DNA of 64,000 nt from Candidatus Deferrimicrobiaceae bacterium (GTDB taxonomy: Bacteria; Desulfobacterota; Deferrimicrobia; Deferrimicrobiales; Deferrimicrobiaceae), in contig CAWBVY010000001.1 in the NCBI GenBank assembly GCA_963792415.1, positions 160,001-224,000 on the forward strand, given 5' to 3'. The notes beneath the pieces are model-generated. The model ran no database searches and had not been told where the DNA came from. It saw nothing but the letters and a program-made list of their open reading frames with translations. Positions 1 to 64,000 of the stretch are shown one piece after another (the first letter of the stretch is position 1; each line of letters begins with the position of its first letter). The position numbers were made by a program, and so were the translations under genes.

Positions 1-24
1 GTCCCTGACCTGGAAATGATGCAT
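1..24 (-). CDS. lysA: 5' end of probable diaminopimelate decarboxylase (runs off window)
   Basis: Reverse strand reads ATG CAT CAT TTC CAG GTC AGG GAC (MHHFQVRD), like LysA N-termini; argH-lipoprotein-lysA order is common. Only 8 codons visible. Confidence 0.5.
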
Positions 25-28
25 CGAC

Positions 29-169
29 TCACCTCGCCCCGATCGGAGTTGCCGTCGAGCTTTCGCTTTTCCGCGGCTCGGGCATCGCCTTGCGCCCGCA
101 CCCCGCGGCGGATCCGAGCATCGCCAGGAGGAGGACCAGCGCGAGCGCCGCGCGCATGAGCGACATCAT
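29..169 (-). CDS. small lipoprotein (LptM/YifL-like)
   Basis: MMSLMRAALALVLLLAMLGSAAGCGRKAMP: signal peptide, lipobox AAGC, CG.K..P motif; ATGA overlap with argH stop. Confidence 0.7.
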   Translation of the reverse strand: MMSLMRAALALVLLLAMLGSAAGCGRKAMPEPRKSESSTATPIGAR

Positions 170-1539
170 TTTTTCCGGAGCGACGACAGGCGGTCCCGGA
201 CCGCCTCGGCGCCCGTCCCCCCGCGCGTCTTTCGCAGGCGCACGGAATTGGTGAGGGAGATGGCGCTGCGGACGTCCTCGCCGATCGCCTTCGAAAACGC
301 ACGGAGCTCCTTGAGGCTGAGATCCTTCAGACGCGTCCCGCGCTCCTCGCAGTGCCGGACGATCTTCCCGGTGATCTCGTGGGCCTTGCGGAACGGCACT
401 CCCTTCCTCGCGAGGTAGTCCGCGAGGTCGGTGGCCGTGAGGAACCCGTCGTCGCACGCCGCCCGCATCCGCTCCTCGTTCACCGCCATCCCCCGGAGCA
501 GCAGATTCGCCCCGATGAGGCAATCCTGGACGGTCCGGGCCGAATCGAAGACCGGCTCCTTGTCCTCCTGCATGTCCCGGTTGTACGCGAGCGGAAGCCC
601 CTTCATGAGGGTGAGGAGGTTCGTGAGGTTCCCGTAGGCGCGCCCGGTCTTCCCCCGGATGAGTTCGGCCACGTCGGGGTTCTTCTTCTGCGGCATGATG
701 CTGCTCCCGGTGCACAGGGCGTCCGGCAGGGAGAGGAACCGAAACTCCGAGGACGACCAGTACACCATCTCCTCGGCGAGCCGCGAAAGGTGCATCATCG
801 TCACGGCGCACGCGTACAGGAAGTCGGCGGCGAAGTCGCGATCCGACACGGCGTCGACGCTGTTCTCGCACACCCCGTCCATCCCCAGCTCCCGCGCGGT
901 GAACGCGCGGTCCAGCGGGAACGAGGAACCGGCCAGCGCCCCCGCCCCGAGCGGGGAGACGTTCACCCGCCGGCGCGTCTCCCGGAACCGGTCGGCGTCC
1001 CGGGCGAACATCTCCCGGTACGCCAGGAGGTAATGGGAGAAGAGGATCGGCTGGGCCCGCTGGAGATGGGTGTAGCCGGGGAGGACGATCCCGAACAGCT
1101 CTTCGGCCCGGGAGACGACGGTTTCCTCGATCTCCGCGAGGAGTTCGAGAACCTCGTCGATCTCCTCCCGCAGGTACAGCCGGAGATCGGTGGCGACCTG
1201 GTCGTTTCGGCTGCGCCCCGTGTGGAGCTTTCCGCCGACGGGGCCGATACGGCGGATCAGCCGGCGCTCGATCGCCATGTGGATGTCCTCGTCGGAGAGA
1301 TCGAAGGGGAATTTCCCCGATTCGATCTCCCCGCGGATCGCCACCAGGCCCTTGACGATCCGCTCCGCCTCGGCCTTCGGCAGGATCCCCCGCTTCCCCA
1401 GCATCCGCGCGTGGGCGACGCTCCCGGCGATGTCGTGCCGGTAGAGCAGGACGTCGTACGGGATCGAGGCGGTGAACTCCTCCACGAACCGGTCGGTTTC
1501 GCCGCCGAAGCGCCCCCCCCAGGCCTTTTTCTTCGCCAT
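166..1539 (-). CDS. argH: argininosuccinate lyase
   Basis: WGGRF, HTGRSRNDQV, GSSIMPQKKNPD signature. Confidence 0.97.
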   Translation of the reverse strand: MAKKKAWGGRFGGETDRFVEEFTASIPYDVLLYRHDIAGSVAHARMLGKRGILPKAEAERIVKGLVAIRGEIESGKFPFDLSDEDIHMAIERRLIRRIGPVGGKLHTGRSRNDQVATDLRLYLREEIDEVLELLAEIEETVVSRAEELFGIVLPGYTHLQRAQPILFSHYLLAYREMFARDADRFRETRRRVNVSPLGAGALAGSSFPLDRAFTARELGMDGVCENSVDAVSDRDFAADFLYACAVTMMHLSRLAEEMVYWSSSEFRFLSLPDALCTGSSIMPQKKNPDVAELIRGKTGRAYGNLTNLLTLMKGLPLAYNRDMQEDKEPVFDSARTVQDCLIGANLLLRGMAVNEERMRAACDDGFLTATDLADYLARKGVPFRKAHEITGKIVRHCEERGTRLKDLSLKELRAFSKAIGEDVRSAISLTNSVRLRKTRGGTGAEAVRDRLSSLRKK

Positions 1540-1540
1540 G

Positions 1541-2749
1541 TCACCCTTTCCTTTGCTTCAGCATCGACCGGATCTTGAGACGCAGCGCGTTGATCTTGAT
1601 GAATCCGGTCGCGTCCGCCTGGTTGAAGACGGCCTCCTTCTCGAACGTCGCGAAGTCGGTCCGGTAGAGGGAAACGGGGCTCTTCCGGCCGGCCACGGTG
1701 ATCCCGCCCTTGTACAGCTTCAGCCGCGCGGTGCCCGTCACGTTCTCCTGGGTCGCGACGACCATCCCCTTCAGGAGATCCATCTCCGGCGAATACCAGT
1801 AGCCGTTGTAGATGAGCTCCGCGAACCGGGGCATGAGGGAATCGCGCAGGTGCATCACCTCGCGGTCGAGGGTGAGCGATTCGACGGCCCGGTGCGCCGC
1901 GTGCAGGATCGTCCCGCCCGGGGTCTCGTACACGCCGTGGGACTTCATCCCGACGTACCGGTTCTCTACGAGATCGACGCGGCCGATGCCGTGCCTCCCC
2001 CCGAGGGCGTTCAGGTGGGCGAGGAGCTTCGCCGGCCCCATTCTCTTCCCGTTGACCGCCACGGGGATCCCTCCGGCGAAGTCGACCTCGACGTACGCGG
2101 GACGGTTCGGCGCCTTCTCGGGAGACCGGGTGAGGACGAACATGCTCTCGGGCGGCTCCATCCACGGATCCTCGAGAATCCCCCCCTCGAAGCTGATGTG
2201 GAGCAGGTTCCGGTCGCTGGAGTACGGCTTTGCCGCGGTGACCGGCGTCGGGATGCCGCGCTTCTTCGCGTAGTTCACCAGGTCGGTCCGCGAGGCCAGT
2301 TCCCATTCGCGCCACGGGGCGATGACGTGGATCCCGGGCATCAAGGCGTAATAGGTGAGCTCGAAGCGGACCTGGTCGTTCCCCTTTCCGGTCGCGCCGT
2401 GGGAGACCGCGTCGGCATTCTCCCTTCTGGCCACCTCGATCTGCTTCTTTGCGATGAGGGGTCGGGCGATCGAGGTGCCGAGGAGATACTGGCCCTCGTA
2501 GACCGCGTTCGCCATGATCGCGGGGAAGACGAAGTCGCGGACGAACTCGTCCTGCACGTTCTCCACGTAGACCTTCGAGGCGCCGGTCTTCTTCGCCTTG
2601 GCGCGCACGGGGGCCAGCTCCTCTCCCTGCCCGAGATCGGCGACGAAGGCGATCACCTCGCAACCGTAATTCTCGACGAGCCACGCGAGGATGACCGAGG
2701 TGTCCAGCCCTCCCGAATACGCCAGAACGACTTTCTTCACTTTTTTCAA
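1541..2749 (-). CDS. argG: argininosuccinate synthase
   Basis: [27 protein letters not shown]; TTG start at 2749 with GGGAGG RBS. Confidence 0.97.
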
Positions 2750-2769
2750 ATGGTTCCTCCCTGAAACGC

Positions 2770-3684
2770 TCAGTGTTTGATGAATTTTTCGAGTATCGCC
2801 ATCTGGACGTGCAGGCGGTTCTCGGCCTCGTCGAAGACGGCGGAGCTGGACCCCTCGAAAACCGCCTCGGTGATCTCCTCGCCACGATGGGCGGGGAGGC
2901 AGTGCATCACGATCGCCCCGGAGTGCGCCAGCCGCAGCAGCGCCGCGTCGACGCAGTACCCCTTGAAGGCGGCGAGCCGCTTCCGGGCCTCGGCTTCCTG
3001 GCCCATGCTGGTCCAGACGTCCGTGTAAAGAACGTCGGCTCCCCGCGCCGCTTCCGCGGGATCGCGGACGATCCGGACCTCTCCGCGGCCGATCCTCCCC
3101 GCATCCTTTCGAACCGCGGGATCCGGTTCGTACCCCTTCGGGCAGGCGATCCGGAGGTCGAATCCGAGGACGTGGGCCGCCTCGACCCAAGAATTGGCCA
3201 CGTTGTTGCCGTCGCCGATGTACGCCACCCGCATCCTCCGCAGGTCCTTCCCCCGCTCACCCGCGGTCATCAGGTCGGCGAGGATCTGGCACGGGTGGTG
3301 GCCGTCCGTCAGTCCGTTGATCACCGGGACGGTCGCGGCGGCCGCGAACTCGACCGCGGTTTCGTGCCCGAACGTCCGGATCATCACGGCGTCGACGTAC
3401 CGGGAAAGGACGCGCGCCGTGTCCCGGATCGGCTCCCCCCGCCCGATCTGCGTGTCCTGCGGGGACAGGAAGAGCGCGTGGCCGCCCAGCCGGGTCATCG
3501 CGACCTCGAACGAAACACGGGTCCGGGTCGACGCCTTCTGGAAGATCATCGCCAGCGACTTCCCGGCCAGCGGCCGGGGGGCCCGCGGCGATCCTCCACG
3601 GCGCTTCCATGCCATCCCCGACCGGATCAGGGAGAGGATCTCCCCGTCGGAAAGGTCGAGGATCCGGAGCAGGTCCCTCTTCAC
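2770..3684 (-). CDS. argF: ornithine carbamoyltransferase
   Basis: [23 protein letters not shown] motifs; GTGA overlap with argD stop. Confidence 0.96.
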
Positions 3685-4883
3685 GACTTCCACCCCTCCA
3701 CCGGCAGGACCGCCGAAAGGATTTCGAGCGCCCGGTCGATCTCCCCCTCCGTCACGATAAGGGGGGGGAGGAACCGCAGGATGTTTCCCGCCGCCGCGTT
3801 GACGACAAGGCCCGCGTCGAGGCACTTCGCAGCGACCGGTTTCGTCTCGCACGCCATCTCGGCGCCCACCATGAGGCCGACGCCCCGGACGCCGAGGATG
3901 TCGGTCCGGCGCGCGGCGATCTCCCGGAGTCCCTCCCGAAGCCGCTCCCCCTTGCGGACGACGTCATCGTAGAAGCCGGGGGATTCCAGGACGTCCATCA
4001 CCGCGAGGGCGGCCGCGCAGCAGACCGGGTTGCCGCCGAAGGTGCTGCCGTGCGTGCCCGGGACGAAAACGGAGGCAACCTCGTCCCGCGCGACGACGGC
4101 TCCCAGCGGAAGACCGTTCGCGATCCCCTTCGCGAGCGTCACCACGTCGGGCACGATGTCGAACCGGCCGGAGGAGAGGAACGCTCCGGTCCGTCCCATC
4201 CCGGTCTGGATCTCGTCGGCGACGAGGAGAATCCCCTTTCCGCGACAGAGGGTTTCCGCCTCCTTCAGGTAGCCGGGCGGGTGCATCCGAACCCCGCTTT
4301 CCCCCTGGATCGGCTCGATGAAAAACGCGCAGACCCGGTCCGTCAGGGCCGCGTCGAGCGCGTCGATGTCGCCGAGAGGGACCGTGGTGAACCCCGGGAG
4401 CATCGGCTCGAACCCCTGGTGGAACTTCGGCTGCGCCGTGGCGGAGAGCCCGCCGTAGGTGCGGCCGTGGAACGACCCCTCCAGGACGACGATCCCGTGC
4501 CTGCCCTCCCCGTGCCGATCGAAGGCCCACCTGCGGACCAGTTTGATCGCCGCCTCGTTCGCCTCCGTCCCGCTGTTGCAGAAGAAGACCTTCCCCCCGG
4601 TCGTGGCGGTGGACAGGCGCTCGCCGAGACGCGCCTGGACCGGGACGTGGAAAAGGTTGGAGACGTGCACCAGGCGATCCGCCTGCTCCGCGATCGCGCG
4701 CGTGACCGCCGGGTGGGCGTGCCCCAGGATCGCAACGGCGATCCCGGCGAGGAAATCGAGGTACGGGTTGCCGAGATCGTCGTACAGCCAGCTCCCCTCG
4801 CCGCGGACGAAGGTCACGGGGAAGCGGGAGTAGTTTCCCATCTGGTACCGCTGCGTCAACGCGATCGCCTCCGCGCCGGTCAT
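3681..4883 (-). CDS. argD: acetylornithine aminotransferase
   Basis: NSGTEANEAAIK, FHGRT, DEIQTG, TLAKG class III aminotransferase motifs; arg operon context. Confidence 0.95.
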   Translation of the reverse strand: MTGAEAIALTQRYQMGNYSRFPVTFVRGEGSWLYDDLGNPYLDFLAGIAVAILGHAHPAVTRAIAEQADRLVHVSNLFHVPVQARLGERLSTATTGGKVFFCNSGTEANEAAIKLVRRWAFDRHGEGRHGIVVLEGSFHGRTYGGLSATAQPKFHQGFEPMLPGFTTVPLGDIDALDAALTDRVCAFFIEPIQGESGVRMHPPGYLKEAETLCRGKGILLVADEIQTGMGRTGAFLSSGRFDIVPDVVTLAKGIANGLPLGAVVARDEVASVFVPGTHGSTFGGNPVCCAAALAVMDVLESPGFYDDVVRKGERLREGLREIAARRTDILGVRGVGLMVGAEMACETKPVAAKCLDAGLVVNAAAGNILRFLPPLIVTEGEIDRALEILSAVLPVEGWKS

Positions 4884-5773
4884 TCCGCACCCTCTCCCTG
4901 GCCCGTCCGAACGATCTCGGTCCCGATCCCGGCGTCCGTGAAGATCTCGAGGAGGACGCTGTGGGGAACCCGCCCGTCGAGGATATGGACCTTCCGGACC
5001 CCCCCGTTCAGCGCCGCCAGCCCGCACTCCACCTTCGGGATCATTCCTCCCGTGATCGCGCCCGTCCGGATGGCGGATTCGGCCTCCGCCCCGGTCATCG
5101 TGGAGATCAGCCCCCCCTTGGCGTCCAGGACGCCCGCCACGTCGGTGAGGAGGATGAACTTCTCCGCGGAGACGGCGGCGGCCACCGCGGCGGCGGCCGT
5201 GTCGCCGTTGATGTTGTAGGCCTCGCCCCCCGCCCCCGCCCCGATGGGGGCGATGACCGGGACGAAGCCGTCGGCCTCGAGGGCCCGCAGCACCTCCGGG
5301 CGCACTTCCTTGACGTCTCCCACCAGTCCCAGGTCGAGCGGTTCGCCGGTTTCCCGGCTCCTAGCAACGCTCTTCGTCGCAAGGAGCAGGCCGCCGTCCT
5401 TGCCGCAAAGCCCGACCGCCTTCCCGCCGAAGGTGTTGATCAGCGCCACGATCCGCTGGTTGACGGTACCGCCGAGGACCATCTCGACCACTTCCATCGC
5501 CTCCGGGGAGGTGACCCGCAGTCCCTCCGCACGCCGCGTGGGGATCGACAGCCTCTCCAGCATCCGGTCGATCTGGGGGCCCCCGCCGTGGATGACCACG
5601 GGCCGAATCCCGACGTATTGAAGCAGGACGATGTCCTGCGCGAACGACGCCATCCGGGCGTCGTCCTTCATCGCGGCGCCGCCGTACTTCACCACCACCG
5701 TCTTCCCGGTGAACTCCCGGATGTACGGCAACGCCTCGATCAGCGTCTCGGCTTTCCGGATATACCCTTCCAT
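4880..5773 (-). CDS. argB: acetylglutamate kinase
   Basis: VVKYGGAAM, IHGGGPQI, GGMIPKV. Confidence 0.96.
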   Translation of the reverse strand: MEGYIRKAETLIEALPYIREFTGKTVVVKYGGAAMKDDARMASFAQDIVLLQYVGIRPVVIHGGGPQIDRMLERLSIPTRRAEGLRVTSPEAMEVVEMVLGGTVNQRIVALINTFGGKAVGLCGKDGGLLLATKSVARSRETGEPLDLGLVGDVKEVRPEVLRALEADGFVPVIAPIGAGAGGEAYNINGDTAAAAVAAAVSAEKFILLTDVAGVLDAKGGLISTMTGAEAESAIRTGAITGGMIPKVECGLAALNGGVRKVHILDGRVPHSVLLEIFTDAGIGTEIVRTGQGEGAE

Positions 5774-5792
5774 CTCTCCCCCCGCGCGGCCC

Positions 5793-7169
5793 TCAGAGGA
5801 TATAGCGGCTGAGGTCCGAGTCCTTCACGATCCCGGCGAGCCGCTCCTCGACATAGGGGCGGGTGACGACCACCTCCTGCCCGGAGATCTCCGGCGCCGA
5901 GAACAGGAGGTCGTCCAGCAGGCGCTCCATCACCGTGTGGAGGCGACGGGCGCCGATGTTCTCCGTACGGTCGTTCACCTCGCACGCCATCTCGGCGATC
6001 CGCAGAACCGCCTCGGGGGTGAAGGAGAGCCGGACCCCCTCGGCCGACAGCATCGCCTCGTACTGCCGCGTGAGCGCGCCGTGGGGCTCGGTCAGGATCC
6101 GCGCGAAATCCTCCCGGGTAAGGGGCAGCAGCTCCACCCGGATCGGGAAACGCCCCTGCAACTCCGGGATGAGGTCGGACGGCTTGTTCGCGTGGAACGC
6201 CCCCGCGGCGACGAACAGGATGTGGTCGGTCCGCACGACACCGTGCTTCGTGTGGACGGCGGATCCCTCGACGACCGGCAGCAGGTCCCGCTGGACCCCC
6301 TGACGGGAGACGTCGGGTCCCTGGAGCGATTCCCGGCCGGCGATCTTGTCGATCTCGTCGAGAAACACGATCCCCGACTGTTCGGTGCGCTCGACCGCCA
6401 TCTGCTTTACGCGCTCCGTGTCGACCCGGCGTTCCGCCTCCTCCTGCTCGAGGAAGCCGAGCGCCTCGGCGACCCGCATCCGCTTCCTCCGCGTCCGTTT
6501 CGGAAACAGGCCGGAGAGCATCTCCTGGAGGTTCCCCTCCATCCCCTCCGGGGGGCCGCCACCGAGCCCCGCGATGTCGAGCACCGGCACCGCCGTTTCC
6601 TTGAATTCGACCTCGACGGTGCGATCCGAGAGCTTCCCCGCCCGAAGCATGGCGCGGAAGCGCTCCCTCGTATCCGCCGCCCCGACATCGGCAACGGGGG
6701 TCGCGTCCCCCTCCTTCGCCGGGGTGCGCGGGAGCAGCAGGTCGAGGAGCCGCTCCTCGGCGGCGGCCTTCGCCTGGTCGGCGACTTTTTCCATCTCCTC
6801 CGAGCGAACCATCCGTACGGCGATCTCGACGAGATCCCGGATCATCGACTCGACGTCGCGCCCCACGTACCCGACCTCGGTGAACTTCGAGGCCTCCACC
6901 TTGACGAAGGGCGCCTGGGTCAACCTGGCGAGCCTCCGCGCGATCTCGGTCTTCCCGACCCCGGTCGGGCCGACCATTATGATGTTCTTCGGGACGATCT
7001 CGTCCCGCAGCTCCGCGGGGACCTGCAGCCGACGCCAGCGGTTCCGCAGCGCGATCGCGACCGCGCGCTTCGCCTCCGCCTGCCCGACGATGTGCCGGTC
7101 GAGCTCGGCGACGATCTCCCGTGGGATCAACGCGCGGATCCCCTCGGACTCCGGCTCCGCGCGCGTCAT
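5793..7169 (-). CDS. hslU: ATP-dependent protease ATPase subunit
   Basis: [38 protein letters not shown]-terminal DLSRYIL. Confidence 0.97.
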
Positions 7170-7708
7170 GACGCCTCGATCTCCTCGGACACGATGTTCC
7201 CGTTCGTGAAGACGCAGATCTCCGATGCGATCCGCACGGCCTCCCGGGCGATCTCCCCGGCCGGCAGGTCCGAATGGAGAAGGAGCGCGCGCGCGGCCGC
7301 GAGGGCGAACGAACCGCCCGAACCGATCCCGACCACGCCGTCGTCCGGCTCGACCACGTCCCCGGTCCCCGACAGGAGCATGAGGTCCTTCCCGTCGGTA
7401 ACGACCATCAGCGCCTCGAGCCTTCGAAGGACGCGGTCCGTGCGCCAATCCTTCGCCAGTTCCACGGCGGCCCGCCGCAGGTTCCCCCGGAACTCCGACA
7501 GCTTCGCCTCGAACTTCTCGAACAGGGTGAACGCATCGGCGGTGCTCCCGGCGAATCCCGCGACCACGTGCCCGTCATGGAGCCGCCGGATCTTCTTCGC
7601 CGTACGCTTGAGCACGACATTCCCCATCGTCACCTGGCCGTCCCCCGCGATGGCGACCCGCCCCCCGCGAGCGACGGCGACGATCGTGGTTCCACGGAAC
7701 TCCGTCAC
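7166..7708 (-). CDS. hslV: ATP-dependent protease peptidase subunit
   Basis: [26 protein letters not shown]. Confidence 0.97.
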
Positions 7709-8709
7709 TTTCCCCTCCCCTCACGTCGTGAGATCCGCGGGCGGGTCGCGAGCGGATGCGCCACCTCGTACGTCCGGACGAGGTGGCTCACGTTGACCCG
7801 CGCGTACCGCTGCGTCGTCGAGAGCGAGGCGTGTCCGAGCATCTCCTGGATCGCGCGGAGGTCCGCCCCCGATTCGAGCAGGTGGGTGGCGAAGGAGTGC
7901 CGCATCCCGTGGGGCGAGAGGTGTCGACCGATCGCGCCGACCCGCGCGTCGAGCCGCTCCCTGAGGATCCTCGCCACGCTTCTTGGAGAGATCCCCCGTC
8001 CCGATTCCCTCCCGACGCTCCCCCGCAGGTTGAGGAAGAGCGGCTCGTCCAGCCCGCTCCGGAACTTCCCCCCGTGTGCGGCGGGCCGGACGGCCAGGTA
8101 CTTCCCGAGCGCGGCAACCGCCTTCCCGCCGACGGGGACGACGCGAACCTTTCTCCCCTTCCCCGTGACGCGGACGGTGCAGGACTCGATGGAGAGGTCC
8201 CGCATCCGCAGGGAACAGAGTTCCCCGACGCGAAGCCCGGAGGAGTACAGAAGCTCGAGGATCGCGGCGTCCCGCTTCTCCCGGAGGGTCCCGCAGGGAA
8301 GATCCCGCAGGAAAGCGTCCATCTCGTCGACGGGGAGAAACTCCGGCAGCCGCATCGCCCTCCGCGGCGCGGGGATCCCCACGGCGGGGTTCGCGCCGAT
8401 CTCTCCGTGCGCGACGAGAAACTCGAGGAAGGTCCGGATCGCGGACACCTTGCGGGCGGCGGTCGCGGGACGGATCTTCTTCCCCGTGTCCCCGCGCGCC
8501 GCGTCGAACTGCAGGGAGAAGAACCGGCGGAGATCCGCGGCGGTCACCTTCGACCAGTCAACGGGTTCCTCGTCCCCCGCGCTCCCGTCTTCCCGCAGGA
8601 ATCGCCGGAGGGATTCCACTTCCCTCCGGTACGCGCGCACGGTTTCCGCCGAAGCGTTCCGCTCGGACGCAAGAAACCCCGTGAACCGCTCGACCACCGG
8701 CTTTCCCAA
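7705..8709 (-). CDS. xerC: tyrosine recombinase XerC
   Basis: [42 protein letters not shown]; trmFO-xerC-hslVU context. Start uncertain (TTG 8709 chosen). Confidence 0.9.
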
Positions 8710-8928
8710 CGATTGCTTCCCCCCGCACGGCAAAAGAGTTTTGTAACATTTCTACCGCGCCCGTACAAGGCCCCGCCACCGGCGACACGCGCCAAAGGGC
8801 GGTATTCCCGGCGGGAAATGCGGCAGGGAGGACTCAGGTCAAGGCACTGGGGTCTTCTGGAGACATCCCCGGTGTACACCCGGGATGCAGGGAAGGCGCG
8901 TCTCCTGCCCACAACCCACCGGCCAGGA

Positions 8929-10230
8929 TCACAAGGCGGCGAAGCGGCGTATCGCGGCGAGCGCGACCTCGACCTTCCGGTCCTTCCGGTCCCGCTTCCG
9001 CCGCTCCGCCACTTCGGGAAGAAGCCCGAAGTTGGCGTTCATCGGCTGCGGACGGTCCGTACCGGGCGTGGTGATCCGCTCCATCAGCGCTCCGATCATC
9101 GACTCCCGCGGGAAGGGGCTGGGATCCTTCCCGGCGGCTCGAAGCAAAGCGGAAACCGCCGCGACCAACCCGGACGCGATCGACTCGACGTATCCCTCGA
9201 CCCCCGTGATCTGGCCCGCGAAGAAGAGCCCGGGGCGGCTCCGCGACTCCATCCACGGATGGAGGTGCCGTCGGGCATCCAGGAAACTGTTGCGGTGCAC
9301 CGATCCGTATCGAAAATACCCGGCGGAGGAAAGTCCCGGGATCAGCGAAAAGACCCGCTTCTGCTCCGGGTAGGTCAGGCGCGTCTGGAAACCGACCAGA
9401 TTGTACATCGTCCCCGCCGCGTTTTCCTTTCGAAGCTGCACGACGGCGTGAGGGATCCGCCCGGTCTTCGGGTCCCTCAGGCCGACGGGCCGCAGCGGAC
9501 CGAACAGGAGGGTGTCCGGACCGCGCCGGGCGATCTCCTCCACCGGCATGCACCCCTCGAAGTACCTCGGCTCCTCGAAAGACCGCACCGGAACCGTCTC
9601 CGCCGTCAGCAGGGCGGAGAGGAACGCCGCGTACCGTTCCCGATCCATGGGGAGGTTGAGATAATCCCCCGTCCCGACACCGTACCGGTCGGCGACGAAC
9701 GACGCTTCGGGGTCGATCGTCTCGGCGTCCACGATCGGCGATATCGCGTCGTAGAAGTAGAAACCGTCGTCCCCCAGAACGTCGCGAATCGCGGACGCGA
9801 TGGCGTCGGACGCAAGGGGCCCGCAGGCCAGGATCACCAGCGGGTCCCCGGGGACCGTATTCACTTCCTCCTCGTGGACACGGATGCCGGGACAGGACCG
9901 GACCTCCTCCGTGACCCGGCGGCCGAACTCCTCCCGGTCGACCGCCAAAGCCTTCCCCGCCGGTACCCGGGAAGCCTCCGCGATCGGGAGGAGGGCGGAC
10001 CCGAGGATCCGAAGCTCCTCCTTGAGAAGTCCTTTCCCCGAGGTCAGTTCCCCGGAGCCGAGCGAGTTGCTGCACACGAGTTCCGCGAACCTGCCCGACC
10101 GGTGCGCGGGGGTGAGTTTCGTCGGGCGCATCTCGTACAGGTCGACCGCGACGCCGGCGCGGGACAGACGAAGGGCCGCCTCCGAACCGGCGAGACCCGC
10201 GCCCACGACCGTCACGGAGCGTTCAGGCAT
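8929..10230 (-). CDS. trmFO: tRNA m5U54 methyltransferase (FAD/folate-dependent)
   Basis: VVGAGLAGSEAA, AELVCSNS, FAGQITGVEGYVES, QPMNANFG. Confidence 0.96.
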   Translation of the reverse strand: MPERSVTVVGAGLAGSEAALRLSRAGVAVDLYEMRPTKLTPAHRSGRFAELVCSNSLGSGELTSGKGLLKEELRILGSALLPIAEASRVPAGKALAVDREEFGRRVTEEVRSCPGIRVHEEEVNTVPGDPLVILACGPLASDAIASAIRDVLGDDGFYFYDAISPIVDAETIDPEASFVADRYGVGTGDYLNLPMDRERYAAFLSALLTAETVPVRSFEEPRYFEGCMPVEEIARRGPDTLLFGPLRPVGLRDPKTGRIPHAVVQLRKENAAGTMYNLVGFQTRLTYPEQKRVFSLIPGLSSAGYFRYGSVHRNSFLDARRHLHPWMESRSRPGLFFAGQITGVEGYVESIASGLVAAVSALLRAAGKDPSPFPRESMIGALMERITTPGTDRPQPMNANFGLLPEVAERRKRDRKDRKVEVALAAIRRFAAL

Positions 10231-11944
10231 CGCCCTTCGCCTCGCCCTTCGCCTCACCCTTCGCCTCACCCTTCGCCTCTCCCTTCCCTGCGGACGCCGC
10301 CGGGAGGAAGACCGAGAAGGCGCACCCCTTGCCGGGCGCCTGGCGAACCTCGATGAACCCCTTGTGCTGGTGAACGATCCGCTGGGAGATGGAGAGACCG
10401 AGCCCCGTCCCCCCTTCCTTGGTCGTAAAGAACGGGTTGAAGATCTTTTCAACGGTCCCCGGTGCGATCCCGGCCCCGGTGTCGACCACCGTCACGACGA
10501 CGTACCGGGATCCGTGGCGGATCTGTTCGAAGCCGTCGATCATCACCTGTCCCCCCGCAGGGGCGGCCTGCACCGCGTTGCGGACGAGATTCCAGGTCAC
10601 CTGCTTCAACTGCTCGCCGTCCCCCTCCACCATGAGGGCCTTCAGCGGAGCGAGCTGGACCTCCACGCCTTTTCCCCGTGCCTCCCCCGCGCAAACCGCC
10701 TCGGCGACGTCCCGCAGCAGCGCCGCCACATCAAGGAGCATCGTGTTCCTTTGAGAGGGACCGGTGTAGGCGAGGAAGTCGGTGATGAGGCCGTTCAGCC
10801 GCTGGCTTTCCCTCCCGATGATGTCGAGGAGGGTCGCCGATTCGCCGGTGGAGGCGACCGACTCCCGGAGCAGCTGGGAAGATCCGGCGATCGACGCGAG
10901 GGGATTCCGGATCTCGTGCGCGAGCCCCGCGGCGAGCTCCCCCACGCCGGCCAGGCGATCCGCGATCCGTACGCGCTCTTCCATCTGCCGGATGGGGGTC
11001 AGGTCCTGGAAGATCACCACGCGACCGGTCGAGCGCCCCTCCGCATCCTTCATCGGAGAGGTCGAGAACCCGAGAAAGACCTCGATCCCGTCGGCCCGCA
11101 GAAACCGGATCTCGGCGCGCGGAACACGGGAATCGTCCCTGCCCTCTCTCGACTCCCACCCCTCGATCCCGGCGAGGACCTGCCCCATCGGCTTCCCCAC
11201 CGTATTCTCCCGGGTCCTGCCGAGAATGGCGCATGCCGTGTCGTTCACCAGGTTCACTTTTCCCTGCGTGTCGATCGTGAGGAGGCCGGACGGGATGTTG
11301 TCGACCACGTGCTTGTGGAAACTCTCCAGTTTCAGGATCATGTCGTCCCGGTCGCGGACTTGCTCCGTTCCTTTCCGGATCTCCTCGCCGAGGAATCCGG
11401 AAAGGACCCCCGTGAGGAGGAATGCCGTGGAGTGCGTCACCGCCGAGCGGGCGAACTGGGGAAACGGGATGTTCGTCGCATCGAACCCGGGGGGCAGGAG
11501 AATGCCGCGCATCTGAAGGTATAAGAGGACCGTGTACGTCGCGGAGGAGAGGAGCGCCCAGCCCACCGCCCCGCGCAGGTACCGCTCGAGGCTCCCGAGG
11601 AGGATCACGATCACGAACATGAAGGAGAAGACGCTGTCGAACAGGCCCGTCGCGAAAACGATGATGGAGATGAACGCGACATCCGCGACGGCCTGGAGGA
11701 AGACGGCGTACGTCGGGAGATCGACGCTTCCCCACGCGGCGTACCGGAGAAGAAGCCAGCCGTAGGAGAGGAGGACGGCGAAGTACAGAAACTGGAATTC
11801 GCCCGTGAGCAGCAGCTCCGGCGAGCGGATCTGCACGGAAACCACGGACGCCAGCAGGGCGAACGTGATCCCGGTTCGGATCAGGAGAAGGTTTCTCCCA
11901 CCCGCCCGCTTCCCCTCGGTCCCTTCCCCCGGGTCACGGGCCAA
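10223..11944 (-). CDS. pilS: PilS-like membrane PAS histidine kinase
   Basis: Several N-terminal TM helices, PAS, LAHEIRNPL H-box, N/G1/F/G2 boxes; directly after pilC. Confidence 0.8.
   Translation of the reverse strand: MARDPGEGTEGKRAGGRNLLLIRTGITFALLASVVSVQIRSPELLLTGEFQFLYFAVLLSYGWLLLRYAAWGSVDLPTYAVFLQAVADVAFISIIVFATGLFDSVFSFMFVIVILLGSLERYLRGAVGWALLSSATYTVLLYLQMRGILLPPGFDATNIPFPQFARSAVTHSTAFLLTGVLSGFLGEEIRKGTEQVRDRDDMILKLESFHKHVVDNIPSGLLTIDTQGKVNLVNDTACAILGRTRENTVGKPMGQVLAGIEGWESREGRDDSRVPRAEIRFLRADGIEVFLGFSTSPMKDAEGRSTGRVVIFQDLTPIRQMEERVRIADRLAGVGELAAGLAHEIRNPLASIAGSSQLLRESVASTGESATLLDIIGRESQRLNGLITDFLAYTGPSQRNTMLLDVAALLRDVAEAVCAGEARGKGVEVQLAPLKALMVEGDGEQLKQVTWNLVRNAVQAAPAGGQVMIDGFEQIRHGSRYVVVTVVDTGAGIAPGTVEKIFNPFFTTKEGGTGLGLSISQRIVHQHKGFIEVRQAPGKGCAFSVFLPAASAGKGEAKGEAKGEAKGEAKGDA
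10230..10285. repeat. 12-bp tandem repeat, ~4.7 copies, encoding (KGEA)n tail of PilS
   Basis: tcgcccttcgcc tcgcccttcgcc tcacccttcgcc tcacccttcgcc tctccctt. Confidence 0.9.
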
Positions 11945-11965
11945 CGGCCTGGGACTGGACAGACC

Positions 11966-13180
11966 CTACCCCCCGACGGCCCCGGCCAGCTTGAACACCG
12001 GCAGGTACATCGCGATGACCAGTCCGCCGATGACCACGCCGAGGAAAACCATGAGCATCGGCTCGAGCAGCGCCGTCATCGCCTCGACGGCCGAGTCGAC
12101 CTCGTCGTCGTAGAAGTCGGCGATCTTGTTCAGCATCGCGTCGAGGGCGCCCGTTGCCTCGCCAACGGCGACCATCTGGGTCACCATCGGCGGGAACACC
12201 TTGCTGTCGGCCAGCGGTTCCGCGATCGTCTTCCCCTCGCTGATGCTCACGCGGGCCTTCAGGATCGCCTCCTCGATGATCTTGTTCCCCGCGGTTTTCG
12301 CCACGATGTCCATGCTCTCGAGGATGGGGACGCCGCTGCTGACCATCGTCCCCAGGGTCCGCGAGAACCGCGCGACCGCGATCCTCTGCAGCAGGGAGCC
12401 GACGACCGGGAGTCGCAGCAGCAGACGGTCGACGTTCCTGCGACCGGTTTCCTGCCGGTAGTACCAGCGGAACGCCACCACGAGCAGGAAGATGAAAACG
12501 ATGACGAGCAGGAAATATTTCCGAGTGAAGTCGCTGAGCGCAAGGACGAACTGCGTGGGACCGGGTAGCGCCTGCCCGAAATCGGAGAACATCTTGGCGA
12601 AGATCGGGATGACGTACACGAGCAGGACGACCGTGACGACGACGGCGACGGCGAGGATCGTGGACGGATAGACCATCGCCCCCTTGATCTTCTTGGCGAG
12701 CTTCATCGCCTTCTCGATGTAATCCGCGAGCCGCGACAGGATCGTGTCGAGCATCCCGCCGACCTCTCCCGCCGCGACGAGGTTGACGAAAAGGGAATCG
12801 AAGACCTTCGGGTGCTTGGAAAGGGCGTCGGCGAAGGTGGAGCCGCTCTCCACGTCCTCCTTGATCTTCAGGATCACCTTCTTGAACGTCGGGTTCTCCT
12901 GCTGCAGGCCGAGGATGTCGAGGCACTGGACAAGCGGCAGACCCGCGTCGATCATGGTGGCGAACTGACGGGTGAAGATGGCCATCTCCTTCCCGCCGAC
13001 CTTCTTCTCCCCCTTCCATGGGAGCCGGATCGCCAGATCCGCGCTTTTCTTGCGGATCTTCAGGGGCTGGATCTGCTCCCGCCGCAGCTGTGCGAGAACG
13101 AACGCCTCGCTCGGGGCTTCCATCTCCCCCGAGACCGCCCCGCCTCCGCGGTTTTTCCCTTCCCAGGCGAATTTCGTCAT
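11966..13180 (-). CDS. pilC: type IV pilus inner-membrane platform protein
   Basis: FTRQFATMIDAGLPL, AGEVGG, GEATGALD; two GspF-type domains. Confidence 0.95.
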   Translation of the reverse strand: MTKFAWEGKNRGGGAVSGEMEAPSEAFVLAQLRREQIQPLKIRKKSADLAIRLPWKGEKKVGGKEMAIFTRQFATMIDAGLPLVQCLDILGLQQENPTFKKVILKIKEDVESGSTFADALSKHPKVFDSLFVNLVAAGEVGGMLDTILSRLADYIEKAMKLAKKIKGAMVYPSTILAVAVVVTVVLLVYVIPIFAKMFSDFGQALPGPTQFVLALSDFTRKYFLLVIVFIFLLVVAFRWYYRQETGRRNVDRLLLRLPVVGSLLQRIAVARFSRTLGTMVSSGVPILESMDIVAKTAGNKIIEEAILKARVSISEGKTIAEPLADSKVFPPMVTQMVAVGEATGALDAMLNKIADFYDDEVDSAVEAMTALLEPMLMVFLGVVIGGLVIAMYLPVFKLAGAVGG

Positions 13181-13211
13181 CGTCTCCTCCGTTCATCCTT
13201 CCGGAACGGGG

Positions 13212-14309
13212 TCAGGCCTTGCGGCCCGGTCCCTGGGGGTGGTTCTGCGCGTTCGTCAGCAGATTGCGGAATTCGTCGGGGTCGGAGCTGCGACCGACCG
13301 CGTCGTCCAGCGTGATCTCCCTGCGCAGGTAGGTCGCGAGCAGCGACTGGTTCATCGTCTGCATCCCGAACTTCGCCTGTCCCACCTGCATCTGGGAGTA
13401 GATCTGATGCACCTTCTCCTCCCGGATCAGGTTCCGGATCGCCGGGTTCGGGATCATGATCTCGAGTGCGAGGGCGCGCCCGCCCCCGCTCGCCTTGGGG
13501 ATGAGGATCTGGGAGACGACCCCCTCGAGGACGAGGGAGAGCTGCGCACGGACCTGCGGCTGCTGGTAGGGAGGGAACACGTCGAGGATCCGGTTGATCG
13601 TCTGGACGCACGAGTTCGTGTGGAGGGTAGCGAACACGAGGTGGCCGGTCTCCGCGACGGTGAGCGCCGCCTCGATCGTTTCCAGGTCCCGCATCTCGCC
13701 GATGAGGACGACGTCGGGGTCCTGCCGAAGGATGTACTTGAGCGCCTTCTTGAACCCCTGCGTGTCGGCGTTGACTTCCCGCTGGTTCACGAGGCATTTC
13801 TTGTGCGGGTGGAGATACTCGATCGGATCCTCGATCGTGATGATATGCTCCTGCCGCTCGTTGTTGATCTTGTCGATCATCGCCGCGAGGGTGGTCGACT
13901 TCCCGGATCCGGTCGGGCCGGTCACCAGAACCAGTCCCCGGGGTTTCTTGCAAAGCTCCTTCAGGTGCGGCGGGAGTCCCAGTTCCTCGAAGGGACGGAC
14001 CCGGAACGGGATGGTCCGGAATGCGCCGGCGACGGCCCCGCGCTGCATGTAGATGTTCGCCCGGAAGCGGGAGAGCCCCTTGACGCCGAAGGAGAGGTCG
14101 AGTTCCCACTCCTCCTCGAACCGCTGCTTCTGGACCTCGGTCAGGATGCTGTAGCAAAGCCGCTTGCTGTCCTGCGGCATGATTGGATCGTGCGGCAGGG
14201 GCATGAGACGGCCGTCCACGCGGATCGTCGGCGCGATCCCCGTCGTGATGTGGAGATCGGACGCCCCCTTCTCGTACATCACGGTGAGAAGCTCCTGCAT
14301 CGTTACCAT
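13212..14309 (-). CDS. pilT: type IV pilus retraction ATPase
   Basis: GPTGSGKSTTLAAMI, TIEDPIEY, ETGHLVFATLHT, AIRNLIRE. Confidence 0.96.
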   Translation of the reverse strand: MVTMQELLTVMYEKGASDLHITTGIAPTIRVDGRLMPLPHDPIMPQDSKRLCYSILTEVQKQRFEEEWELDLSFGVKGLSRFRANIYMQRGAVAGAFRTIPFRVRPFEELGLPPHLKELCKKPRGLVLVTGPTGSGKSTTLAAMIDKINNERQEHIITIEDPIEYLHPHKKCLVNQREVNADTQGFKKALKYILRQDPDVVLIGEMRDLETIEAALTVAETGHLVFATLHTNSCVQTINRILDVFPPYQQPQVRAQLSLVLEGVVSQILIPKASGGGRALALEIMIPNPAIRNLIREEKVHQIYSQMQVGQAKFGMQTMNQSLLATYLRREITLDDAVGRSSDPDEFRNLLTNAQNHPQGPGRKA

Positions 14310-14334
14310 GATCGAAACTCCTCCTCGAACAGGC

Positions 14335-16038
14335 TCAATCCGGCGCGGTCACCCGCAGCACTTCTTCGAGCGTCGTGATCCCCTCCTCCAGCTTCGTGAG
14401 ACCCGACTGGCGGAGCGTCTTCATCCCGAGGCGGACCGCCTCGCGCTGCAGATCGAGCGCCGAGCCGCCCCGCAGGACGAGATCCTTGATCTCCTCCTTG
14501 ATCGGCATCACCTCGTAGAGGGCGACCCGCCCGCGGAACCCGGTCCCGCTGCACTCGTCGCATCCCTTCCCCTTTGCCGGTTTGGCGAGCCGGATCCGCT
14601 CGGGCTTCATCCCGGCGTCCGCGAGCGCCTTCGGGGGGATCGTGATCTCCTCCCTGCATTTCATGCAGACCCGCCGGGCAAGCCGCTGCGCGACGACGAG
14701 GTTCAGCGACGACGACACGAGGAACGGCTCGATCCCCATGTTCAGAAGCCGGGTGACCGTGCTTGGGGCGTCGTTGGTGTGCAGCGTGGAGAGGACCAGG
14801 TGCCCGGTGAGCGCCGCCTTGACGGCGATCTCCGCGGTCTCGTAGTCCCGGATCTCCCCCACCATGATGATGTCTGGGTCCTGCCGCAGGAAGGAGCGCA
14901 GCGCCGCGGCGAAGGTGAGGCCGATCTCCTCCTTCGTCTGGACCTGGTTGATCCCCGCGAAGTTGTACTCCACAGGGTCCTCGGCGCTGCAGATGTTGTC
15001 GGCCACCTTGTTGAGGTCCACGAGGGCGGAGTAAAGGGTCGTCGTCTTCCCGGACCCGGTGGGGCCGGTGACGAGGATCATTCCGAAGGGCCGGTGGATC
15101 GCATCGTTGAAGTCGACCATCTGCGCGGGCTCGAACCCCAGCTTCGTCATGTCGAGCTGCAGGTTCGACTTGTCGAGGAGGCGGAGGACGATCTTCTCCC
15201 CGTAGATCGTCGGGAGGACGGAGACGCGGAAGTCCATCTCCCGTCCCTTCCCGATCTTCATCTTGATGCGGCCGTCCTGGGGGAGGCGCCGCTCGGCGAT
15301 GTCGAGGGAAGCCATGATCTTGAGCCTCGACGACAACGCGCTGCGCAACCGCAGCGGCGGGCGCATCACCTCGAAGAGAACGCCGTCCACACGATAGCGG
15401 ACACGGAACTCCTTCTCGTACGGCTCGATGTGGATGTCGGACGCGCGCCGCTTGATCGCCTCGGTGAGAAGATAGTTCGAAAGCTTCACGACCGGGGCGT
15501 CGTCGACGACCCGGTCAAGGTCGTCGGTGTCGACCTCCTCCTCGCGGATGACCTCGAAGTCCTCGTCGAGCTCGGAGATGATGTCCTTGAATTCCATCGA
15601 CCGGTCGAAGAACTTGTTGATCTCCGCCGTGATCGCGCGCTCCGAGGCAAGGACCAGCTCGACGGAGTACCCCGTCTTGAACCCGATCCCGTCGACGATC
15701 GCCATGTTGGAGGGATCGGCCACCGCGACGATCATCTTCGACCCCACGCGGTTGATCGGAAGCGCGAGGTGCTTCTGGACCATCTCCTCGGGAAGGAGGC
15801 GGACGACGTCGGGGTTGATCTCGTATTGCGAAAGGTCGACGACGGGGAGGTTGAACTGGCGGCCGAGGTACGCGAGGAGTTCCTCTTCCTTGATGAAACC
15901 GGCCTTCACCAGGACGGTTCCGATCCGTTCGTGCGTTTTCTCCTGGGTTTCGAGGGCTCCGCGAAGCTGGTCGGCGGTGATCAGATTCCCTTTCAGGAGC
16001 ATCTCGCCGATCTTGGTGGCCAGTACGGACATGTTCAC
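14335..16038 (-). CDS. pilB: type IV pilus assembly ATPase
   Basis: N-terminal KIGEMLL/RIGTVLV (MshEN-like), GPTGSGKTTTLY, LRQDPD, two CxxC Zn motifs. Confidence 0.96.
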   Translation of the reverse strand: MNMSVLATKIGEMLLKGNLITADQLRGALETQEKTHERIGTVLVKAGFIKEEELLAYLGRQFNLPVVDLSQYEINPDVVRLLPEEMVQKHLALPINRVGSKMIVAVADPSNMAIVDGIGFKTGYSVELVLASERAITAEINKFFDRSMEFKDIISELDEDFEVIREEEVDTDDLDRVVDDAPVVKLSNYLLTEAIKRRASDIHIEPYEKEFRVRYRVDGVLFEVMRPPLRLRSALSSRLKIMASLDIAERRLPQDGRIKMKIGKGREMDFRVSVLPTIYGEKIVLRLLDKSNLQLDMTKLGFEPAQMVDFNDAIHRPFGMILVTGPTGSGKTTTLYSALVDLNKVADNICSAEDPVEYNFAGINQVQTKEEIGLTFAAALRSFLRQDPDIIMVGEIRDYETAEIAVKAALTGHLVLSTLHTNDAPSTVTRLLNMGIEPFLVSSSLNLVVAQRLARRVCMKCREEITIPPKALADAGMKPERIRLAKPAKGKGCDECSGTGFRGRVALYEVMPIKEEIKDLVLRGGSALDLQREAVRLGMKTLRQSGLTKLEEGITTLEEVLRVTAPD

Positions 16039-16075
16039 CCCTGCCTTGGAACGACATTTTTAACGCATAAAGTTA

Positions 16076-16951
16076 TCATAATTTCAAAGCCGTTACCGCC
16101 AGCTTCCGGAACGTTTCCCCCGGGACATCCCGCCCGGTCCAAAGGGAGAAGCTCCGCGCGGCCTGATATGCCAGCATGGGGAGACCTCCCACGGTCTTCA
16201 CCCTCCGCGCCCGGAGCCGCCGGACCAGGTCCGTCCCCCCTGCCCGGTAGACTATATCGGCGAAGCGGGAGGATTTCTGTACATCTTTTATCGGAAAATC
16301 TTCCCACTCCCCCCGGAGGCCGAGGGAGGTGCACTGCACGATGAGATCCGTCCCACGGAATTCCTCCCGGAGGGTCCGGGGGCGGAGATCGCCGGCGGCA
16401 AAGACGACCTCGGGAAACCGCGTGGAAAGGAGACGCGCGACCCGCTCCGCCCTTCGGGGGTGCCGGTTCAGCAGCACGATCTCCCGGGCGTCCGCCCCCG
16501 CGAGGGCAAAGGCGATGCCGCGGGCCGCCCCCCCGGCGCCGAGGAGGACGACGCGGCGGTATCGACGTCCCCATCCCGCCGCCACGAGGGCATCGAGGAA
16601 CCCCTGACCATCCGTGTTCTCGGCATGGAGCTTCCCTTCCCGCACCACCAGGGTGTTCGCCGCGCCGCAGATCTCCACCGCTTCCGAACGGGTGTCCGCC
16701 AGGGCGGCGGCTTCCTCCTTGTAGGGGATCGTGACATTCCCTCCGAGGAAGTTCCCCGCGCGGACGATCCGGAGAAACCGTCGAAGGTGGCCGGGGGGGA
16801 GGTCGATCGGAACGTAGTGGAGAGGAAGGCCCAGCCGGGCGATGACGCCGTTGTGCATCGCGGGGCTGAGGGAATGCGAGATCGGGTGCCCGACCACGAA
16901 GAGGAGGGAATGGGAGGCACCGCCCCTCCCCCCTGAAGCTTGCGGGTTCAA
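16076..16951 (-). CDS. aroE: shikimate dehydrogenase
   Basis: GHPISHSLSPAMHN, NVTIPYKE, NTDG, GAGGAAR; TTG start overlapping HNH stop inferred. Confidence 0.93.
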   Translation of the reverse strand: MNPQASGGRGGASHSLLFVVGHPISHSLSPAMHNGVIARLGLPLHYVPIDLPPGHLRRFLRIVRAGNFLGGNVTIPYKEEAAALADTRSEAVEICGAANTLVVREGKLHAENTDGQGFLDALVAAGWGRRYRRVVLLGAGGAARGIAFALAGADAREIVLLNRHPRRAERVARLLSTRFPEVVFAAGDLRPRTLREEFRGTDLIVQCTSLGLRGEWEDFPIKDVQKSSRFADIVYRAGGTDLVRRLRARRVKTVGGLPMLAYQAARSFSLWTGRDVPGETFRKLAVTALKL

Positions 16952-17544
16952 TCCTTGAGTTCGAGGTTCCAATAGGTGAAGTCGACCACGTTCAGGAACG
17001 GAACCCATTCCCGGTGGATGGGAGTCCGCAGCGAGAATGCGAACTCCGGCGACCAGCGGGGCGCCCTGGGAGCGGAGACCAGCCGCATCCCGGTCTCCTC
17101 GGGGCGATTCCCGCCTTTCCGCTTGTTGCAGGGGATGCAGCTGCAGACGATGTTCTCCCAGTTGGTCTTTCCCCCCTGGGAGCGAGGCACCACGTGGTCC
17201 AGGTTGAGCTCGCTGCTGGGGGACGGCTTCCCGCAATACTGGCACGTATTACGGTCCCGGACGAAGATGTTGCGACGGCTGAACCGGACGTTGCGCCGCG
17301 GAACCCGGTCGTACGCGACGAGGACCACAACGCGGGGGATCCGGATCCCCCTGCCGACGACGCCGATGGCGGGGTCCCCGGCGGCCACCGCGAGAGCGCT
17401 CCACGACGGGTAGTCGAACGTCTCGTACTGTTCGTTGATCGCCCTGGCAAGCCCAGAGTACAGAAGACAGAAGGCCCGCCGCACGTTCGTGACGTGGACC
17501 GGGAAGTAGCCCCGGTTGAGGACGAGGACGCTGGAGTTCAGCAT
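16948..17544 (-). CDS. HNH endonuclease (McrA-like, VLVLN family)
   Basis: VLVLN N-terminus, RD..CQYCG, LDHVVPRSQGG, WENIVCSC..CN..KG. Confidence 0.9.
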   Translation of the reverse strand: MLNSSVLVLNRGYFPVHVTNVRRAFCLLYSGLARAINEQYETFDYPSWSALAVAAGDPAIGVVGRGIRIPRVVVLVAYDRVPRRNVRFSRRNIFVRDRNTCQYCGKPSPSSELNLDHVVPRSQGGKTNWENIVCSCIPCNKRKGGNRPEETGMRLVSAPRAPRWSPEFAFSLRTPIHREWVPFLNVVDFTYWNLELKD

Positions 17545-17557
17545 CGGGCGGCCCCTA

Positions 17558-17720
17558 GTGCACCGTCTCGCAAATATCTTGGCATTCGAGCGCCGCTGCA
17601 TCCGCTCCAGCTTCGTTGCTCAAGTTCGCCGTACTCTCCCGGTACGCCTTCACTTGTGCGCCTTGCTGGCGCGGCGCATCGACGCTCTCGATGCTTCAAG
17701 CTATTTGCGAGACGGTACAC
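17558..17720. mobile_element. ~163-bp palindromic MITE/REP-like element, copy 1
   Basis: Terminal inverted repeats GTGCACCGTCTCGCAAATA...TATTTGCGAGACGGTACAC; long internal hairpin; similar to 20836-20997. Confidence 0.8.
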
Positions 17721-17742
17721 CGGATTCATGGTGGCTCCTACT

Positions 17743-19155
17743 CTACCCATCGTTCGAGGGTCGGTCAATGGCAGACACGGCCGCGGCAAGCTCCGGAACC
17801 TCGTCGTCGCGGACGGTCCTGAGATCGAGGAGCACCTTCCCTCTCCCTACCCGGGCTACCACGCAGGGCGTCCCCCGGCGCAGCCGCTCTTCGAGGACCT
17901 CTTCCGGAATCCGCGGGTGCGTGACGGCTACGAGGGCGGTCGGGAGAACGATTCCGGGAAGGGCGCCGCCGCCGGGAGAGGTCCCGCCCCGCTCGATGGC
18001 GAGGGACAGCCCCCCCCGCGAAGCGCGAATCGCCCGCACGAGGCGGCGCGCCCTGGCGCGCACCCGTTCCTCGGGTTCGAGAAGCATCCGGAGGACGGGA
18101 ACCCGTTCCCGCGCCCGGCGCTCGTCCGCGTAGAGGCGGAGGACCGCGGAGAGCGCGGCGAGGCACATCTTGTCGACCCGGAGCGCCCGGGAGAGCGGGT
18201 GCTTCTTCAGCGGCGCGATCAGGTCTTCCTTCCCGAGGAGGAACCCCGCCTGCGGTCCCCCCAGGAGCTTGTCCCCGCTCGCGGTGACGATCCCGGGGCC
18301 GGCGGCCAGGACCTGCCGCAGGGACACCGCCCCGGGAATGCCGTGCGGCGCGAGATCGATCAGCGCCCCCGATCCCTGGTCCTCCATGACAGGGATCGCC
18401 GCGCGCGCGCCAAGGCGGACGAGGTCGGCGGTGCGGACCTCCTCGGTGAACCCTTGCATGGAGAAGTTGGACGGATGGATCTTGAGCAGGAGCGCGGTCC
18501 GACCCGTGATGGCGTTCTCGTAATCGGAAAGGCGCGTCCGGTTCGTGGTCCCCACCTCCACCAGCCGGGCGCCGCTCTCCGCCATGATGTCGGGGATGCG
18601 GAACGATCCGCCGATCTCGACGAGTTCGCCGCGGCTTACGATCACTTCCCGTCCCCGGGCGTGGCCCGCGAGACAGAGCAGCACCGCGGCGGCGTTGTTG
18701 TTGACGACGTGGGCGCACTCGGCCCCGGTCAGGGCGCGAAGCATCCCCTCGACGTGGGAGAGGCGGGACGATCGCTCCCCCGTCGCGAGGTCGAACTCGA
18801 GGTTCGAGTACCCCCGCGCGGTTTCCAGCACCGCGGCGAGCGCCTCCCCGGGCAACGGCGCGCGACCGAGGTTGGTGTGGACGACGATCCCGGCGGCGTT
18901 GATCACCCGGCGCATCGGGAGGGACTCCCTTGAGGCGATCTCTCCCGGCAGCATCGAGAGGATCCGGTCGGTCCACGCCTCGCGCGAGAGCGGAACCCGT
19001 TCCTCGCCGACGGCGGCGCGGGCGGCTGCGACGACCTCGCGGAGCGCGTCCACCACCACTGCGCGGGGATGGGATCGCAGGAACGCGCGGGCGGCGGCGT
19101 TTCCCAGCAGGGAGGCGACGGACGGGAGAGTGCGGAGTCCTCGGGATTCGGGCAT
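17743..19155 (-). CDS. selA: L-seryl-tRNA(Sec) selenium transferase
   Basis: INAAGIVVHTNLGRAP, VNNNAAAV, SRGELVEIGGSFRIPD, SGDKLLGGPQAG. Confidence 0.96.
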   Translation of the reverse strand: MPESRGLRTLPSVASLLGNAAARAFLRSHPRAVVVDALREVVAAARAAVGEERVPLSREAWTDRILSMLPGEIASRESLPMRRVINAAGIVVHTNLGRAPLPGEALAAVLETARGYSNLEFDLATGERSSRLSHVEGMLRALTGAECAHVVNNNAAAVLLCLAGHARGREVIVSRGELVEIGGSFRIPDIMAESGARLVEVGTTNRTRLSDYENAITGRTALLLKIHPSNFSMQGFTEEVRTADLVRLGARAAIPVMEDQGSGALIDLAPHGIPGAVSLRQVLAAGPGIVTASGDKLLGGPQAGFLLGKEDLIAPLKKHPLSRALRVDKMCLAALSAVLRLYADERRARERVPVLRMLLEPEERVRARARRLVRAIRASRGGLSLAIERGGTSPGGGALPGIVLPTALVAVTHPRIPEEVLEERLRRGTPCVVARVGRGKVLLDLRTVRDDEVPELAAAVSAIDRPSNDG

Positions 19156-19168
19156 CGCCGACGGCGGA

Positions 19169-19834
19169 TCAGGCCTTCGCCAGTTCCTTGAGAAGGATTT
19201 TCTTGCCGTAGAGGGCGTTCTTTTGAACGAGTTTCTCGGCGAGCTCCGGGTCGCGCTTCCGGAACGCGTCGATGATCTCCCAATGCTGCCGGATCGACCC
19301 TTCGATCTTTCCCGGCATGGCGAGGATCAGGCGGAACCGCCGGAACTGCATGACCAGGTTCTGCACGAGCGTGTGGAGCTTCTCGTTCCCGCACGAGCGC
19401 AGGAAGATGTCGTGGAACTCGTTGTGCAGGTCGAGCAGCCGGCGAAGGTCCTTCTTCTCCGACGCGGCCTCGATCTGGCGGTTGACCGTCTCCATCTTCG
19501 TCAGGTCGGACTCCGTGAGAGTCGTGGCCGCGCACCGCGCCGCGTACCCCTCAAGGATCATCTTCAGGTCGTAGAAATCGGCGATGTCGCGCGGCGACAG
19601 GGAGGCGACGATGGCCCCCTTCCGCGGCATCACGGTGATGAAGCCTTCCGACTCCAGCTGACGGAACGCCTCCCGGATCGGCGTCCGGCTGATCCCGAAC
19701 TTGTCGGCCAGTTCCGGTTCGGCGATGCGAGTTCCAGGAGCCAGTTGGCCGTTGACGATGGCGTTTCGGATCGTCTCGACGATCTTTTCGCGGAGGGTCA
19801 TGTGGTTGTCGATCTGGATTTTGAGTTTTTTCAA
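19169..19834 (-). CDS. GntR family (FadR/FCD) transcriptional regulator
   Basis: ELADKFGISRTPIREA wHTH plus FCD-like C-terminus with conserved His. Confidence 0.92.
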   Translation of the reverse strand: MKKLKIQIDNHMTLREKIVETIRNAIVNGQLAPGTRIAEPELADKFGISRTPIREAFRQLESEGFITVMPRKGAIVASLSPRDIADFYDLKMILEGYAARCAATTLTESDLTKMETVNRQIEAASEKKDLRRLLDLHNEFHDIFLRSCGNEKLHTLVQNLVMQFRRFRLILAMPGKIEGSIRQHWEIIDAFRKRDPELAEKLVQKNALYGKKILLKELAKA

Positions 19835-19864
19835 TTAGTTACCCCTGTTCCGAAAAATAACGGC

Positions 19865-19898
19865 ATTTTATGTATACAGTAGACAAAAAAAATGTCAA
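19865..19898 (-). promoter_or_regulatory. sigma70-type promoter with overlapping GntR-type operator
   Basis: Minus strand TTGACA-16 nt-TATACA; palindrome TGTATACA (19871-19878) plus TGTCTAC half-site, resembling GntR-family boxes. Confidence 0.55.
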
Positions 19899-20028
19899 TC
19901 CCGAAAATTTCGCCGGAAATTGGACAGCCCACCCCTCTCGGAGGTGCGACGGAGGGCGTTCCCTTGCGCCGGACACCTTGATGCGTTAGTTTCGTTTCTT
20001 TTCCGAAAACTCCTCCGGGAGGAATGCC

Positions 20029-20814
20029 ATGCCCTGGGTCGTCCACTCCACTGTCCCCTATCCCATGCTGAAGGAGCCGGGAACGCCGCGAATGCTGTCC
20101 GACGCGGGCGTCGGGCCGGAGGTCTACTTCTCGGGGGCGACCCTGGACGCGATCACCCCGGGCGAGGCGGAATCCGTCGCGGAGACGCTGCGGGACGCGG
20201 GGATCCGCTCCCTGTCGTTCCACGCCCCTTTCGAGGACGTGTGGCCCGGGGCGCGCGACGAGGAGGCACGGCGTTTCGCCGTGCGGCGGATCGAAGGCGC
20301 GATCGCGCTCGCCCCGGTCTTCCGCCCCGTCGGGATCGTTCTCCACGGCGGGTATTACGACTGGCTCTTCGACTTCCAGCCGGATAAGTGGTTCGCCCCG
20401 GCCCGGCGCTCGTTCGGGGAACTCGCCGAAGCGGCGGAAACGGCGGGGACCGACCTGTACGTGGAGAACGTCTTCGACGAGATCCCCGACCACCTCCTCC
20501 GTCTGCGGGAGGCGGTGGGCTCTCCCCGCCTCCACTTCTGCTTCGACCCGGGGCACGCGACGCTCTTCTCCCGTCTGCCGGTCCAGAAGTGGGCGGAGGC
20601 GCTCGGGGAGGGAATCCGTCTGATGCACGTGCACGACAACCGGGGACAGCGCGACGATCATCTTCCGGTGGGCGAGGGAGGGATCAACTTCCGGGGGGTG
20701 CTGCTGGCGGTGCGGGACGCCGGGGTCCGCCCGATCCTCACGGTGGAACCGCACCGCAAGGAACATTTTGCGCGCAGCGTGGCGGGGCTTCGCGCGATCC
20801 TCGCGACGATCTGA
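20029..20814 (+). CDS. sugar phosphate isomerase/epimerase (xylose-isomerase-like TIM barrel)
   Basis: HAPF, ENVF, FDPGH, HVHDN...DDHLP metal motifs. Confidence 0.85.
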   Translation: MPWVVHSTVPYPMLKEPGTPRMLSDAGVGPEVYFSGATLDAITPGEAESVAETLRDAGIRSLSFHAPFEDVWPGARDEEARRFAVRRIEGAIALAPVFRPVGIVLHGGYYDWLFDFQPDKWFAPARRSFGELAEAAETAGTDLYVENVFDEIPDHLLRLREAVGSPRLHFCFDPGHATLFSRLPVQKWAEALGEGIRLMHVHDNRGQRDDHLPVGEGGINFRGVLLAVRDAGVRPILTVEPHRKEHFARSVAGLRAILATI

Positions 20815-20835
20815 CCCTCACGCGTTCCCGACTAA

Positions 20836-20997
20836 GTGCAGCGTCTCGCAAATACCCTGGCATTCGAGCGTCGCTGCATCCGCTCCAGCTGCGTTGCGCT
20901 CCTTGCGCCGTACTTCACAGTACGCCTCAGTCGCGCGCCTTGCTGGCGCGGCGCATCGACACTCTCGATGCGTCAGGCTATTTGCGAGACGCTACAC
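20836..20997. mobile_element. ~162-bp palindromic MITE/REP-like element, copy 2
   Basis: GTGCAGCGTCTCGCAAATA...TATTTGCGAGACGCTACAC, flanked by CTAA and TAG; between convergent genes. Confidence 0.8.
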
Positions 20998-21339
20998 TAG
21001 GTAGTCGAGCGCCTCCTTTTCCGTCTCGAAGGAACGGACGTATTTCGCCAGCCCCGTCACGCGGAAAAGTTCACAGTTGATCCGGCTCAACTCGCAGAAG
21101 GCCATCCGGCCTTCCCGCTCCATCACCTTTTCAACGATCCCGATGACGAACGAGATCCCGATGCTGTTCACGAGCCGCGTACCCTGGAAGTTCAGCAGGA
21201 TCCGGCGGCCTCCGTCGTCGAGCCTCGCGCGGACCACCTTCTCGACCTCCTCGCCCAGCAGGTTGTTCAGGTACCCGCCGACGCACACCACCAGGGTGTC
21301 TCCCTCTTCGCGTATCTGGATCGTCGTGTGTGAAGACAT
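20992..21339 (-). CDS. STAS-domain anti-sigma factor antagonist (RsbV/SpoIIAA-like)
   Basis: 115 aa, ILLNF..TRLVNSIGI phospho-Ser loop, FRVTGL; coupled to upstream RsbW-like domain. Confidence 0.85.
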   Translation of the reverse strand: MSSHTTIQIREEGDTLVVCVGGYLNNLLGEEVEKVVRARLDDGGRRILLNFQGTRLVNSIGISFVIGIVEKVMEREGRMAFCELSRINCELFRVTGLAKYVRSFETEKEALDYLV

Positions 21340-23648
21340 CAGCGCTCCCCGGGGGACGCGGATCCCCCCTCCCCCTGCGTGACGGTCCCGGGATTCGCAG
21401 GATCCCCCCCGAGATGCATCATCATGTGGACGACGGTGCCGTCGGGCCCCGTAATGATCTCAACGTCGTCGACCAGTTCCCGGATCAGCTTCAGTCCCCA
21501 TCCCCGGTTCTTCTTCGACTCCTCGGGCGTCTTCCCCGCCCGGAACCCCTTGCCGTCGTCCTGCACGAAAAGTTCGATCTTGTCGGGGGAGAGCAGGTAC
21601 CGCAGCCGGACCTTCCCCGAATCGGAGGCGCTGTGCTCGAAGGCGTTGATGCACGCCTCGATGATCGCCATCTTGATGCGGTCCACGGTGTCGGCGTCGA
21701 CGGCGGCGAAGGCCGCGACCTCTTCCGCCACCCGCGCCGCGACCACTTCGGAGTCTGCCTTGATCGGCAGGACCAGTTCGTACTCCAGCGTCTTCCCTGG
21801 ACGCGTCGCCTCGGGGCCGGGGGAGCGGGCGGGCTCGGGCTCCCGCTCCAGTTCCTCGAGCCCGAAGAGGTTGAGGAAGAGCCGCAACTGCGTCGGGTGG
21901 GACAGGTGGATGCCGTACCGCGACGCCAGGTCGACCGCCGCGGGGTCCGTCGTCTCGTTGATGATCATCCACTTCCGGAGCCGGTCGTGCGGCAGCCCCT
22001 TCTCGAGCGCCAGGAGCCGGCACCGGTTCTCGAAATGTTCGACGGCGCGGGCGCCGAGGTTCTTCTCGACCGCCGCGTCGACCGCCCAGATGACGAGGTT
22101 CTCCTCCGAGAAGTCGCTGTCGAGGAACCCGTACGCGACCAGGTCGAAGTCGAAGCGCGGCCCCCCCCGACTCGCGCGGTACCCCGTCGAGACGGAGGAG
22201 ACCTTTGGCAGCCGGACCCGCACCGCTTCGCGCTCCATCCCGATGACGACCTCGAGCAGTCCCTTCCCGCCGAACTTTTCGCGGAACATCCCGAAGTCGA
22301 GGAGCAGGAGCGGCACCTCCCGCAGGTCCCACTTCCGCATCAACTCCTTCACGATCGCGACGCGACGCGCGTGGTCGCCGTTCTGCCCCGGCTCCGGCTC
22401 CGTGTGGGAGAGCCGCGCCTGCACGATCGCCGCCGCCACCTGCGACGTCCCCTTCCCGAGGACGCCGCGCTCGAACGCCCAGTACAGGAAATCGGCCAGC
22501 ACCGGGTCCCCCAGGAACGTGAGTTGATCGAGGTCGGCCTTCAGGAGCCCCTTGAATTCAAGGGCGGAGAGGATCGCCTCCCCCTCCTCCTCGGAAGATC
22601 CCATCAGGGAGATCGCGCCCTCCACCGTGTCGAGCGGGAACCGGTCGCAGAGGATGCGCTTGAGGAAGCGGATCGCCCGCCCTCGCTGCGCGCGGTCCGG
22701 GAAGGTGTTCTCGAAGAACTCCCTCCAGTACCGGTTGAGCTTCCCCTCCGTGACGGAGACCGCGTACAGATTCTCCAGGGTGACCGCGTCGGGGACCGTC
22801 GCCCCCTTGAAGAAGATCTCTTCCACGAGCATCCGCTGGTAGGTCGGGATCCCGCCGAGCCGCTCGGAGGCGCGGGGAAGGAGGGACGCCGGGATATCGA
22901 CACGGCGCCGGTCGCACAGGTGCCCCCACAGACGGACGGAGGAGGCGGTCGAGAGCCCTCCCACCTCGATCATCTGGAAGGTGCCGAAGAGCCCCTCGCG
23001 TTTCAAGGACGCGGTGACGCGGCCGGGGGAGGAGCCCGAGAGGAACATCGGGAAGTGGCCGGACTTGATGTAGGGGCGAAGGATGGAAAGCATCGCCCCC
23101 TCGGGCACGGCCTGGAGTTTCCCCGTATACTGGAAGTCGTCGAAGAGAAATACCGGGTAGAAGAGCTCCCCCGAGGCCGAGAACGGAAACGAGAGGGCGT
23201 TCACGAGCGCGGAGAGTCCGTCCCCCTCGGCGGTGCACCGCTCGTGGGCGGCGAGAACCTCCCGGCACCCCGTGACCCCGAAGGAGGCCAGGCGGTCGCA
23301 CATCGCCGCGGGGTCGAAGGCCGAAGGGCTCGCGTCCCCGAGGAACCGGAGCAATTGCGACAGAAACTCCTGCAGGAAATGCTGGGAGAGCGCCAGCGGG
23401 TGCGAGAGGATCTGGCTGAAGGAAAAGTAGAGCGGGAACGGGCGGGGAAGCCCTTCTCCGCCGGCGAATGCCCCCAGCACCTTCGCCAGTTTGAGGAGCA
23501 GCGACGTCTTGCCGATGTTCGGAGGTCCGTAGATCATGAAGGAGGAGCCGATGCCCCGGCTTCCCTCCAACGCCGCGCGCGTCAGGGCGGAGAGTTCTTC
23601 CTCGCGCCCGAAAAAATCTTCTTCCCGAAAGGACGTCTCCGCCCCCAT
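21339..23648 (-). CDS. P-loop ATPase (archaeal-ATPase/STAND-like) fused to C-terminal RsbW-type kinase
   Basis: FFGREEEL, GPPNIGKT, FLFDDFQ; C-terminal EACINAFEH, DDGKGF, RGWGLKLIRELVD. Start may be upstream (ORF to 23717). Confidence 0.8.
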   Translation of the reverse strand: MGAETSFREEDFFGREEELSALTRAALEGSRGIGSSFMIYGPPNIGKTSLLLKLAKVLGAFAGGEGLPRPFPLYFSFSQILSHPLALSQHFLQEFLSQLLRFLGDASPSAFDPAAMCDRLASFGVTGCREVLAAHERCTAEGDGLSALVNALSFPFSASGELFYPVFLFDDFQYTGKLQAVPEGAMLSILRPYIKSGHFPMFLSGSSPGRVTASLKREGLFGTFQMIEVGGLSTASSVRLWGHLCDRRRVDIPASLLPRASERLGGIPTYQRMLVEEIFFKGATVPDAVTLENLYAVSVTEGKLNRYWREFFENTFPDRAQRGRAIRFLKRILCDRFPLDTVEGAISLMGSSEEEGEAILSALEFKGLLKADLDQLTFLGDPVLADFLYWAFERGVLGKGTSQVAAAIVQARLSHTEPEPGQNGDHARRVAIVKELMRKWDLREVPLLLLDFGMFREKFGGKGLLEVVIGMEREAVRVRLPKVSSVSTGYRASRGGPRFDFDLVAYGFLDSDFSEENLVIWAVDAAVEKNLGARAVEHFENRCRLLALEKGLPHDRLRKWMIINETTDPAAVDLASRYGIHLSHPTQLRLFLNLFGLEELEREPEPARSPGPEATRPGKTLEYELVLPIKADSEVVAARVAEEVAAFAAVDADTVDRIKMAIIEACINAFEHSASDSGKVRLRYLLSPDKIELFVQDDGKGFRAGKTPEESKKNRGWGLKLIRELVDDVEIITGPDGTVVHMMMHLGGDPANPGTVTQGEGGSASPGER

Positions 23649-23743
23649 GGTGCCGAAAAGACGCAAGTACCCCACCCTCCTTCGGGATAATGTAACGTGA
23701 ATCCGATGCGTTTTCAAAAATATAATGGGATTTTCTGAAGGAC

Positions 23744-26233
23744 ATGCGCGAAATCCCCCCCTCCATCCGGAAGCCGTCGAGATATAGCGGCGGCGAAGTC
23801 CGTCCTCCCTCCATCGCGTGGGACGCGGCGCGCGTGCGCGTGCTGCTCGCCTTTCCCGACGTGTACGAGATCGGGATGTCGCACCTCGGGATCCTGCTCC
23901 TGCGCGAGATCCTCTCGGCGCGGCCCGGCACCCTCTGCGATCGGGTCTTCGCCCCCTGGGCCGACTACGAGGAGCACCTCCGCGCCGCCGGCCTGCCCCT
24001 CGCCTCGCTCGAATCGGGGCGGCCCGCCGGGGCGTTCGACCTCATCGGATTCTCCCTGTGCTACGAACTCACCTACACGAACGTCCTCGCGATGCTCGAC
24101 CTTTCCGGGATCCCCCTCCTGTCGAAGGACCGATCGGAGGAGCACCCCCTCGTGGTGGCCGGCGGCGTCTGCACCCTGAACCCCGCTCCCGTGGCCCCCT
24201 TCTTCGACGCCCTCCTCGTCGGGGACGGCGAGGAAGCGGTGCTCGAGATCGTCGCACTCGTCGAGGAACGGAAAAAGGAGGGCGGATCCCGCGGGGATCT
24301 CCTCTCGCGGCTCTCGCGGATCGAGGGGGTGTACGTCCCGGGGATCTCCCGCCGGGTGGCGAGGCGCGTCCTCGCGGATCTCAACCGTTCCCCTCTGCTG
24401 CCGGCCCCGATCCTCCCGGCGATGCGTGTCGTCCACGACCGCCTGAGCGTCGAGATCTCCCGGGGATGCACGAGGGGGTGCCGCTTCTGCCAGGCGGGGT
24501 ACGCCTATCGGCCGGTGCGGGAGCGGGACCCGCTCGCCCTGCTGCGGTACCTCCAGGAGGAGGCGCCCAAGACGGGATACGACGAGGTGGGGCTCCTGTC
24601 GCTGTCCGCCGCCGACTACAGCTGCGTCGACCGGCTCGTCACGGAGGCGATGGATGCGCTCGCTCCTTCGAACGTGTCGCTCTCCCTCCCCTCGCTTCGC
24701 CTGGACGCGTTGCGGGAGAACACGGTCCGGCAGATCCGGAAGGTTCGCAAGTCGGGCTTCACCCTCGCGCCGGAAGCGGGGACTTCACGGCTGCGTCGAT
24801 CGATCAACAAGGAGATCCCGGACGACGACGTGCTGAAGACGGCCGAGTGGATCTTCGGGAACGGCTGGCAGACCCTCAAGCTCTACTTCATGGTCGGCCT
24901 GCCCGGGGAGACGGCGGACGACGTCCGGGCGATCGGGGCGCTGGCCGGCCGGGTCGCCGCGATCGCGCGTCGCCACGGAAAGCGCGCTTCCGTGACCGTG
25001 AGCGTCTCCGCTTTCGTTCCGAAGCCGCACACCCCGTTCCAGTGGGAGCGCCAGATCGGACGCGAGGAGATCCAGGAGCGGATCCGCCTGCTCCGTGACG
25101 CGCTTGGGCGGAACCGGCACGCGGAGGTGAAGTTCCACTCCCCGGAGACCTCCGCGCTCGAGGGAGTCTTCTCGCGGGGGGACGACCGGCTGCCGGGAGT
25201 GATCGCGCGGGCGTTCCGGAACGGCGCGCGGTTCGACGCGTGGACGGAGGCGTTCCGACCCGACGCCTGGAAGCGGGCGTTCGAGGAGGAAGGGGTCGAC
25301 CCGCTCGAATACCTGCGGGAACGCGACCCGCGGAATCCGCTCCCGTGGGAGTTCGTGGACGCCGGGATCGACCGGGAGTTCCTCCTCTCCGAGCGGGAGA
25401 AGGCCCGCGCGGGGGAGACGACGCCCGATTGCCGCGCCGCGGGCTGCTCCTCCTGCGGGGCGTGCCCCCCGGGGCTGTCGAACATCACGTACCCCGGACG
25501 GCTCGGGGAACCCGCGGTGACCGACGAGGAGGGCGAACGCGCCCCGCACCCGCCGGCGTCCGCGCAGCGGCACATCGTGCGCCTCTCCTACGCCAAGGAG
25601 GGTCCGGCGAAATATCTGAGCGGCCTGGAGATCCAGTCGTTGTGGGGACGCGTCTTCCGGCGGGCCGGCCTGCCGCTGGCATACAGCCAGGGGTTCAACC
25701 CTTCCCCGAAACTCTCCCTCTCCCCCGCCCTCGCCGTGGGCGCGGAGAGCGACGCCGAGTTTCTCGAGGCCGAGTTCACCCTCCCTGTCCCGGCCGCGGA
25801 GGTGCCGAGAAAGCTTGCCCCGCACCTCCCCGCGGGGATCCGCGTCACCTTTGCTTCGGGCGTCCCGCCGGGCTCCCCCCGGCTGTCGGACTTCGACATC
25901 GCCTCCGACTGGATCCTGCGTCCGGTCCCGCCGTTTCCCTTGCCCGAAGGGATCACACCGAAGCTGGTCGCGGAGCGCCTCGCCGCGTTCCACGCGTCGG
26001 AGCGGCACCCGCTCGTCCTCGCGCGGGAAGACCGGACCACCGAGATCGACCTGAAGCCGATCGTTCGCACGTTCGGGGTGAACCCGGACGGCATCTCCAT
26101 TACAATCATCCAGGGCACAGGAAAGGGCGTCCGTCCGCTGGAGGCCGCCGCCTCCCTCCTGGGGGCGCCGCTATCCCCCGAGGGAATCCTTCCGAGAAAG
26201 GTGTCGGCGGAACTGATCCCCCGCCGCGGGTAG
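23744..26233 (+). CDS. B12-binding radical SAM protein fused to radical SAM-linked domain (TIGR03960/TIGR03936-like)
   Basis: FPDVYEIGMSHLG, CTRGCRFC, KPHTPFQW; C-terminal AYSQGFNP.P; conserved location before rng. Confidence 0.9.
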   Translation: MREIPPSIRKPSRYSGGEVRPPSIAWDAARVRVLLAFPDVYEIGMSHLGILLLREILSARPGTLCDRVFAPWADYEEHLRAAGLPLASLESGRPAGAFDLIGFSLCYELTYTNVLAMLDLSGIPLLSKDRSEEHPLVVAGGVCTLNPAPVAPFFDALLVGDGEEAVLEIVALVEERKKEGGSRGDLLSRLSRIEGVYVPGISRRVARRVLADLNRSPLLPAPILPAMRVVHDRLSVEISRGCTRGCRFCQAGYAYRPVRERDPLALLRYLQEEAPKTGYDEVGLLSLSAADYSCVDRLVTEAMDALAPSNVSLSLPSLRLDALRENTVRQIRKVRKSGFTLAPEAGTSRLRRSINKEIPDDDVLKTAEWIFGNGWQTLKLYFMVGLPGETADDVRAIGALAGRVAAIARRHGKRASVTVSVSAFVPKPHTPFQWERQIGREEIQERIRLLRDALGRNRHAEVKFHSPETSALEGVFSRGDDRLPGVIARAFRNGARFDAWTEAFRPDAWKRAFEEEGVDPLEYLRERDPRNPLPWEFVDAGIDREFLLSEREKARAGETTPDCRAAGCSSCGACPPGLSNITYPGRLGEPAVTDEEGERAPHPPASAQRHIVRLSYAKEGPAKYLSGLEIQSLWGRVFRRAGLPLAYSQGFNPSPKLSLSPALAVGAESDAEFLEAEFTLPVPAAEVPRKLAPHLPAGIRVTFASGVPPGSPRLSDFDIASDWILRPVPPFPLPEGITPKLVAERLAAFHASERHPLVLAREDRTTEIDLKPIVRTFGVNPDGISITIIQGTGKGVRPLEAAASLLGAPLSPEGILPRKVSAELIPRRG

Positions 26234-26237
26234 AACG

Positions 26238-27767
26238 ATGCAGAAGGCAAGCAAGCTGATCGTTTTGAACGCCGCGCCGTACGAGACGCGCGTGGCGACG
26301 CTCGAATCCGGGATCCTCGTGGAACTGCTGATCGAGCGGGGCGAGGACCGAAACTCCGTCGGCAATATCTACAACGGAAAAGTCATCCGCGTCCTCCCCG
26401 GGATGCAGGCCGCCTTCGTCGACATCGGGATGGACAAGGCGGGGTTCCTCTTCGCGGGGGACTTCGTCACCCCGCAGCTCGAATTCGACACCGACCCGAC
26501 CGAGGAGCCGGTACTGCCCGAGGATATCGGGATCCGGCCCGCCCGGTTTCCCCAGGACACCTTCATTCCGCCGATCGAGGGGCTCATCCGGGAGGGGCAG
26601 CACCTGCTCGTACAGGTGGCCAAGGAGCCGCTCGGGACGAAGGGGGCGAGGATCACCAGCCACATCTCTCTCCCGGGGCGTCACCTGGTGCTCCTCACGT
26701 GGTCCTCCCACATCGGGATCTCCCGCAGGATCGAGGACCTGGACGAGCGGGACCGGCTGTCGAAGATCGTGGAAACGATCCGTCCCGAGGGGATGGGCGC
26801 GATCGTGCGTACGGCGGCCGAGGGGCGGTCGGAGGCGGAACTGAAGGCCGACATGGATTACCTCGTCCGGCTCTGGGAGACGATCCGGAAGAAGAGCGAA
26901 AACACCGCGGCTCCCGTGCTGATCCACCGGGAGCTCTCCCTATCCCTGCGCGCCGTGCGGGACCTGTTCTCCTCGGAGAGCGACCGGATCTCCGTCGATT
27001 CGCAGGAGGAGTACGACCGGATCCGCTCGTTCGCCTCCCAGTTCTTCCCCCGCATCCAGGACCGGATCGAGCTGTTCGCCGGTCCGGAACCGATCTTCGA
27101 CCATTTCGGCATCGAGATCGAGGTCACCCGGGCGCTCGACAAGAAGGTGTGGCTGAAAAGCGGGGGCTACATCGTGATCGAGCAGACGGAGGCCCTCACC
27201 GTGGTCGACGTGAACACGGGGAAGTACGTCGGACGGTCGTCGCTCGAGGAAACCACCGCGAAGATCAATCTGGAAGCGGTAAAGGAGATCGTCTACCAGC
27301 TCCGGCTGCGCAACATCGGCGGCATCATCATCATCGACTTCATCGACATGAAGAGCGAGGAGAACCGCGAAAAGGTGTACAACGCCCTCGTGGAAACGCT
27401 TCGCGCCGACCGAAGCAAGACGACGATCTGCAAGATCTCCGAGCTGGGTCTGGTCGAGATGACCCGGAAGCGGGTCCGGGAGAGCCTGGGGCGATCGCTG
27501 TCCGACGCCTGCCCCTACTGCTCCGGCGAAGGGGTCATCAAGTCGAAGAAGACGATCTGCTACGACGTGTTCCGGGCGCTCGAGCGGCAGGCCCTGATCC
27601 TCTCCGGGAAGCAGGTGTCGCTCTACGTGCACCCCGCGCTGGCCGAGGAGCTGTTCGGCGAGGAGCGCCGCTTCCTCGAGATCCTCGAGCAGCGGTACGG
27701 GATGAAGGTGAACATCTCCGCCTCCGACAAGTACCACATCGAGCAGTACCGCATCGAGCCCTGCTGA
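26238..27767 (+). CDS. rng: ribonuclease G (Rne/Rng family)
   Basis: GNIY.GKV.RVLPGMQAAFVDIG, IEQTEALTVVDVNTG, LRNIGGIIIIDFIDM. Confidence 0.95.
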   Translation: MQKASKLIVLNAAPYETRVATLESGILVELLIERGEDRNSVGNIYNGKVIRVLPGMQAAFVDIGMDKAGFLFAGDFVTPQLEFDTDPTEEPVLPEDIGIRPARFPQDTFIPPIEGLIREGQHLLVQVAKEPLGTKGARITSHISLPGRHLVLLTWSSHIGISRRIEDLDERDRLSKIVETIRPEGMGAIVRTAAEGRSEAELKADMDYLVRLWETIRKKSENTAAPVLIHRELSLSLRAVRDLFSSESDRISVDSQEEYDRIRSFASQFFPRIQDRIELFAGPEPIFDHFGIEIEVTRALDKKVWLKSGGYIVIEQTEALTVVDVNTGKYVGRSSLEETTAKINLEAVKEIVYQLRLRNIGGIIIIDFIDMKSEENREKVYNALVETLRADRSKTTICKISELGLVEMTRKRVRESLGRSLSDACPYCSGEGVIKSKKTICYDVFRALERQALILSGKQVSLYVHPALAEELFGEERRFLEILEQRYGMKVNISASDKYHIEQYRIEPC

Positions 27768-27798
27768 CGCGGCTGACGCACCCGCGGGGAATTCCGGC

Positions 27799-27827
27799 TT
27801 GACGATCCCCCCCGGGCTCCCTATATT
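27799..27827 (+). promoter_or_regulatory. sigma70 promoter of tRNA-Thr
   Basis: TTGACG-17 nt-TATATT, ~30 nt before the tRNA. Confidence 0.7.
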
Positions 27828-27858
27828 TGTTACCTCACGGTTTCACGCTTCCCGCCTG

Positions 27859-27933
27859 GCCGGCGTAGCTCAGTGGTAGAGCAGCTGATTCGTAATCAGC
27901 AGGTCGTCGGTTCAATCCCGACCGCCGGCTCCA
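27859..27933 (+). tRNA. tRNA-Thr(CGT)
   Basis: GCCGGCG/CGCCGGC acceptor stem, TAGCTCAGTGGTAGAGC D arm, CTGAT-TCGTAAT-CAG anticodon region, GGTTCAATCCC T arm, encoded CCA. Confidence 0.97.
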
Positions 27934-27969
27934 CGAAATAACCAATCAACTCAAAGCGATGCTCGTTTC

Positions 27970-28001
27970 GCCTCTCTCGGGTGATTCGGCCCGAGAGGGG
28001 C
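27970..28001 (+). terminator. hairpin downstream of tRNA
   Basis: GCCTCTCTCGGG-tgattcgg-CCCGAGAGGGGC followed by TT. Confidence 0.45.
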
Positions 28002-28430
28002 TTGGTTGCGCTGGGGTCGCGGATTTCCCGCCCGTGGTCCGCCATTCCGCGTCGTCGAAACGGGTCACTGCCTCGCGATTTCCGCCTGGTATCAGGCGAC
28101 CGCAGGTATTCACGGTGATCTGTGTGGAGTGATGCCCCATCTGCTCCTTGACGTAGGCCGTAGACTCCCCGTTCCGGATGAGTCACGAGGCGAAGGGGTT
28201 CCAGAGGTCGTGGAACAGAATCCGCCGAAGCCCCCGACTTCTTCAGGCACAGGGCGGGAGACCGTCTCGCATTCATCGCGTCGAAAACCGTCCCGTCGAC
28301 GGGGGGAACACCCACTCGGGGAGCGCGCGGCCCGCCTTGATCGCCTCCTCCGCGACGGTGCCCTGGCGACCGGACAGGACCGTCGTCAGTTGGTCCCAAA
28401 TGTCCACGCGCCGTCCCTTGGCTGAAAGTC
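27990..28430 (-). pseudogene. tyrosine integrase C-terminal remnant
   Basis: Across frameshifts: KGRRVDI...PEWVFP / ...CLKKSG / LRRILFHDLWNPFAS*LIRNGESTAYVKEQMGHHSTQITVNTCGRLIPG. Box II HxxR and catalytic Tyr are altered; internal stop. Confidence 0.85.
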
Positions 28431-28443
28431 CACGAACACGATA

Positions 28444-28626
28444 TTGGCTACCACAACAGATTCATCAGGAAACCCCATGAGTCAAGCGTGGTCTTTCACG
28501 GCTTCAAGTTCTCCAAGCACGTTGAATATCACATCGACCACGGCGCCGAACGGGATGGTTGAAACTGCGTACAAGAACACAGACGGGACCACAGTTACCC
28601 TCGCATCCACAGTCGGGACGAGGTAA
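28444..28626 (+). pseudogene. fragment of Thr/Ser-rich surface (Ig-like) protein
   Basis: WSFT and LNITSTTAPNG.V..AY resemble bacterial Ig-like repeats; truncated. Confidence 0.3.
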
Positions 28627-28800
28627 CATAATCAAATGTGAATGTAGCACACACAATAAACTCAAAATTGAATTTATAACCAAGAGTCTTATGGAATAAA
28701 GAAACATAACTGGTTGATACTTAAAGATTGCAAAAAATGGCATACAAATTGCTGGTTTAACAATGATAATAATTCGAGGGAGATCGATAAATTGAAAACG

Positions 28801-30021
28801 ATGCATAATTTCAGGATTATTAAGTTTATCTGCATCTTATCCATTATTTATTCAACAAATTTATCGCTGGCGGCTGATGTGACCAAGGCTCCGACTCCTC
28901 CAACCGGGCTCAAGATCGGGATGGATTCCATACCGTACGATCCCGGCTATCCGTATCCTCCAAGCACCACCATTGCCTCCCTCACCTGGGATTGGTCGAG
29001 CCTTGAAATAAGCGGAGCGGGATCGGACCTGTGGCATATCGCGTGGACGACGGACGGGTACGTATATACGGCGTGGGGCGACGGAGGTGGCCCAAATGTT
29101 CCAAGTGACGACGGCGTCGTGTGCCGCACCCACATGGGCATTGCGCGAACTTCCAGTACCCCTCCGGGGCTGTCGTGGTCGAACCGATGGGGATGCAAGG
29201 CCGACGGAACCGGCTGTCAGGATTGGGGGCAACTGTGGCACGCCGCTTCCTGCGACGCTCCCTATGGCGGGTCGCTGTCTGATTACGGAGTGCCGGAGGT
29301 ACTGTTCGCCGTAAACAACAGGGTGTACGTCATCTCATCCATACAAGGCGTGACCGAAGCAAAAATATCCTACTCCGACGACGGTGCGGCATCATGGACC
29401 ACCGCCAGTTGGGTGTGGGGTACCACCACGGGAGGATTTCATCCGTCAGGATTCGTCACGTACGGCGCGGGCAACGCAGGGGCGCGTGACGGCTATGCGT
29501 ACCTCATGGGAGGAAAGGTCGGCGACATCAAGGGCATCTATATGGCGAGAGTGCCCATCGGTGAACTGATGACGAAGGGAAGTTACCAGTATTTCACCGG
29601 GACGTCATCGTCCCCTTCTTGGGGCACATGGGAGAACGCCACCCGCATTCATTACGATGCAAGCCGGAAAGGACCCACGGACGGTCCGGGATTGTACAAC
29701 TACGTGACGTCGAGAATGACGTACTTCCCCGTGATCAATCGATACATCCTGATGACGAACGGCGGCGACATCGGTATGTTGCGCGTCTACGAGGCTCGGG
29801 AACCTTGGGGGCCGTGGAATACAGTCTACTACAGCGACACCTGGGGCAACTTCGGACCCACTCACGCGCTTTACTACAACGTCATTCCGAAGTTCACGAG
29901 TTCGGACAATAAGACCTTCTGGATGACGTTCTCCGCAGGCGGCGGGCCGGTGGACTACGATAAATATCACCTCATCAAGGGAACTTTCACCCTTGCGGCT
30001 GACCTGCCCCCTGAAAGATGA
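28801..30021 (+). CDS. secreted beta-propeller protein (DUF4185-like)
   Basis: Signal peptide, GSDLW..W..DG..YTAWGDGGG, DGYAY, IYMARVP, YEAREPWGPW, IPKF.S.D. Confidence 0.7.
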   Translation: MHNFRIIKFICILSIIYSTNLSLAADVTKAPTPPTGLKIGMDSIPYDPGYPYPPSTTIASLTWDWSSLEISGAGSDLWHIAWTTDGYVYTAWGDGGGPNVPSDDGVVCRTHMGIARTSSTPPGLSWSNRWGCKADGTGCQDWGQLWHAASCDAPYGGSLSDYGVPEVLFAVNNRVYVISSIQGVTEAKISYSDDGAASWTTASWVWGTTTGGFHPSGFVTYGAGNAGARDGYAYLMGGKVGDIKGIYMARVPIGELMTKGSYQYFTGTSSSPSWGTWENATRIHYDASRKGPTDGPGLYNYVTSRMTYFPVINRYILMTNGGDIGMLRVYEAREPWGPWNTVYYSDTWGNFGPTHALYYNVIPKFTSSDNKTFWMTFSAGGGPVDYDKYHLIKGTFTLAADLPPER

Positions 30022-30185
30022 CCAACCACAGACAGGGATTTTCCTCCGGTTGATCGCACGGACGGCAACCCCCGTGCAAGCAAACGGCTATTTCGGGGTC
30101 GAAGAAGGGGTCTTGCGGGAATGGTGTTCGGCGGTCTATCCCCGGAAGTTGAGGTCAAAAATTCAGCACGCCGTGAAATGTGAGA

Positions 30186-30214
30186 AGAGGGCGGGGCCAC
30201 AAACCCCGCCCTCT
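30186..30214. terminator. probable bidirectional terminator
   Basis: AGAGGGCGGGG-ccacaaa-CCCCGCCCTCT perfect 11-bp stem between convergent genes. Confidence 0.7.
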
Positions 30215-30227
30215 ATTGATACGGCCG

Positions 30228-30449
30228 TCAAGGTGCAAATCTGACCCTGCTTCCAGGCCCCACCAATACATTCTTTTCAAGAACGACATGAAAGGCCTTT
30301 TCCGGATTCCCCGCGAAGGCCTTCCTCGCAACTTTTAACAACCCCAACAAGTTATTTGGCCGGTACTTGTTCCTACGCTCAAAAATACTGCCGATGGGTG
30401 TCTTCTCCCGTTCGACATAGTTCACGGAATAGACCAGGTAACTATACAT
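30228..30449 (-). CDS. small hypothetical protein, 'ERR..R.NN' family paralog 1
   Basis: MYSYLVYSVNY...PIGSIFERRNKYRPNNLLGLLKVARKAFA; strong GGAGG RBS; aligns with 31592 and 32830 ORFs. Confidence 0.75.
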   Translation of the reverse strand: MYSYLVYSVNYVEREKTPIGSIFERRNKYRPNNLLGLLKVARKAFAGNPEKAFHVVLEKNVLVGPGSRVRFAP

Positions 30450-30600
30450 GATGACTCCCTCCTTCCTCCTCTCGGGGGCCATGGAGACAACTTCCTCTTT
30501 CCTCTTGGTGCCAATGGATCTTCCAACACCCATATTATAACACCAATATAAATCGGTCATCGTGGCGTAATGGAATCGCTCAATAGCGCGGAAACGGGAA

Positions 30601-30625
30601 GGGCCGGAGGGATGTCCCCCGGCCC
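30601..30625 (-). terminator. hairpin after lipoprotein gene
   Basis: GGGCCGGAGGG-atgt-CCCCCGGCCC. Confidence 0.45.
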
Positions 30626-30644
30626 CCTAAGGAGAGGGAGGTTC

Positions 30645-31001
30645 TCATTGGAATTCGACAATCCTTATTATCTGTGCAACAGGGATGGCAACCTGATTGG
30701 TGAAGGCATTCTGGGGGGGGACGGAAACAAGCGATCCATCGCTAACGCCGGTGACGTTGAAAGTACCGGTTTTATCATTGAACGAGAGAAAAGTACCATC
30801 AAACGCAAGTTCTTCCGATGTGTTGTAGGTGGCCACTGCCCCCCCCGCCACATAAAATATCTGCTTCTTCACCCCGGCATTGAACAAGGATTGCGGTAAC
30901 GCATTCGCCTTGGTACCCCACCCAAAGTCCCAGTTCCAGTTCGAGCAACTGGCAAATACCATCACCGTAAACACGACCAGCGCAACAAGAAGTCGCTTCA
31001 T
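30645..31001 (-). CDS. hypothetical lipoprotein
   Basis: MKRLLVALVVFTVMVFAS-C lipobox; purine-rich RBS. Confidence 0.7.
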   Translation of the reverse strand: MKRLLVALVVFTVMVFASCSNWNWDFGWGTKANALPQSLFNAGVKKQIFYVAGGAVATYNTSEELAFDGTFLSFNDKTGTFNVTGVSDGSLVSVPPQNAFTNQVAIPVAQIIRIVEFQ

Positions 31002-31290
31002 GACGCCCCCCTTTGGATATAGTCACGGAGATGTCAACGACAAGTGCGAGTAAATCCACCATGTCCCCTGGATGCCGGGAAGTCAACACGATAGATGAAG
31101 GTCTGATCTTCACGTTACTCGACCTGTCCAAGATTCATTTTCCAAAAATGGTCCGCCCTCGGAAGGGGTCTTATATTCAATAGGCGACAAGGCCGCGGGG
31201 TCCTACCCTCTCTGCCAAATAAAGATTCCATCCTGCTTTGCCGAAAGAATTCGGAGAGGGCAAATAATTGCCGGGGCGTGGGGGGGGAAG

Positions 31291-31548
31291 ATGACTTACG
31301 CGGAATTAGAGAATCATATCCTTCTGGCCGACCGAATGGTTGTAAGTTGCGCACCGAGGAAAGCGGAGTACGGGAGAGGATATATTGAAGGGATCAAAAT
31401 TCATTTCAATAACCCTCGGTCGACATCCCCCCCCGATCATTATTCAATCGCTGATATCGCCCGTAGAAACGGCAGCCGCGATGTTCATGCCTACGCTCGT
31501 GGGTACCGTGATGGCTGCAAGGGTTTGAAACCGGAACATATCGGCTGA
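31291..31548 (+). CDS. small hypothetical protein with two YxRGYxxG motifs
   Basis: EYGRGYIEG and AYARGYRDG; G-rich RBS. Confidence 0.6.
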   Translation: MTYAELENHILLADRMVVSCAPRKAEYGRGYIEGIKIHFNNPRSTSPPDHYSIADIARRNGSRDVHAYARGYRDGCKGLKPEHIG

Positions 31549-31591
31549 ATTGATTATATTTTGAAGAAACGGTAACAGGGATGGTGAGAAT

Positions 31592-31804
31592 GTGAAAACC
31601 TACGCTGTCTATCGTCTCGGTTACTGGAACAATAAGCTGGAACTCGTGGGGAAGGTGGTGGAACGTCGGAAGGAAGAGCGGAAGAACAATGCCGCGGATA
31701 TGTTGCGATGGGCCCAAAAAATTTACGCAGCTTCCTCGATTGATTCAAGCATATTCATCGTCAAGGAGGGTTCCTCCGAGGGGCCTATATTTGGGGGCGC
31801 ATAG
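31592..31804 (+). CDS. small hypothetical protein, 'ERR..R.NN' family paralog 2
   Basis: MKTYAVYRLGY...ELVGKVVERRKEERKNNAADMLRWAQKIYA. Confidence 0.75.
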   Translation: MKTYAVYRLGYWNNKLELVGKVVERRKEERKNNAADMLRWAQKIYAASSIDSSIFIVKEGSSEGPIFGGA

Positions 31805-31971
31805 GCTGTCCTCGGCCTTGGGAAGGGCATCGCTGCAGGCTACCTGGTATCCGGTTGCGCCTGTCGAACCGGAAGTGGCGCGAACTGCCCGGGCGGTACA
31901 TCTTCGGACTTCAGGAAACGGAACAACCCTCCATCACAGGCGGTGCACTTCCTCCAGACAACCGCCGCCTC

Positions 31972-32352
31972 TCACCCCGACAAGATTCCTTCTTCAATTC
32001 CCCTCTGAACGAACTTCTCCAATTCCTCGATGTAATGACGCGACAAACTGATCAGGTCTTCAGAGTGTCGTTGCGACGAACCGGCCTGGTCTTCAGCTCC
32101 GGGCCAGTCAGCGAACCGATGCCGAAACGCTGTCTGACTGGTATAACTCAATACAACATTCCCGGCGATGGTCTTTTCATACCATTGTTGCCCCCCCTTC
32201 GACTTTGATTCCTCCCGGGCATATTGGGTTACAGACTGGGCCGCCGCCAGGAACGCGCTCAAGTAGTATCGGAACGTCCCGCGGTCGTGTAACGACTCTT
32301 CCATCTTAGCCAGAAAGAACTTTGCCTCCCCAATCTTGTATCGCTCGTTCAT
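31972..32352 (-). CDS. hypothetical helical protein (possible degenerate HEPN-like)
   Basis: EAKFFLAKM...FRYYLSAFLAAAQSV..Y pattern; no clear RxxxxH motif. Confidence 0.5.
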   Translation of the reverse strand: MNERYKIGEAKFFLAKMEESLHDRGTFRYYLSAFLAAAQSVTQYAREESKSKGGQQWYEKTIAGNVVLSYTSQTAFRHRFADWPGAEDQAGSSQRHSEDLISLSRHYIEELEKFVQRGIEEGILSG

Positions 32353-32587
32353 CTCAATTCACGCCCCCCTATCGAGATAATTCCAACATCCCAACCGCTT
32401 CCTCCACGGCCTCGAGAATCTGCTCCCCCGACATCGGGAACCGATTCGTCGGCGCACCCTCTGAAACTTTACGGCAGAACCGGGTGGAATCTTCAGGATG
32501 TAATTGTTACTTCACCCCCCTCGGCATGGCACTTTCTGGTCGGTGTAGTGTGGGATATTGCTTACAAACCGAGGGTCGAGGGCACGT

Positions 32588-32632
32588 TTCGTAATCGGCG
32601 GGTCGTCGGTTCCATCCCGACCGCCGGCTCCA
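32588..32632 (+). repeat. att site: copy of tRNA-Thr 3' 45 nt
   Basis: ttcgtaatcGgcGggtcgtcggttcCatcccgaccgccggctcca vs 27889-27933, 3 mismatches in 45. Confidence 0.9.
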
Positions 32633-32784
32633 TTCAGGCATGTTATTGCGTACGTAAAGGCGATCCCTTGGAAGGGATTGTTCCGGGAAAATTATTTCCC
32701 ATTAAGGCTCTGCTTTTTCACGAATGACAACGACGGACCATATCATTCTTCTTTATAATGAACTACATGCATTCACACAGTCGA

Positions 32785-32801
32785 TGGGTGCGAATATTGC
32801 T
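32785..32801 (+). promoter_or_regulatory. possible sigma54 promoter
   Basis: TGGGTGCGAATATTGCT has GG-N10-GC spacing and TTGCT; ~30 nt upstream of ORF 32830. Confidence 0.4.
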
Positions 32802-32829
32802 GGAATGAACAGGATCGGGGGAGAGCGCG

Positions 32830-33120
32830 ATGAAAAAGATCCCGGACGACGATTGGTTGATGAAAGGATCTGCCTGGAACGAGGAGGAGTTGCTTCCAAT
32901 AGCGTTGGGCAAGAAGCCGGAACAGGTACCGGTAAAAACCGTCATGGTCTACTGGATGGACAAGAAGAACATGCGGAAAGAGCCCATCGGGATCCTCATG
33001 GAGCGACGAAAATCAGAACGGGAAAACAACAACGCTATCGGCATGTTGCGCCTTGCTCGGAAATCATTCGCCAGAACGGAGGAAGAGGCTCAAAGGATTC
33101 TCATCGGAGATTTCGTTTGA
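32830..33120 (+). CDS. small hypothetical protein, 'ERR..R.NN' family paralog 3
   Basis: ...VKTVMVYWMD...EPIGILMERRKSERENNNAIGMLRLARKSFA; GGGGAG RBS. Confidence 0.75.
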   Translation: MKKIPDDDWLMKGSAWNEEELLPIALGKKPEQVPVKTVMVYWMDKKNMRKEPIGILMERRKSERENNNAIGMLRLARKSFARTEEEAQRILIGDFV

Positions 33121-33156
33121 TCTCCGCCCGTCGATCCGATCCCGCCCTCGGGCAGG

Positions 33157-33639
33157 TCAGATCGCCACCCGGACAGCGGTCGGCGAGAGGATCCGTGCCA
33201 GGTCCGAAGGGCGCATCCCCACAAGGAACCCGCGGCGCCCCCCATTGATGTAGATCTTCGACAGCCCGAGGATCGTCCCCTCCATGTAGATCGGCATCGG
33301 GTGCCTCGTCCCGAACGGCGAGATCCCCCCGACGATGTACCCCGAGTGCCTGTGCGCGGCCTCCGGAGAGCACGGCGTCACGCTCTTCGCGCCGATCGCA
33401 CGCGCGAGCTCCTTCGTCGACACCTCGCGGTCCCCGTGCATCAGGACGACCAGCGGCCTCTTCCGTTCGTCCTCCATGACGAGCGTCTTTACCACGCTGT
33501 GCTCGTCCACGCCGAGTTCCCGCGCGGAGACGGCCGTCCCGCCCTTCTCCTCGTAGTCGTACGGGTGCTCGGTGTACGAAACTCCGGCCGCCCGCAGGGC
33601 GCGGATCGCGGCAGTGACCGGCATCTTCTCCTTCGCCAC
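33157..33639 (-). CDS. ybaK: Cys-tRNA(Pro) deacylase
   Basis: VVKTLV, SGYIVGGISPFG, INGGRRG. Confidence 0.9.
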   Translation of the reverse strand: MAKEKMPVTAAIRALRAAGVSYTEHPYDYEEKGGTAVSARELGVDEHSVVKTLVMEDERKRPLVVLMHGDREVSTKELARAIGAKSVTPCSPEAAHRHSGYIVGGISPFGTRHPMPIYMEGTILGLSKIYINGGRRGFLVGMRPSDLARILSPTAVRVAI

Positions 33640-33743
33640 CGTGCGCGATCCCCCTCTCTTCCCGGACCGTCCTGTTGCGATGCCCCTGGGTGCGATCCAT
33701 TGTATTATACGCGCGGAGGCGAAGACGGACGGGAGGGTTCCTC

Positions 33744-34562
33744 ATGGGCACGTTGAACGGGAAGACGCTCTTCATCACGGGGGCAAGCCGGGGGATCGGC
33801 CTGGCGATCGCGCTGCGGGCGGCGGCGGACGGCGCGAACGTCGTCGTCGCGGCCAAGACGGCGGAGGCGAACCCGAAACTTCCCGGCACCATCTACACGG
33901 CGGCCAGGGAGATCGAGCAGGCCGGCGGGAAAGCCCTCCCGCTCCAGGTCGACATCCGGTTCGAGGAGCAGCTCGCCGCGGCGGCGGCGAAGGCGGCGGA
34001 CACGTTCGGCGGCATCGACATCCTGGTGAACAACGCGAGCGCGATCAGCCTGACGGGAACGCTGCAGACCCCGATGAAGCGGTTCGACCTGATGTTCGGG
34101 GTGAATGTCCGGGGAACCTACGCCGCGTCGCAGGCGGTCCTGCCGTACCTCCTGAAGGCGAAAAACCCCCATATCCTCACCCTGAGCCCCCCCCTTTCCA
34201 TGGATCCGAAGTGGTTCGGGAACCATTGCGCCTACACGATGGCGAAGTACGGGATGAGCATGTGCGTCCTGGGGATGGCGGAAGAGTTCCGGGAGGCCGG
34301 CGTTGCGGTGAACGCCCTGTGGCCGAGGACGGTGATCGCCACCGCGGCACTGGCGATGATCCCCGGCGTCGAGTTCAGGAATTGCCGCAAGCCGGAGATC
34401 GTCGCCGACGCGGCGCACGGGATCCTCACGCGCGACAGCCGGGCGTGCACCGGCAACTTCTTCCTCGACGAGGAGGTGCTCGCCGCCGAGGGGGTGACGG
34501 ACCTCTCGGGCTACGCCGTCGAGCCGGGGGCTCCGCTCCTCCCCGACCTCTTCCTCGGCTGA
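33744..34562 (+). CDS. short-chain dehydrogenase (HSDL2-like)
   Basis: TGASRGIG, HP/NPKLPGTIYTAA-type motif, NNASAI, YTMAK. Confidence 0.92.
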   Translation: MGTLNGKTLFITGASRGIGLAIALRAAADGANVVVAAKTAEANPKLPGTIYTAAREIEQAGGKALPLQVDIRFEEQLAAAAAKAADTFGGIDILVNNASAISLTGTLQTPMKRFDLMFGVNVRGTYAASQAVLPYLLKAKNPHILTLSPPLSMDPKWFGNHCAYTMAKYGMSMCVLGMAEEFREAGVAVNALWPRTVIATAALAMIPGVEFRNCRKPEIVADAAHGILTRDSRACTGNFFLDEEVLAAEGVTDLSGYAVEPGAPLLPDLFLG

Positions 34563-34580
34563 AGGGAGGTCGGAGGCAGT

Positions 34581-34985
34581 TTACTTCCTCCCCTTCTCCT
34601 GCAGGAATTCGCCGAGCGCCTTGTCGACTTTCCCGATGTGGTTGACCAGCCAGTCGCCCATGTAGCGGCCCATCTTGTCGGCCAGTTCGGGGGTGGCGCC
34701 CTTGTCGTCGTACTCGTCCCTCAGGTCGTAGAAGTCGTTGATGAACGCCACGTGCGCCCCCTTGTGGGAAGGGAACCCCGGGTAGGAGAGGCGGCGCATG
34801 TAGATCTCTTCCAGCCCGAAATGGTTGGTGACGTAGTCCTCGAGGTAGTCCAGAACCTTCACCAGGTCGTGCGCGGCGGGTTTCCCTTCCTCCCGCAACA
34901 GCGAGTTGATCGCGGCGAAAAGTTCCCGGTGCTGGGCGTCGATGGTGTCCACCCCCACCGACCATCGTTCCGTCCACTCGAACAA
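34581..34985 (-). CDS. bacteriohemerythrin
   Basis: W...SVGV..ID.QH, HFGLEE, H...H, WLVNHI...D. Confidence 0.92.
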   Translation of the reverse strand: MFEWTERWSVGVDTIDAQHRELFAAINSLLREEGKPAAHDLVKVLDYLEDYVTNHFGLEEIYMRRLSYPGFPSHKGAHVAFINDFYDLRDEYDDKGATPELADKMGRYMGDWLVNHIGKVDKALGEFLQEKGRK

Positions 34986-34997
34986 GATCGCCTCCGG

Positions 34998-35222
34998 TTA
35001 TCCGGCCGCCGGAGAGGAGGGGTATCCCTCCTCCGCGGTCGCCTTCAACAGCATCTCCACGGTCGTCCTCGAGGGATCGCAGGCGACCACCGCGCGCGGA
35101 GGGGACAGGGTCACCTCGACCGCCTCCACCCCGGGTACCGCTCCGAGCGCTTTCTTCACCGCGGCGACGCAATGGCCGCATGTCATCCCCGTGATCGCCA
35201 GCGCCACATGTCCTCTCTCCAT
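34998..35222 (-). CDS. heavy-metal-associated (CopZ-like) chaperone
   Basis: GMTCGHCV; 74 aa; C-terminal GY. Confidence 0.9.
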   Translation of the reverse strand: MERGHVALAITGMTCGHCVAAVKKALGAVPGVEAVEVTLSPPRAVVACDPSRTTVEMLLKATAEEGYPSSPAAG

Positions 35223-35290
35223 CGCCTCTCACCTTCCCTGTCCGCCGGTGATGTCCGGATATCCGGACATTATATAGTAGACTGCTGACG

Positions 35291-36784
35291 ATGATGGAGA
35301 ACGGGACGATACTTGTAACCGGGGCCACCGGCTACGTGGGAGCGCGCCTGGTGACCCGCCTGCTCGCGAAAGGATACCGGGTTCGCGCCACCGGCCGTTC
35401 CCTCGCCCGCCTGCGGAAGCGCCCCTGGGCGGACCATTCCGCCGTGGAACTCCTCCCGGCCGACGTGACCGACGCCGCGTCGATCGCGAAGGCGTGCGAG
35501 GGGTGCGCGGCGGCGTACTACCTCGTCCACTCCATGATGCCGGGGGAGGGGAAATTCGAGGAGGTGGACCGGGAAGCGGCGCGAAACATGGCGCGGGCCG
35601 CCGGGGAGGCAGGCCTTTCGCGGCTGATCTACCTGGGCGGACTGGGGGAGGAGAACCCGTCCCTGAGCCGCCACCTCCGTTCCCGCGCGGAGGTCGCGGA
35701 GATTCTCGCCGCGGGGAAGACCCCCGTCACGATCCTGCGCGCCGCCATGATCCTCGGGGCGGGCTCCGCATCCTTCGAAATCCTGCGCTACCTGGTGGAC
35801 CGTCTCCCCGTGATGATCACCCCGAAATGGGTGCACACCGAGTGCCAGCCGATCGGCATCCGGAACGTCCTCGACTACCTCGTCGGTTGCCTGGAGACGC
35901 CCGCCACGGCCGGCGGCACCTTCGACATCGGGGGCCCGGAGGTCGTCACCTACCGGGAGCTGATGCGCATCTATGCGGAGGAGGCCGGGCTTCCGTCCCG
36001 TCTCGTGATCCCGGTCCCGGTCCTGTCCCCCCGCCTTAGCTCCTACTGGATCCACCTCGTCACTCCCGTGCACGCGGAGGTCGCCCGGCCCCTGGCCGAG
36101 GGGCTTTCCAACCGTGTGGTCTGCCGGGACAACCGTATACTGGACCTGATCCCCGTGGAACGCTCCACATGCCGGGAGGCGATTCACGGGGCACGGGGGC
36201 CGAGGAACTTCCGGTTCCTGGAGGCGGAACAGCCCCCGGGGTGGGTCCCCTGGGAGACGTACCGGTACCCCGACGATCCGCCGTGGGCGGGGGGGACGTT
36301 CTACCGGGACACCCGACGGCTCTCCGTCCGCGCGACGCCGGCGGAGGTCTGGGAGCAGATCGAGGCCCTGGGCGGACAGAACGGCTGGTACAGCGCGGAC
36401 TGGCTCTGGTCCCTGCGCGGCACCCTGGACCGGCTGTGCGGCGGGATCGGCATGCGAAGGGGAAACCGGAAAGGGGAACCTCTCTCCCGCGGCGCGGAGG
36501 TCGACTTCTGGCGCGTGGTCTCGGTGACGCCGCGACGGGAGTTGCGGCTGCTGGCGGAGATGAAACTTCCGGGAGAGGGAGTTCTTTCCTTCCGGCTGCG
36601 GGAGACGGACCCCGGAACCACCCAGCTGACCCAGACCGCCCAGTTCCTTCCCCGCGGCCTTGGGGGGATCGTGTACTGGAGGCTCGTCGCCCCCTTCCAC
36701 CGGTTCGTCTTCCCCGGCCTCATCCGCGAGATCGCCCGGCGCACGGGGAAGCGGATCGTCTCCGGGCCGGAGCAGGTCCGATGA
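35291..36784 (+). CDS. atypical SDR with DUF2867 C-terminus (YbjT-like)
   Basis: TGATGYVG, YYLVHSM, GSASFE, GG.NGWY..WLW.LRG..D, AEMKLPG. Confidence 0.88.
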   Translation: MMENGTILVTGATGYVGARLVTRLLAKGYRVRATGRSLARLRKRPWADHSAVELLPADVTDAASIAKACEGCAAAYYLVHSMMPGEGKFEEVDREAARNMARAAGEAGLSRLIYLGGLGEENPSLSRHLRSRAEVAEILAAGKTPVTILRAAMILGAGSASFEILRYLVDRLPVMITPKWVHTECQPIGIRNVLDYLVGCLETPATAGGTFDIGGPEVVTYRELMRIYAEEAGLPSRLVIPVPVLSPRLSSYWIHLVTPVHAEVARPLAEGLSNRVVCRDNRILDLIPVERSTCREAIHGARGPRNFRFLEAEQPPGWVPWETYRYPDDPPWAGGTFYRDTRRLSVRATPAEVWEQIEALGGQNGWYSADWLWSLRGTLDRLCGGIGMRRGNRKGEPLSRGAEVDFWRVVSVTPRRELRLLAEMKLPGEGVLSFRLRETDPGTTQLTQTAQFLPRGLGGIVYWRLVAPFHRFVFPGLIREIARRTGKRIVSGPEQVR

Positions 36785-36871
36785 TTGCTGTTTTCACAAC
36801 TCCATTCCTGGGATACGATATGGACCGGAAGGCACCCGGGGTGCCCCTATAAGTCGGATTTGGGAGGCCGC

Positions 36872-38641
36872 GTGAGTTCGAATCCCCCCAGCATCTCTCC
36901 CCACGCACCCGAAAAGAACGGCTTGTTCCTCGACGACGGTTCCCGTGTCGCCGTGATCGGCGGCGGACCCGCGGGCTCCCTCTTCACCTATTTCCTCTTC
37001 GAGATGGCGGAGCGGATCGGGATGGAACTGGCCGTGGACATCTACGAACCCAGGGACTTCACGAAAAACGCCCCGAGCGGGTGCAACATGTGCGGGGGCA
37101 TCGTCTCCGAATCGCTCGTCCAGTTGCTGGCCACCGAGGGGATCAACCTCCCTTCCAGCGTCGTGCAGCGGGGGATCGACTCGTACGTCCTCCACATGGA
37201 CGTGGGGACCGTGCGGATCGAGCCGACGCGCCGGGAAAAACGGATCGCCGCCGTCTACCGCGGCGGGGGCCCGCGCGGAGTCGTCGAGTCCCGCTGGGAC
37301 AGCTTCGATGCGCACCTCCTCAAACTTGCGAAGGAGCGGGGGGCGCACGTTTATCAGGAACGCGTTGAGGGGATCGACCGGAACGGCGGGAAGCCGCGCA
37401 TCACGACGAAAAAGGGGACCTCCCCGGAATACGAGCTCCTCGTCGGCGCGGTGGGCGTGAACACGGGCGCCCTCAAACTCTTCGAAGAGATGGGCGCGGG
37501 CTATCGGGCTCCCGGGCTGACGAAGACGTACATCTGCGAGTTGTTTCTCGGAGAGAGGACGATCAAGACGTACTTCGGAAACGCGATGCACATGTTCCTC
37601 CTCAACCTCCCCCGCCTCGAATTCGCCGCGCTGATCCCGAAGGGGGATTACGTGACGATGGTGATGCTGGGCACCGGGATCGACAAATCCCTCGTCGATG
37701 CGTTTTTCTCGGCCCCGGAAGTGCGCAAGTGCTTCCCCTCCGACTGGTCCCCGCCGGCTGATTTCTGCCGCTGCTCCCCCGCCATCAACATCTCGGCGGC
37801 GGTCAAGCCGTTCGCCGACCGGATGGTGCTCATCGGCGACAGCGGCGTGAGCCGTCTCTACAAGGACGGGATCGGCGGGGCGTACCGGACCGCGAAGGCG
37901 GCCGCGAGAACGGCGGTGTTCGAAGGGGTGGCGGAGGAGGATTTCCGGAAAGGCTACCTCCCCGTCTGCCGGTCGCTCTCGGTGGACAACGGGATCGGGA
38001 AGGTCGTCTTCGGGATCACGACCCTGATCCAGAAAACGACCGTGCTCCGGAAGGGGCTGTTGCGGATGACCGCGGCGGAACAGGATGGAAGCCAGTGGAA
38101 ACCACGGATGAGCGACGTCCTGTGGGACACCTTCACGGGGAGCGCCCCGTACAAGGATGTCTTCCGCCGGTCGCTCCACCCCGTTTTTCTCGGACACCTT
38201 TTCTACGAAACGTTGACGGGAATGCTCCCCGCGGGCCGGGAGGGCGGGAAGAAGGAGGACAAGGTGCCATTCGGAAAGACGGGCGAACTGGGCAAGATCT
38301 ACAATTCGGGGGAAATCATCGTCCGGCAGGGGGACGCCGGCGAGTGCATGTACTTCATCCAGTCCGGCAACGTCGAAGTGATCCACGAGAGCGACGGAAA
38401 GGAAGTGAAGCTCGCCGAGCTGGGGCACGGGGAGTTCTTCGGGGAGATGGCCCTCTTCGAGAAGGGGGTCCGCTCCGCCACCGTCCGCCCGCTGGGCGAA
38501 GTGCGGGTCCTCTCCGTCGACAAGCGGCTGTTCCTCCGGAAGATCCACGAGGACCCTGCGCTGGCCTTCCGCATCATGCAGAAGATGTCCCGCCGGATCC
38601 GGGACCTCGACAAGGAACTGGGGAATCTGCGTTCGGAGTGA
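36872..38641 (+). CDS. FAD-dependent oxidoreductase (geranylgeranyl-reductase-like) fused to C-terminal cNMP-binding domain
   Basis: IGGGPAG, GCNMCGG, IGD....RLYKDGIG; C-terminal FFGEMAL....RSATV phosphate-binding cassette; GTG start with GGGAGG. Confidence 0.85.
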   Translation: MSSNPPSISPHAPEKNGLFLDDGSRVAVIGGGPAGSLFTYFLFEMAERIGMELAVDIYEPRDFTKNAPSGCNMCGGIVSESLVQLLATEGINLPSSVVQRGIDSYVLHMDVGTVRIEPTRREKRIAAVYRGGGPRGVVESRWDSFDAHLLKLAKERGAHVYQERVEGIDRNGGKPRITTKKGTSPEYELLVGAVGVNTGALKLFEEMGAGYRAPGLTKTYICELFLGERTIKTYFGNAMHMFLLNLPRLEFAALIPKGDYVTMVMLGTGIDKSLVDAFFSAPEVRKCFPSDWSPPADFCRCSPAINISAAVKPFADRMVLIGDSGVSRLYKDGIGGAYRTAKAAARTAVFEGVAEEDFRKGYLPVCRSLSVDNGIGKVVFGITTLIQKTTVLRKGLLRMTAAEQDGSQWKPRMSDVLWDTFTGSAPYKDVFRRSLHPVFLGHLFYETLTGMLPAGREGGKKEDKVPFGKTGELGKIYNSGEIIVRQGDAGECMYFIQSGNVEVIHESDGKEVKLAELGHGEFFGEMALFEKGVRSATVRPLGEVRVLSVDKRLFLRKIHEDPALAFRIMQKMSRRIRDLDKELGNLRSE

Positions 38642-38683
38642 TCCACCCGCTCGAGCGACGGACAGGAAAGGAGGGTCTCGAAG

Positions 38684-39451
38684 TTGAGATTAAAGGTATT
38701 GGGCGCCGCCGGTTCCGAGGTCCCCGGGCACAACTGCCCGGCGTTCCTGATCGACGAGAAGATCCTCCTGGACGCGGGGACGATCGCCCTGTCCCTGAAC
38801 ATCCGCGAGGAGCACAGCCTGGGGTGGATCCTCCTCACGCACGCCCACCTCGACCACATCAAGGGGATCCCGTTCCTGCTCGACAACCTGGTGACCCGCA
38901 GCACCGGGAACACCATCACCGTCGCCAGCGGGAAGGACGTCCTGAACGACCTGAAGAAGAACATCTTCAACGACAGGATCTGGCCCGACTTCTCCCGGAT
39001 CCCGACGCGCGCACACCCGGTGCTGCGGTACAAGAACATCGGTACCACGCGGCCCTTCCAGATCGACGGGTACCGGATCACGATGGAGAAGGTCCACCAC
39101 ACCGTCCCGGCGTACGGGTACATCGTAGAGAAGCCGGGGAACAAGGCAATCGCCTACACGGGCGACACGGGGCCGACCGACCGCTTCTGGGAGAGGATGG
39201 CCGCCCACGACGTGAAGTACCTCATCACGGAGACCTCCTTCCCCAACCGGCTGGAGAAGCTCGCCCTGACGACCGGCCACCTGACCCCCTCCCTGCTTAA
39301 GGGGGAGATCGCGAAGATGTCCCCGCCGCCGGAGAAGATCTTCATCATGCACCTGAAGCCGCAGTTCCTGAATGAGATCGAGATGGAGATCCGGGCGCTC
39401 GATCACGACAACATCGAGTTCCTGAAGGACGGAGAAGTGATCCTGGCCTAG
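38684..39451 (+). CDS. class II-type 3',5'-cyclic nucleotide phosphodiesterase (metallo-beta-lactamase fold)
   Basis: LLDAGT, THAHLDHI, IFND.IWPDF, YTGDTGPT, ETSFPN, HLTP, MHLKP. Confidence 0.85.
   Translation: MRLKVLGAAGSEVPGHNCPAFLIDEKILLDAGTIALSLNIREEHSLGWILLTHAHLDHIKGIPFLLDNLVTRSTGNTITVASGKDVLNDLKKNIFNDRIWPDFSRIPTRAHPVLRYKNIGTTRPFQIDGYRITMEKVHHTVPAYGYIVEKPGNKAIAYTGDTGPTDRFWERMAAHDVKYLITETSFPNRLEKLALTTGHLTPSLLKGEIAKMSPPPEKIFIMHLKPQFLNEIEMEIRALDHDNIEFLKDGEVILA
39404..39451 (+). repeat. 48-bp direct repeat, copy 1 (PDE 3' end)
   Basis: 40/48 identical to 41010-41057. Confidence 0.8.
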
Positions 39452-39458
39452 CCCGCCG

Positions 39459-40943
39459 TCAGGAGATCCCGAAGAATCTCATCAACTTCCGGAGGAGCGC
39501 GTCGTGGAGGGACGACGCTTCGTCGGCAACCTTGCGGACCTGCTGCACGGTCAGGATCTTCTGGAGGCGGTCCCCCAGCGCGGAACTCAAGCCCTCCAGG
39601 ACGGACGGGTGCGAACGGATGATCGGAGCGATGGCACCCTTCGAAATCTCGGCGAGCCAGACCTCGTCGACCGCGGCGACCGTCGCGCGGCGCTTCTCCC
39701 CGGTGAGGAGCGACATCTCCCCGAAGAAATCGCCCCCGGACAACGATCCGACCGTCTGCCCGTCCACGGAAACCTCGAGGTTCCCGCACAGGTTGATGAA
39801 GAGGGAGTCCCCCTCCTCGCCCTGGCGCACGACGATCTCCCTGTTTCCGTAGACGCGCAGCCGGACGTGCGGCAAGAGGGCGTCCAGTTCCTCCTCGCCC
39901 AGGGGGGAAAGGATCTCGGCCCGGCGGAGGCTCCCGCGGATCGCGGCGGCGTCCATCCGGAACGGCGGGGCCGGCTCCTTCCGCACGATCTCCCGGTGCG
40001 GGTACGGGAACGTCTGCCCCTCGCGCGTGACGGCGTACCAGACGCGCCGCAGGACCTTGTCGCGGGCCTCGAGGAGGTTCGCGTACTCCTCGAGGTAGAA
40101 GCGCAGGTTGTAGTGGATGCCGCTGTCCATGAACCCGTCGACCTTCACCCAGGGCGCCGGCGTCGACAGGATCCCCGGCTCGTCCCGGAGGGCGTCGAGC
40201 AGGATCGCCTTCGCCCGTTCGGGGGGGAACGCGTAATCGAGGAGGACCGTGAGGGTGACCGGCGGAGGCGCACCCGGACGGCTCCCGATGGAGTGCACCA
40301 CGTTCTGCGTCATGTAAAGGTTCGGGACGTGGACCAGGTGACCCTCCAGGGTCCGGACCGTGGAGTACCGGAACCCCACGTTGACGATCTCGCCCGTGAT
40401 GTCCTTTTCCTTGATCCAGACCCACGTGCCGCGCCGGAACGCTTCGTCGGCCTGGATCTGGAAGCCGGAGACGATGTTGGCCAGCGAGGTCTGCATCGCG
40501 AACGCGAGGGCGGCGGTGAGCACCGTGGTCGTCGTGAGGATCGACGTCATGTTGATTTCGAAGATCACGCGCAGGGCGGTCGCGCCGAAAAACAGGTACA
40601 CGCCCAGCAGGAGAATGTCCCGGAGGAACGACGGGACATTCCCCTTCATCCGGCGGTGAAGATAGGTGTCCACGAGCAGGTAGGCGACCAGGTTCGCCCA
40701 GCAGAAGAGCATGATCAGCCCGTGAATCTCCAGTATGTAGGGGGTGTATTCCACCGGGACCTTGAAGGGTCCCACGACGTACGCAAGAAAGATCCCGAAA
40801 AGGGCCGCCTTGATCGTCAACCAGACCTTGGACATGGAAAGGTCCATCCGCGTCACGGCGCGGACGGCGGCGATCAGGAGGAAGAACGCGAGGGGGACCA
40901 GCAGCAGGAGGGTCTCGTTGGACAGTAGGAATTTGAACGTCAT
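39459..40943 (-). CDS. MscS-family mechanosensitive channel with C-terminal cNMP-binding domain
   Basis: TM helices, AFAMQTSLANIVSG, G.IVNVGFR.ST, FPYPHR; FFGEMSLLTGEKRRATV. Confidence 0.9.
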   Translation of the reverse strand: MTFKFLLSNETLLLLVPLAFFLLIAAVRAVTRMDLSMSKVWLTIKAALFGIFLAYVVGPFKVPVEYTPYILEIHGLIMLFCWANLVAYLLVDTYLHRRMKGNVPSFLRDILLLGVYLFFGATALRVIFEINMTSILTTTTVLTAALAFAMQTSLANIVSGFQIQADEAFRRGTWVWIKEKDITGEIVNVGFRYSTVRTLEGHLVHVPNLYMTQNVVHSIGSRPGAPPPVTLTVLLDYAFPPERAKAILLDALRDEPGILSTPAPWVKVDGFMDSGIHYNLRFYLEEYANLLEARDKVLRRVWYAVTREGQTFPYPHREIVRKEPAPPFRMDAAAIRGSLRRAEILSPLGEEELDALLPHVRLRVYGNREIVVRQGEEGDSLFINLCGNLEVSVDGQTVGSLSGGDFFGEMSLLTGEKRRATVAAVDEVWLAEISKGAIAPIIRSHPSVLEGLSSALGDRLQKILTVQQVRKVADEASSLHDALLRKLMRFFGIS

Positions 40944-41009
40944 GGCCCGATCCGCTTCTCCAGGGGTGGTGCAGGAATTGTCCGTCATCCGGATGGAGGA
41001 AAGCAAGGC

Positions 41010-41057
41010 CACGACAACAAAGAGTTCCCGATGGACGGCGAGGTGATCCTGATCTAG
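41010..41057 (+). repeat. 48-bp direct repeat, copy 2 (decayed PDE 3' end)
   Basis: Encodes HDNKEFPMDGEVILI* vs PDE end HDNIEFLKDGEVILA*. Confidence 0.8.
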
Positions 41058-41185
41058 GGAGGTTGTATCGCCGGAGTCGCAATGTCCGGCGCAGCGCACT
41101 TGAATGACTCGTCAAACAGGTTGATCGCACCGGTCGAAATGAATCCGTACCGTTGTGGCAGATGTCAGCTGACGTCGGCAAACGA

Positions 41186-41225
41186 ATCCCGGTACGCCGC
41201 CATCCATTCCGCGGCGTACCGGGAT
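41186..41225 (-). terminator. terminator-like hairpin ending cyclase-receptor-secreted protein operon
   Basis: ATCCCGGTACGCCGC-10 nt-GCGGCGTACCGGGAT perfect 15-bp stem. Confidence 0.7.
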
Positions 41226-41266
41226 CGGTGTCCCGCTCGTGTTGACAAAGAGAAATTCTTATAATG

Positions 41267-41986
41267 CTACCATGGGACCTCGCATTGATCATCAAACTGT
41301 GCATTACACGTTGGATATGTCTTTGAATACTCCCACTGCAAATCAGTTGTACAAGTATAAGAACTCCCTACACCAATTGGAGCCGACCCGAGGTCACAAG
41401 AACCCTTAATGTGTACCACCTCTTCTGCGGTATAATCCCCTGTTGGAGAACCATCGGGATTGAAAGCCGTAGTGTAACATAGCCCGTAATCATTTGGGTC
41501 AAGAACAGGGCATGTCAAGTTAATATCTTCATACGCTTGTATATACACATCAAACGTCTTGACAACAATACCATAAGCCGTCCAATTCGGATTTACGCAA
41601 TACGAATTCGGATCACCAAGATTGGCAAGGAGGTCTTCATCGGTAAAAGTTATAAATGAATCCCATCGTCCATTTCTTGTTGGCGCATCAGGCGAAGCTT
41701 GACTTCCTGTCACAGTTGTTGGGTAAATAAAAGGATTCCCGACCCCTCCGTCATTGCCTCCAGGGTTTTTACATAAAACCATCACCTCGTTCGGGAACAA
41801 TGTTACCTTGACACTCGTAGGTCTTAGATCTTTATTCGCTATTCCCCTCCAACCTGAATAGATCACTACGGTATTTTGGTATGCAGCCCATCCACTGGAT
41901 GAGGCCGGCCACGCATGGGCGTCCGTGCCTCCAAGCGCCATGATGCCGATACAGAGTGTCCCGATAATCAATAATCTCTTCAACAT
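41267..41986 (-). CDS. secreted Cys-rich hypothetical protein
   Basis: Signal peptide ending AHA; 8 Cys in the mature part (CKNPGGN, CVNPNW); AT-rich codons. Confidence 0.8.
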   Translation of the reverse strand: MLKRLLIIGTLCIGIMALGGTDAHAWPASSSGWAAYQNTVVIYSGWRGIANKDLRPTSVKVTLFPNEVMVLCKNPGGNDGGVGNPFIYPTTVTGSQASPDAPTRNGRWDSFITFTDEDLLANLGDPNSYCVNPNWTAYGIVVKTFDVYIQAYEDINLTCPVLDPNDYGLCYTTAFNPDGSPTGDYTAEEVVHIKGSCDLGSAPIGVGSSYTCTTDLQWEYSKTYPTCNAQFDDQCEVPW

Positions 41987-42105
41987 TGTCTTCTCCTCTC
42001 GTCGTTGTATTCAACCGGGAATGATTGTCAGAATCACTCCCAACGGCGCACTCCATTTCCATCGTGACCATCCCCTCCTTCCCTAATAATAAGGATCCTT
42101 CGGTA

Positions 42106-45100
42106 TCACGGAAGCGCCAACGTCACCTTGCAATAGAAATTTCTGCCGGGCTGTATCCTCGGGTTGTTCACGTCCGTGTCGGCGTAGTCGAATTGCTCGT
42201 CAAAAAGATTCGTGGCCCCCACGGAAACGAACCCGTAGCGCTTGGGCAGACGGTAGCTGATGGCGGCATCGACGACCCAGAAGGTGTCGCTGCCGGAATC
42301 GAAGCTAAAACCGTTCTTATCCTGGAATACGCCCTCCTGATCATAATAGGTCGCGTTCATGCCTGCGCTCCACCCGGAGGGGTGGAAGAAGCTGATCCCT
42401 ATCGGTAAGGATTGGGTTTTCACGTCCTGTATCCCCGCGTTGTATTGATCACCCCTCTCGAATTTCTCGTATACGTACCCCCCCCGGAGAGCCAGCATCG
42501 GATGAGGAGCCCAGTTCAGGTAGAGACGGCCGATGTGTTCCGTCCAGTCGGCATTCTGGAAAACAAAGGATGCCGAACCTTCCGGTTGGGTTAGGTAAGG
42601 CACTTGCATGTCCCTGTAGAAATATTCCGCTCCTCCGAACAGGCTTTTAGAAAATTTCTGGTCGACAGCGCCACCGTAGACCCACGCCTCCGTCGCATTA
42701 AAATCGTCGAAAAACTGATTGAAGCCGGCCACCTGGGTCGGCTCGAGGGTCTGGTCCGTAACCAGCGTCCTCTTCATCGTTCGGAACACGGCGCCACGAA
42801 GAGTCGTTTGAGTAGGAAGGTCCCATGTAATGCCGAGTTTCGGATTGAACTGATTTTTTTCCACATCCCGGTCGTCCCGATTGTTCTCGTCACTCTTGAA
42901 GAAGTCGCCGCTGGCGCCAGCGGTGATCGTCACGGTCGGAACGAGCTTGATGTAGGCGTAGAGATACACGTTGATATGGGAAATATCCAGAGCGATGCTG
43001 TCGGTGCTCTCGAATAGAACCAAAGGAGGAACTTCCCCCGGCCAGGTGACATTTTCACTGAACCCGAGGTCCTGATTTATCTTGAAGTATCCCGCGCCGA
43101 CGACGGTGTTGATGTAATTGGACCGGTAAATGTGCTGCAACTCCCCGGTGTAAGCCTTTTCATCGGTAGTGTTACCCAAAGCATCCCGTATATCCGGGGG
43201 AGGGGCCCCTATGATTGCGGGGTCGAAAAACAAGGTGTAGGCCACGCTGGCATCACGCTTGGTGTACGAAAAGTTCCCGATGAGATTGGACTGCGGTGAA
43301 AAGGACTGAAGGAATCCCAGGCGGAAATGATCTCGGTTTTCCTCCTGATTAAGTTCTTTGGAAATGTTGTCTTTCCAGAAAAGCAGTTCGGTATCCCCTC
43401 TCTTGTTATCCCTGTATCGGTATTCAGCCTGGATGCTCGTCCGGGGAAAGAGCTGGTACTGGGCATAGACGTCAAAGATGTTGTCCCTGAGGCCGTTGTT
43501 TTCGCGGACACCGTCGGTTTTAAAGTAGTTCTGGCCCATACTGAAGGAAGCCTTGTTGTAGATTCCGGAGACAACGACCTCCTCACCCAATGTGTCGTTG
43601 TTCCCGGCAATTCCACTTGCCTGGAGCGCTATCCGGTTCCGGTTGAACAATGGGTTGAATTCGTTGAAGGAAAGGGACGACGGGCCCTCCGCGCTCGAGA
43701 TGAACAGATTGCTCTCCGCCAGACGAGGTTGAATGGGGGTGATGTTGATGGGCTGAAGAAGCTGGGACACGAGCAACTCGCTCACCCTTGCGATCTGGTG
43801 GCGCGGCAAAGCGGCGTAGCTGTCGGCCAGGAACCGGTGGCCGGAAAAGTCGGACGGGTCCGTATTGACCGATTTCCAGCCTTCCACCAGCGCGCGCTGC
43901 TGGAAGCCCAGGTCCGAGTAGATCCGGGCGACGCTCGCGCTGCGTGCCGCAAGATCCGAATCGAGCAGGAGACGTGAGCGGTAGACGGCCCGGTTGTCGT
44001 TCAGCTCGATGGACTTTTCCAGGTCCTGCAATGCTTCCACGGGCCGGTTCGTGGTCTGCTTCTCTATCGCCTCGTAGAAATACGGCGTGGGGTCCGACGG
44101 ATCCAGGCTCTTGGCCATCCCGTACTGGCCGGTCGCCAGTTTGTCGCGCTTCTCTTCGTAGTAGGCCTTCCCAAGATAACTGCGTATCAGGGAATTGTTC
44201 GGATCGAGGCTCATGGCGATCTCGATCTCCCTTCTCCCCTCCTCCAGGTGGCCTTCACGGATCATCGCCAGGCCCAGGCCCAGCCGCGGGAGCGGATCCG
44301 AATCATCGAGCTTGATCGCTTTTTCGAAAGCTCCCTTCGCTTCCACTGTTTCGACCCGGGTCAGGTGGGAGAACCCCAGGACCGTCTGCGTCCTCGAGAG
44401 GTCGGGCCGCAGCGCCGCCGCCTTCTTCGCCGAATCCAGGGACATGTCGAGGTTGCCGAACGATTGCTGCAACTCGGCCAGCCGGGCCCAGGCGAGGGCG
44501 TTTTCGGGCGCCAGCTTCACGGCTTCCTCCAGGCTGCCCAGCGCTCCCGGCAGGTCGAATTGGGCCTGCTGCGCATAGGAAAGGGCGATCCGCGCCGTCG
44601 CGGATTTCGGGTCCGACTCCACCGCCTTCCGGGCAAGCTCGAGGGCCTTCCCCTTCTCGTTCTGCGTGACGGCGATCATCGCCTGGAGCGCGAAGGCGTC
44701 GCTGTTCTTCGGGTCGAGTTTCTGCGCCTTGTCGATGTCCGCCGTTGCCTCGTCGACCCGGCCGACGGTCAGCAGCTGCGACGCGCGTGCGGTGTAGAAG
44801 CGCGGATCGTTTCCGTCTTCCTTCAGATCCTGGGGAGGGGCATCGAGGACGGGCGGATAGTACAGCGCCCACTGGACCGCATCCCGCGGGCGCACGACGA
44901 CCCGGTACACCGGGGCATTCCCCGCCTCGGCCACCGCCGACTGCCCCGTGGCGACCGGGAGGCCGCCCGCCGCGTTCGATGCCAGCACCTTCCCCTCGAA
45001 GACGGTCAGGTCGGTCTTCCCTTCCTCGACCCGGAGGAAGAACTCCGTCCCTTCCACGCCGGCGTTCACGGTCGCGGTGCGCACCTCGAGGTTCCGCGTG

Positions 45101-45465
45101 ACGCGGCTGAAGAAGAGCGCGGCCCCGCCGATCATGTCGACCAGGGAGGTCCGCTCGTCTTTCATGCCCCCCAGAGTGACAGTGGTGTTCTGGTCGAGAC
45201 GGAGGACGGGGTGGTTGTACAGCGCGATGTCCGCCCGGCTTTTCCTGTCCGTCCGGACCGTGTCCCCCGGGCAGTACGTCTCGTTGAGTTTCGCCGGCTC
45301 CCACAGGGCCTGCCCTGCCCCCTTGACTTCCACGACCCCCTGGACCGAGACCACCTTTCCGGCCCATTTCTCGCACGTAGCCGCGTGTGCGATGCCGCTG
45401 CACAACATCATCGCGATGGCTGCACATGCCAGAAGACTCACAACGTACGGGTGCAGTCGTTTCAT
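42106..45465 (-). CDS. FecR-domain/TPR/TonB-receptor-like beta-barrel outer-membrane protein
   Basis: Signal peptide; FecR (GDTVRT, VRTATVNAGVEGTEF); multiple TPRs; barrel C-terminus NLFD...PGR.F. Confidence 0.85.
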   Translation of the reverse strand: MKRLHPYVVSLLACAAIAMMLCSGIAHAATCEKWAGKVVSVQGVVEVKGAGQALWEPAKLNETYCPGDTVRTDRKSRADIALYNHPVLRLDQNTTVTLGGMKDERTSLVDMIGGAALFFSRVTRNLEVRTATVNAGVEGTEFFLRVEEGKTDLTVFEGKVLASNAAGGLPVATGQSAVAEAGNAPVYRVVVRPRDAVQWALYYPPVLDAPPQDLKEDGNDPRFYTARASQLLTVGRVDEATADIDKAQKLDPKNSDAFALQAMIAVTQNEKGKALELARKAVESDPKSATARIALSYAQQAQFDLPGALGSLEEAVKLAPENALAWARLAELQQSFGNLDMSLDSAKKAAALRPDLSRTQTVLGFSHLTRVETVEAKGAFEKAIKLDDSDPLPRLGLGLAMIREGHLEEGRREIEIAMSLDPNNSLIRSYLGKAYYEEKRDKLATGQYGMAKSLDPSDPTPYFYEAIEKQTTNRPVEALQDLEKSIELNDNRAVYRSRLLLDSDLAARSASVARIYSDLGFQQRALVEGWKSVNTDPSDFSGHRFLADSYAALPRHQIARVSELLVSQLLQPINITPIQPRLAESNLFISSAEGPSSLSFNEFNPLFNRNRIALQASGIAGNNDTLGEEVVVSGIYNKASFSMGQNYFKTDGVRENNGLRDNIFDVYAQYQLFPRTSIQAEYRYRDNKRGDTELLFWKDNISKELNQEENRDHFRLGFLQSFSPQSNLIGNFSYTKRDASVAYTLFFDPAIIGAPPPDIRDALGNTTDEKAYTGELQHIYRSNYINTVVGAGYFKINQDLGFSENVTWPGEVPPLVLFESTDSIALDISHINVYLYAYIKLVPTVTITAGASGDFFKSDENNRDDRDVEKNQFNPKLGITWDLPTQTTLRGAVFRTMKRTLVTDQTLEPTQVAGFNQFFDDFNATEAWVYGGAVDQKFSKSLFGGAEYFYRDMQVPYLTQPEGSASFVFQNADWTEHIGRLYLNWAPHPMLALRGGYVYEKFERGDQYNAGIQDVKTQSLPIGISFFHPSGWSAGMNATYYDQEGVFQDKNGFSFDSGSDTFWVVDAAISYRLPKRYGFVSVGATNLFDEQFDYADTDVNNPRIQPGRNFYCKVTLALP

Positions 45466-45522
45466 TGTCGGCTCCCTCCCCCTTTATCGTTTATCCTTGC
45501 CCTCCGGTTCTCAACCGTTTGG

Positions 45523-47781
45523 CTACTTCTTGTCCATGAGAACCACCCCGTCCCACGGTTCCGCGGGGGGGGTGGTGTTGTACACCTCGCACAGGCTTAA
45601 GTAATAACGTGAAGGCTCGTCCTCTCCCAGCGCTTCCAAAGCCCAGCGGAATTTTTCCTTTGCTTCCTCCCAGGATTTCTGCTTGAAGGCGGCAAGAGCC
45701 TCGGCGAATACCCGGCACCCCTCGCGCTGTTTCCCGTCCGCCTCTTCCAGGCGGCAGATCAGCTCGTGGATCGCGATCGGCATGCTCTTCCCTTTCAACC
45801 GGAACGACCCGAGCTCCCTCGTCAACAGGCCTTCCAGCTGGTCTATCACCTCGGAGGACACCAGGACGCGCGTTCCCAGGTGCTTGTTCATCCCCTCGAT
45901 CCGTGACGCCGTGTTGACGATGTCCCCCATGACGGAGTGCTGGTAATGGTCCCCGCCGCCGATGTTCCCGAGGAAGATGTCCCCGTAATGCAGGCCGATC
46001 CGGGTGTTGAGGCGGTGCGGATCGGATGGCCCGTACAGCCGGTGCACGGCCCGGTTGATGTCGATCGCCGCGAGGCACGCCTTGTCCCGAAGGGCCGCGT
46101 CGGGGGTCGCCGAGACCCAGATCGCCAGCATGGAGTCCCCGGCGAGGTTCGATACGACCCCGCCGTGCTCCTTCACCGGCCGGAACATCGTCTCGTAGTA
46201 CCGGTTCATGAACGCGCCGAGCTCCTTGGGGTCCAGGGTCTCCGACAACGTCGTGTAATGCTCCGCGTCCGTGAACAGGCAGACGCCGTAGACGGACTCG
46301 CTGACGGCGCCGAGCTCCCCGAGGTTCTCCACCAGCTGGTCGACGACGTTCTTGGGGAGGTAATGCTCGAAGGCCTTCCGGACCTTCTCCTGCTCCTTCT
46401 TCGTGTCGAGGTAGTTCCAGATCACCCCTCCGAAGAATGCCAGCGGAGCCTGGAAAAAGAGCGGGACCGCCACGGGGTACCAGAGGTTGGCCGTCTTGAA
46501 CTGAAACCACGCGAGGGCGAGATAGAGGCCGCTCAAGCCCACAATGCCCAGCGCCGCGATCCCGATATGGAAATACCTGCCGAGGAACCCCATGACCACG
46601 CCCCAGAGGACAACGATGAAGACCAGGGGAAGCAGCCCGAGCGGCTTCACCGATGTATCGTCCAGGATGTTGGAGAATGCGGTGGCGGAGATCTCCACCC
46701 CGCCGATGAAGATTCCGTTCGCCTGGGAGAACACCGTGTAGAAGCTGTCCTTCCGCTCCGCCAGCATCGCCTCCGACAGCCCCACGAAGACGGCCTTCTC
46801 CTTCAGGTCGATCTTCCGGTCCCCCGCCGCACCGTCGCGGATCTGGAGCGCCTGGTGATACGGAATCGTCGTGATTGTGCGAGGCCTGCCGTAGTAGTTG
46901 ATGAACCGGTTGTTCGACCCCTCGTACACGCGGATCAGCGCCTCGACCAGCCGTTGCCTGCCCGCATCGCCGGCGGGCGCCTTCGAACGTTCGAGCTCGC
47001 GCCGCATTCTCTCCGCGATCAACGGATCGGCCAGGAACACCTCCCGGATCTTTTTCATCAGGTCCCTGACGGTTCCCGTGGCGATGGCCGCCGACATGTC
47101 GCGGGGGAACTTCCTCGCCTGCGCCGGGCTCGCCTTCTCGAGCAGGCGGATGAAATCCCCGTAGGCCGTCGCCCCGTAGATCTGGAGCATCACCATCGGA
47201 ACGGAGGGAGAGTCCCCTGCGCCCGGCTCGAACGTGAAGAACTGGCTCACCCGGAAAGGGATCCGGGGAAGCGTGAACGGCGCCGTGGCCGCGGCGGCAT
47301 CGGAGAAGAGCTCGATCGGCGGCACCACCTTGACGACGTTGTGGCTCGAGGACTCGGAAGACCCGTCCACGTCCGGCAGAAGGATGTCCTTGGTCCGGAT
47401 CGGCTCGGTGAGGACGACGTTTCGCGCCTTTTTCATCGCGTTCGCAAACGCGATGTCGTCCTTCGCCACCCGCGGCTCGATGAAATGGAGGTCGAAGGAT
47501 ACGACCCTGGCGCCTTCCCGGGCCAGGATCTCCGTCAGGCGCGCATGGAGAGAGCGGGGCCACTTGTCGGGGTTGTCCGGGATGCCAAGCTGCTCGGACG
47601 ATTCCCGGTCAATGCTGATGACGACGGCTTCCGGAGGAGCCTGGCGCGCTCCCCTCAACCTGAACAGCAGGCCGAGACCGGTGTTTTCCTCGAGATCGAG
47701 CGCGAATCGGAAAGGGCTTGCGACCAGACCCGCGACCCCGACGAGGAAACCGAGGATGACTGCTTTCAACAAGCGGGACAT
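45523..47781 (-). CDS. CHASE2-domain class III nucleotidyl cyclase
   Basis: VVISID..S, WPRS.HA.L, FDLHF CHASE2 motifs; 3 TM; LFTD, GD, RIGLHYG, GDIVNTASRIEG, LKGK; C-terminal TPR-like WDGV tail. Confidence 0.92.
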   Translation of the reverse strand: MSRLLKAVILGFLVGVAGLVASPFRFALDLEENTGLGLLFRLRGARQAPPEAVVISIDRESSEQLGIPDNPDKWPRSLHARLTEILAREGARVVSFDLHFIEPRVAKDDIAFANAMKKARNVVLTEPIRTKDILLPDVDGSSESSSHNVVKVVPPIELFSDAAAATAPFTLPRIPFRVSQFFTFEPGAGDSPSVPMVMLQIYGATAYGDFIRLLEKASPAQARKFPRDMSAAIATGTVRDLMKKIREVFLADPLIAERMRRELERSKAPAGDAGRQRLVEALIRVYEGSNNRFINYYGRPRTITTIPYHQALQIRDGAAGDRKIDLKEKAVFVGLSEAMLAERKDSFYTVFSQANGIFIGGVEISATAFSNILDDTSVKPLGLLPLVFIVVLWGVVMGFLGRYFHIGIAALGIVGLSGLYLALAWFQFKTANLWYPVAVPLFFQAPLAFFGGVIWNYLDTKKEQEKVRKAFEHYLPKNVVDQLVENLGELGAVSESVYGVCLFTDAEHYTTLSETLDPKELGAFMNRYYETMFRPVKEHGGVVSNLAGDSMLAIWVSATPDAALRDKACLAAIDINRAVHRLYGPSDPHRLNTRIGLHYGDIFLGNIGGGDHYQHSVMGDIVNTASRIEGMNKHLGTRVLVSSEVIDQLEGLLTRELGSFRLKGKSMPIAIHELICRLEEADGKQREGCRVFAEALAAFKQKSWEEAKEKFRWALEALGEDEPSRYYLSLCEVYNTTPPAEPWDGVVLMDKK

Positions 47782-47900
47782 CGTAACACATCATGAAATA
47801 TTGTGCGCATCGATTGCACCCCGGATAACAACAACGAATAATCCATATATTCAATATAGTAGCCTTTCATAAAATAGATAAAATTGAGCCAAACATAATA

Positions 47901-47917
47901 AGCAATTGCCGCGCCAA
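47901..47917 (-). promoter_or_regulatory. sigma54 (-24/-12) promoter of cyclase operon
   Basis: Minus strand TTGGCGCGGCAATTGCT vs consensus YTGGCACG-N4-TTGCW; ~120 nt upstream of cyclase ATG. Confidence 0.75.
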
Positions 47918-48674
47918 CACGGAGAGCTCGCTTAACTCATTAAAAATAAACGATTTTACTTGGCATCACCAGAAGTGGAAGGAGGGCTCCACCTCGAAGT
48001 GGCTAAAATATTACCGAAACGATGCAAATCAATCCCGACGTGGCCGAGTGTAAAACGGTGAGGGCTTGGGATCAACCCCGCGAACCCAACCAGAAACCCA
48101 AACGAATCCCTTTCCACCCGCGGGTCATCAAAGTACTTCAGGAAACCTTATCGTGAGGCATCGAGCACCCTCGGTAACAACACGAATAATCATATTATTC
48201 AATAAGTTATTATTGATAAAAATTGTCCGCGTTTGAGGATGACATCGTCTAAACGACTCCATCAAGAGTTTTGGATATATAAACATAAATATTGTTAAAT
48301 TTAAAACGCAATCTCGGATGCTTAGGAAACCTAATTTCAAACTGTTTGTCAACAATTAATTTGACTCGGTAAGCTGGAGGATCGTGCAGAGTTCCTCGAT
48401 GCAGATGACACGGAGAAGATCAGAATACCCTGTCTTCATCCTCTTCCCCCGGGGTGTCCAATCGGAGGTTTGCACGGGCTAATCCGTGTGAAAGATTCCA
48501 GCAGGATGTCGGGCAGTCTGCGTTCGAGGGCACCATCCGGTCGGATCAGGAATTCATCGGAGCTGTGGAATTCCACGACGACACGCTTCTTTCACCACGC
48601 CGGACGTGGGAGAATATTCCTGTACGCGGATAACGCCGGGGGAGGTCCCCGCAGGATTCGCTGGAGGCGCGCCG

Positions 48675-49766
48675 ATGCCGGAACTTTCGAAGGAGCGGCT
48701 GGAGCGGTACCTGACCACGTTGTTCCATGCGCCGGTGGCAATCACCGCGCTGGTCCCGCTCCGTGAATCGAAGGCGTCGGGCGCGGCCAAGGAGTACGGG
48801 TACGGCCACCCGGTGAAGGTCGAGTTCACCGTCGGCGCTTCGCGGCGCGCCGCCGTGCTCGAAACGACGAGCCCCGGTCCCTTCGGGCACGAGCACATGG
48901 CGGACCGCGCCCGGATGATGCTGTGGGACCACGGGGCGTACAACGCCCTCCCGAAGCATGTCCGCTCCCTCGACGTGGGCGCGTTCGACCGCGAGGGGAA
49001 CCTCCGCTCCGTCGCGGACGCCGAGGAGTTCTTCCTCCTGGTCGAGCACGTCGAAGGAGCGGCATACATCCGGGACATCGCGCGGCTCCAGGAGGGGGGG
49101 GCGCTGCGCGACCTGGACCTCGCGAGAGCGGACGCCCTGTGCGACTACCTCGCCGGGATCCACTCCGTCCGGGGGCCGGACCCGGGACTCTACGTCCGCA
49201 GGATCCGCGAGCTGCTGGGGGACGGCGAGTGCATCATGGGCGTGTGCGACGGCTATCCCCTCCCCCGCGGGTTCCTCACCGCCCCGCTGCTCGAGGAGAT
49301 CGAGCGGCGTTGCGTGGCCTGGCGCTGGCGCCTGAAAGACCGCGCCGACCGGCTGCGCCAGGTGCACGGGGACTACCACCCCTTCAACATCCTCTTCCGG
49401 GAAGGGACCGACTTCACCGTGCTGGACCGGTCGCGCGGCGAGTGGGGGGAACCCGCGGACGACGTGACCGCCCTCACGGGGAACTACCTGTTCGCGTCCC
49501 TGCAGGCGACGGGCCGGCTCGAAGGTCCCTTCGAAACGTTGTTCCGGCGGTTCTGGGACCGGTACATCGAGCGGACGGGGGACGGGGGGATCCTCGAGAC
49601 CGCCGCGCCGTTCTTCGCGTTTCGCTGCCTCGTCATGGCTTCCCCCGTCTGGTACCCGTCCCTCGACGAGTCGGTTCGCCGGAAACTCTTCTCCTTCCTC
49701 CTCTCGATCCTGGACGCCCCGCGCTTCGAGCCGGAGAAGGTCAACGGGTGGCTCGATGCCCTCTGA
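48675..49766 (+). CDS. aminoglycoside-phosphotransferase-like kinase
   Basis: VHGDYHPFNIL Brenner-type motif, LDRSRG..GEPADD. Confidence 0.8.
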   Translation: MPELSKERLERYLTTLFHAPVAITALVPLRESKASGAAKEYGYGHPVKVEFTVGASRRAAVLETTSPGPFGHEHMADRARMMLWDHGAYNALPKHVRSLDVGAFDREGNLRSVADAEEFFLLVEHVEGAAYIRDIARLQEGGALRDLDLARADALCDYLAGIHSVRGPDPGLYVRRIRELLGDGECIMGVCDGYPLPRGFLTAPLLEEIERRCVAWRWRLKDRADRLRQVHGDYHPFNILFREGTDFTVLDRSRGEWGEPADDVTALTGNYLFASLQATGRLEGPFETLFRRFWDRYIERTGDGGILETAAPFFAFRCLVMASPVWYPSLDESVRRKLFSFLLSILDAPRFEPEKVNGWLDAL

Positions 49767-50325
49767 TCGCGCGCCCGCCTTCGCGGTCTGGCTCACGGGA
49801 CTGCCCGCTTCGGGAAAGTCGACCGTCGCGCGGGCGCTCGAGGCGGAACTGGCGGGGAAGGGGATCCGGGCGGCGGTCCTCGAGTCCGACGCCCTTCGCC
49901 GCGAGATCGCACCGAACGCGGGCTACGGAGAGTCGGAGCGGGACGCGTTTTACGCCACCGTGGCGTACCTCGCGAGGATGCTCGCCCTGCACGGGGTCCC
50001 CGTGATCGTCGACGCGACGGCGAACCGCAGGGCGCACCGTGACCGCGCCCGGGAGGCGATCCCCTGTTTCCTCGAGGTCCACGTCCGCTGCCCGCTCGCG
50101 GTGTGCCAGGCGCGGGACCCGAAGGGGATCTACCGGCGCGGGGCGGAAGGAACGGCGAAAGACGTGCCGGGCGTGTCGGCGCCGTACGAACCGCCGTTGC
50201 TGCCGGAGGTGGTCGTCGACGGAGAAAGAGACGATCCCGCTGCCGCCGCCCGTCGCATCGTGTCGGCGCTCGAGGAGAAGGGGTTCCTCGCGCGCTGTCC
50301 GGGGGACGCGACGGGAACCGAGTGA
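49756..50325 (+). CDS. adenylyl-sulfate kinase-like P-loop kinase
   Basis: WLTGLPASGKST, RDPKGIY, PGVSAPYEPP. Confidence 0.8.
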   Translation: MPSDRAPAFAVWLTGLPASGKSTVARALEAELAGKGIRAAVLESDALRREIAPNAGYGESERDAFYATVAYLARMLALHGVPVIVDATANRRAHRDRAREAIPCFLEVHVRCPLAVCQARDPKGIYRRGAEGTAKDVPGVSAPYEPPLLPEVVVDGERDDPAAAARRIVSALEEKGFLARCPGDATGTE

Positions 50326-50326
50326 G

Positions 50327-50869
50327 CTACAGCTCGTCGAGCGCTCCCGCGTAGGTAGCGAACGTCATGGCGTCGAAGAGGACGAAGCGAACGAGGGAGG
50401 GGGACGCGGGCTCCGAGGAGAGGAACGACGCGACCGTGACCAGCGCCTTCGTGGCCGCGAGCGGAACCGGGTAGCCGTAGATCCCGGTGCTGATGGAGGG
50501 GAAGGCGACCGACCGGAAGCCGTGCTCCGCGGCGATCCGCAGGGCGTTGCGGTAGCAGGAGACGAGCTGCTCCGGCTCCCCCTGGTCTCCGCCGCGCCAC
50601 ACCGGCCCGACCGCGTGGATCACGTACCGCGCGGGCAGGTTCCCGCCGCCGGTCAGGACCGCCTCGCCGGCCGGGCACTCTCCCCGCTCGGCGCGGATCG
50701 CGATGCACTCCTCGTGGATCGCCGGCCCGCCGGCGCGGTGGATCGCGCCGTCGACCCCTCCGCCGCCGAGGAGCGTCGAGTTCGCCGCGTTCACGATCGC
50801 GTCGACCGCCTGGCGCGTGATGTCGCCGAGGACCAGCTCGATGACTCTTCCGGAGAAGGTTTTTTCCAT
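50327..50869 (-). CDS. macro-domain O-acetyl-ADP-ribose deacetylase (YmdB-like)
   Basis: GDIT, AIVNAANS.LLGGGGVDGAIH, AFPSISTGIYGYP. Confidence 0.93.
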   Translation of the reverse strand: MEKTFSGRVIELVLGDITRQAVDAIVNAANSTLLGGGGVDGAIHRAGGPAIHEECIAIRAERGECPAGEAVLTGGGNLPARYVIHAVGPVWRGGDQGEPEQLVSCYRNALRIAAEHGFRSVAFPSISTGIYGYPVPLAATKALVTVASFLSSEPASPSLVRFVLFDAMTFATYAGALDEL

Positions 50870-50903
50870 GGGGCACATTATACGATCAAATCGGACCGAT
50901 TGG

Positions 50904-52269
50904 ATGCGGGAAGCGTTGCGCGTCGCGCTGCGCCGCCGGCCTCCCCTGCGTCGGCTTCTCCGGGGACTCGCACAGGCGATCCCGGCCGCCGGGGGAACGA
51001 TGTATCTCGTCGGGGGGTTCCTGCGGAACATCGTCGAAGGGAGGGAGCCGGGGGACGTGGACCTTCTCGTCACCGGGCTTTCGTACCGGCGGACCGGAGA
51101 CGTTCTCCGCGCGCTTTCCGTCAAGGTGCCGGGCATTCGAAAGGTCGTGGCGGCGGGCAGGCATTTCCCGGTGCATCGGATCGCGGTCGATTGGGGGAAG
51201 GAGTACATCGACGTCTCCAATGCGCGCCCCGGCGGACTCCCTCGCCGGCGGAAACCCGGTTCCGGACGCGACGACGGCCATGGAGGGCCTGAGTGCCGGG
51301 CCAGGCACGGATGCCTCGGGGTCCGTCGTCCCGGCCGACGATCGGGAGGCCGTCGACGACGCATCGCGGAGAGACTTCACCATCAACGCTCTCCTCTTCC
51401 GCCTCGTCCCCGGCTGCTCCATCGAGGACGGTCGCCTGCTCGATCCCTTCGGCGGCTTCGAAGACGTGCGGAGGAGACGGATCCGTTGCGTGGGGGAAGC
51501 GTCGGACCGGTTCCGGGAGGATCCGCTCCGGATCGTTCGCGCGATCCGGCTGAAGAACGAGCGGCACGGTTTCGTTCTCGACCCGGCCACGTCGTCCGCG
51601 ATCCGTCGCCTCGGGCCGACTCTCCTCCCTGCCGCATCGCCGGACCGCATCTCGGTCGAACTGGTCCGCGCCCTTTCCGCCGATCCCGCCGGGACCATGG
51701 ACGATCTTCGGCGGCACGGCCTGCTGAAGGTCCTCCTGCCGGAATCGCGGAAATCCACGGACCGATCGGCGGAACGGACCGCGAACCGATACCGGTTTCT
51801 CCGGCGGTCGCTCGGCGCTCCCCTGCCGATCCACCTGCTCCTCGGAAACCTCCTCGCGGATCTTCCGCCGGATTCGGCGTTGGCGGCCGCGCGTCGCCTG
51901 CGACTGCCGGACCTGCGGTCCGTCGCATCGACATTGCGGTGCCTGCACCTCCTGATGCACCCGGAAACGTTGCGATTCCCCCGGGCGGAAACCGAGGCGG
52001 CGCTCCTCGCCACGGACGACATGCGGGGAGCGATCGCCCTCTACCGCGCGGTGCAGCGCTCCAGGCAACGTCCCGCAAGAAATATCAACCGATTCATGAG
52101 TATGTGTCGCGCAAGATCATTTCTAATAAACGGAATCGGTCTTGAAGAAAACGGATTTCCCGAGGGGCCCGGAAGGAGGAGGATTCTCCTCGCGACCCGC
52201 GAGGCAACGCTTTCGGGGAAGATCAGGACCCGGGATCAAGCCTTGAAAATGGCGGAGAAGTTGACCTGA
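50904..52269 (+). pseudogene. CCA-adding enzyme/poly(A) polymerase-family gene, frameshifted
   Basis: YLVGGFLRN..G..PGDVDL and IDVSNAR in one frame; DASRRDFTINAL, DPFGG, RFREDPLRIVRAIR in the next frame; shift between 51225 and 51350. Confidence 0.8.
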
Positions 52270-52334
52270 TTCCTGCCTCCGAAAGGGAATACAATGATGG
52301 CAGGTACCGACGAAGGACGAGGCAAGGAGGCGTC

Positions 52335-52640
52335 GTGGGCGCCGTGAGCTTGAAGCGGAAGACCGCCGCGGCCCTGCTCGGGCTTGTTCTGTCCTGCGGG
52401 TGCGCGGTACCGCAACAGGAGACCCGTCCGACGGAAGAACCCCCCGGCGTCGGGGTCCGCCTCCCCGGCACGCATCCCATGGACATCGACGTCCGGACGC
52501 AGGAGACGGCCGCCCAGCCGGAGCTCCCCCCCAACGATCCCGAAATGAACCGGCAATGGCTCCGCATTTTCGAGATGGAGCGCATCCCCGGAAAGAGCCC
52601 CCCCCGGGCCCCCGAGGAAGAAACGATCGACAGCCCGTAA
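52335..52640 (+). CDS. small Pro-rich lipoprotein
   Basis: KRKTAAALLGLVLSCGC lipobox; AGGAGG RBS. Confidence 0.65.
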   Translation: MGAVSLKRKTAAALLGLVLSCGCAVPQQETRPTEEPPGVGVRLPGTHPMDIDVRTQETAAQPELPPNDPEMNRQWLRIFEMERIPGKSPPRAPEEETIDSP

Positions 52641-52651
52641 GGTCCGCGGCT

Positions 52652-54226
52652 TCAGCGCGACCTGCCACCTCCTCCTCTCTCTTCTCCGCCTGCTCCGCCT
52701 CGGCGGCCCCCGTCGTCTCCACCGCGATCGACGCGGATCTCCTGGCCGCGCGACCCGGGGTCCGCACTCCGCCCGGCCGGCGGTCCGCCCGATCGGTCCT
52801 CCTTCGGCTCGAGCTCCCGAATGATTTCACGCGCCGGTGGACGAATCACAGGAACGCTGCGAGGCGGAGGCGCCGGCTTCTCCACCTTCCCCGCCTTGGG
52901 TACGGCCTCCCTCGGAGTTCCGGTCCGCCGCTCTTCTCCAGGCGCGGGGCGAGGCGCCGGTTGCCCGGCGGGAGGGCGAACCGCCCGCCCCTCCGGACGC
53001 ACCGTGCGGGTGTCCGGCCGCGGCTGCGCTGCGCGGATCTTCCGGCTCTCCACCTGCCGCTCGGCCCGCACGACGCTATAGTCGCGCCATTCACGGCGAT
53101 CCGTCCCCCCTCGAACGAAGACCCGGCCGCTGTCGAGCGGGCGGTTCCACCCCGCGAGCCGGGCATCGCCGCGAGCGTATCCGGCCGGGCGGTACCGCTC
53201 CCCCGGCCGCAACGGCACCCAGTAGACATTCCTCCCCTCGGGGACGAAGCGGACCGTCGCGGGCCGGAAGTAGACATTGTGGTGGCGATATCGGTTCGCG
53301 CCGAAGACGAAGTTGACGGAAACGAACGCGTTGTAGGGGGACCAGATCCACCCGTAGGCCGGGTCGGCCACCCAGTACCCGCACCGGTACGGATACCACC
53401 CCCACGGCTCGTAGGAAACCCAGGTCCAGCCGTACGGCGAGATCCACGTCCAGTGACCGTACACGTAGGGGGACCACCCCGACGCCACGCGCGGCCGCCA
53501 CACGGTTCCGTACGCAGGCACGTTGACCCATTCGCCGTACTCCACGAGCTCGCTCACCACCACCGGCGGCGCGGCGCCCGGCGCCTGCCCCACGGACTGC
53601 GGCGGCGGCTCGACGGATTCATCGGCCCCTCCCCGGTACCTGCCGACGGTGACATCCCGGCCGATCACCGCCTCGTCGCCGGCGCGAAGGCGATGCTCGT
53701 CGCCGTCCACGGTGACCACCGCCCTGCCGCGGCGCACGACCAGCCGCGTCTCGTCGCTGTCCGTCACGGTCAGCCATTGCCTCCCGGGCTCGGGGAACTG
53801 CGCAACCGCCCCCCCGGGAACCCGGACGGAAACCGGGGCGAAGTCATCCGGCGGGAGGTCGAACCGGATCTCCCCCGCGCGCAGGCGGAAAACGGACTTC
53901 CCCTCCTGAAGGTCGCGAACTTCGAGATCGGTCCCGGAGGTCAGCAGGACGAACTGCCCGCCGTGGAACTGCAGCTCCGCCTCCGACCCGTCCGGGACGC
54001 TCAGGCGGCTGCGCGGTGGAACAGGGGTGTTGCTCGAGATCTCCTCCCAGTCCCCCCCGTCCGACGGGCGGACCCACACGGAGCCGTCCAGCACCTTGAC
54101 CCGGGCGACCGCGTACACGGAGAAACCCCCTTCGGGACCTTCCCCTTCCTGGGCAAGCGCGGGCGGGACCCCGGCGAGAATGAACGCGGCGATCGATGCG
54201 GCGATGATCCAGGCGGCTCGCTTCAT
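52652..54226 (-). CDS. FecR-domain / DUF6600-like Trp-rich secreted protein
   Basis: Signal peptide, FecR-like N-domain, YGEW...W.PY..GHW.W...GWTWVSYEPWGW.PY..G.W; low-complexity tail. Confidence 0.8.
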   Translation of the reverse strand: MKRAAWIIAASIAAFILAGVPPALAQEGEGPEGGFSVYAVARVKVLDGSVWVRPSDGGDWEEISSNTPVPPRSRLSVPDGSEAELQFHGGQFVLLTSGTDLEVRDLQEGKSVFRLRAGEIRFDLPPDDFAPVSVRVPGGAVAQFPEPGRQWLTVTDSDETRLVVRRGRAVVTVDGDEHRLRAGDEAVIGRDVTVGRYRGGADESVEPPPQSVGQAPGAAPPVVVSELVEYGEWVNVPAYGTVWRPRVASGWSPYVYGHWTWISPYGWTWVSYEPWGWYPYRCGYWVADPAYGWIWSPYNAFVSVNFVFGANRYRHHNVYFRPATVRFVPEGRNVYWVPLRPGERYRPAGYARGDARLAGWNRPLDSGRVFVRGGTDRREWRDYSVVRAERQVESRKIRAAQPRPDTRTVRPEGRAVRPPAGQPAPRPAPGEERRTGTPREAVPKAGKVEKPAPPPRSVPVIRPPAREIIRELEPKEDRSGGPPAGRSADPGSRGQEIRVDRGGDDGGRRGGAGGEERGGGGRSR

Positions 54227-54363
54227 GGCACCTTCCCTCCCTTTCCTCATGCCCGTTAGACGGGTCGACGCGTGGAGAATATTCATCCTTTTCCTCGCCG
54301 ATTCGCTGAAATACCAGGCCTGCTATACTTGAAACCCTTATACCACGACGGAGTTTCATCGAA

Positions 54364-55071
54364 TTGTATCGACTCACCGACCGGAACCGGCACATCGGGG
54401 AGATGTTCTCCTCCATCGCTCCCCGGTACGATTTCCTCAACCGGCTGCTGTCGCTGGGGGTGGACCGGCGTTGGCGCCGCCTCGCCGTTGCGGAAACCGT
54501 CCCGGCGACCGGTGGAAGATTCCTGGACGTCGCCACCGGCACGGCCGACATGGCGCTGGAGATCTCGCGCCAGAAAGGCGCGGAAGCTTCCGTCGCCGGC
54601 GTCGACCTCTCCGTGGAGATGATGCGGGTGGGGCAGGAGAAGTGCGCGCGGGCGGGGCGATCCCGAAGCGTCGCGTTCCTCCGGGCGCCGGGGGAGTGCC
54701 TCCCGTTCCGGGACGCCTCCTTCGACTCGGCCTGCGTCGCCTTCGGGATCCGGAACGTGGCCGACCGGGAGCGGGGCCTTCGGGAGATGTGCCGGGCGGT
54801 CCGACCCGGCGGGCGCGTGGTCGTTCTCGAATTCTCCTCGCCGCCGGGGACGTTCTTCGGGGCCCTGTACCGGTTCTACTTCAGGAGCGTCCTGCCGCGG
54901 ATCGGCGGGATCTTCTCGCGGGGATCCGCCTACGCGTACCTGCCCGAGTCGGTGCTCGCGTTCCCCGAGCCTCCCGCCTTCGCCGAAATGATGAGGACGG
55001 CGGGCTGCGCGTCCGTGACCCATCGCCCGCTGACATTCGGGATCGTCACCCTGTACGTCGGGGTGCGGTAA
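54364..55071 (+). CDS. ubiE: ubiquinone/menaquinone C-methyltransferase (UbiE/MenG)
   Basis: MF..IAPRYDFLNRLLSLG.D..WR, LDVATGTAD, FGIRNV, AY.YLPESV. Confidence 0.92.
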   Translation: MYRLTDRNRHIGEMFSSIAPRYDFLNRLLSLGVDRRWRRLAVAETVPATGGRFLDVATGTADMALEISRQKGAEASVAGVDLSVEMMRVGQEKCARAGRSRSVAFLRAPGECLPFRDASFDSACVAFGIRNVADRERGLREMCRAVRPGGRVVVLEFSSPPGTFFGALYRFYFRSVLPRIGGIFSRGSAYAYLPESVLAFPEPPAFAEMMRTAGCASVTHRPLTFGIVTLYVGVR

Positions 55072-55075
55072 GGCG

Positions 55076-56056
55076 TTACATCGCGGAGGCGCTTTCCGCG
55101 TCGAACCACCCCTCGAACAGGGCGGTGGTGAGATACCGCTCCCCGGCGTCGGGGAGGAGCGCCACGATCGTCTTCCCGGCGAACTCCGGAAGCTTCGCGA
55201 GACGCACCGCGACCGCCGCCGCCGCCCCGCACGAGATCCCCGAGAGCAACCCCTCCTCCCGCGCCAGTCGGCGGGCATAGGCGATCGCCTCGTCGTTGGA
55301 GACGGTCTCCACGCGGTCGATCAGCGACAGGTCGAGGACGTCGGGGAGGAACCCCGCTCCGATCCCCTGGATCTTGTGCGGCCCGGGGGCCAGCGGCTTT
55401 CCGTTCCGCGTCTGCGTGATCACCGGGCTGTCGACCGGTTCGACCGCCACCGAGAGGATCTTCTTCCCCTTCGTGCCCTTGAGGAACCGGGTGATCCCGG
55501 TGATCGTCCCGCCGGTGCCGACCCCGCACACGAGAACGTCGACGGCGCCGTCGGTCGCCTCCCAGATCTCCGGTCCCGTGGTCGTCTCGTGCACCAGCGG
55601 GTTGGCGGGATTCTTGAATTGCTGCGGCATGAAGTGCCGCGACGGATCCGAGGCGACGATCTCCTCCGCCTTCGCGATCGCCCCCTTCATCCCCTTCGCC
55701 CCCTCGGTGAGCACGAGCTTCGCGCCGAATGCCTTCAGCACCTGCCGCCGCTCGACGCTCATCGTCTCGGGCATCGTCAGGACGATCCCGTAGCCGCGAG
55801 CGGCCGCGACGAAGGCGAGGGCGATCCCGGTGTTTCCGGAGGTGGGCTCGACGATCGTCTTCCCCGGCCCGAGCAACCCCTTCTTCTCGGCGTCCCAGAC
55901 CATCGCTGCGCCGATGCGGCATTTCACGGAGTAGGCGGGGTTCCGCCCCTCCACCTTGGCGAGCACGGTCGCACCGGCTCCGTCGGTGATCCGGTTGAGC
56001 TTCACGAGGGGAGTCTTTCCGATCGAAAGCGAATTGTCCGGGAACCAGGTGCCCAT
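55076..56056 (-). CDS. cysK: cysteine synthase A
   Basis: [33 protein letters not shown]. Confidence 0.96.
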
Positions 56057-56069
56057 CGCGCAACCCCCT

Positions 56070-56114
56070 TAATGTCTATAGTCTATATAGTATTTATTCC
56101 GCGCCGACTGTCAA
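56070..56114 (-). promoter_or_regulatory. cysK promoter with AT-rich operator
   Basis: Minus strand TTGACA-16 nt-TACTAT overlapped by imperfect palindrome AATACTATA-TAGAC-TATAGACATT. Confidence 0.55.
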
Positions 56115-56145
56115 CAGGAAATACCGCACCGGACATCCCATCGGG

Positions 56146-56961
56146 CTATCTCTTCAGGTAGACGATCAGCGAGGAGGCGAAGACGACGAGGAAATGGGCT
56201 TCGCGCGAATCGACCGGCCCCTCGCCGGAAGGTGAATCCACCCCGTCGATCGGCAGTCCGCTCAGCACGTGCGCCCGGCGCAGGAGGAGATCGATCCCCC
56301 TCGACAGTTCCGGCGGGATCCGTGCCGCCGCCGCCGCGTGCGCCACCGACCCCACGACGAGGGGGGCTTCCTCCTCCCCCTTCCGGACCTCCCGCGCCGC
56401 CACTTCCCTGGCAACGGCCGCCACCGCGAGGACCGATTCGCGGATCGCATCCCGGAACGAAGGTTCGGGACGCCGCGAAAGGTACGCCACGGCGGTTTCC
56501 ATGTGGCGCTGCGCCGCGGCCATGTCGAACAGCCGCACCGTCTCCACGGCCTGCGCCACCTCGTCGAAACCGAGGACATCCTGAAAGGGGCGAAACCGGT
56601 CGTGGTACAGGCGCACGTCCGCCCCTTCCCGCTCGAGCAGGTCGTTCAATCCCCTGCGGATCAGTTTCCGGTCCATCTCCTTCAGCCCGGCGTGGTCGTC
56701 CTGAAGGAAAAATTCGAACAGGTCGTAGAGGCGGTGGTCCGGGAGGTCGAAGAACAGGTTCTTCAGGGCGAGACGCGAGGCGTCGTTGTCGGAAAGGGGA
56801 AGCTCGTCGATCGGTTCCCTGAAGAAGGAGAGGCAGGCGCCCCGCAGAACGGTCGTCCAGGCGATGTGGGCGAAATCGGTCGAGGACACCACCCGGAACA
56901 GGAGGTTCCAGAGGGAGTTCCGCAGCGGTGTCCCCGATTTCCCGCGCTCGCCGGTTTCCAC
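56146..56961 (-). CDS. AbiJ-NTD4-like domain protein
   Basis: LRNSLWN N-terminus, ..LYDLFEF, H...A...LS.RPEP..RDAIRESV.AV, EAHFLVV.ASS.I.YL. Confidence 0.6.
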   Translation of the reverse strand: METGERGKSGTPLRNSLWNLLFRVVSSTDFAHIAWTTVLRGACLSFFREPIDELPLSDNDASRLALKNLFFDLPDHRLYDLFEFFLQDDHAGLKEMDRKLIRRGLNDLLEREGADVRLYHDRFRPFQDVLGFDEVAQAVETVRLFDMAAAQRHMETAVAYLSRRPEPSFRDAIRESVLAVAAVAREVAAREVRKGEEEAPLVVGSVAHAAAAARIPPELSRGIDLLLRRAHVLSGLPIDGVDSPSGEGPVDSREAHFLVVFASSLIVYLKR

Positions 56962-56979
56962 GAAGGGGATTATACCCCC

Positions 56980-57315
56980 CTACCGCTGCGCCTCCCAGTG
57001 CCCGGGAACCCACTGCCGTTCATACCGTCCTTCGTAGTGGCCCGGCACCCAGACCGGCTCCGGCGGAGGCGCGTAGTAGACGCGCGGCGCGGGAGCGTAG
57101 GCCGGCTCGTAGGAGTGCGAGAGGACGGTGCCGAGAATGGCCCCTCCCACAAGTCCGACGAAGAATGCCCCGGCACTGTTGCCAGCGTAGGCGTAACGCC
57201 CGCCGTGGCCGTGGTAGCCACCGTAAACCGGGTAGCCGCCGCGTCCGCCCGCCGACGCTGCCATCGGAGCCGCGATAAACCCCACCGTAAGTATTATGGC
57301 GATCAGTTTCCTCAT
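56980..57315 (-). CDS. small secreted Gly/Tyr/Pro-rich protein with WVPGH repeats
   Basis: Signal peptide; VWVPGHY and WVPGHW (YXWGXW-like); GGAG RBS. Confidence 0.7.
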   Translation of the reverse strand: MRKLIAIILTVGFIAAPMAASAGGRGGYPVYGGYHGHGGRYAYAGNSAGAFFVGLVGGAILGTVLSHSYEPAYAPAPRVYYAPPPEPVWVPGHYEGRYERQWVPGHWEAQR

Positions 57316-57374
57316 GGTCGTCTCCTTCCTTCCCGTTCGTGATCCTCAGACGAGGGAGGGAAGGGAGATATTCA

Positions 57375-57839
57375 CTACTCCGCGGAGATGAGGAGGATCA
57401 GGACGCCGGACTGGTGGGAGGGCCCGCCGACGAGGACCATGCCGCCCCGGCGGAGCCCGAGGGTGGTGGTGAGGAGATTCCTCGGCCCCTCGGAGATCCG
57501 TATGGAGAGGCGAACCTTGTTCCCCCGGGCCGGCAAAGGGGTCGCCTGCAACGTGCGCCGGTCGGGAAGCTCGAACTCCCCGGTCTCCCCGACGGACAGG
57601 GAGCGACGCTTGCGGTCGAGCATCCGGTAGGAGGTGTAGTTGAACATCGACTGAAGCTTCTCCCGGATCGTCCCGAGGGCCGGGTCGATCGAGGTCCCCT
57701 CGTTGGAGGCGTAGACCGCCCCGACGTCGACGGTAACCGTATCGGCGGCTTCGGACGGACCGGCGGCGAGCAGCGCCAGGAGCAGGAGGAAGAAAAGGGC
57801 CGGCGCGCCCGCCCGGCCGCGCGGGTCAGGACTTGGCAT
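57375..57839 (-). CDS. secreted hypothetical protein in ECF operon
   Basis: Signal peptide; FNYTSY, VLVGGP; overlaps the anti-sigma gene end. Confidence 0.7.
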   Translation of the reverse strand: MPSPDPRGRAGAPALFFLLLLALLAAGPSEAADTVTVDVGAVYASNEGTSIDPALGTIREKLQSMFNYTSYRMLDRKRRSLSVGETGEFELPDRRTLQATPLPARGNKVRLSIRISEGPRNLLTTTLGLRRGGMVLVGGPSHQSGVLILLISAE

Positions 57840-58302
57840 CTTCGATGATCCAGATCACCCTCGGAAGGTCCTCTCCCTTGTCGACGAGCGCCACCGTGGC
57901 GACATCGGATTCGACGTCCTCGACCGCGACGTCGAACGAGCTCGGATGAAACGGCGATCGGTCCGTCCGGGCAGGATAGAACAGGAGCGCCAGCATCGCA
58001 ACGGCGACGGCCGCCGGGATCCACATCCACCGCGCGATCCACGAGGAGCGCCGCCGCGCCTCCCGGCCCTCCCCGATCCCGGCGCGCACCCGCGTCCACA
58101 TCGCGTCGAGAGCGGGAGCCTTCTCCATCGCCCGGATCCCGGTCAATGCGCGCAGCAAGGGTCCCGTCGCGGAGAGCGCCGCATCCTCCGCGGCGCACGC
58201 GGGGCACCCGGCCAGGTGGCCGGCAAGCTCCGCCGCCTCCTCCCGCGGGAGGAGACCGTCGGCCTTCGCAAGGATCTTTCCCAGAGCCGTCCCGCAATCC
58301 AT
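57826..58302 (-). CDS. zinc-finger (HxxxCxxC) transmembrane anti-sigma factor
   Basis: HLAGCPAC, single TM; follows ECF sigma. Confidence 0.88.
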   Translation of the reverse strand: MDCGTALGKILAKADGLLPREEAAELAGHLAGCPACAAEDAALSATGPLLRALTGIRAMEKAPALDAMWTRVRAGIGEGREARRRSSWIARWMWIPAAVAVAMLALLFYPARTDRSPFHPSSFDVAVEDVESDVATVALVDKGEDLPRVIWIIEDAKS

Positions 58303-58310
58303 CGTCGTCC

Positions 58311-58901
58311 CTACCCTTCCCTGTGCGACTTCAGGGACTCTTTCAGTTTACCGCGCGCGTAGTGCAGCCGCGACATCACCGTTCCCACCGAACACCCGAG
58401 GACCTTGGCGATCTCGTCGTACGCCATGCCGTCGACCTCCCGAAGGACGATCACCGCCCGGTGATACTCCGGGAGGGCGTCGACGGCGCGCTGCAGGGCG
58501 TCCCCCAGTTCCCGGTCCCGGGCCAGGTCCTCAGGGGTCCGCGGGTACGCGAAGCTGTCCGGCGGCGACGCATCCTCGGAAAGCCAGCTCTCGTCAAAGG
58601 GCACCTCCGCCGACCGCGCCGACTTCCGCCACCGGTCGATCGCCTGGTTCACCAGGAGGCGGTAGAACCAGGTGTAGAAGTTCGAGCCGAACCGGAACTC
58701 CTTCAACTTGTAGTACGCCTTGATGAAGGAGTCCTGGACGACGTCGAGCGCGTCGTCCCCGTCGCCCACGATCCCGACCGCCACGGCGAACGCCCGGCCC
58801 TTGTACCGTTCCACGAGCTCGCCGAACGCCGCGTCGTCACCCGCGAGGGTCGTCCGGATCAGCGCGTCGTCCGGAACCCCGCCCTTCTCTCGCTCACTCA
58901 T
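58311..58901 (-). CDS. ECF RNA polymerase sigma factor (RpoE-like)
   Basis: DVVQDSFIKAY, FYTWFYR, YDEIA..LGCSVGTVMSRLHYAR. Confidence 0.93.
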   Translation of the reverse strand: MSEREKGGVPDDALIRTTLAGDDAAFGELVERYKGRAFAVAVGIVGDGDDALDVVQDSFIKAYYKLKEFRFGSNFYTWFYRLLVNQAIDRWRKSARSAEVPFDESWLSEDASPPDSFAYPRTPEDLARDRELGDALQRAVDALPEYHRAVIVLREVDGMAYDEIAKVLGCSVGTVMSRLHYARGKLKESLKSHREG

Positions 58902-58947
58902 GGGACGGTTGCGCCCGGCGGAGTATTCACCGTGTCGAACAGAAAAA

Positions 58948-61521
58948 TCAGTGGATTTCCCCCCAGTTCTTCCCCCGGCTCACCGAGACGGTCAGCGGAA
59001 CCGACAGCTTCGCCGCACCCTCCATCGCCTGCTGCAGGATTCGCTCGGCCCCTGCGGCCTCCGGCGAAGGCGCCTCGACGATCAATTCGTCGTGAACCTG
59101 GAGGATCAGCCGCGCTTCCATCCCGGCCTCGCGGAACTCCCGGTCGACCCGGATCATCGCCATCTTGATCAGGTCGGCGGCGCTCCCCTGGATCGGCGTG
59201 TTGATCGCCATCCGTTCCGCGGCCTCCCGAAGCACCTTGTTCCGTGAATCGATGTCCTTGAGGATGCGGCGCCGCCCCATTATAGTAAAAACATGTCCAT
59301 CTTTTCGGGCAGTTGTCTTCAATCCCTCAATGTATTCCTTCACGCCAGGGTACCGGTCGAAATAGTGGTCGATGTACGTCTTCGCCTCCTTCCCGCCGAT
59401 CCCAAGCTCGCGCGACAGGCCGAAGGGACTCATGCCGTAGAGGATGCCGAAGTTGATCGCCTTCGCCCGGCGTCGCAATTCCGGGGTGACGCCGGACGGG
59501 TCGACGCCGAAGACGGCGGCCGCCGTCGCGGCATGGATGTCGTCCCCCTGCCGGAACCGGCGGATCAGCTCCGCGTCCCCGGACAGGTGCGCGAGCAGGC
59601 GCAGTTCCACCTGGGAGTAGTCCGCCCCGACGAAGAGGTTTCCCTCCTCCGCGACGAACCCGGCCCGGATCCGGCGGCCGAGTTCCGTGCGGATCGGGAT
59701 GTTCTGCAGGTTCGGGTCGGAGGAGGAGAGCCGCCCGGTGGCCGTCTGCGTCTGGTGGAGCGTCGTGTGGATCCGCCCGTCCCGCGGGTCGATCTTCCCC
59801 GGCAGGACATCGACGTAGGTGGAGCGGATCTTCGCGACGGTTCGATATTCGAGCACCAGGGACGGGATCTCGTGGAGGTCTTTCAGCCGCTCAAGGACTT
59901 CCACGTCCGTGGAGTAGCCCGTCTTCGTCTTCTTGACGGGGGGAAGCCCCAGCTTTTCGAAGAGGAGGAACGCCAGCTGCTTCGGGGAATTGATGTTGAA
60001 ATCGGTCCCCGCGACCGCCGCGACCTTCCGCTCGATGGCCGAGATGTCCCGGGCAAGTCCCTCGGAAAGTTCCGCGAAGATCCCGGGATCGATCCGGATC
60101 CCCTTCTCCTCGATCCGGTGGAGGACGGGAAGGAGCGGCATGTCGATCCTCCGGAACACGTCGAGCAGGGCCGCCTCCGCGAGCCGCTCCTCGAGCGCCT
60201 TCCCGAGGGCGAGCGTCGCGGCCGCCCGCTCGGCCGCCCGTGCCGAAGGGGACTCCCCTTCCGGGGCGGCGAGGGACCCCGGGAGGAACCGCGCCCGCAG
60301 CTTCCCGAAGGAGGGGGTCCCCTCCTCGGGCTCCAGCAGGTATCCCGCCACCTGCGTGTCGAAGAGCCGGGGGTCTTCCCCCGTCCCCGCCCCCGCGTCC
60401 CGGCGGTAGAGCGCTTTCCCGTCATGGAGGTAGATGGTGGCCCCGCGGGCGGAGAGGGCCCGGGCGGCGCGCGCCGAAGCGTCCGCCGGGAGAAGGTGGA
60501 CACCCTTCCCCTCGAAGGCGACCCCGACTACCGTCTCCCGGTCCCCGTCGTACGCCAGCCCCGCGGAGTCCAGCTTGCCGGGGCCCAGCGCGTGGAGGAG
60601 CCCCTCGACCGAATCCGCGCGTTTCCACGCCACGCCCTTCGGGGCATCCCCTTCTCTTTCCGGAGGCGTTTCCTTGCCGAGATCGAGCTCCTCGAGAAGT
60701 TTCCGGAAACCGAGCCGCCGGAAAAGAGGCGCGACCCGCGAGGCGTCGATCCCGCGGGGGGTGAACCCGGACCAATCCTCCCGGATCGGGAGGTCCCGGT
60801 CGATCGTGACCAGGCGCAACGCGAGACGCGCGGCGTCGGCGCCCTTCTCGATCTTCCCCCTCCGCGCCCCTTTCAACCGCTCGGGGTGGGCGAGCACCGC
60901 GTCGAGGGAACCGAACTCCCGGATCAGTTCGGATGCCGTCTTCTCCCCGATCCCGGGAACGCCGGGGACGTTGTCCGACGGGTCCCCCGCCAGCGCGAGG
61001 AGGTCGGCCACCTTCCCGGGCGGAACGCCGAAGACCTCCTCGACCTGCGCCTCCCCCACGGTGTGCTCCTTCAACCCGTCCCGAACCTTCACGCGCTTTG
61101 ATACGAGCTGGTACATGTCCTTGTCGGAGGAGACGATGACGACGTCCATCCCCCGCTCCTCCGCGAGGCGCGACAAGGTGCCGATGATGTCGTCCGCCTC
61201 GGCGCCGGCAACTTCGATGCGACGCACCCCGAGGGCGTCGATCATCTCGTCGACCACGGGGATCTGCGCGGCGAGGTCCTCGGGGGTCTTCAGGCGGTTC
61301 GCCTTGTATTCGGGGTAGATCGCGTGGCGAGGGGTCGGTTCGCGCGAGTCGAAGACGGCGACGACCGCGGCGGGGCGCTCCTCCCGCAGGATCTTCAGGA
61401 GAATGCGGGCCACCCCGAGGACGACGTTGGTCGGAGTGCCGTCCGGCGCGGTGAGGCGCGGGACGCCGAAGAAGGTCCGGTAGAGGACGTTATGCCCGTC
61501 GATCAGATAGAGGGACGCCAT
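58948..61521 (-). CDS. polA: DNA polymerase I
   Basis: LIDGH 5'-exo, TGRLSSSDPNLQNIP, DYSQVELR, KAINFG, QVHDEL. Confidence 0.97.
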   Translation of the reverse strand: MASLYLIDGHNVLYRTFFGVPRLTAPDGTPTNVVLGVARILLKILREERPAAVVAVFDSREPTPRHAIYPEYKANRLKTPEDLAAQIPVVDEMIDALGVRRIEVAGAEADDIIGTLSRLAEERGMDVVIVSSDKDMYQLVSKRVKVRDGLKEHTVGEAQVEEVFGVPPGKVADLLALAGDPSDNVPGVPGIGEKTASELIREFGSLDAVLAHPERLKGARRGKIEKGADAARLALRLVTIDRDLPIREDWSGFTPRGIDASRVAPLFRRLGFRKLLEELDLGKETPPEREGDAPKGVAWKRADSVEGLLHALGPGKLDSAGLAYDGDRETVVGVAFEGKGVHLLPADASARAARALSARGATIYLHDGKALYRRDAGAGTGEDPRLFDTQVAGYLLEPEEGTPSFGKLRARFLPGSLAAPEGESPSARAAERAAATLALGKALEERLAEAALLDVFRRIDMPLLPVLHRIEEKGIRIDPGIFAELSEGLARDISAIERKVAAVAGTDFNINSPKQLAFLLFEKLGLPPVKKTKTGYSTDVEVLERLKDLHEIPSLVLEYRTVAKIRSTYVDVLPGKIDPRDGRIHTTLHQTQTATGRLSSSDPNLQNIPIRTELGRRIRAGFVAEEGNLFVGADYSQVELRLLAHLSGDAELIRRFRQGDDIHAATAAAVFGVDPSGVTPELRRRAKAINFGILYGMSPFGLSRELGIGGKEAKTYIDHYFDRYPGVKEYIEGLKTTARKDGHVFTIMGRRRILKDIDSRNKVLREAAERMAINTPIQGSAADLIKMAMIRVDREFREAGMEARLILQVHDELIVEAPSPEAAGAERILQQAMEGAAKLSVPLTVSVSRGKNWGEIH

Positions 61522-61975
61522 CGGACCCCTGCCGTTGCTCCACGACGAGCGTCTCGGCGAAGGTGTCGCCCGCCCGTTGCCCGTCGGGGTCGTAGAATCC
61601 GAGGTACGTCTCGATCAGCAGGATCGCGATCCCGACGGTGTAGGCGAGGAACGGGCCGATCACGGGGAAGAGGTAAAGGAGGAAGGGCGCGGCGACGGGG
61701 AGGTTGCGCATCATCGACGCCGTGAAATCCATCCCGTCCCGGTCGATCCGGACCACCTTGAGGTCGGTGAGCCCCTTCCCGAGGCTGCGCCCGCCGGGGA
61801 AGCCGTCGCACATCAGGATGTAGAAGAGGGCGGCGAACACCCCCGCGGCGCCGGGGATGTGCCAGAGGGACATCGCCACGATCAGGTCGGCCGCCTTCCC
61901 GACGAGCCGCGCCAGGTACCGCGCCCGCCGGGCATCCCGGAAGAACTCCCGCTGCTCTTCCCAGGGCAGCGACAC
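61490..61975 (-). CDS. RDD family membrane protein
   Basis: RL....D, G.SLGK...LKVV, RN, QRAGD..A.T.VV. Confidence 0.8.
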   Translation of the reverse strand: MSLPWEEQREFFRDARRARYLARLVGKAADLIVAMSLWHIPGAAGVFAALFYILMCDGFPGGRSLGKGLTDLKVVRIDRDGMDFTASMMRNLPVAAPFLLYLFPVIGPFLAYTVGIAILLIETYLGFYDPDGQRAGDTFAETLVVEQRQGSDGVPLSDRRA

Positions 61976-61978
61976 CGG

Positions 61979-62185
61979 TCAGACCCCCTGCGGGAGCGCG
62001 TCCCGGGTGAAAAACAGGAACGCCATCGCGGGACGCCGGTTCCCGGGCTGCGTGACGAAGTGGACGGACTCGAACCGCAACCCGTCCCCCGTGGCCGCGT
62101 TCAACGCCTCCTCGATCGTCCGGTCGCAGACGTCCGTCAGTTCGACCACACGCCAGGGGGCCTTTCCGGTCGCCGGATCGGACAC
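61979..62185 (-). CDS. small conserved hypothetical (DUF4177-like)
   Basis: VVEL..V.D..IE.ALN....G..FESVHF...RRPAMAFLFFTR. Confidence 0.65.
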   Translation of the reverse strand: MSDPATGKAPWRVVELTDVCDRTIEEALNAATGDGLRFESVHFVTQPGNRRPAMAFLFFTRDALPQGV

Positions 62186-62189
62186 GGCG

Positions 62190-63164
62190 TCAGCCCGCGA
62201 GGGCGCGGGCCGCTTCCTTGGCGGCGTAGGTGATGATCAGGTCGGCGCCGGCCCGCTTGATCGAAACGAGAATCTCCATCGTGACGCGGTCCCCGTCGAT
62301 CCACCCGAGTTTCGCCGCCGCCTTCACCATCGCGTACTCCCCGCTGACGTTGTACGCCGCGACCGGCAGGTTGAAGGACTGACGGACGCGGTGGATGATG
62401 TCCAGGTACGCAAGGGCGGGCTTGACCATCACGATGTCGGCTCCCTCCGCCACGTCGAGGGCGACTTCCCGCAGCGCTTCCCGCGCGTTCGGCGGGTCCA
62501 TCTGGTAGGAGCGCCGGTCCCCGAAGCTGGGGGCGCTTTCCGCGGCGTCCCGGAACGGGCCGTAGAATCCCCCGGCGTACTTCGCCGCGTACGACATGAT
62601 GGGGATCTGCGAAAACCCGCCGCGATCCAGCGCCTTCCGGATCGCCCCGACGCGTCCGTCCATCATGTCCGAGGGGGCGACGATGTCCGCCCCCGCCTTC
62701 GCGTGGGAAACGGCGCTCTTCGCGAGGATCTCGAGCGTCGCGTCGTTGTCGACCTCGGTCCCCTTCAGGATCCCGCAGTGGCCGTGGTCGGTGTACTCGC
62801 AGAAGCAGACGTCGGTGACCACCATGAGGCCCGGGACCGCGTCCTTGATCGCCCGGACCGCGGTCTGGATGATCCCCCGGTCCGAATAGGCGTCCTTCCC
62901 GAGAGGGTCCTTCTTCGCCGGGAGGCCGAACAGCAGGACCGCGGGGATCCCGAGCGCGGCGACTTCCCGCGCCTCCTTCGCGAGGTTCTCGACGGAGAGC
63001 TGGAAGACCCCCGGCATCGAGGAGACTTCCTTGCGGATCCCCTTCCCGGCGGCGGCGAAGAGCGGGTAGATCAGGTCGTCCACGGAGAGCTTCGTCTCGC
63101 GGACCATCCGGCGCAGCGTCTCGTTCCGCCGCAGGCGGCGGGGCCGGTATTCGGGGAATTGCAT
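62190..63164 (-). CDS. hemB: porphobilinogen synthase
   Basis: [44 protein letters not shown]. Confidence 0.97.
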
Positions 63165-63195
63165 CGGATCCCTCCCAGTGAGGCGCGGCCGCCGG

Positions 63196-63984
63196 TTACC
63201 CCGGCTCGGCCGATCGGTGGGCGGCGTAGAACGCCTTGATGGCGTCCACCATCCCTTTCAGCGTATACGTTTCGGGCACGATGTCCACCCGGAAATCCCT
63301 CCGTTCCACGGCCCGCGCGGTCGTTTCGCCGATCACCGCGATGCGCGTCCGGGAGAGCATGCTCCTCGCCGTCGCGGTCCCGAGGAGAAGGAAGAGGTTC
63401 CGGAACGCGGAGGGCGAGGCGAAGGTGCAGACGTCGGGCGGGCGGGACACGATCTCCCCGGCCACCGCCTCGTCCTTCTCCGCGAGGCCGTTCCGGTAGG
63501 CGACGACGCTCACCACCTCTCCGCCCTCCTGTGCGATCAAGGCGGAAAGGATCTCCCTGCCCTCCTCGGCGCGCGGGAGGAGGAACCGCTTCCCCCGGAT
63601 CCCCTCGGGAGGGAGCGCCTCGAAGAGTCCCTCGGCGATATGTTTTTCCGCCGTCCGGTCCACGATGACGGACCTCGCCGCGAGCTCCTTCGTCGTCCCC
63701 GGCCCCACGCTGGCCACGCGAAGGGTCCCCGGCCAGGAGCCGATCCCGAGACGGGACGCCCGCTCGCAGAAGAACCGGGCCGCGTTGGCGCTCGCGAAGA
63801 GGATCCAGTCGAAGGAGGAGAGGCGCCCGATCTCCCGGTCGAGGGGGCCGCAATCCTCGGGGAGCGTCAGCCGGATCGTGGGAAAGAGGATCGGTATGCC
63901 GCCCGCGCGACGGACCAGTGCGGCCAGTTCGCCGGCCTGCTCCGCGCTGCGTGTGACGAGGATCCGTTTTCCCAGGAGCGTCAT
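63196..63984 (-). CDS. hemD: uroporphyrinogen-III synthase
   Basis: [33 protein letters not shown]. Confidence 0.9.
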
Positions 63985-64000
63985 CGCTTCACGAACCGGA

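Follow-up and report, generated by a model that had tools for sequence, protein, structure and literature searches.

Read-out of cAMP and cGMP in bacteria has mostly been studied through Crp regulators. In the 64 kb of contiguous DNA analysed here (the window), an earlier note had singled out six genes at 36872..47917 as a self-contained system that makes, degrades and reads a cyclic nucleotide, is driven by a sigma54-type promoter, and acts directly on a channel and an enzyme in a configuration not known to have been described. Is this locus one such system, and which part of it is new? Our answer, to which as a whole we assign a probability of about 0.6, is that two convergent modules, one for input and one for output, are joined here in a mosaic and share one cyclic nucleotide.

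Two gene units converge at the locus

Open reading frame calls and Pfam assignments confirmed six contiguous, intact genes with the domains proposed for them. They do not make up a single operon: the flavoenzyme-cNMP (FAD-cNMP) and phosphodiesterase (PDE) genes are on the + strand, the cyclase, receptor, secreted-protein and MscS-cNMP genes are on the - strand, and the two units converge between the PDE stop (39451, +) and the mscS stop (39459, -). With six genes on two strands, one promoter cannot drive them all. The sigma54-like -24/-12 sequence itself, TGGCGCGGCAATTGC, is present upstream of the cyclase gene (47902-47916, - strand) with GG-N10-GC spacing, but the site is unconserved, since the pattern was found upstream of none of six related cyclase genes (one region being only 160 bp). 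It is one of five one-mismatch matches in the window, versus 2.0 expected, and 7 of 100 shuffles reach that number. We reject a single sigma54 operon on grounds of strand and absent conservation. Scans for sigma70 promoters (2 vs 2.3) and terminators (12 vs 11.5) gave no excess over shuffles, and an Rfam scan of 27-55 kb found a tRNA alone.

The observation that no Crp/Fnr regulator lies in the cluster held. A cNMP-domain profile found only the FAD-cNMP and MscS-cNMP domains in the whole window, which therefore contains no Crp-type cNMP domain, and both domains carry the FGEM.L...R.ATV cassette as written (FGEMALFEKGVRSATV and FGEMSLLTGEKRRATV). Absent from the earlier note were an internal ribosome-binding site, a DUF2867 partner, an Asn in the cyclase, and a low-GC cassette of barrel and secreted protein.

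To place the locus among its relatives we surveyed the best-scoring 80 of 440 loci related to the flavoenzyme (numbered L001 onwards), the scoring of which favours loci with an adjacent cNMP domain; 46 of the 80 have at least 10 kb of flank, and many are short. The exact six-gene set occurred in none of these 80, which does not support a fixed configuration. In L028, a close relative, the whole - strand unit is missing, and L003 and L006 carry the genes in a rearranged order.

Direct repeats lie at both ends of the - strand unit. The MscS-family channel with a C-terminal cNMP-binding domain (39459..40943, - strand; Pfam, bCNG architecture) is encoded between two copies of a 48-bp direct repeat, the first being the PDE 3' end (39404..39451, +) and the second a further copy of it (41010..41057, +); they are 83% identical, with an alignment score of 64 versus a maximum of 36 in 300 shuffles. 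Because it lies between two copies of the PDE 3' end, mscS-cNMP is probably an insertion. The 93.5% identity between L001 and the window stops at 41010..41057. MscS-cNMP genes are found near the flavoenzyme in three of the best-scoring 80 of 440 loci (L001, L005 and L008), in three arrangements, and similar full-length proteins occur on 62 of 93 matching plasmid records. Upstream of the cyclase gene, at 48045..48204 (- strand), the cyclase 5' end and its upstream DNA recur as a degenerate second copy that lies 348 bp from the first (repeat families D5 and D7); we read this repeat as a recombination scar. The L002 cyclase start also matches 48043-48130.

A flavoenzyme coupled to a cNMP-binding domain

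The robust new part of the locus is the GGR/FixC-fold flavoenzyme with its cNMP-binding domain, which we read as a portable output. The gene (36872..38641, + strand) encodes an FAD oxidoreductase with a GGR/FixC/PHBH fold at residues ~20-450, followed in frame by a CRP-type domain without the DNA-binding helix-turn-helix. Its predicted model (pLDDT 67) best matches the GGR-like Ta0516 (Z 25.9, rmsd 3.6, 359 aligned) and also FixC (Z 24.2, rmsd 4.3, 354 aligned); confidence is mostly below 60 after residue 453, in the linker and cNMP domain, so the model shows no docking of that domain on the enzyme. The PHBH-type FAD fold is also common to monooxygenases and halogenases (Z 22-23 against the model), and no family profile supports a halogenase or monooxygenase reading, which we set aside as less likely. 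The GGR profile TIGR02032 matches weakly (43.6 bits, far under its curated cut-off of 158.8), the GxGxxG and GD motifs are kept, and four cysteines are invariant in the ungapped members of the best-scoring 80 of 440 loci (C71 and C74, each 75/75; C299 and C301, each 80/80). Members of the family are encoded in 440 or more stretches of DNA from GTDB genomes; our literature searches found no description of it, and plasmid records gave no match at E 1e-20.

A seventh gene belongs with the + strand unit and encodes a protein with SDR-like NAD(P)-binding and DUF2867 domains (35291..36784, + strand; Pfam). DUF2867 genes occur in the flank of 19 of the best-scoring 80 of 440 loci, with 19 of 20 domain matches within 5 kb, and in L074 and L076 DUF2867 and flavoenzyme are fused in one ORF. 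The domain resembles the START/SRPBCC fold, as judged by alignment to SRPBCC neighbours (hhalign 75%, E 2.5e-5), and matched no PDB sequence. The SDR-DUF2867 protein is a probable partner of the flavoenzyme, and we tentatively suggest that the two together may carry out redox chemistry with a hydrophobic substrate such as an isoprenoid, a quinone or a lipid.

Within the fused gene, a Shine-Dalgarno sequence (AAGGAGG) and an in-frame GTG at codon 465 (38252..38266, + strand) could yield a standalone cNMP-binding protein of 125 residues, and it is at this position that the separate cNMP gene starts in split orthologues. Among the best-scoring 80 of 440 loci, the cNMP gene is split from the flavoenzyme in 28, and the two are adjacent in 77, a count that the selection favours. 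Of the 47 fused ORFs that could be scored, the one in the window among them, 36 have an internal Shine-Dalgarno and start, and 24 of 28 split loci have the pair as well; the rate in 3950 random in-frame windows is 5.8%. The tree does not separate fused from split forms but mixes them, which implies repeated fusion or fission.

Of 77 cNMP domains, 75 retain the phosphate-binding Glu, 74 the Arg and 74 the equivalent of CRP Arg123. At the site corresponding to CRP 128, Asn is commonest (35 of 77), and the window has Asp. In CgrA-based work, Leu/Asn in the C-helix is said to be a cGMP signature; we found no confirmation of this in the accessible portions of the literature consulted. As far as the available text of two further reports goes, the site equivalent to CRP 128 selects cUMP in PycTIR (PMC11224242), and Leu/Asn is also found in CRP proteins of Gram-positives (PMC10187061).

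Cyclase and phosphodiesterase genes recur beside the flavoenzyme

The gene next to the flavoenzyme (38684..39451, + strand) encodes a predicted class II-like cyclic nucleotide PDE of the metallo-beta-lactamase (MBL) fold: PDEase_II matches with 40.4 bits (cut-off 23.7) over residues 50-107 only, the THAHLDH motif (HxHxDH) and downstream metal ligands are intact, and the best PDB match is yeast PDE1 (4ojv, E 6.9e-6).

Neighbours in the survey were identified by Pfam scans of 235 chosen representatives and nine locus proteins, out of 870 called genes, and by custom profiles for the remainder. In the best-scoring 80 of 440 loci, a class III cyclase gene is nearby in 22 and a PDE-like gene in 17 (13 of the MBL class II-like family); a cyclase, PDE-like or CHASE2 gene occurs in 30, across phyla. 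The gene-neighbourhood check proposed earlier bears out the linkage of FAD-cNMP to cyclase and PDE genes, but not the six-gene set. The same 80 loci gave 2 with GGDEF, 8 with receiver and 5-9 with HATPase domains, a Crp-HTH regulator in three (one more being marginal) and BTAD-type regulators in four; the Crp-family regulator of L002 lies 6.7 kb from the flavoenzyme. A hemerythrin gene is found near the flavoenzyme in the window and in three close relatives.

Matches within 5 kb (548 kb of sequence) versus beyond (341 kb) numbered 18/0 for PDE, 20/5 for cyclase and 4/4 for receiver domains, the cyclase enrichment being modest (p 0.04, uncorrected for related genomes). Collapsing the best-scoring 80 of 440 at 75% identity gave 59 clusters, of which 18 retained a cyclase. 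In that sample 11 loci have the cyclase gene as the immediate neighbour, L056 has one that is cut off, and at least five different cyclase architectures are linked to the flavoenzyme. The available DNA, often short, held no cyclase, CHASE2 or PDE gene in 50 of these 80 loci; such a gene is present in 18 of the 46 whose flank reaches 10 kb or more. One locus, L044, combines a CHASE2 cyclase, a TPR-barrel, FecR, a secreted Ig protein, FAD+cNMP, a cNMP-gated K+ channel and an MBL hydrolase; it is an independent rebuild of the whole cassette from non-orthologous parts. The recurrent pairing suggests that the messenger controls the flavoenzyme directly.

The proposed input module and its variable cassette

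The CHASE2 membrane class III nucleotide cyclase (45523..47781, - strand; Pfam) has intact catalytic residues (metal-binding Asp505/Asp549, Asn623/Arg627). Asn545 replaces the adenine-selecting Lys, and the second selecting site is Ser, as in CyaK, with which the protein shares 26% identity over 396 residues. As the messenger we favour cAMP, alone or mixed with cGMP: we put a cAMP-dominant output at slightly better than even odds, consider a cGMP-dominant one rather unlikely, and give a pyrimidine messenger, or none, lower odds still. PycC models match only the generic class III domain of this cyclase; Pycsar or another defence system was rejected, the PADLOC matches being to shared domains only and Pfam showing no TIR.

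The NsrA-type outer-membrane receptor (42106..45465, - strand) comprises a signal peptide, FecR, TPR, a conserved linker and a TonB-receptor-like barrel. It is a full-length homologue of S. meliloti NsrA (hhalign 99.5%, 974 columns), and weak Pfam matches together with this homology point to the C-terminal barrel. Identity to the L002 receptor is 84% over residues 1-686 versus 49% over the remainder, and the part encoded at 42106-43406 is variable and low in GC (0.535 vs 0.633). Beside it lies the gene for a secreted, acidic, Cys-rich beta-sandwich protein (41267..41986, - strand; GC 0.46) with eight cysteines after its signal peptide. This protein has no Pfam family and belongs to an unnamed, highly divergent family of 125 representatives at 50% identity; its model (pLDDT 89) gave no clear fold match, the best being generic Ig-like (Z 7.4, rmsd 3.0, 97 aligned), and there was no usable Atlas match and no match in plasmid records. 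L002 carries a homologue in the same slot (E 2.6e-25, 23% identity); the gene is absent from L001 and an unrelated one is found in L003. We propose that barrel and secreted protein form a variable low-GC cassette that sets input specificity.

Discussion

In the two-module reading, the receptor barrel would sense an outside cue, probably a protein, and the signal would pass, by analogy with S. meliloti genetics, through TPR/FecR to the periplasmic CHASE2 domain to turn the class III cyclase on. The CRP-type domain, fused and probably also free, would control the GGR/FixC-fold flavoenzyme, a step for which we observe linkage and from which we infer binding and control; the class II-like PDE, likewise linked, would end the signal, and MscS-cNMP would be a second, optional effector that this lineage gained. 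The cyclic nucleotide may gate both channel and enzyme directly, as first suggested.

The free cNMP-binding protein could be the real sensor, with other targets; the fusion would then reflect a lost stop codon that is tolerated, and the flavoenzyme would simply be co-expressed. The 28 split loci of 80, the internal starts in 36 of 47 fused ORFs against a 5.8% control, the unconserved linker, the three of the best-scoring 80 of 440 loci with a flavoenzyme but no adjacent cNMP domain, and the large Atlas clusters of 420-470 residues lacking that domain would all fit. We nevertheless consider this improbable, as the pair is adjacent in 77 of those 80 loci (selection bias notwithstanding), 11 of 47 fused ORFs have no internal Shine-Dalgarno and start, three loci carry two cNMP domains, and the intermixing of forms implies repeated fusion or fission. 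Less probable by half is that the flavoprotein belongs to the input, as a redox or oxygen sensor (flavin plus four Cys) that tunes cyclase or PDE and receives feedback through cNMP binding. Its invariant cysteines, its pairing with several soluble cyclase types that have no outer sensor, and the nearby hemerythrin gene in the window and three close relatives could be read this way; yet CHASE2 and the receptor already supply the window cyclase with an input, the flavoprotein shares its fold with enzymes that turn over substrates, and a START-like ligand-binding protein is its linked or fused partner.

Equally doubtful is a reading of the locus as a recombination hot spot that has collected mobile signalling cassettes, with the cyclase signalling mainly to Crp or another regulator elsewhere and the barrel varying under phage or predator pressure, not by ligand choice. 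The direct-repeat scars at both ends, the deletion in L028, the reshuffling in L003 and L006, the Crp regulator of L002, the BTAD-type regulators in four of the best-scoring 80 of 440 loci and the absent or unrelated secreted gene in L001 and L003 are in keeping with it, but a local hot spot does not account for the repeated linkage to cyclase and PDE-like genes in distant phyla, where the cyclases are of unrelated types, and PADLOC matched only shared cNMP and cyclase domains. A bolder idea, to which we give little credence, is self or kin recognition: a strain-specific secreted variant would be read by its co-inherited barrel, the cassette swapping by recombination while FecR/TPR/CHASE2 stay constant, and a non-canonical cyclase, whose product might be cGMP or a pyrimidine cNMP, would directly switch a new class of Cys4-flavoenzyme and a bCNG channel with no transcription step.

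If the two-module reading is true, the flavoenzyme family, with its repeated ties to class III cyclases, would represent a widespread effector that works without transcription. The locus also makes testable the ligands of NsrA-type receptors outside legume symbiosis, since a candidate partner next door diverges with the barrel, and the role of bCNG channels, one of which here accompanies a candidate cyclase and PDE.

Comparison with known systems

The presumed novelty of the configuration survives in part. The flavoenzyme-cNMP pair is new; the input half is known, clusters of CHASE2 cyclase, PDE and FecR/TPR having been published (PMC9239204), as have MscS-cNMP channels (PMC13591265), according to the accessible portions of both sources. 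The model for how the input works is NsrA-CyaK(/CyaD1/D2)-Clr of S. meliloti (PMC7529298 and PMC13001267, in the text available), in which a receptor of FecR, TPR and C-terminal barrel likewise adjoins a CHASE2 class III cyclase. There nsrA and cyaK are adjacent, and here their order is reversed; CyaK keeps the Lys that is Asn in the window cyclase; no Clr/Crp lies in the 64 kb window; and the annotation of a 15.6 kb S. meliloti region has no PDE, channel, flavoenzyme or secreted protein, all of which are neighbours in the window. NsrA responds to uL2, a host protein that is basic; the secreted protein of the window, in contrast, is acidic.

In Campylobacterota, the accessible part of one report describes a cluster of CHASE2 cyclase, PDE, FecR outer-membrane protein and TPR protein, spread by horizontal transfer (PMC9239204). 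The same four functions are co-located in the window, with FecR, TPR and barrel joined in one protein; that description, in the part available, names no cNMP effector, and the window links two. By architecture the channel resembles bCNG channels, with an MscS core, a C-terminal cNMP domain and an intact cassette. According to the available text of a review, what bCNG channels do in the cell is not understood, and there is no structure of one (PMC13591265); in the window the channel is encoded beside a candidate cyclase and PDE.

The flavoenzyme shares with GGR/FixC flavoproteins the PHBH fold, the GxGxxG and GD motifs and the weak TIGR02032 match, but it differs from them in its 14-16% identity, its score under the family cut-off, its four invariant cysteines and its coupled cNMP domain. 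Attachment of a CRP-type cNMP domain to a catalytic domain is also known from Bd1971 (EAL), mycobacterial Pat, PycTIR and XC_0249; in contrast to these, the partner here is a flavoenzyme, and the domain is C-terminal, without N-terminal helices and with a putative translation start of its own.

Two convergent modules that probably share one cyclic nucleotide

All six ORFs of the presumed signalling cluster, with their named domains, were found intact in the window, and the cassettes of both cyclic nucleotide (cNMP)-binding domains read as claimed in the earlier note; its chief error concerned strand. The genes for the flavoenzyme, a GGR/FixC-fold FAD protein with a C-terminal cNMP-binding domain (36872-38641), and the PDE (38684-39451) lie on the + strand downstream of an SDR-DUF2867 gene (35291-36784, +), and converge across a 7-bp gap with the − strand genes for MscS-cNMP (39459-40943), a secreted protein (41267-41986), the receptor (42106-45465) and the CHASE2 cyclase (45523-47781). 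The earlier observation is partly confirmed and its interpretation partly supported: we put at about 0.6 the probability that an NsrA-type input module and a flavoenzyme-cNMP output module, with candidate activities, share one cNMP.

The sigma54-like sequence at 47902-47916, read in the earlier note as a promoter, exists but is weak, and a similar site was found upstream of 0/6 related cyclase genes; the window contains five sigma54-like matches versus 2.0 expected, a number reached in 7 of 100 shuffles. Between the secreted-protein gene and mscS-cNMP, a 25-bp inverted repeat (41176-41235; 84%, 10-nt loop) may act in termination or in transcript processing.

The flavoenzyme-cNMP unit recurs beside cyclase and PDE-like genes

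A genome scan with the flavoenzyme alignment identified 440 stretches encoding a relative, of which the best 80 (loci with L numbers, from L001 on) were analysed, a selection that favours loci having an adjacent cNMP domain; neighbour genes were counted with profiles built from the 80 loci themselves. The closest relatives among the matches listed (88-93% identity) include Candidatus Deferrimicrobium or Deferrimicrobiaceae, and the best 80 of 440 come from Deltaproteobacteria, Chloroflexota, Acidobacteriota, Nitrospiraceae, Scalindua, Verrucomicrobiota and others. Within this best-80 set, profile searches placed a class III cyclase at 22 loci (the immediate neighbour at 11) and an MBL PDE-like gene at 17, 13 belonging to the window PDE family and 4 to another MBL family whose activity is less sure. 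Any of cyclase, CHASE2 or PDE occurred at 30/80, against 2/80 for GGDEF, 8/80 for receiver and 5-9/80 for HATPase domains. Matches at most 5 kb away versus beyond numbered 18 and 0 for PDE, 19 and 1 for DUF2867, 20 and 5 for cyclase, and 4 and 4 for receiver; collapsing the set at 75% identity to 59 clusters kept the cyclase in 18 and the PDE in 8. No cyclase, CHASE2 or PDE gene was found at 50 of the best 80 loci, and only 18 of the 46 with at least 10 kb of flank have one. A Crp helix-turn-helix lay nearby in 3/80, plus one more marginal case.

The cyclases are of several types: CHASE2 with an NsrA-like receptor, CHASE2 with CHAT/ShlB genes, FHA-cyclase, cyclase-AAA-TPR and cyclase-beta-helix. 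The strongest single case is L044: its CHASE2 cyclase keeps the canonical Lys/Thr, and the locus also has a barrel of TPR-Slam-like type, FecR and Ig-domain proteins, FAD and cNMP as split genes, a K+ channel gated by cNMP, and an MBL hydrolase. The same functions are thereby assembled from different parts. The output half, a flavoenzyme-cNMP(-PDE-DUF2867) module, is the new, undescribed part of the locus; a literature search, with most subscription papers outside its reach, found no description of the flavoenzyme-cNMP unit or of the full configuration.

Several loci carry further genes. A Crp-family regulator lies 6.7 kb upstream of the flavoenzyme in L002 (1905-2477), and BTAD/MalT-like regulators flank cyclase-receptor or enzyme genes in L002 (18703-20679), L017 (12013-14988), L023 (8115-9800) and L003 (2-1645, truncated, AAA part only). 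Some of them are accompanied by a small unnamed gene, and they are possibly a transcriptional layer absent from the window. In L021/L050 and L038 the CHASE2 system next to the enzyme unit is of another kind, with ShlB/POTRA and CHAT-TPR genes; in L021/L050 the enzyme unit includes PDE and DUF2867, and DUF928 and cNMP-CBS-DUF294 genes are also present. L062 (1483-3138) encodes an MFS transporter fused to a cNMP domain, divergent from the gene for the enzyme, which adds a third type of cNMP effector in the membrane.

Mosaic make-up of the six genes

The six-gene configuration is complete in no other locus among the best 80 of 440, and the set is a mosaic. MscS-cNMP lies near the enzyme in 3 of these 80 loci, and in both the window and L001 it has a copy of a 48-bp PDE 3'-end repeat on either side; in L002 the PDE faces the secreted-protein gene directly; in L028 (enzyme 91% identical) the whole − strand unit is absent and the next genes are truncated remnants; in L003 and L006 PDE and cyclase are reshuffled. 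Elsewhere in the window (27859-32633), tRNA-Thr(cgt) precedes an island of low GC (0.52-0.56) that encodes a DUF4185 secreted protein. Part of the tRNA is repeated at about 32585-32633, which points to an integrated element. Small unnamed proteins of one family (about 80-110 aa), often paired, occur near these loci (window 30228-30560, −, and 32830-33120, +; L008 1492-2076; L035 1445-1720).

The enzyme and its cNMP sensor

The flavoenzyme model (pLDDT 67) best matches the GGR-like Ta0516 (Z 25.9, rmsd 3.6, 359 aligned). FixC comes next (Z 24.2), followed by many monooxygenases and halogenases (Z 22-23), and the enzyme falls far short of the cut-off for the GGR family. Four Cys invariant across the best 80 of 440 relatives would, judging from the fold, sit near the flavin. 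A DUF2867 gene lies nearby in 19 of these 80 loci, DUF2867 is similar to START/SRPBCC proteins, and SRPBCC genes directly follow the enzyme unit in L071 and L079; this linkage, likeness and neighbourhood, together with fusion to DUF2867, point to a probably hydrophobic substrate. The fusion (L074/L076, 8594-11332) is a 912-aa SDR-DUF2867-flavoenzyme without a cNMP domain, with a two-component pair after it. L031 has a distant tandem paralogue (24%) directly upstream (8752-9879). Divergent from the window's DUF2867 gene are a hemerythrin gene (34581-34985, −), conserved in L002, L028 and L035, and a small heavy-metal-binding-like ORF (about 34990-35220).

The cNMP domain is fused to the flavoenzyme at 49 loci, split at 28 and not adjacent at 3 (best 80 of 440), with fused and split states intermixed over the tree. 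The fused window ORF contains AAGGAGG and GTG at 38252-38266, the start position of the cNMP gene in split orthologues, and of the 47 fused ORFs that could be scored (window counted, 3 left out for want of an anchor), 36 keep such an internal start, versus 5.8% of random windows. Both forms of the sensor, fused and free, are probably produced, and this leaves room for the alternative that it may act elsewhere than on the flavoenzyme. Flavoenzymes of L018, L027 and L051 have two tandem cNMP domains each.

Identity of the messenger

The cyclase retains its metal ligands Asp505/Asp549 and Asn623/Arg627, and its hydrophobicity pattern indicates one N-terminal and three later membrane segments. Asn545 occupies the position of the adenine-selecting Lys, and the second site carries Ser, which CyaK also has there; in L003, L016 and L017 the sister cyclases combine Asn or Asp at the first site with Arg at the second. 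Production of cAMP persists in a mycobacterial cyclase whose adenine-selecting site is Asn. Several partner cyclases at other loci retain the canonical Lys. The two base-selecting sites are reported to shift ATP/GTP preference, not always fully (PMC4215837). On the sensor side, the window domain aligns Leu/Asp with CRP Thr127/Ser128; across 77 of the best 80 of 440 loci, the first site is Leu in 62 and the second Asn in 35, Asp in 16 and Ser in 14. Asn at the latter site is described as selecting cUMP in PycTIR, and Glu occurs there in a cGMP receptor (PMC11224242); Leu/Asn is also reported in Gram-positive CRP proteins (PMC10187061). Taken together, these residues leave more than one candidate messenger, cAMP being the favoured one.

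A variable barrel and secreted protein

GC falls from 0.63-0.65 in flanking genes to 0.535 in the last 430 barrel codons and 0.46 in the secreted-protein gene. Between window and L002, identity is 90% for the enzyme, 91% for the PDE, 80% for the cyclase and 84% for receptor residues 1-686, against 49% for the remaining barrel and 23% for the secreted protein; L001 is 93.5% identical to the window up to 41051, after which its barrel end is 48% identical and the secreted-protein gene is absent. Among 72 receptor homologues, barrels were below 60% identity in 11 of 25 pairs whose N-halves were at least 88% identical, 28 pairs had barrels more alike than their N-halves, and the two halves had a common nearest neighbour in 15/72, versus 37 and 29 within halves. 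This pattern fits barrel exchange, with faster barrel evolution also contributing to the divergence. The secreted family (125 representatives) is highly divergent and acidic (median net charge −14); its model is a confident beta-sandwich for which structure comparison found no clear fold match. The protein is linked to the receptor at two loci, the window and L002, and L003 carries an unrelated small secreted protein in its slot; it might serve the barrel as its ligand, its lid or its cargo. This cassette is, beside the output module, the second undescribed element of the locus.

Comparison with known systems

The input half is of an already known kind. In a tblastn search against plasmids the receptor matched S. 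meliloti nsrA, which directly precedes cyaK; the alignment of the 72-sequence receptor profile with NsrA spans 974 columns (99.5% probability), the NsrA N-half contains FecR and TPR, and the C-half of the L003 receptor orthologue exceeds the cut-off for TonB-receptor barrels. Another secreted protein with a FecR domain (FecR + DUF6600; 52652-54286, −) lies 5 kb from the window cyclase and also occurs in L028, a locus without the receptor. Sensing of a uL2 protein signal is reported to need NsrA and CHASE2 cyclases, with Clr as output (PMC7529298, PMC13001267). The window locus would work alike at the input; we keep it apart from the NsrA-CyaK system because its cyclase lacks the adenine-selecting Lys and no Clr was seen in the window. 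A horizontally spread cluster reported in Campylobacterota likewise comprises a CHASE2 cyclase, a PDE, a FecR protein of the outer membrane and a protein with TPR (PMC9239204). A 2026 review (PMC13591265) describes the role of bCNG channels as not understood and states that they lack a structure; the window's MscS-cNMP has the same architecture, MscS followed by a C-terminal cNMP domain.
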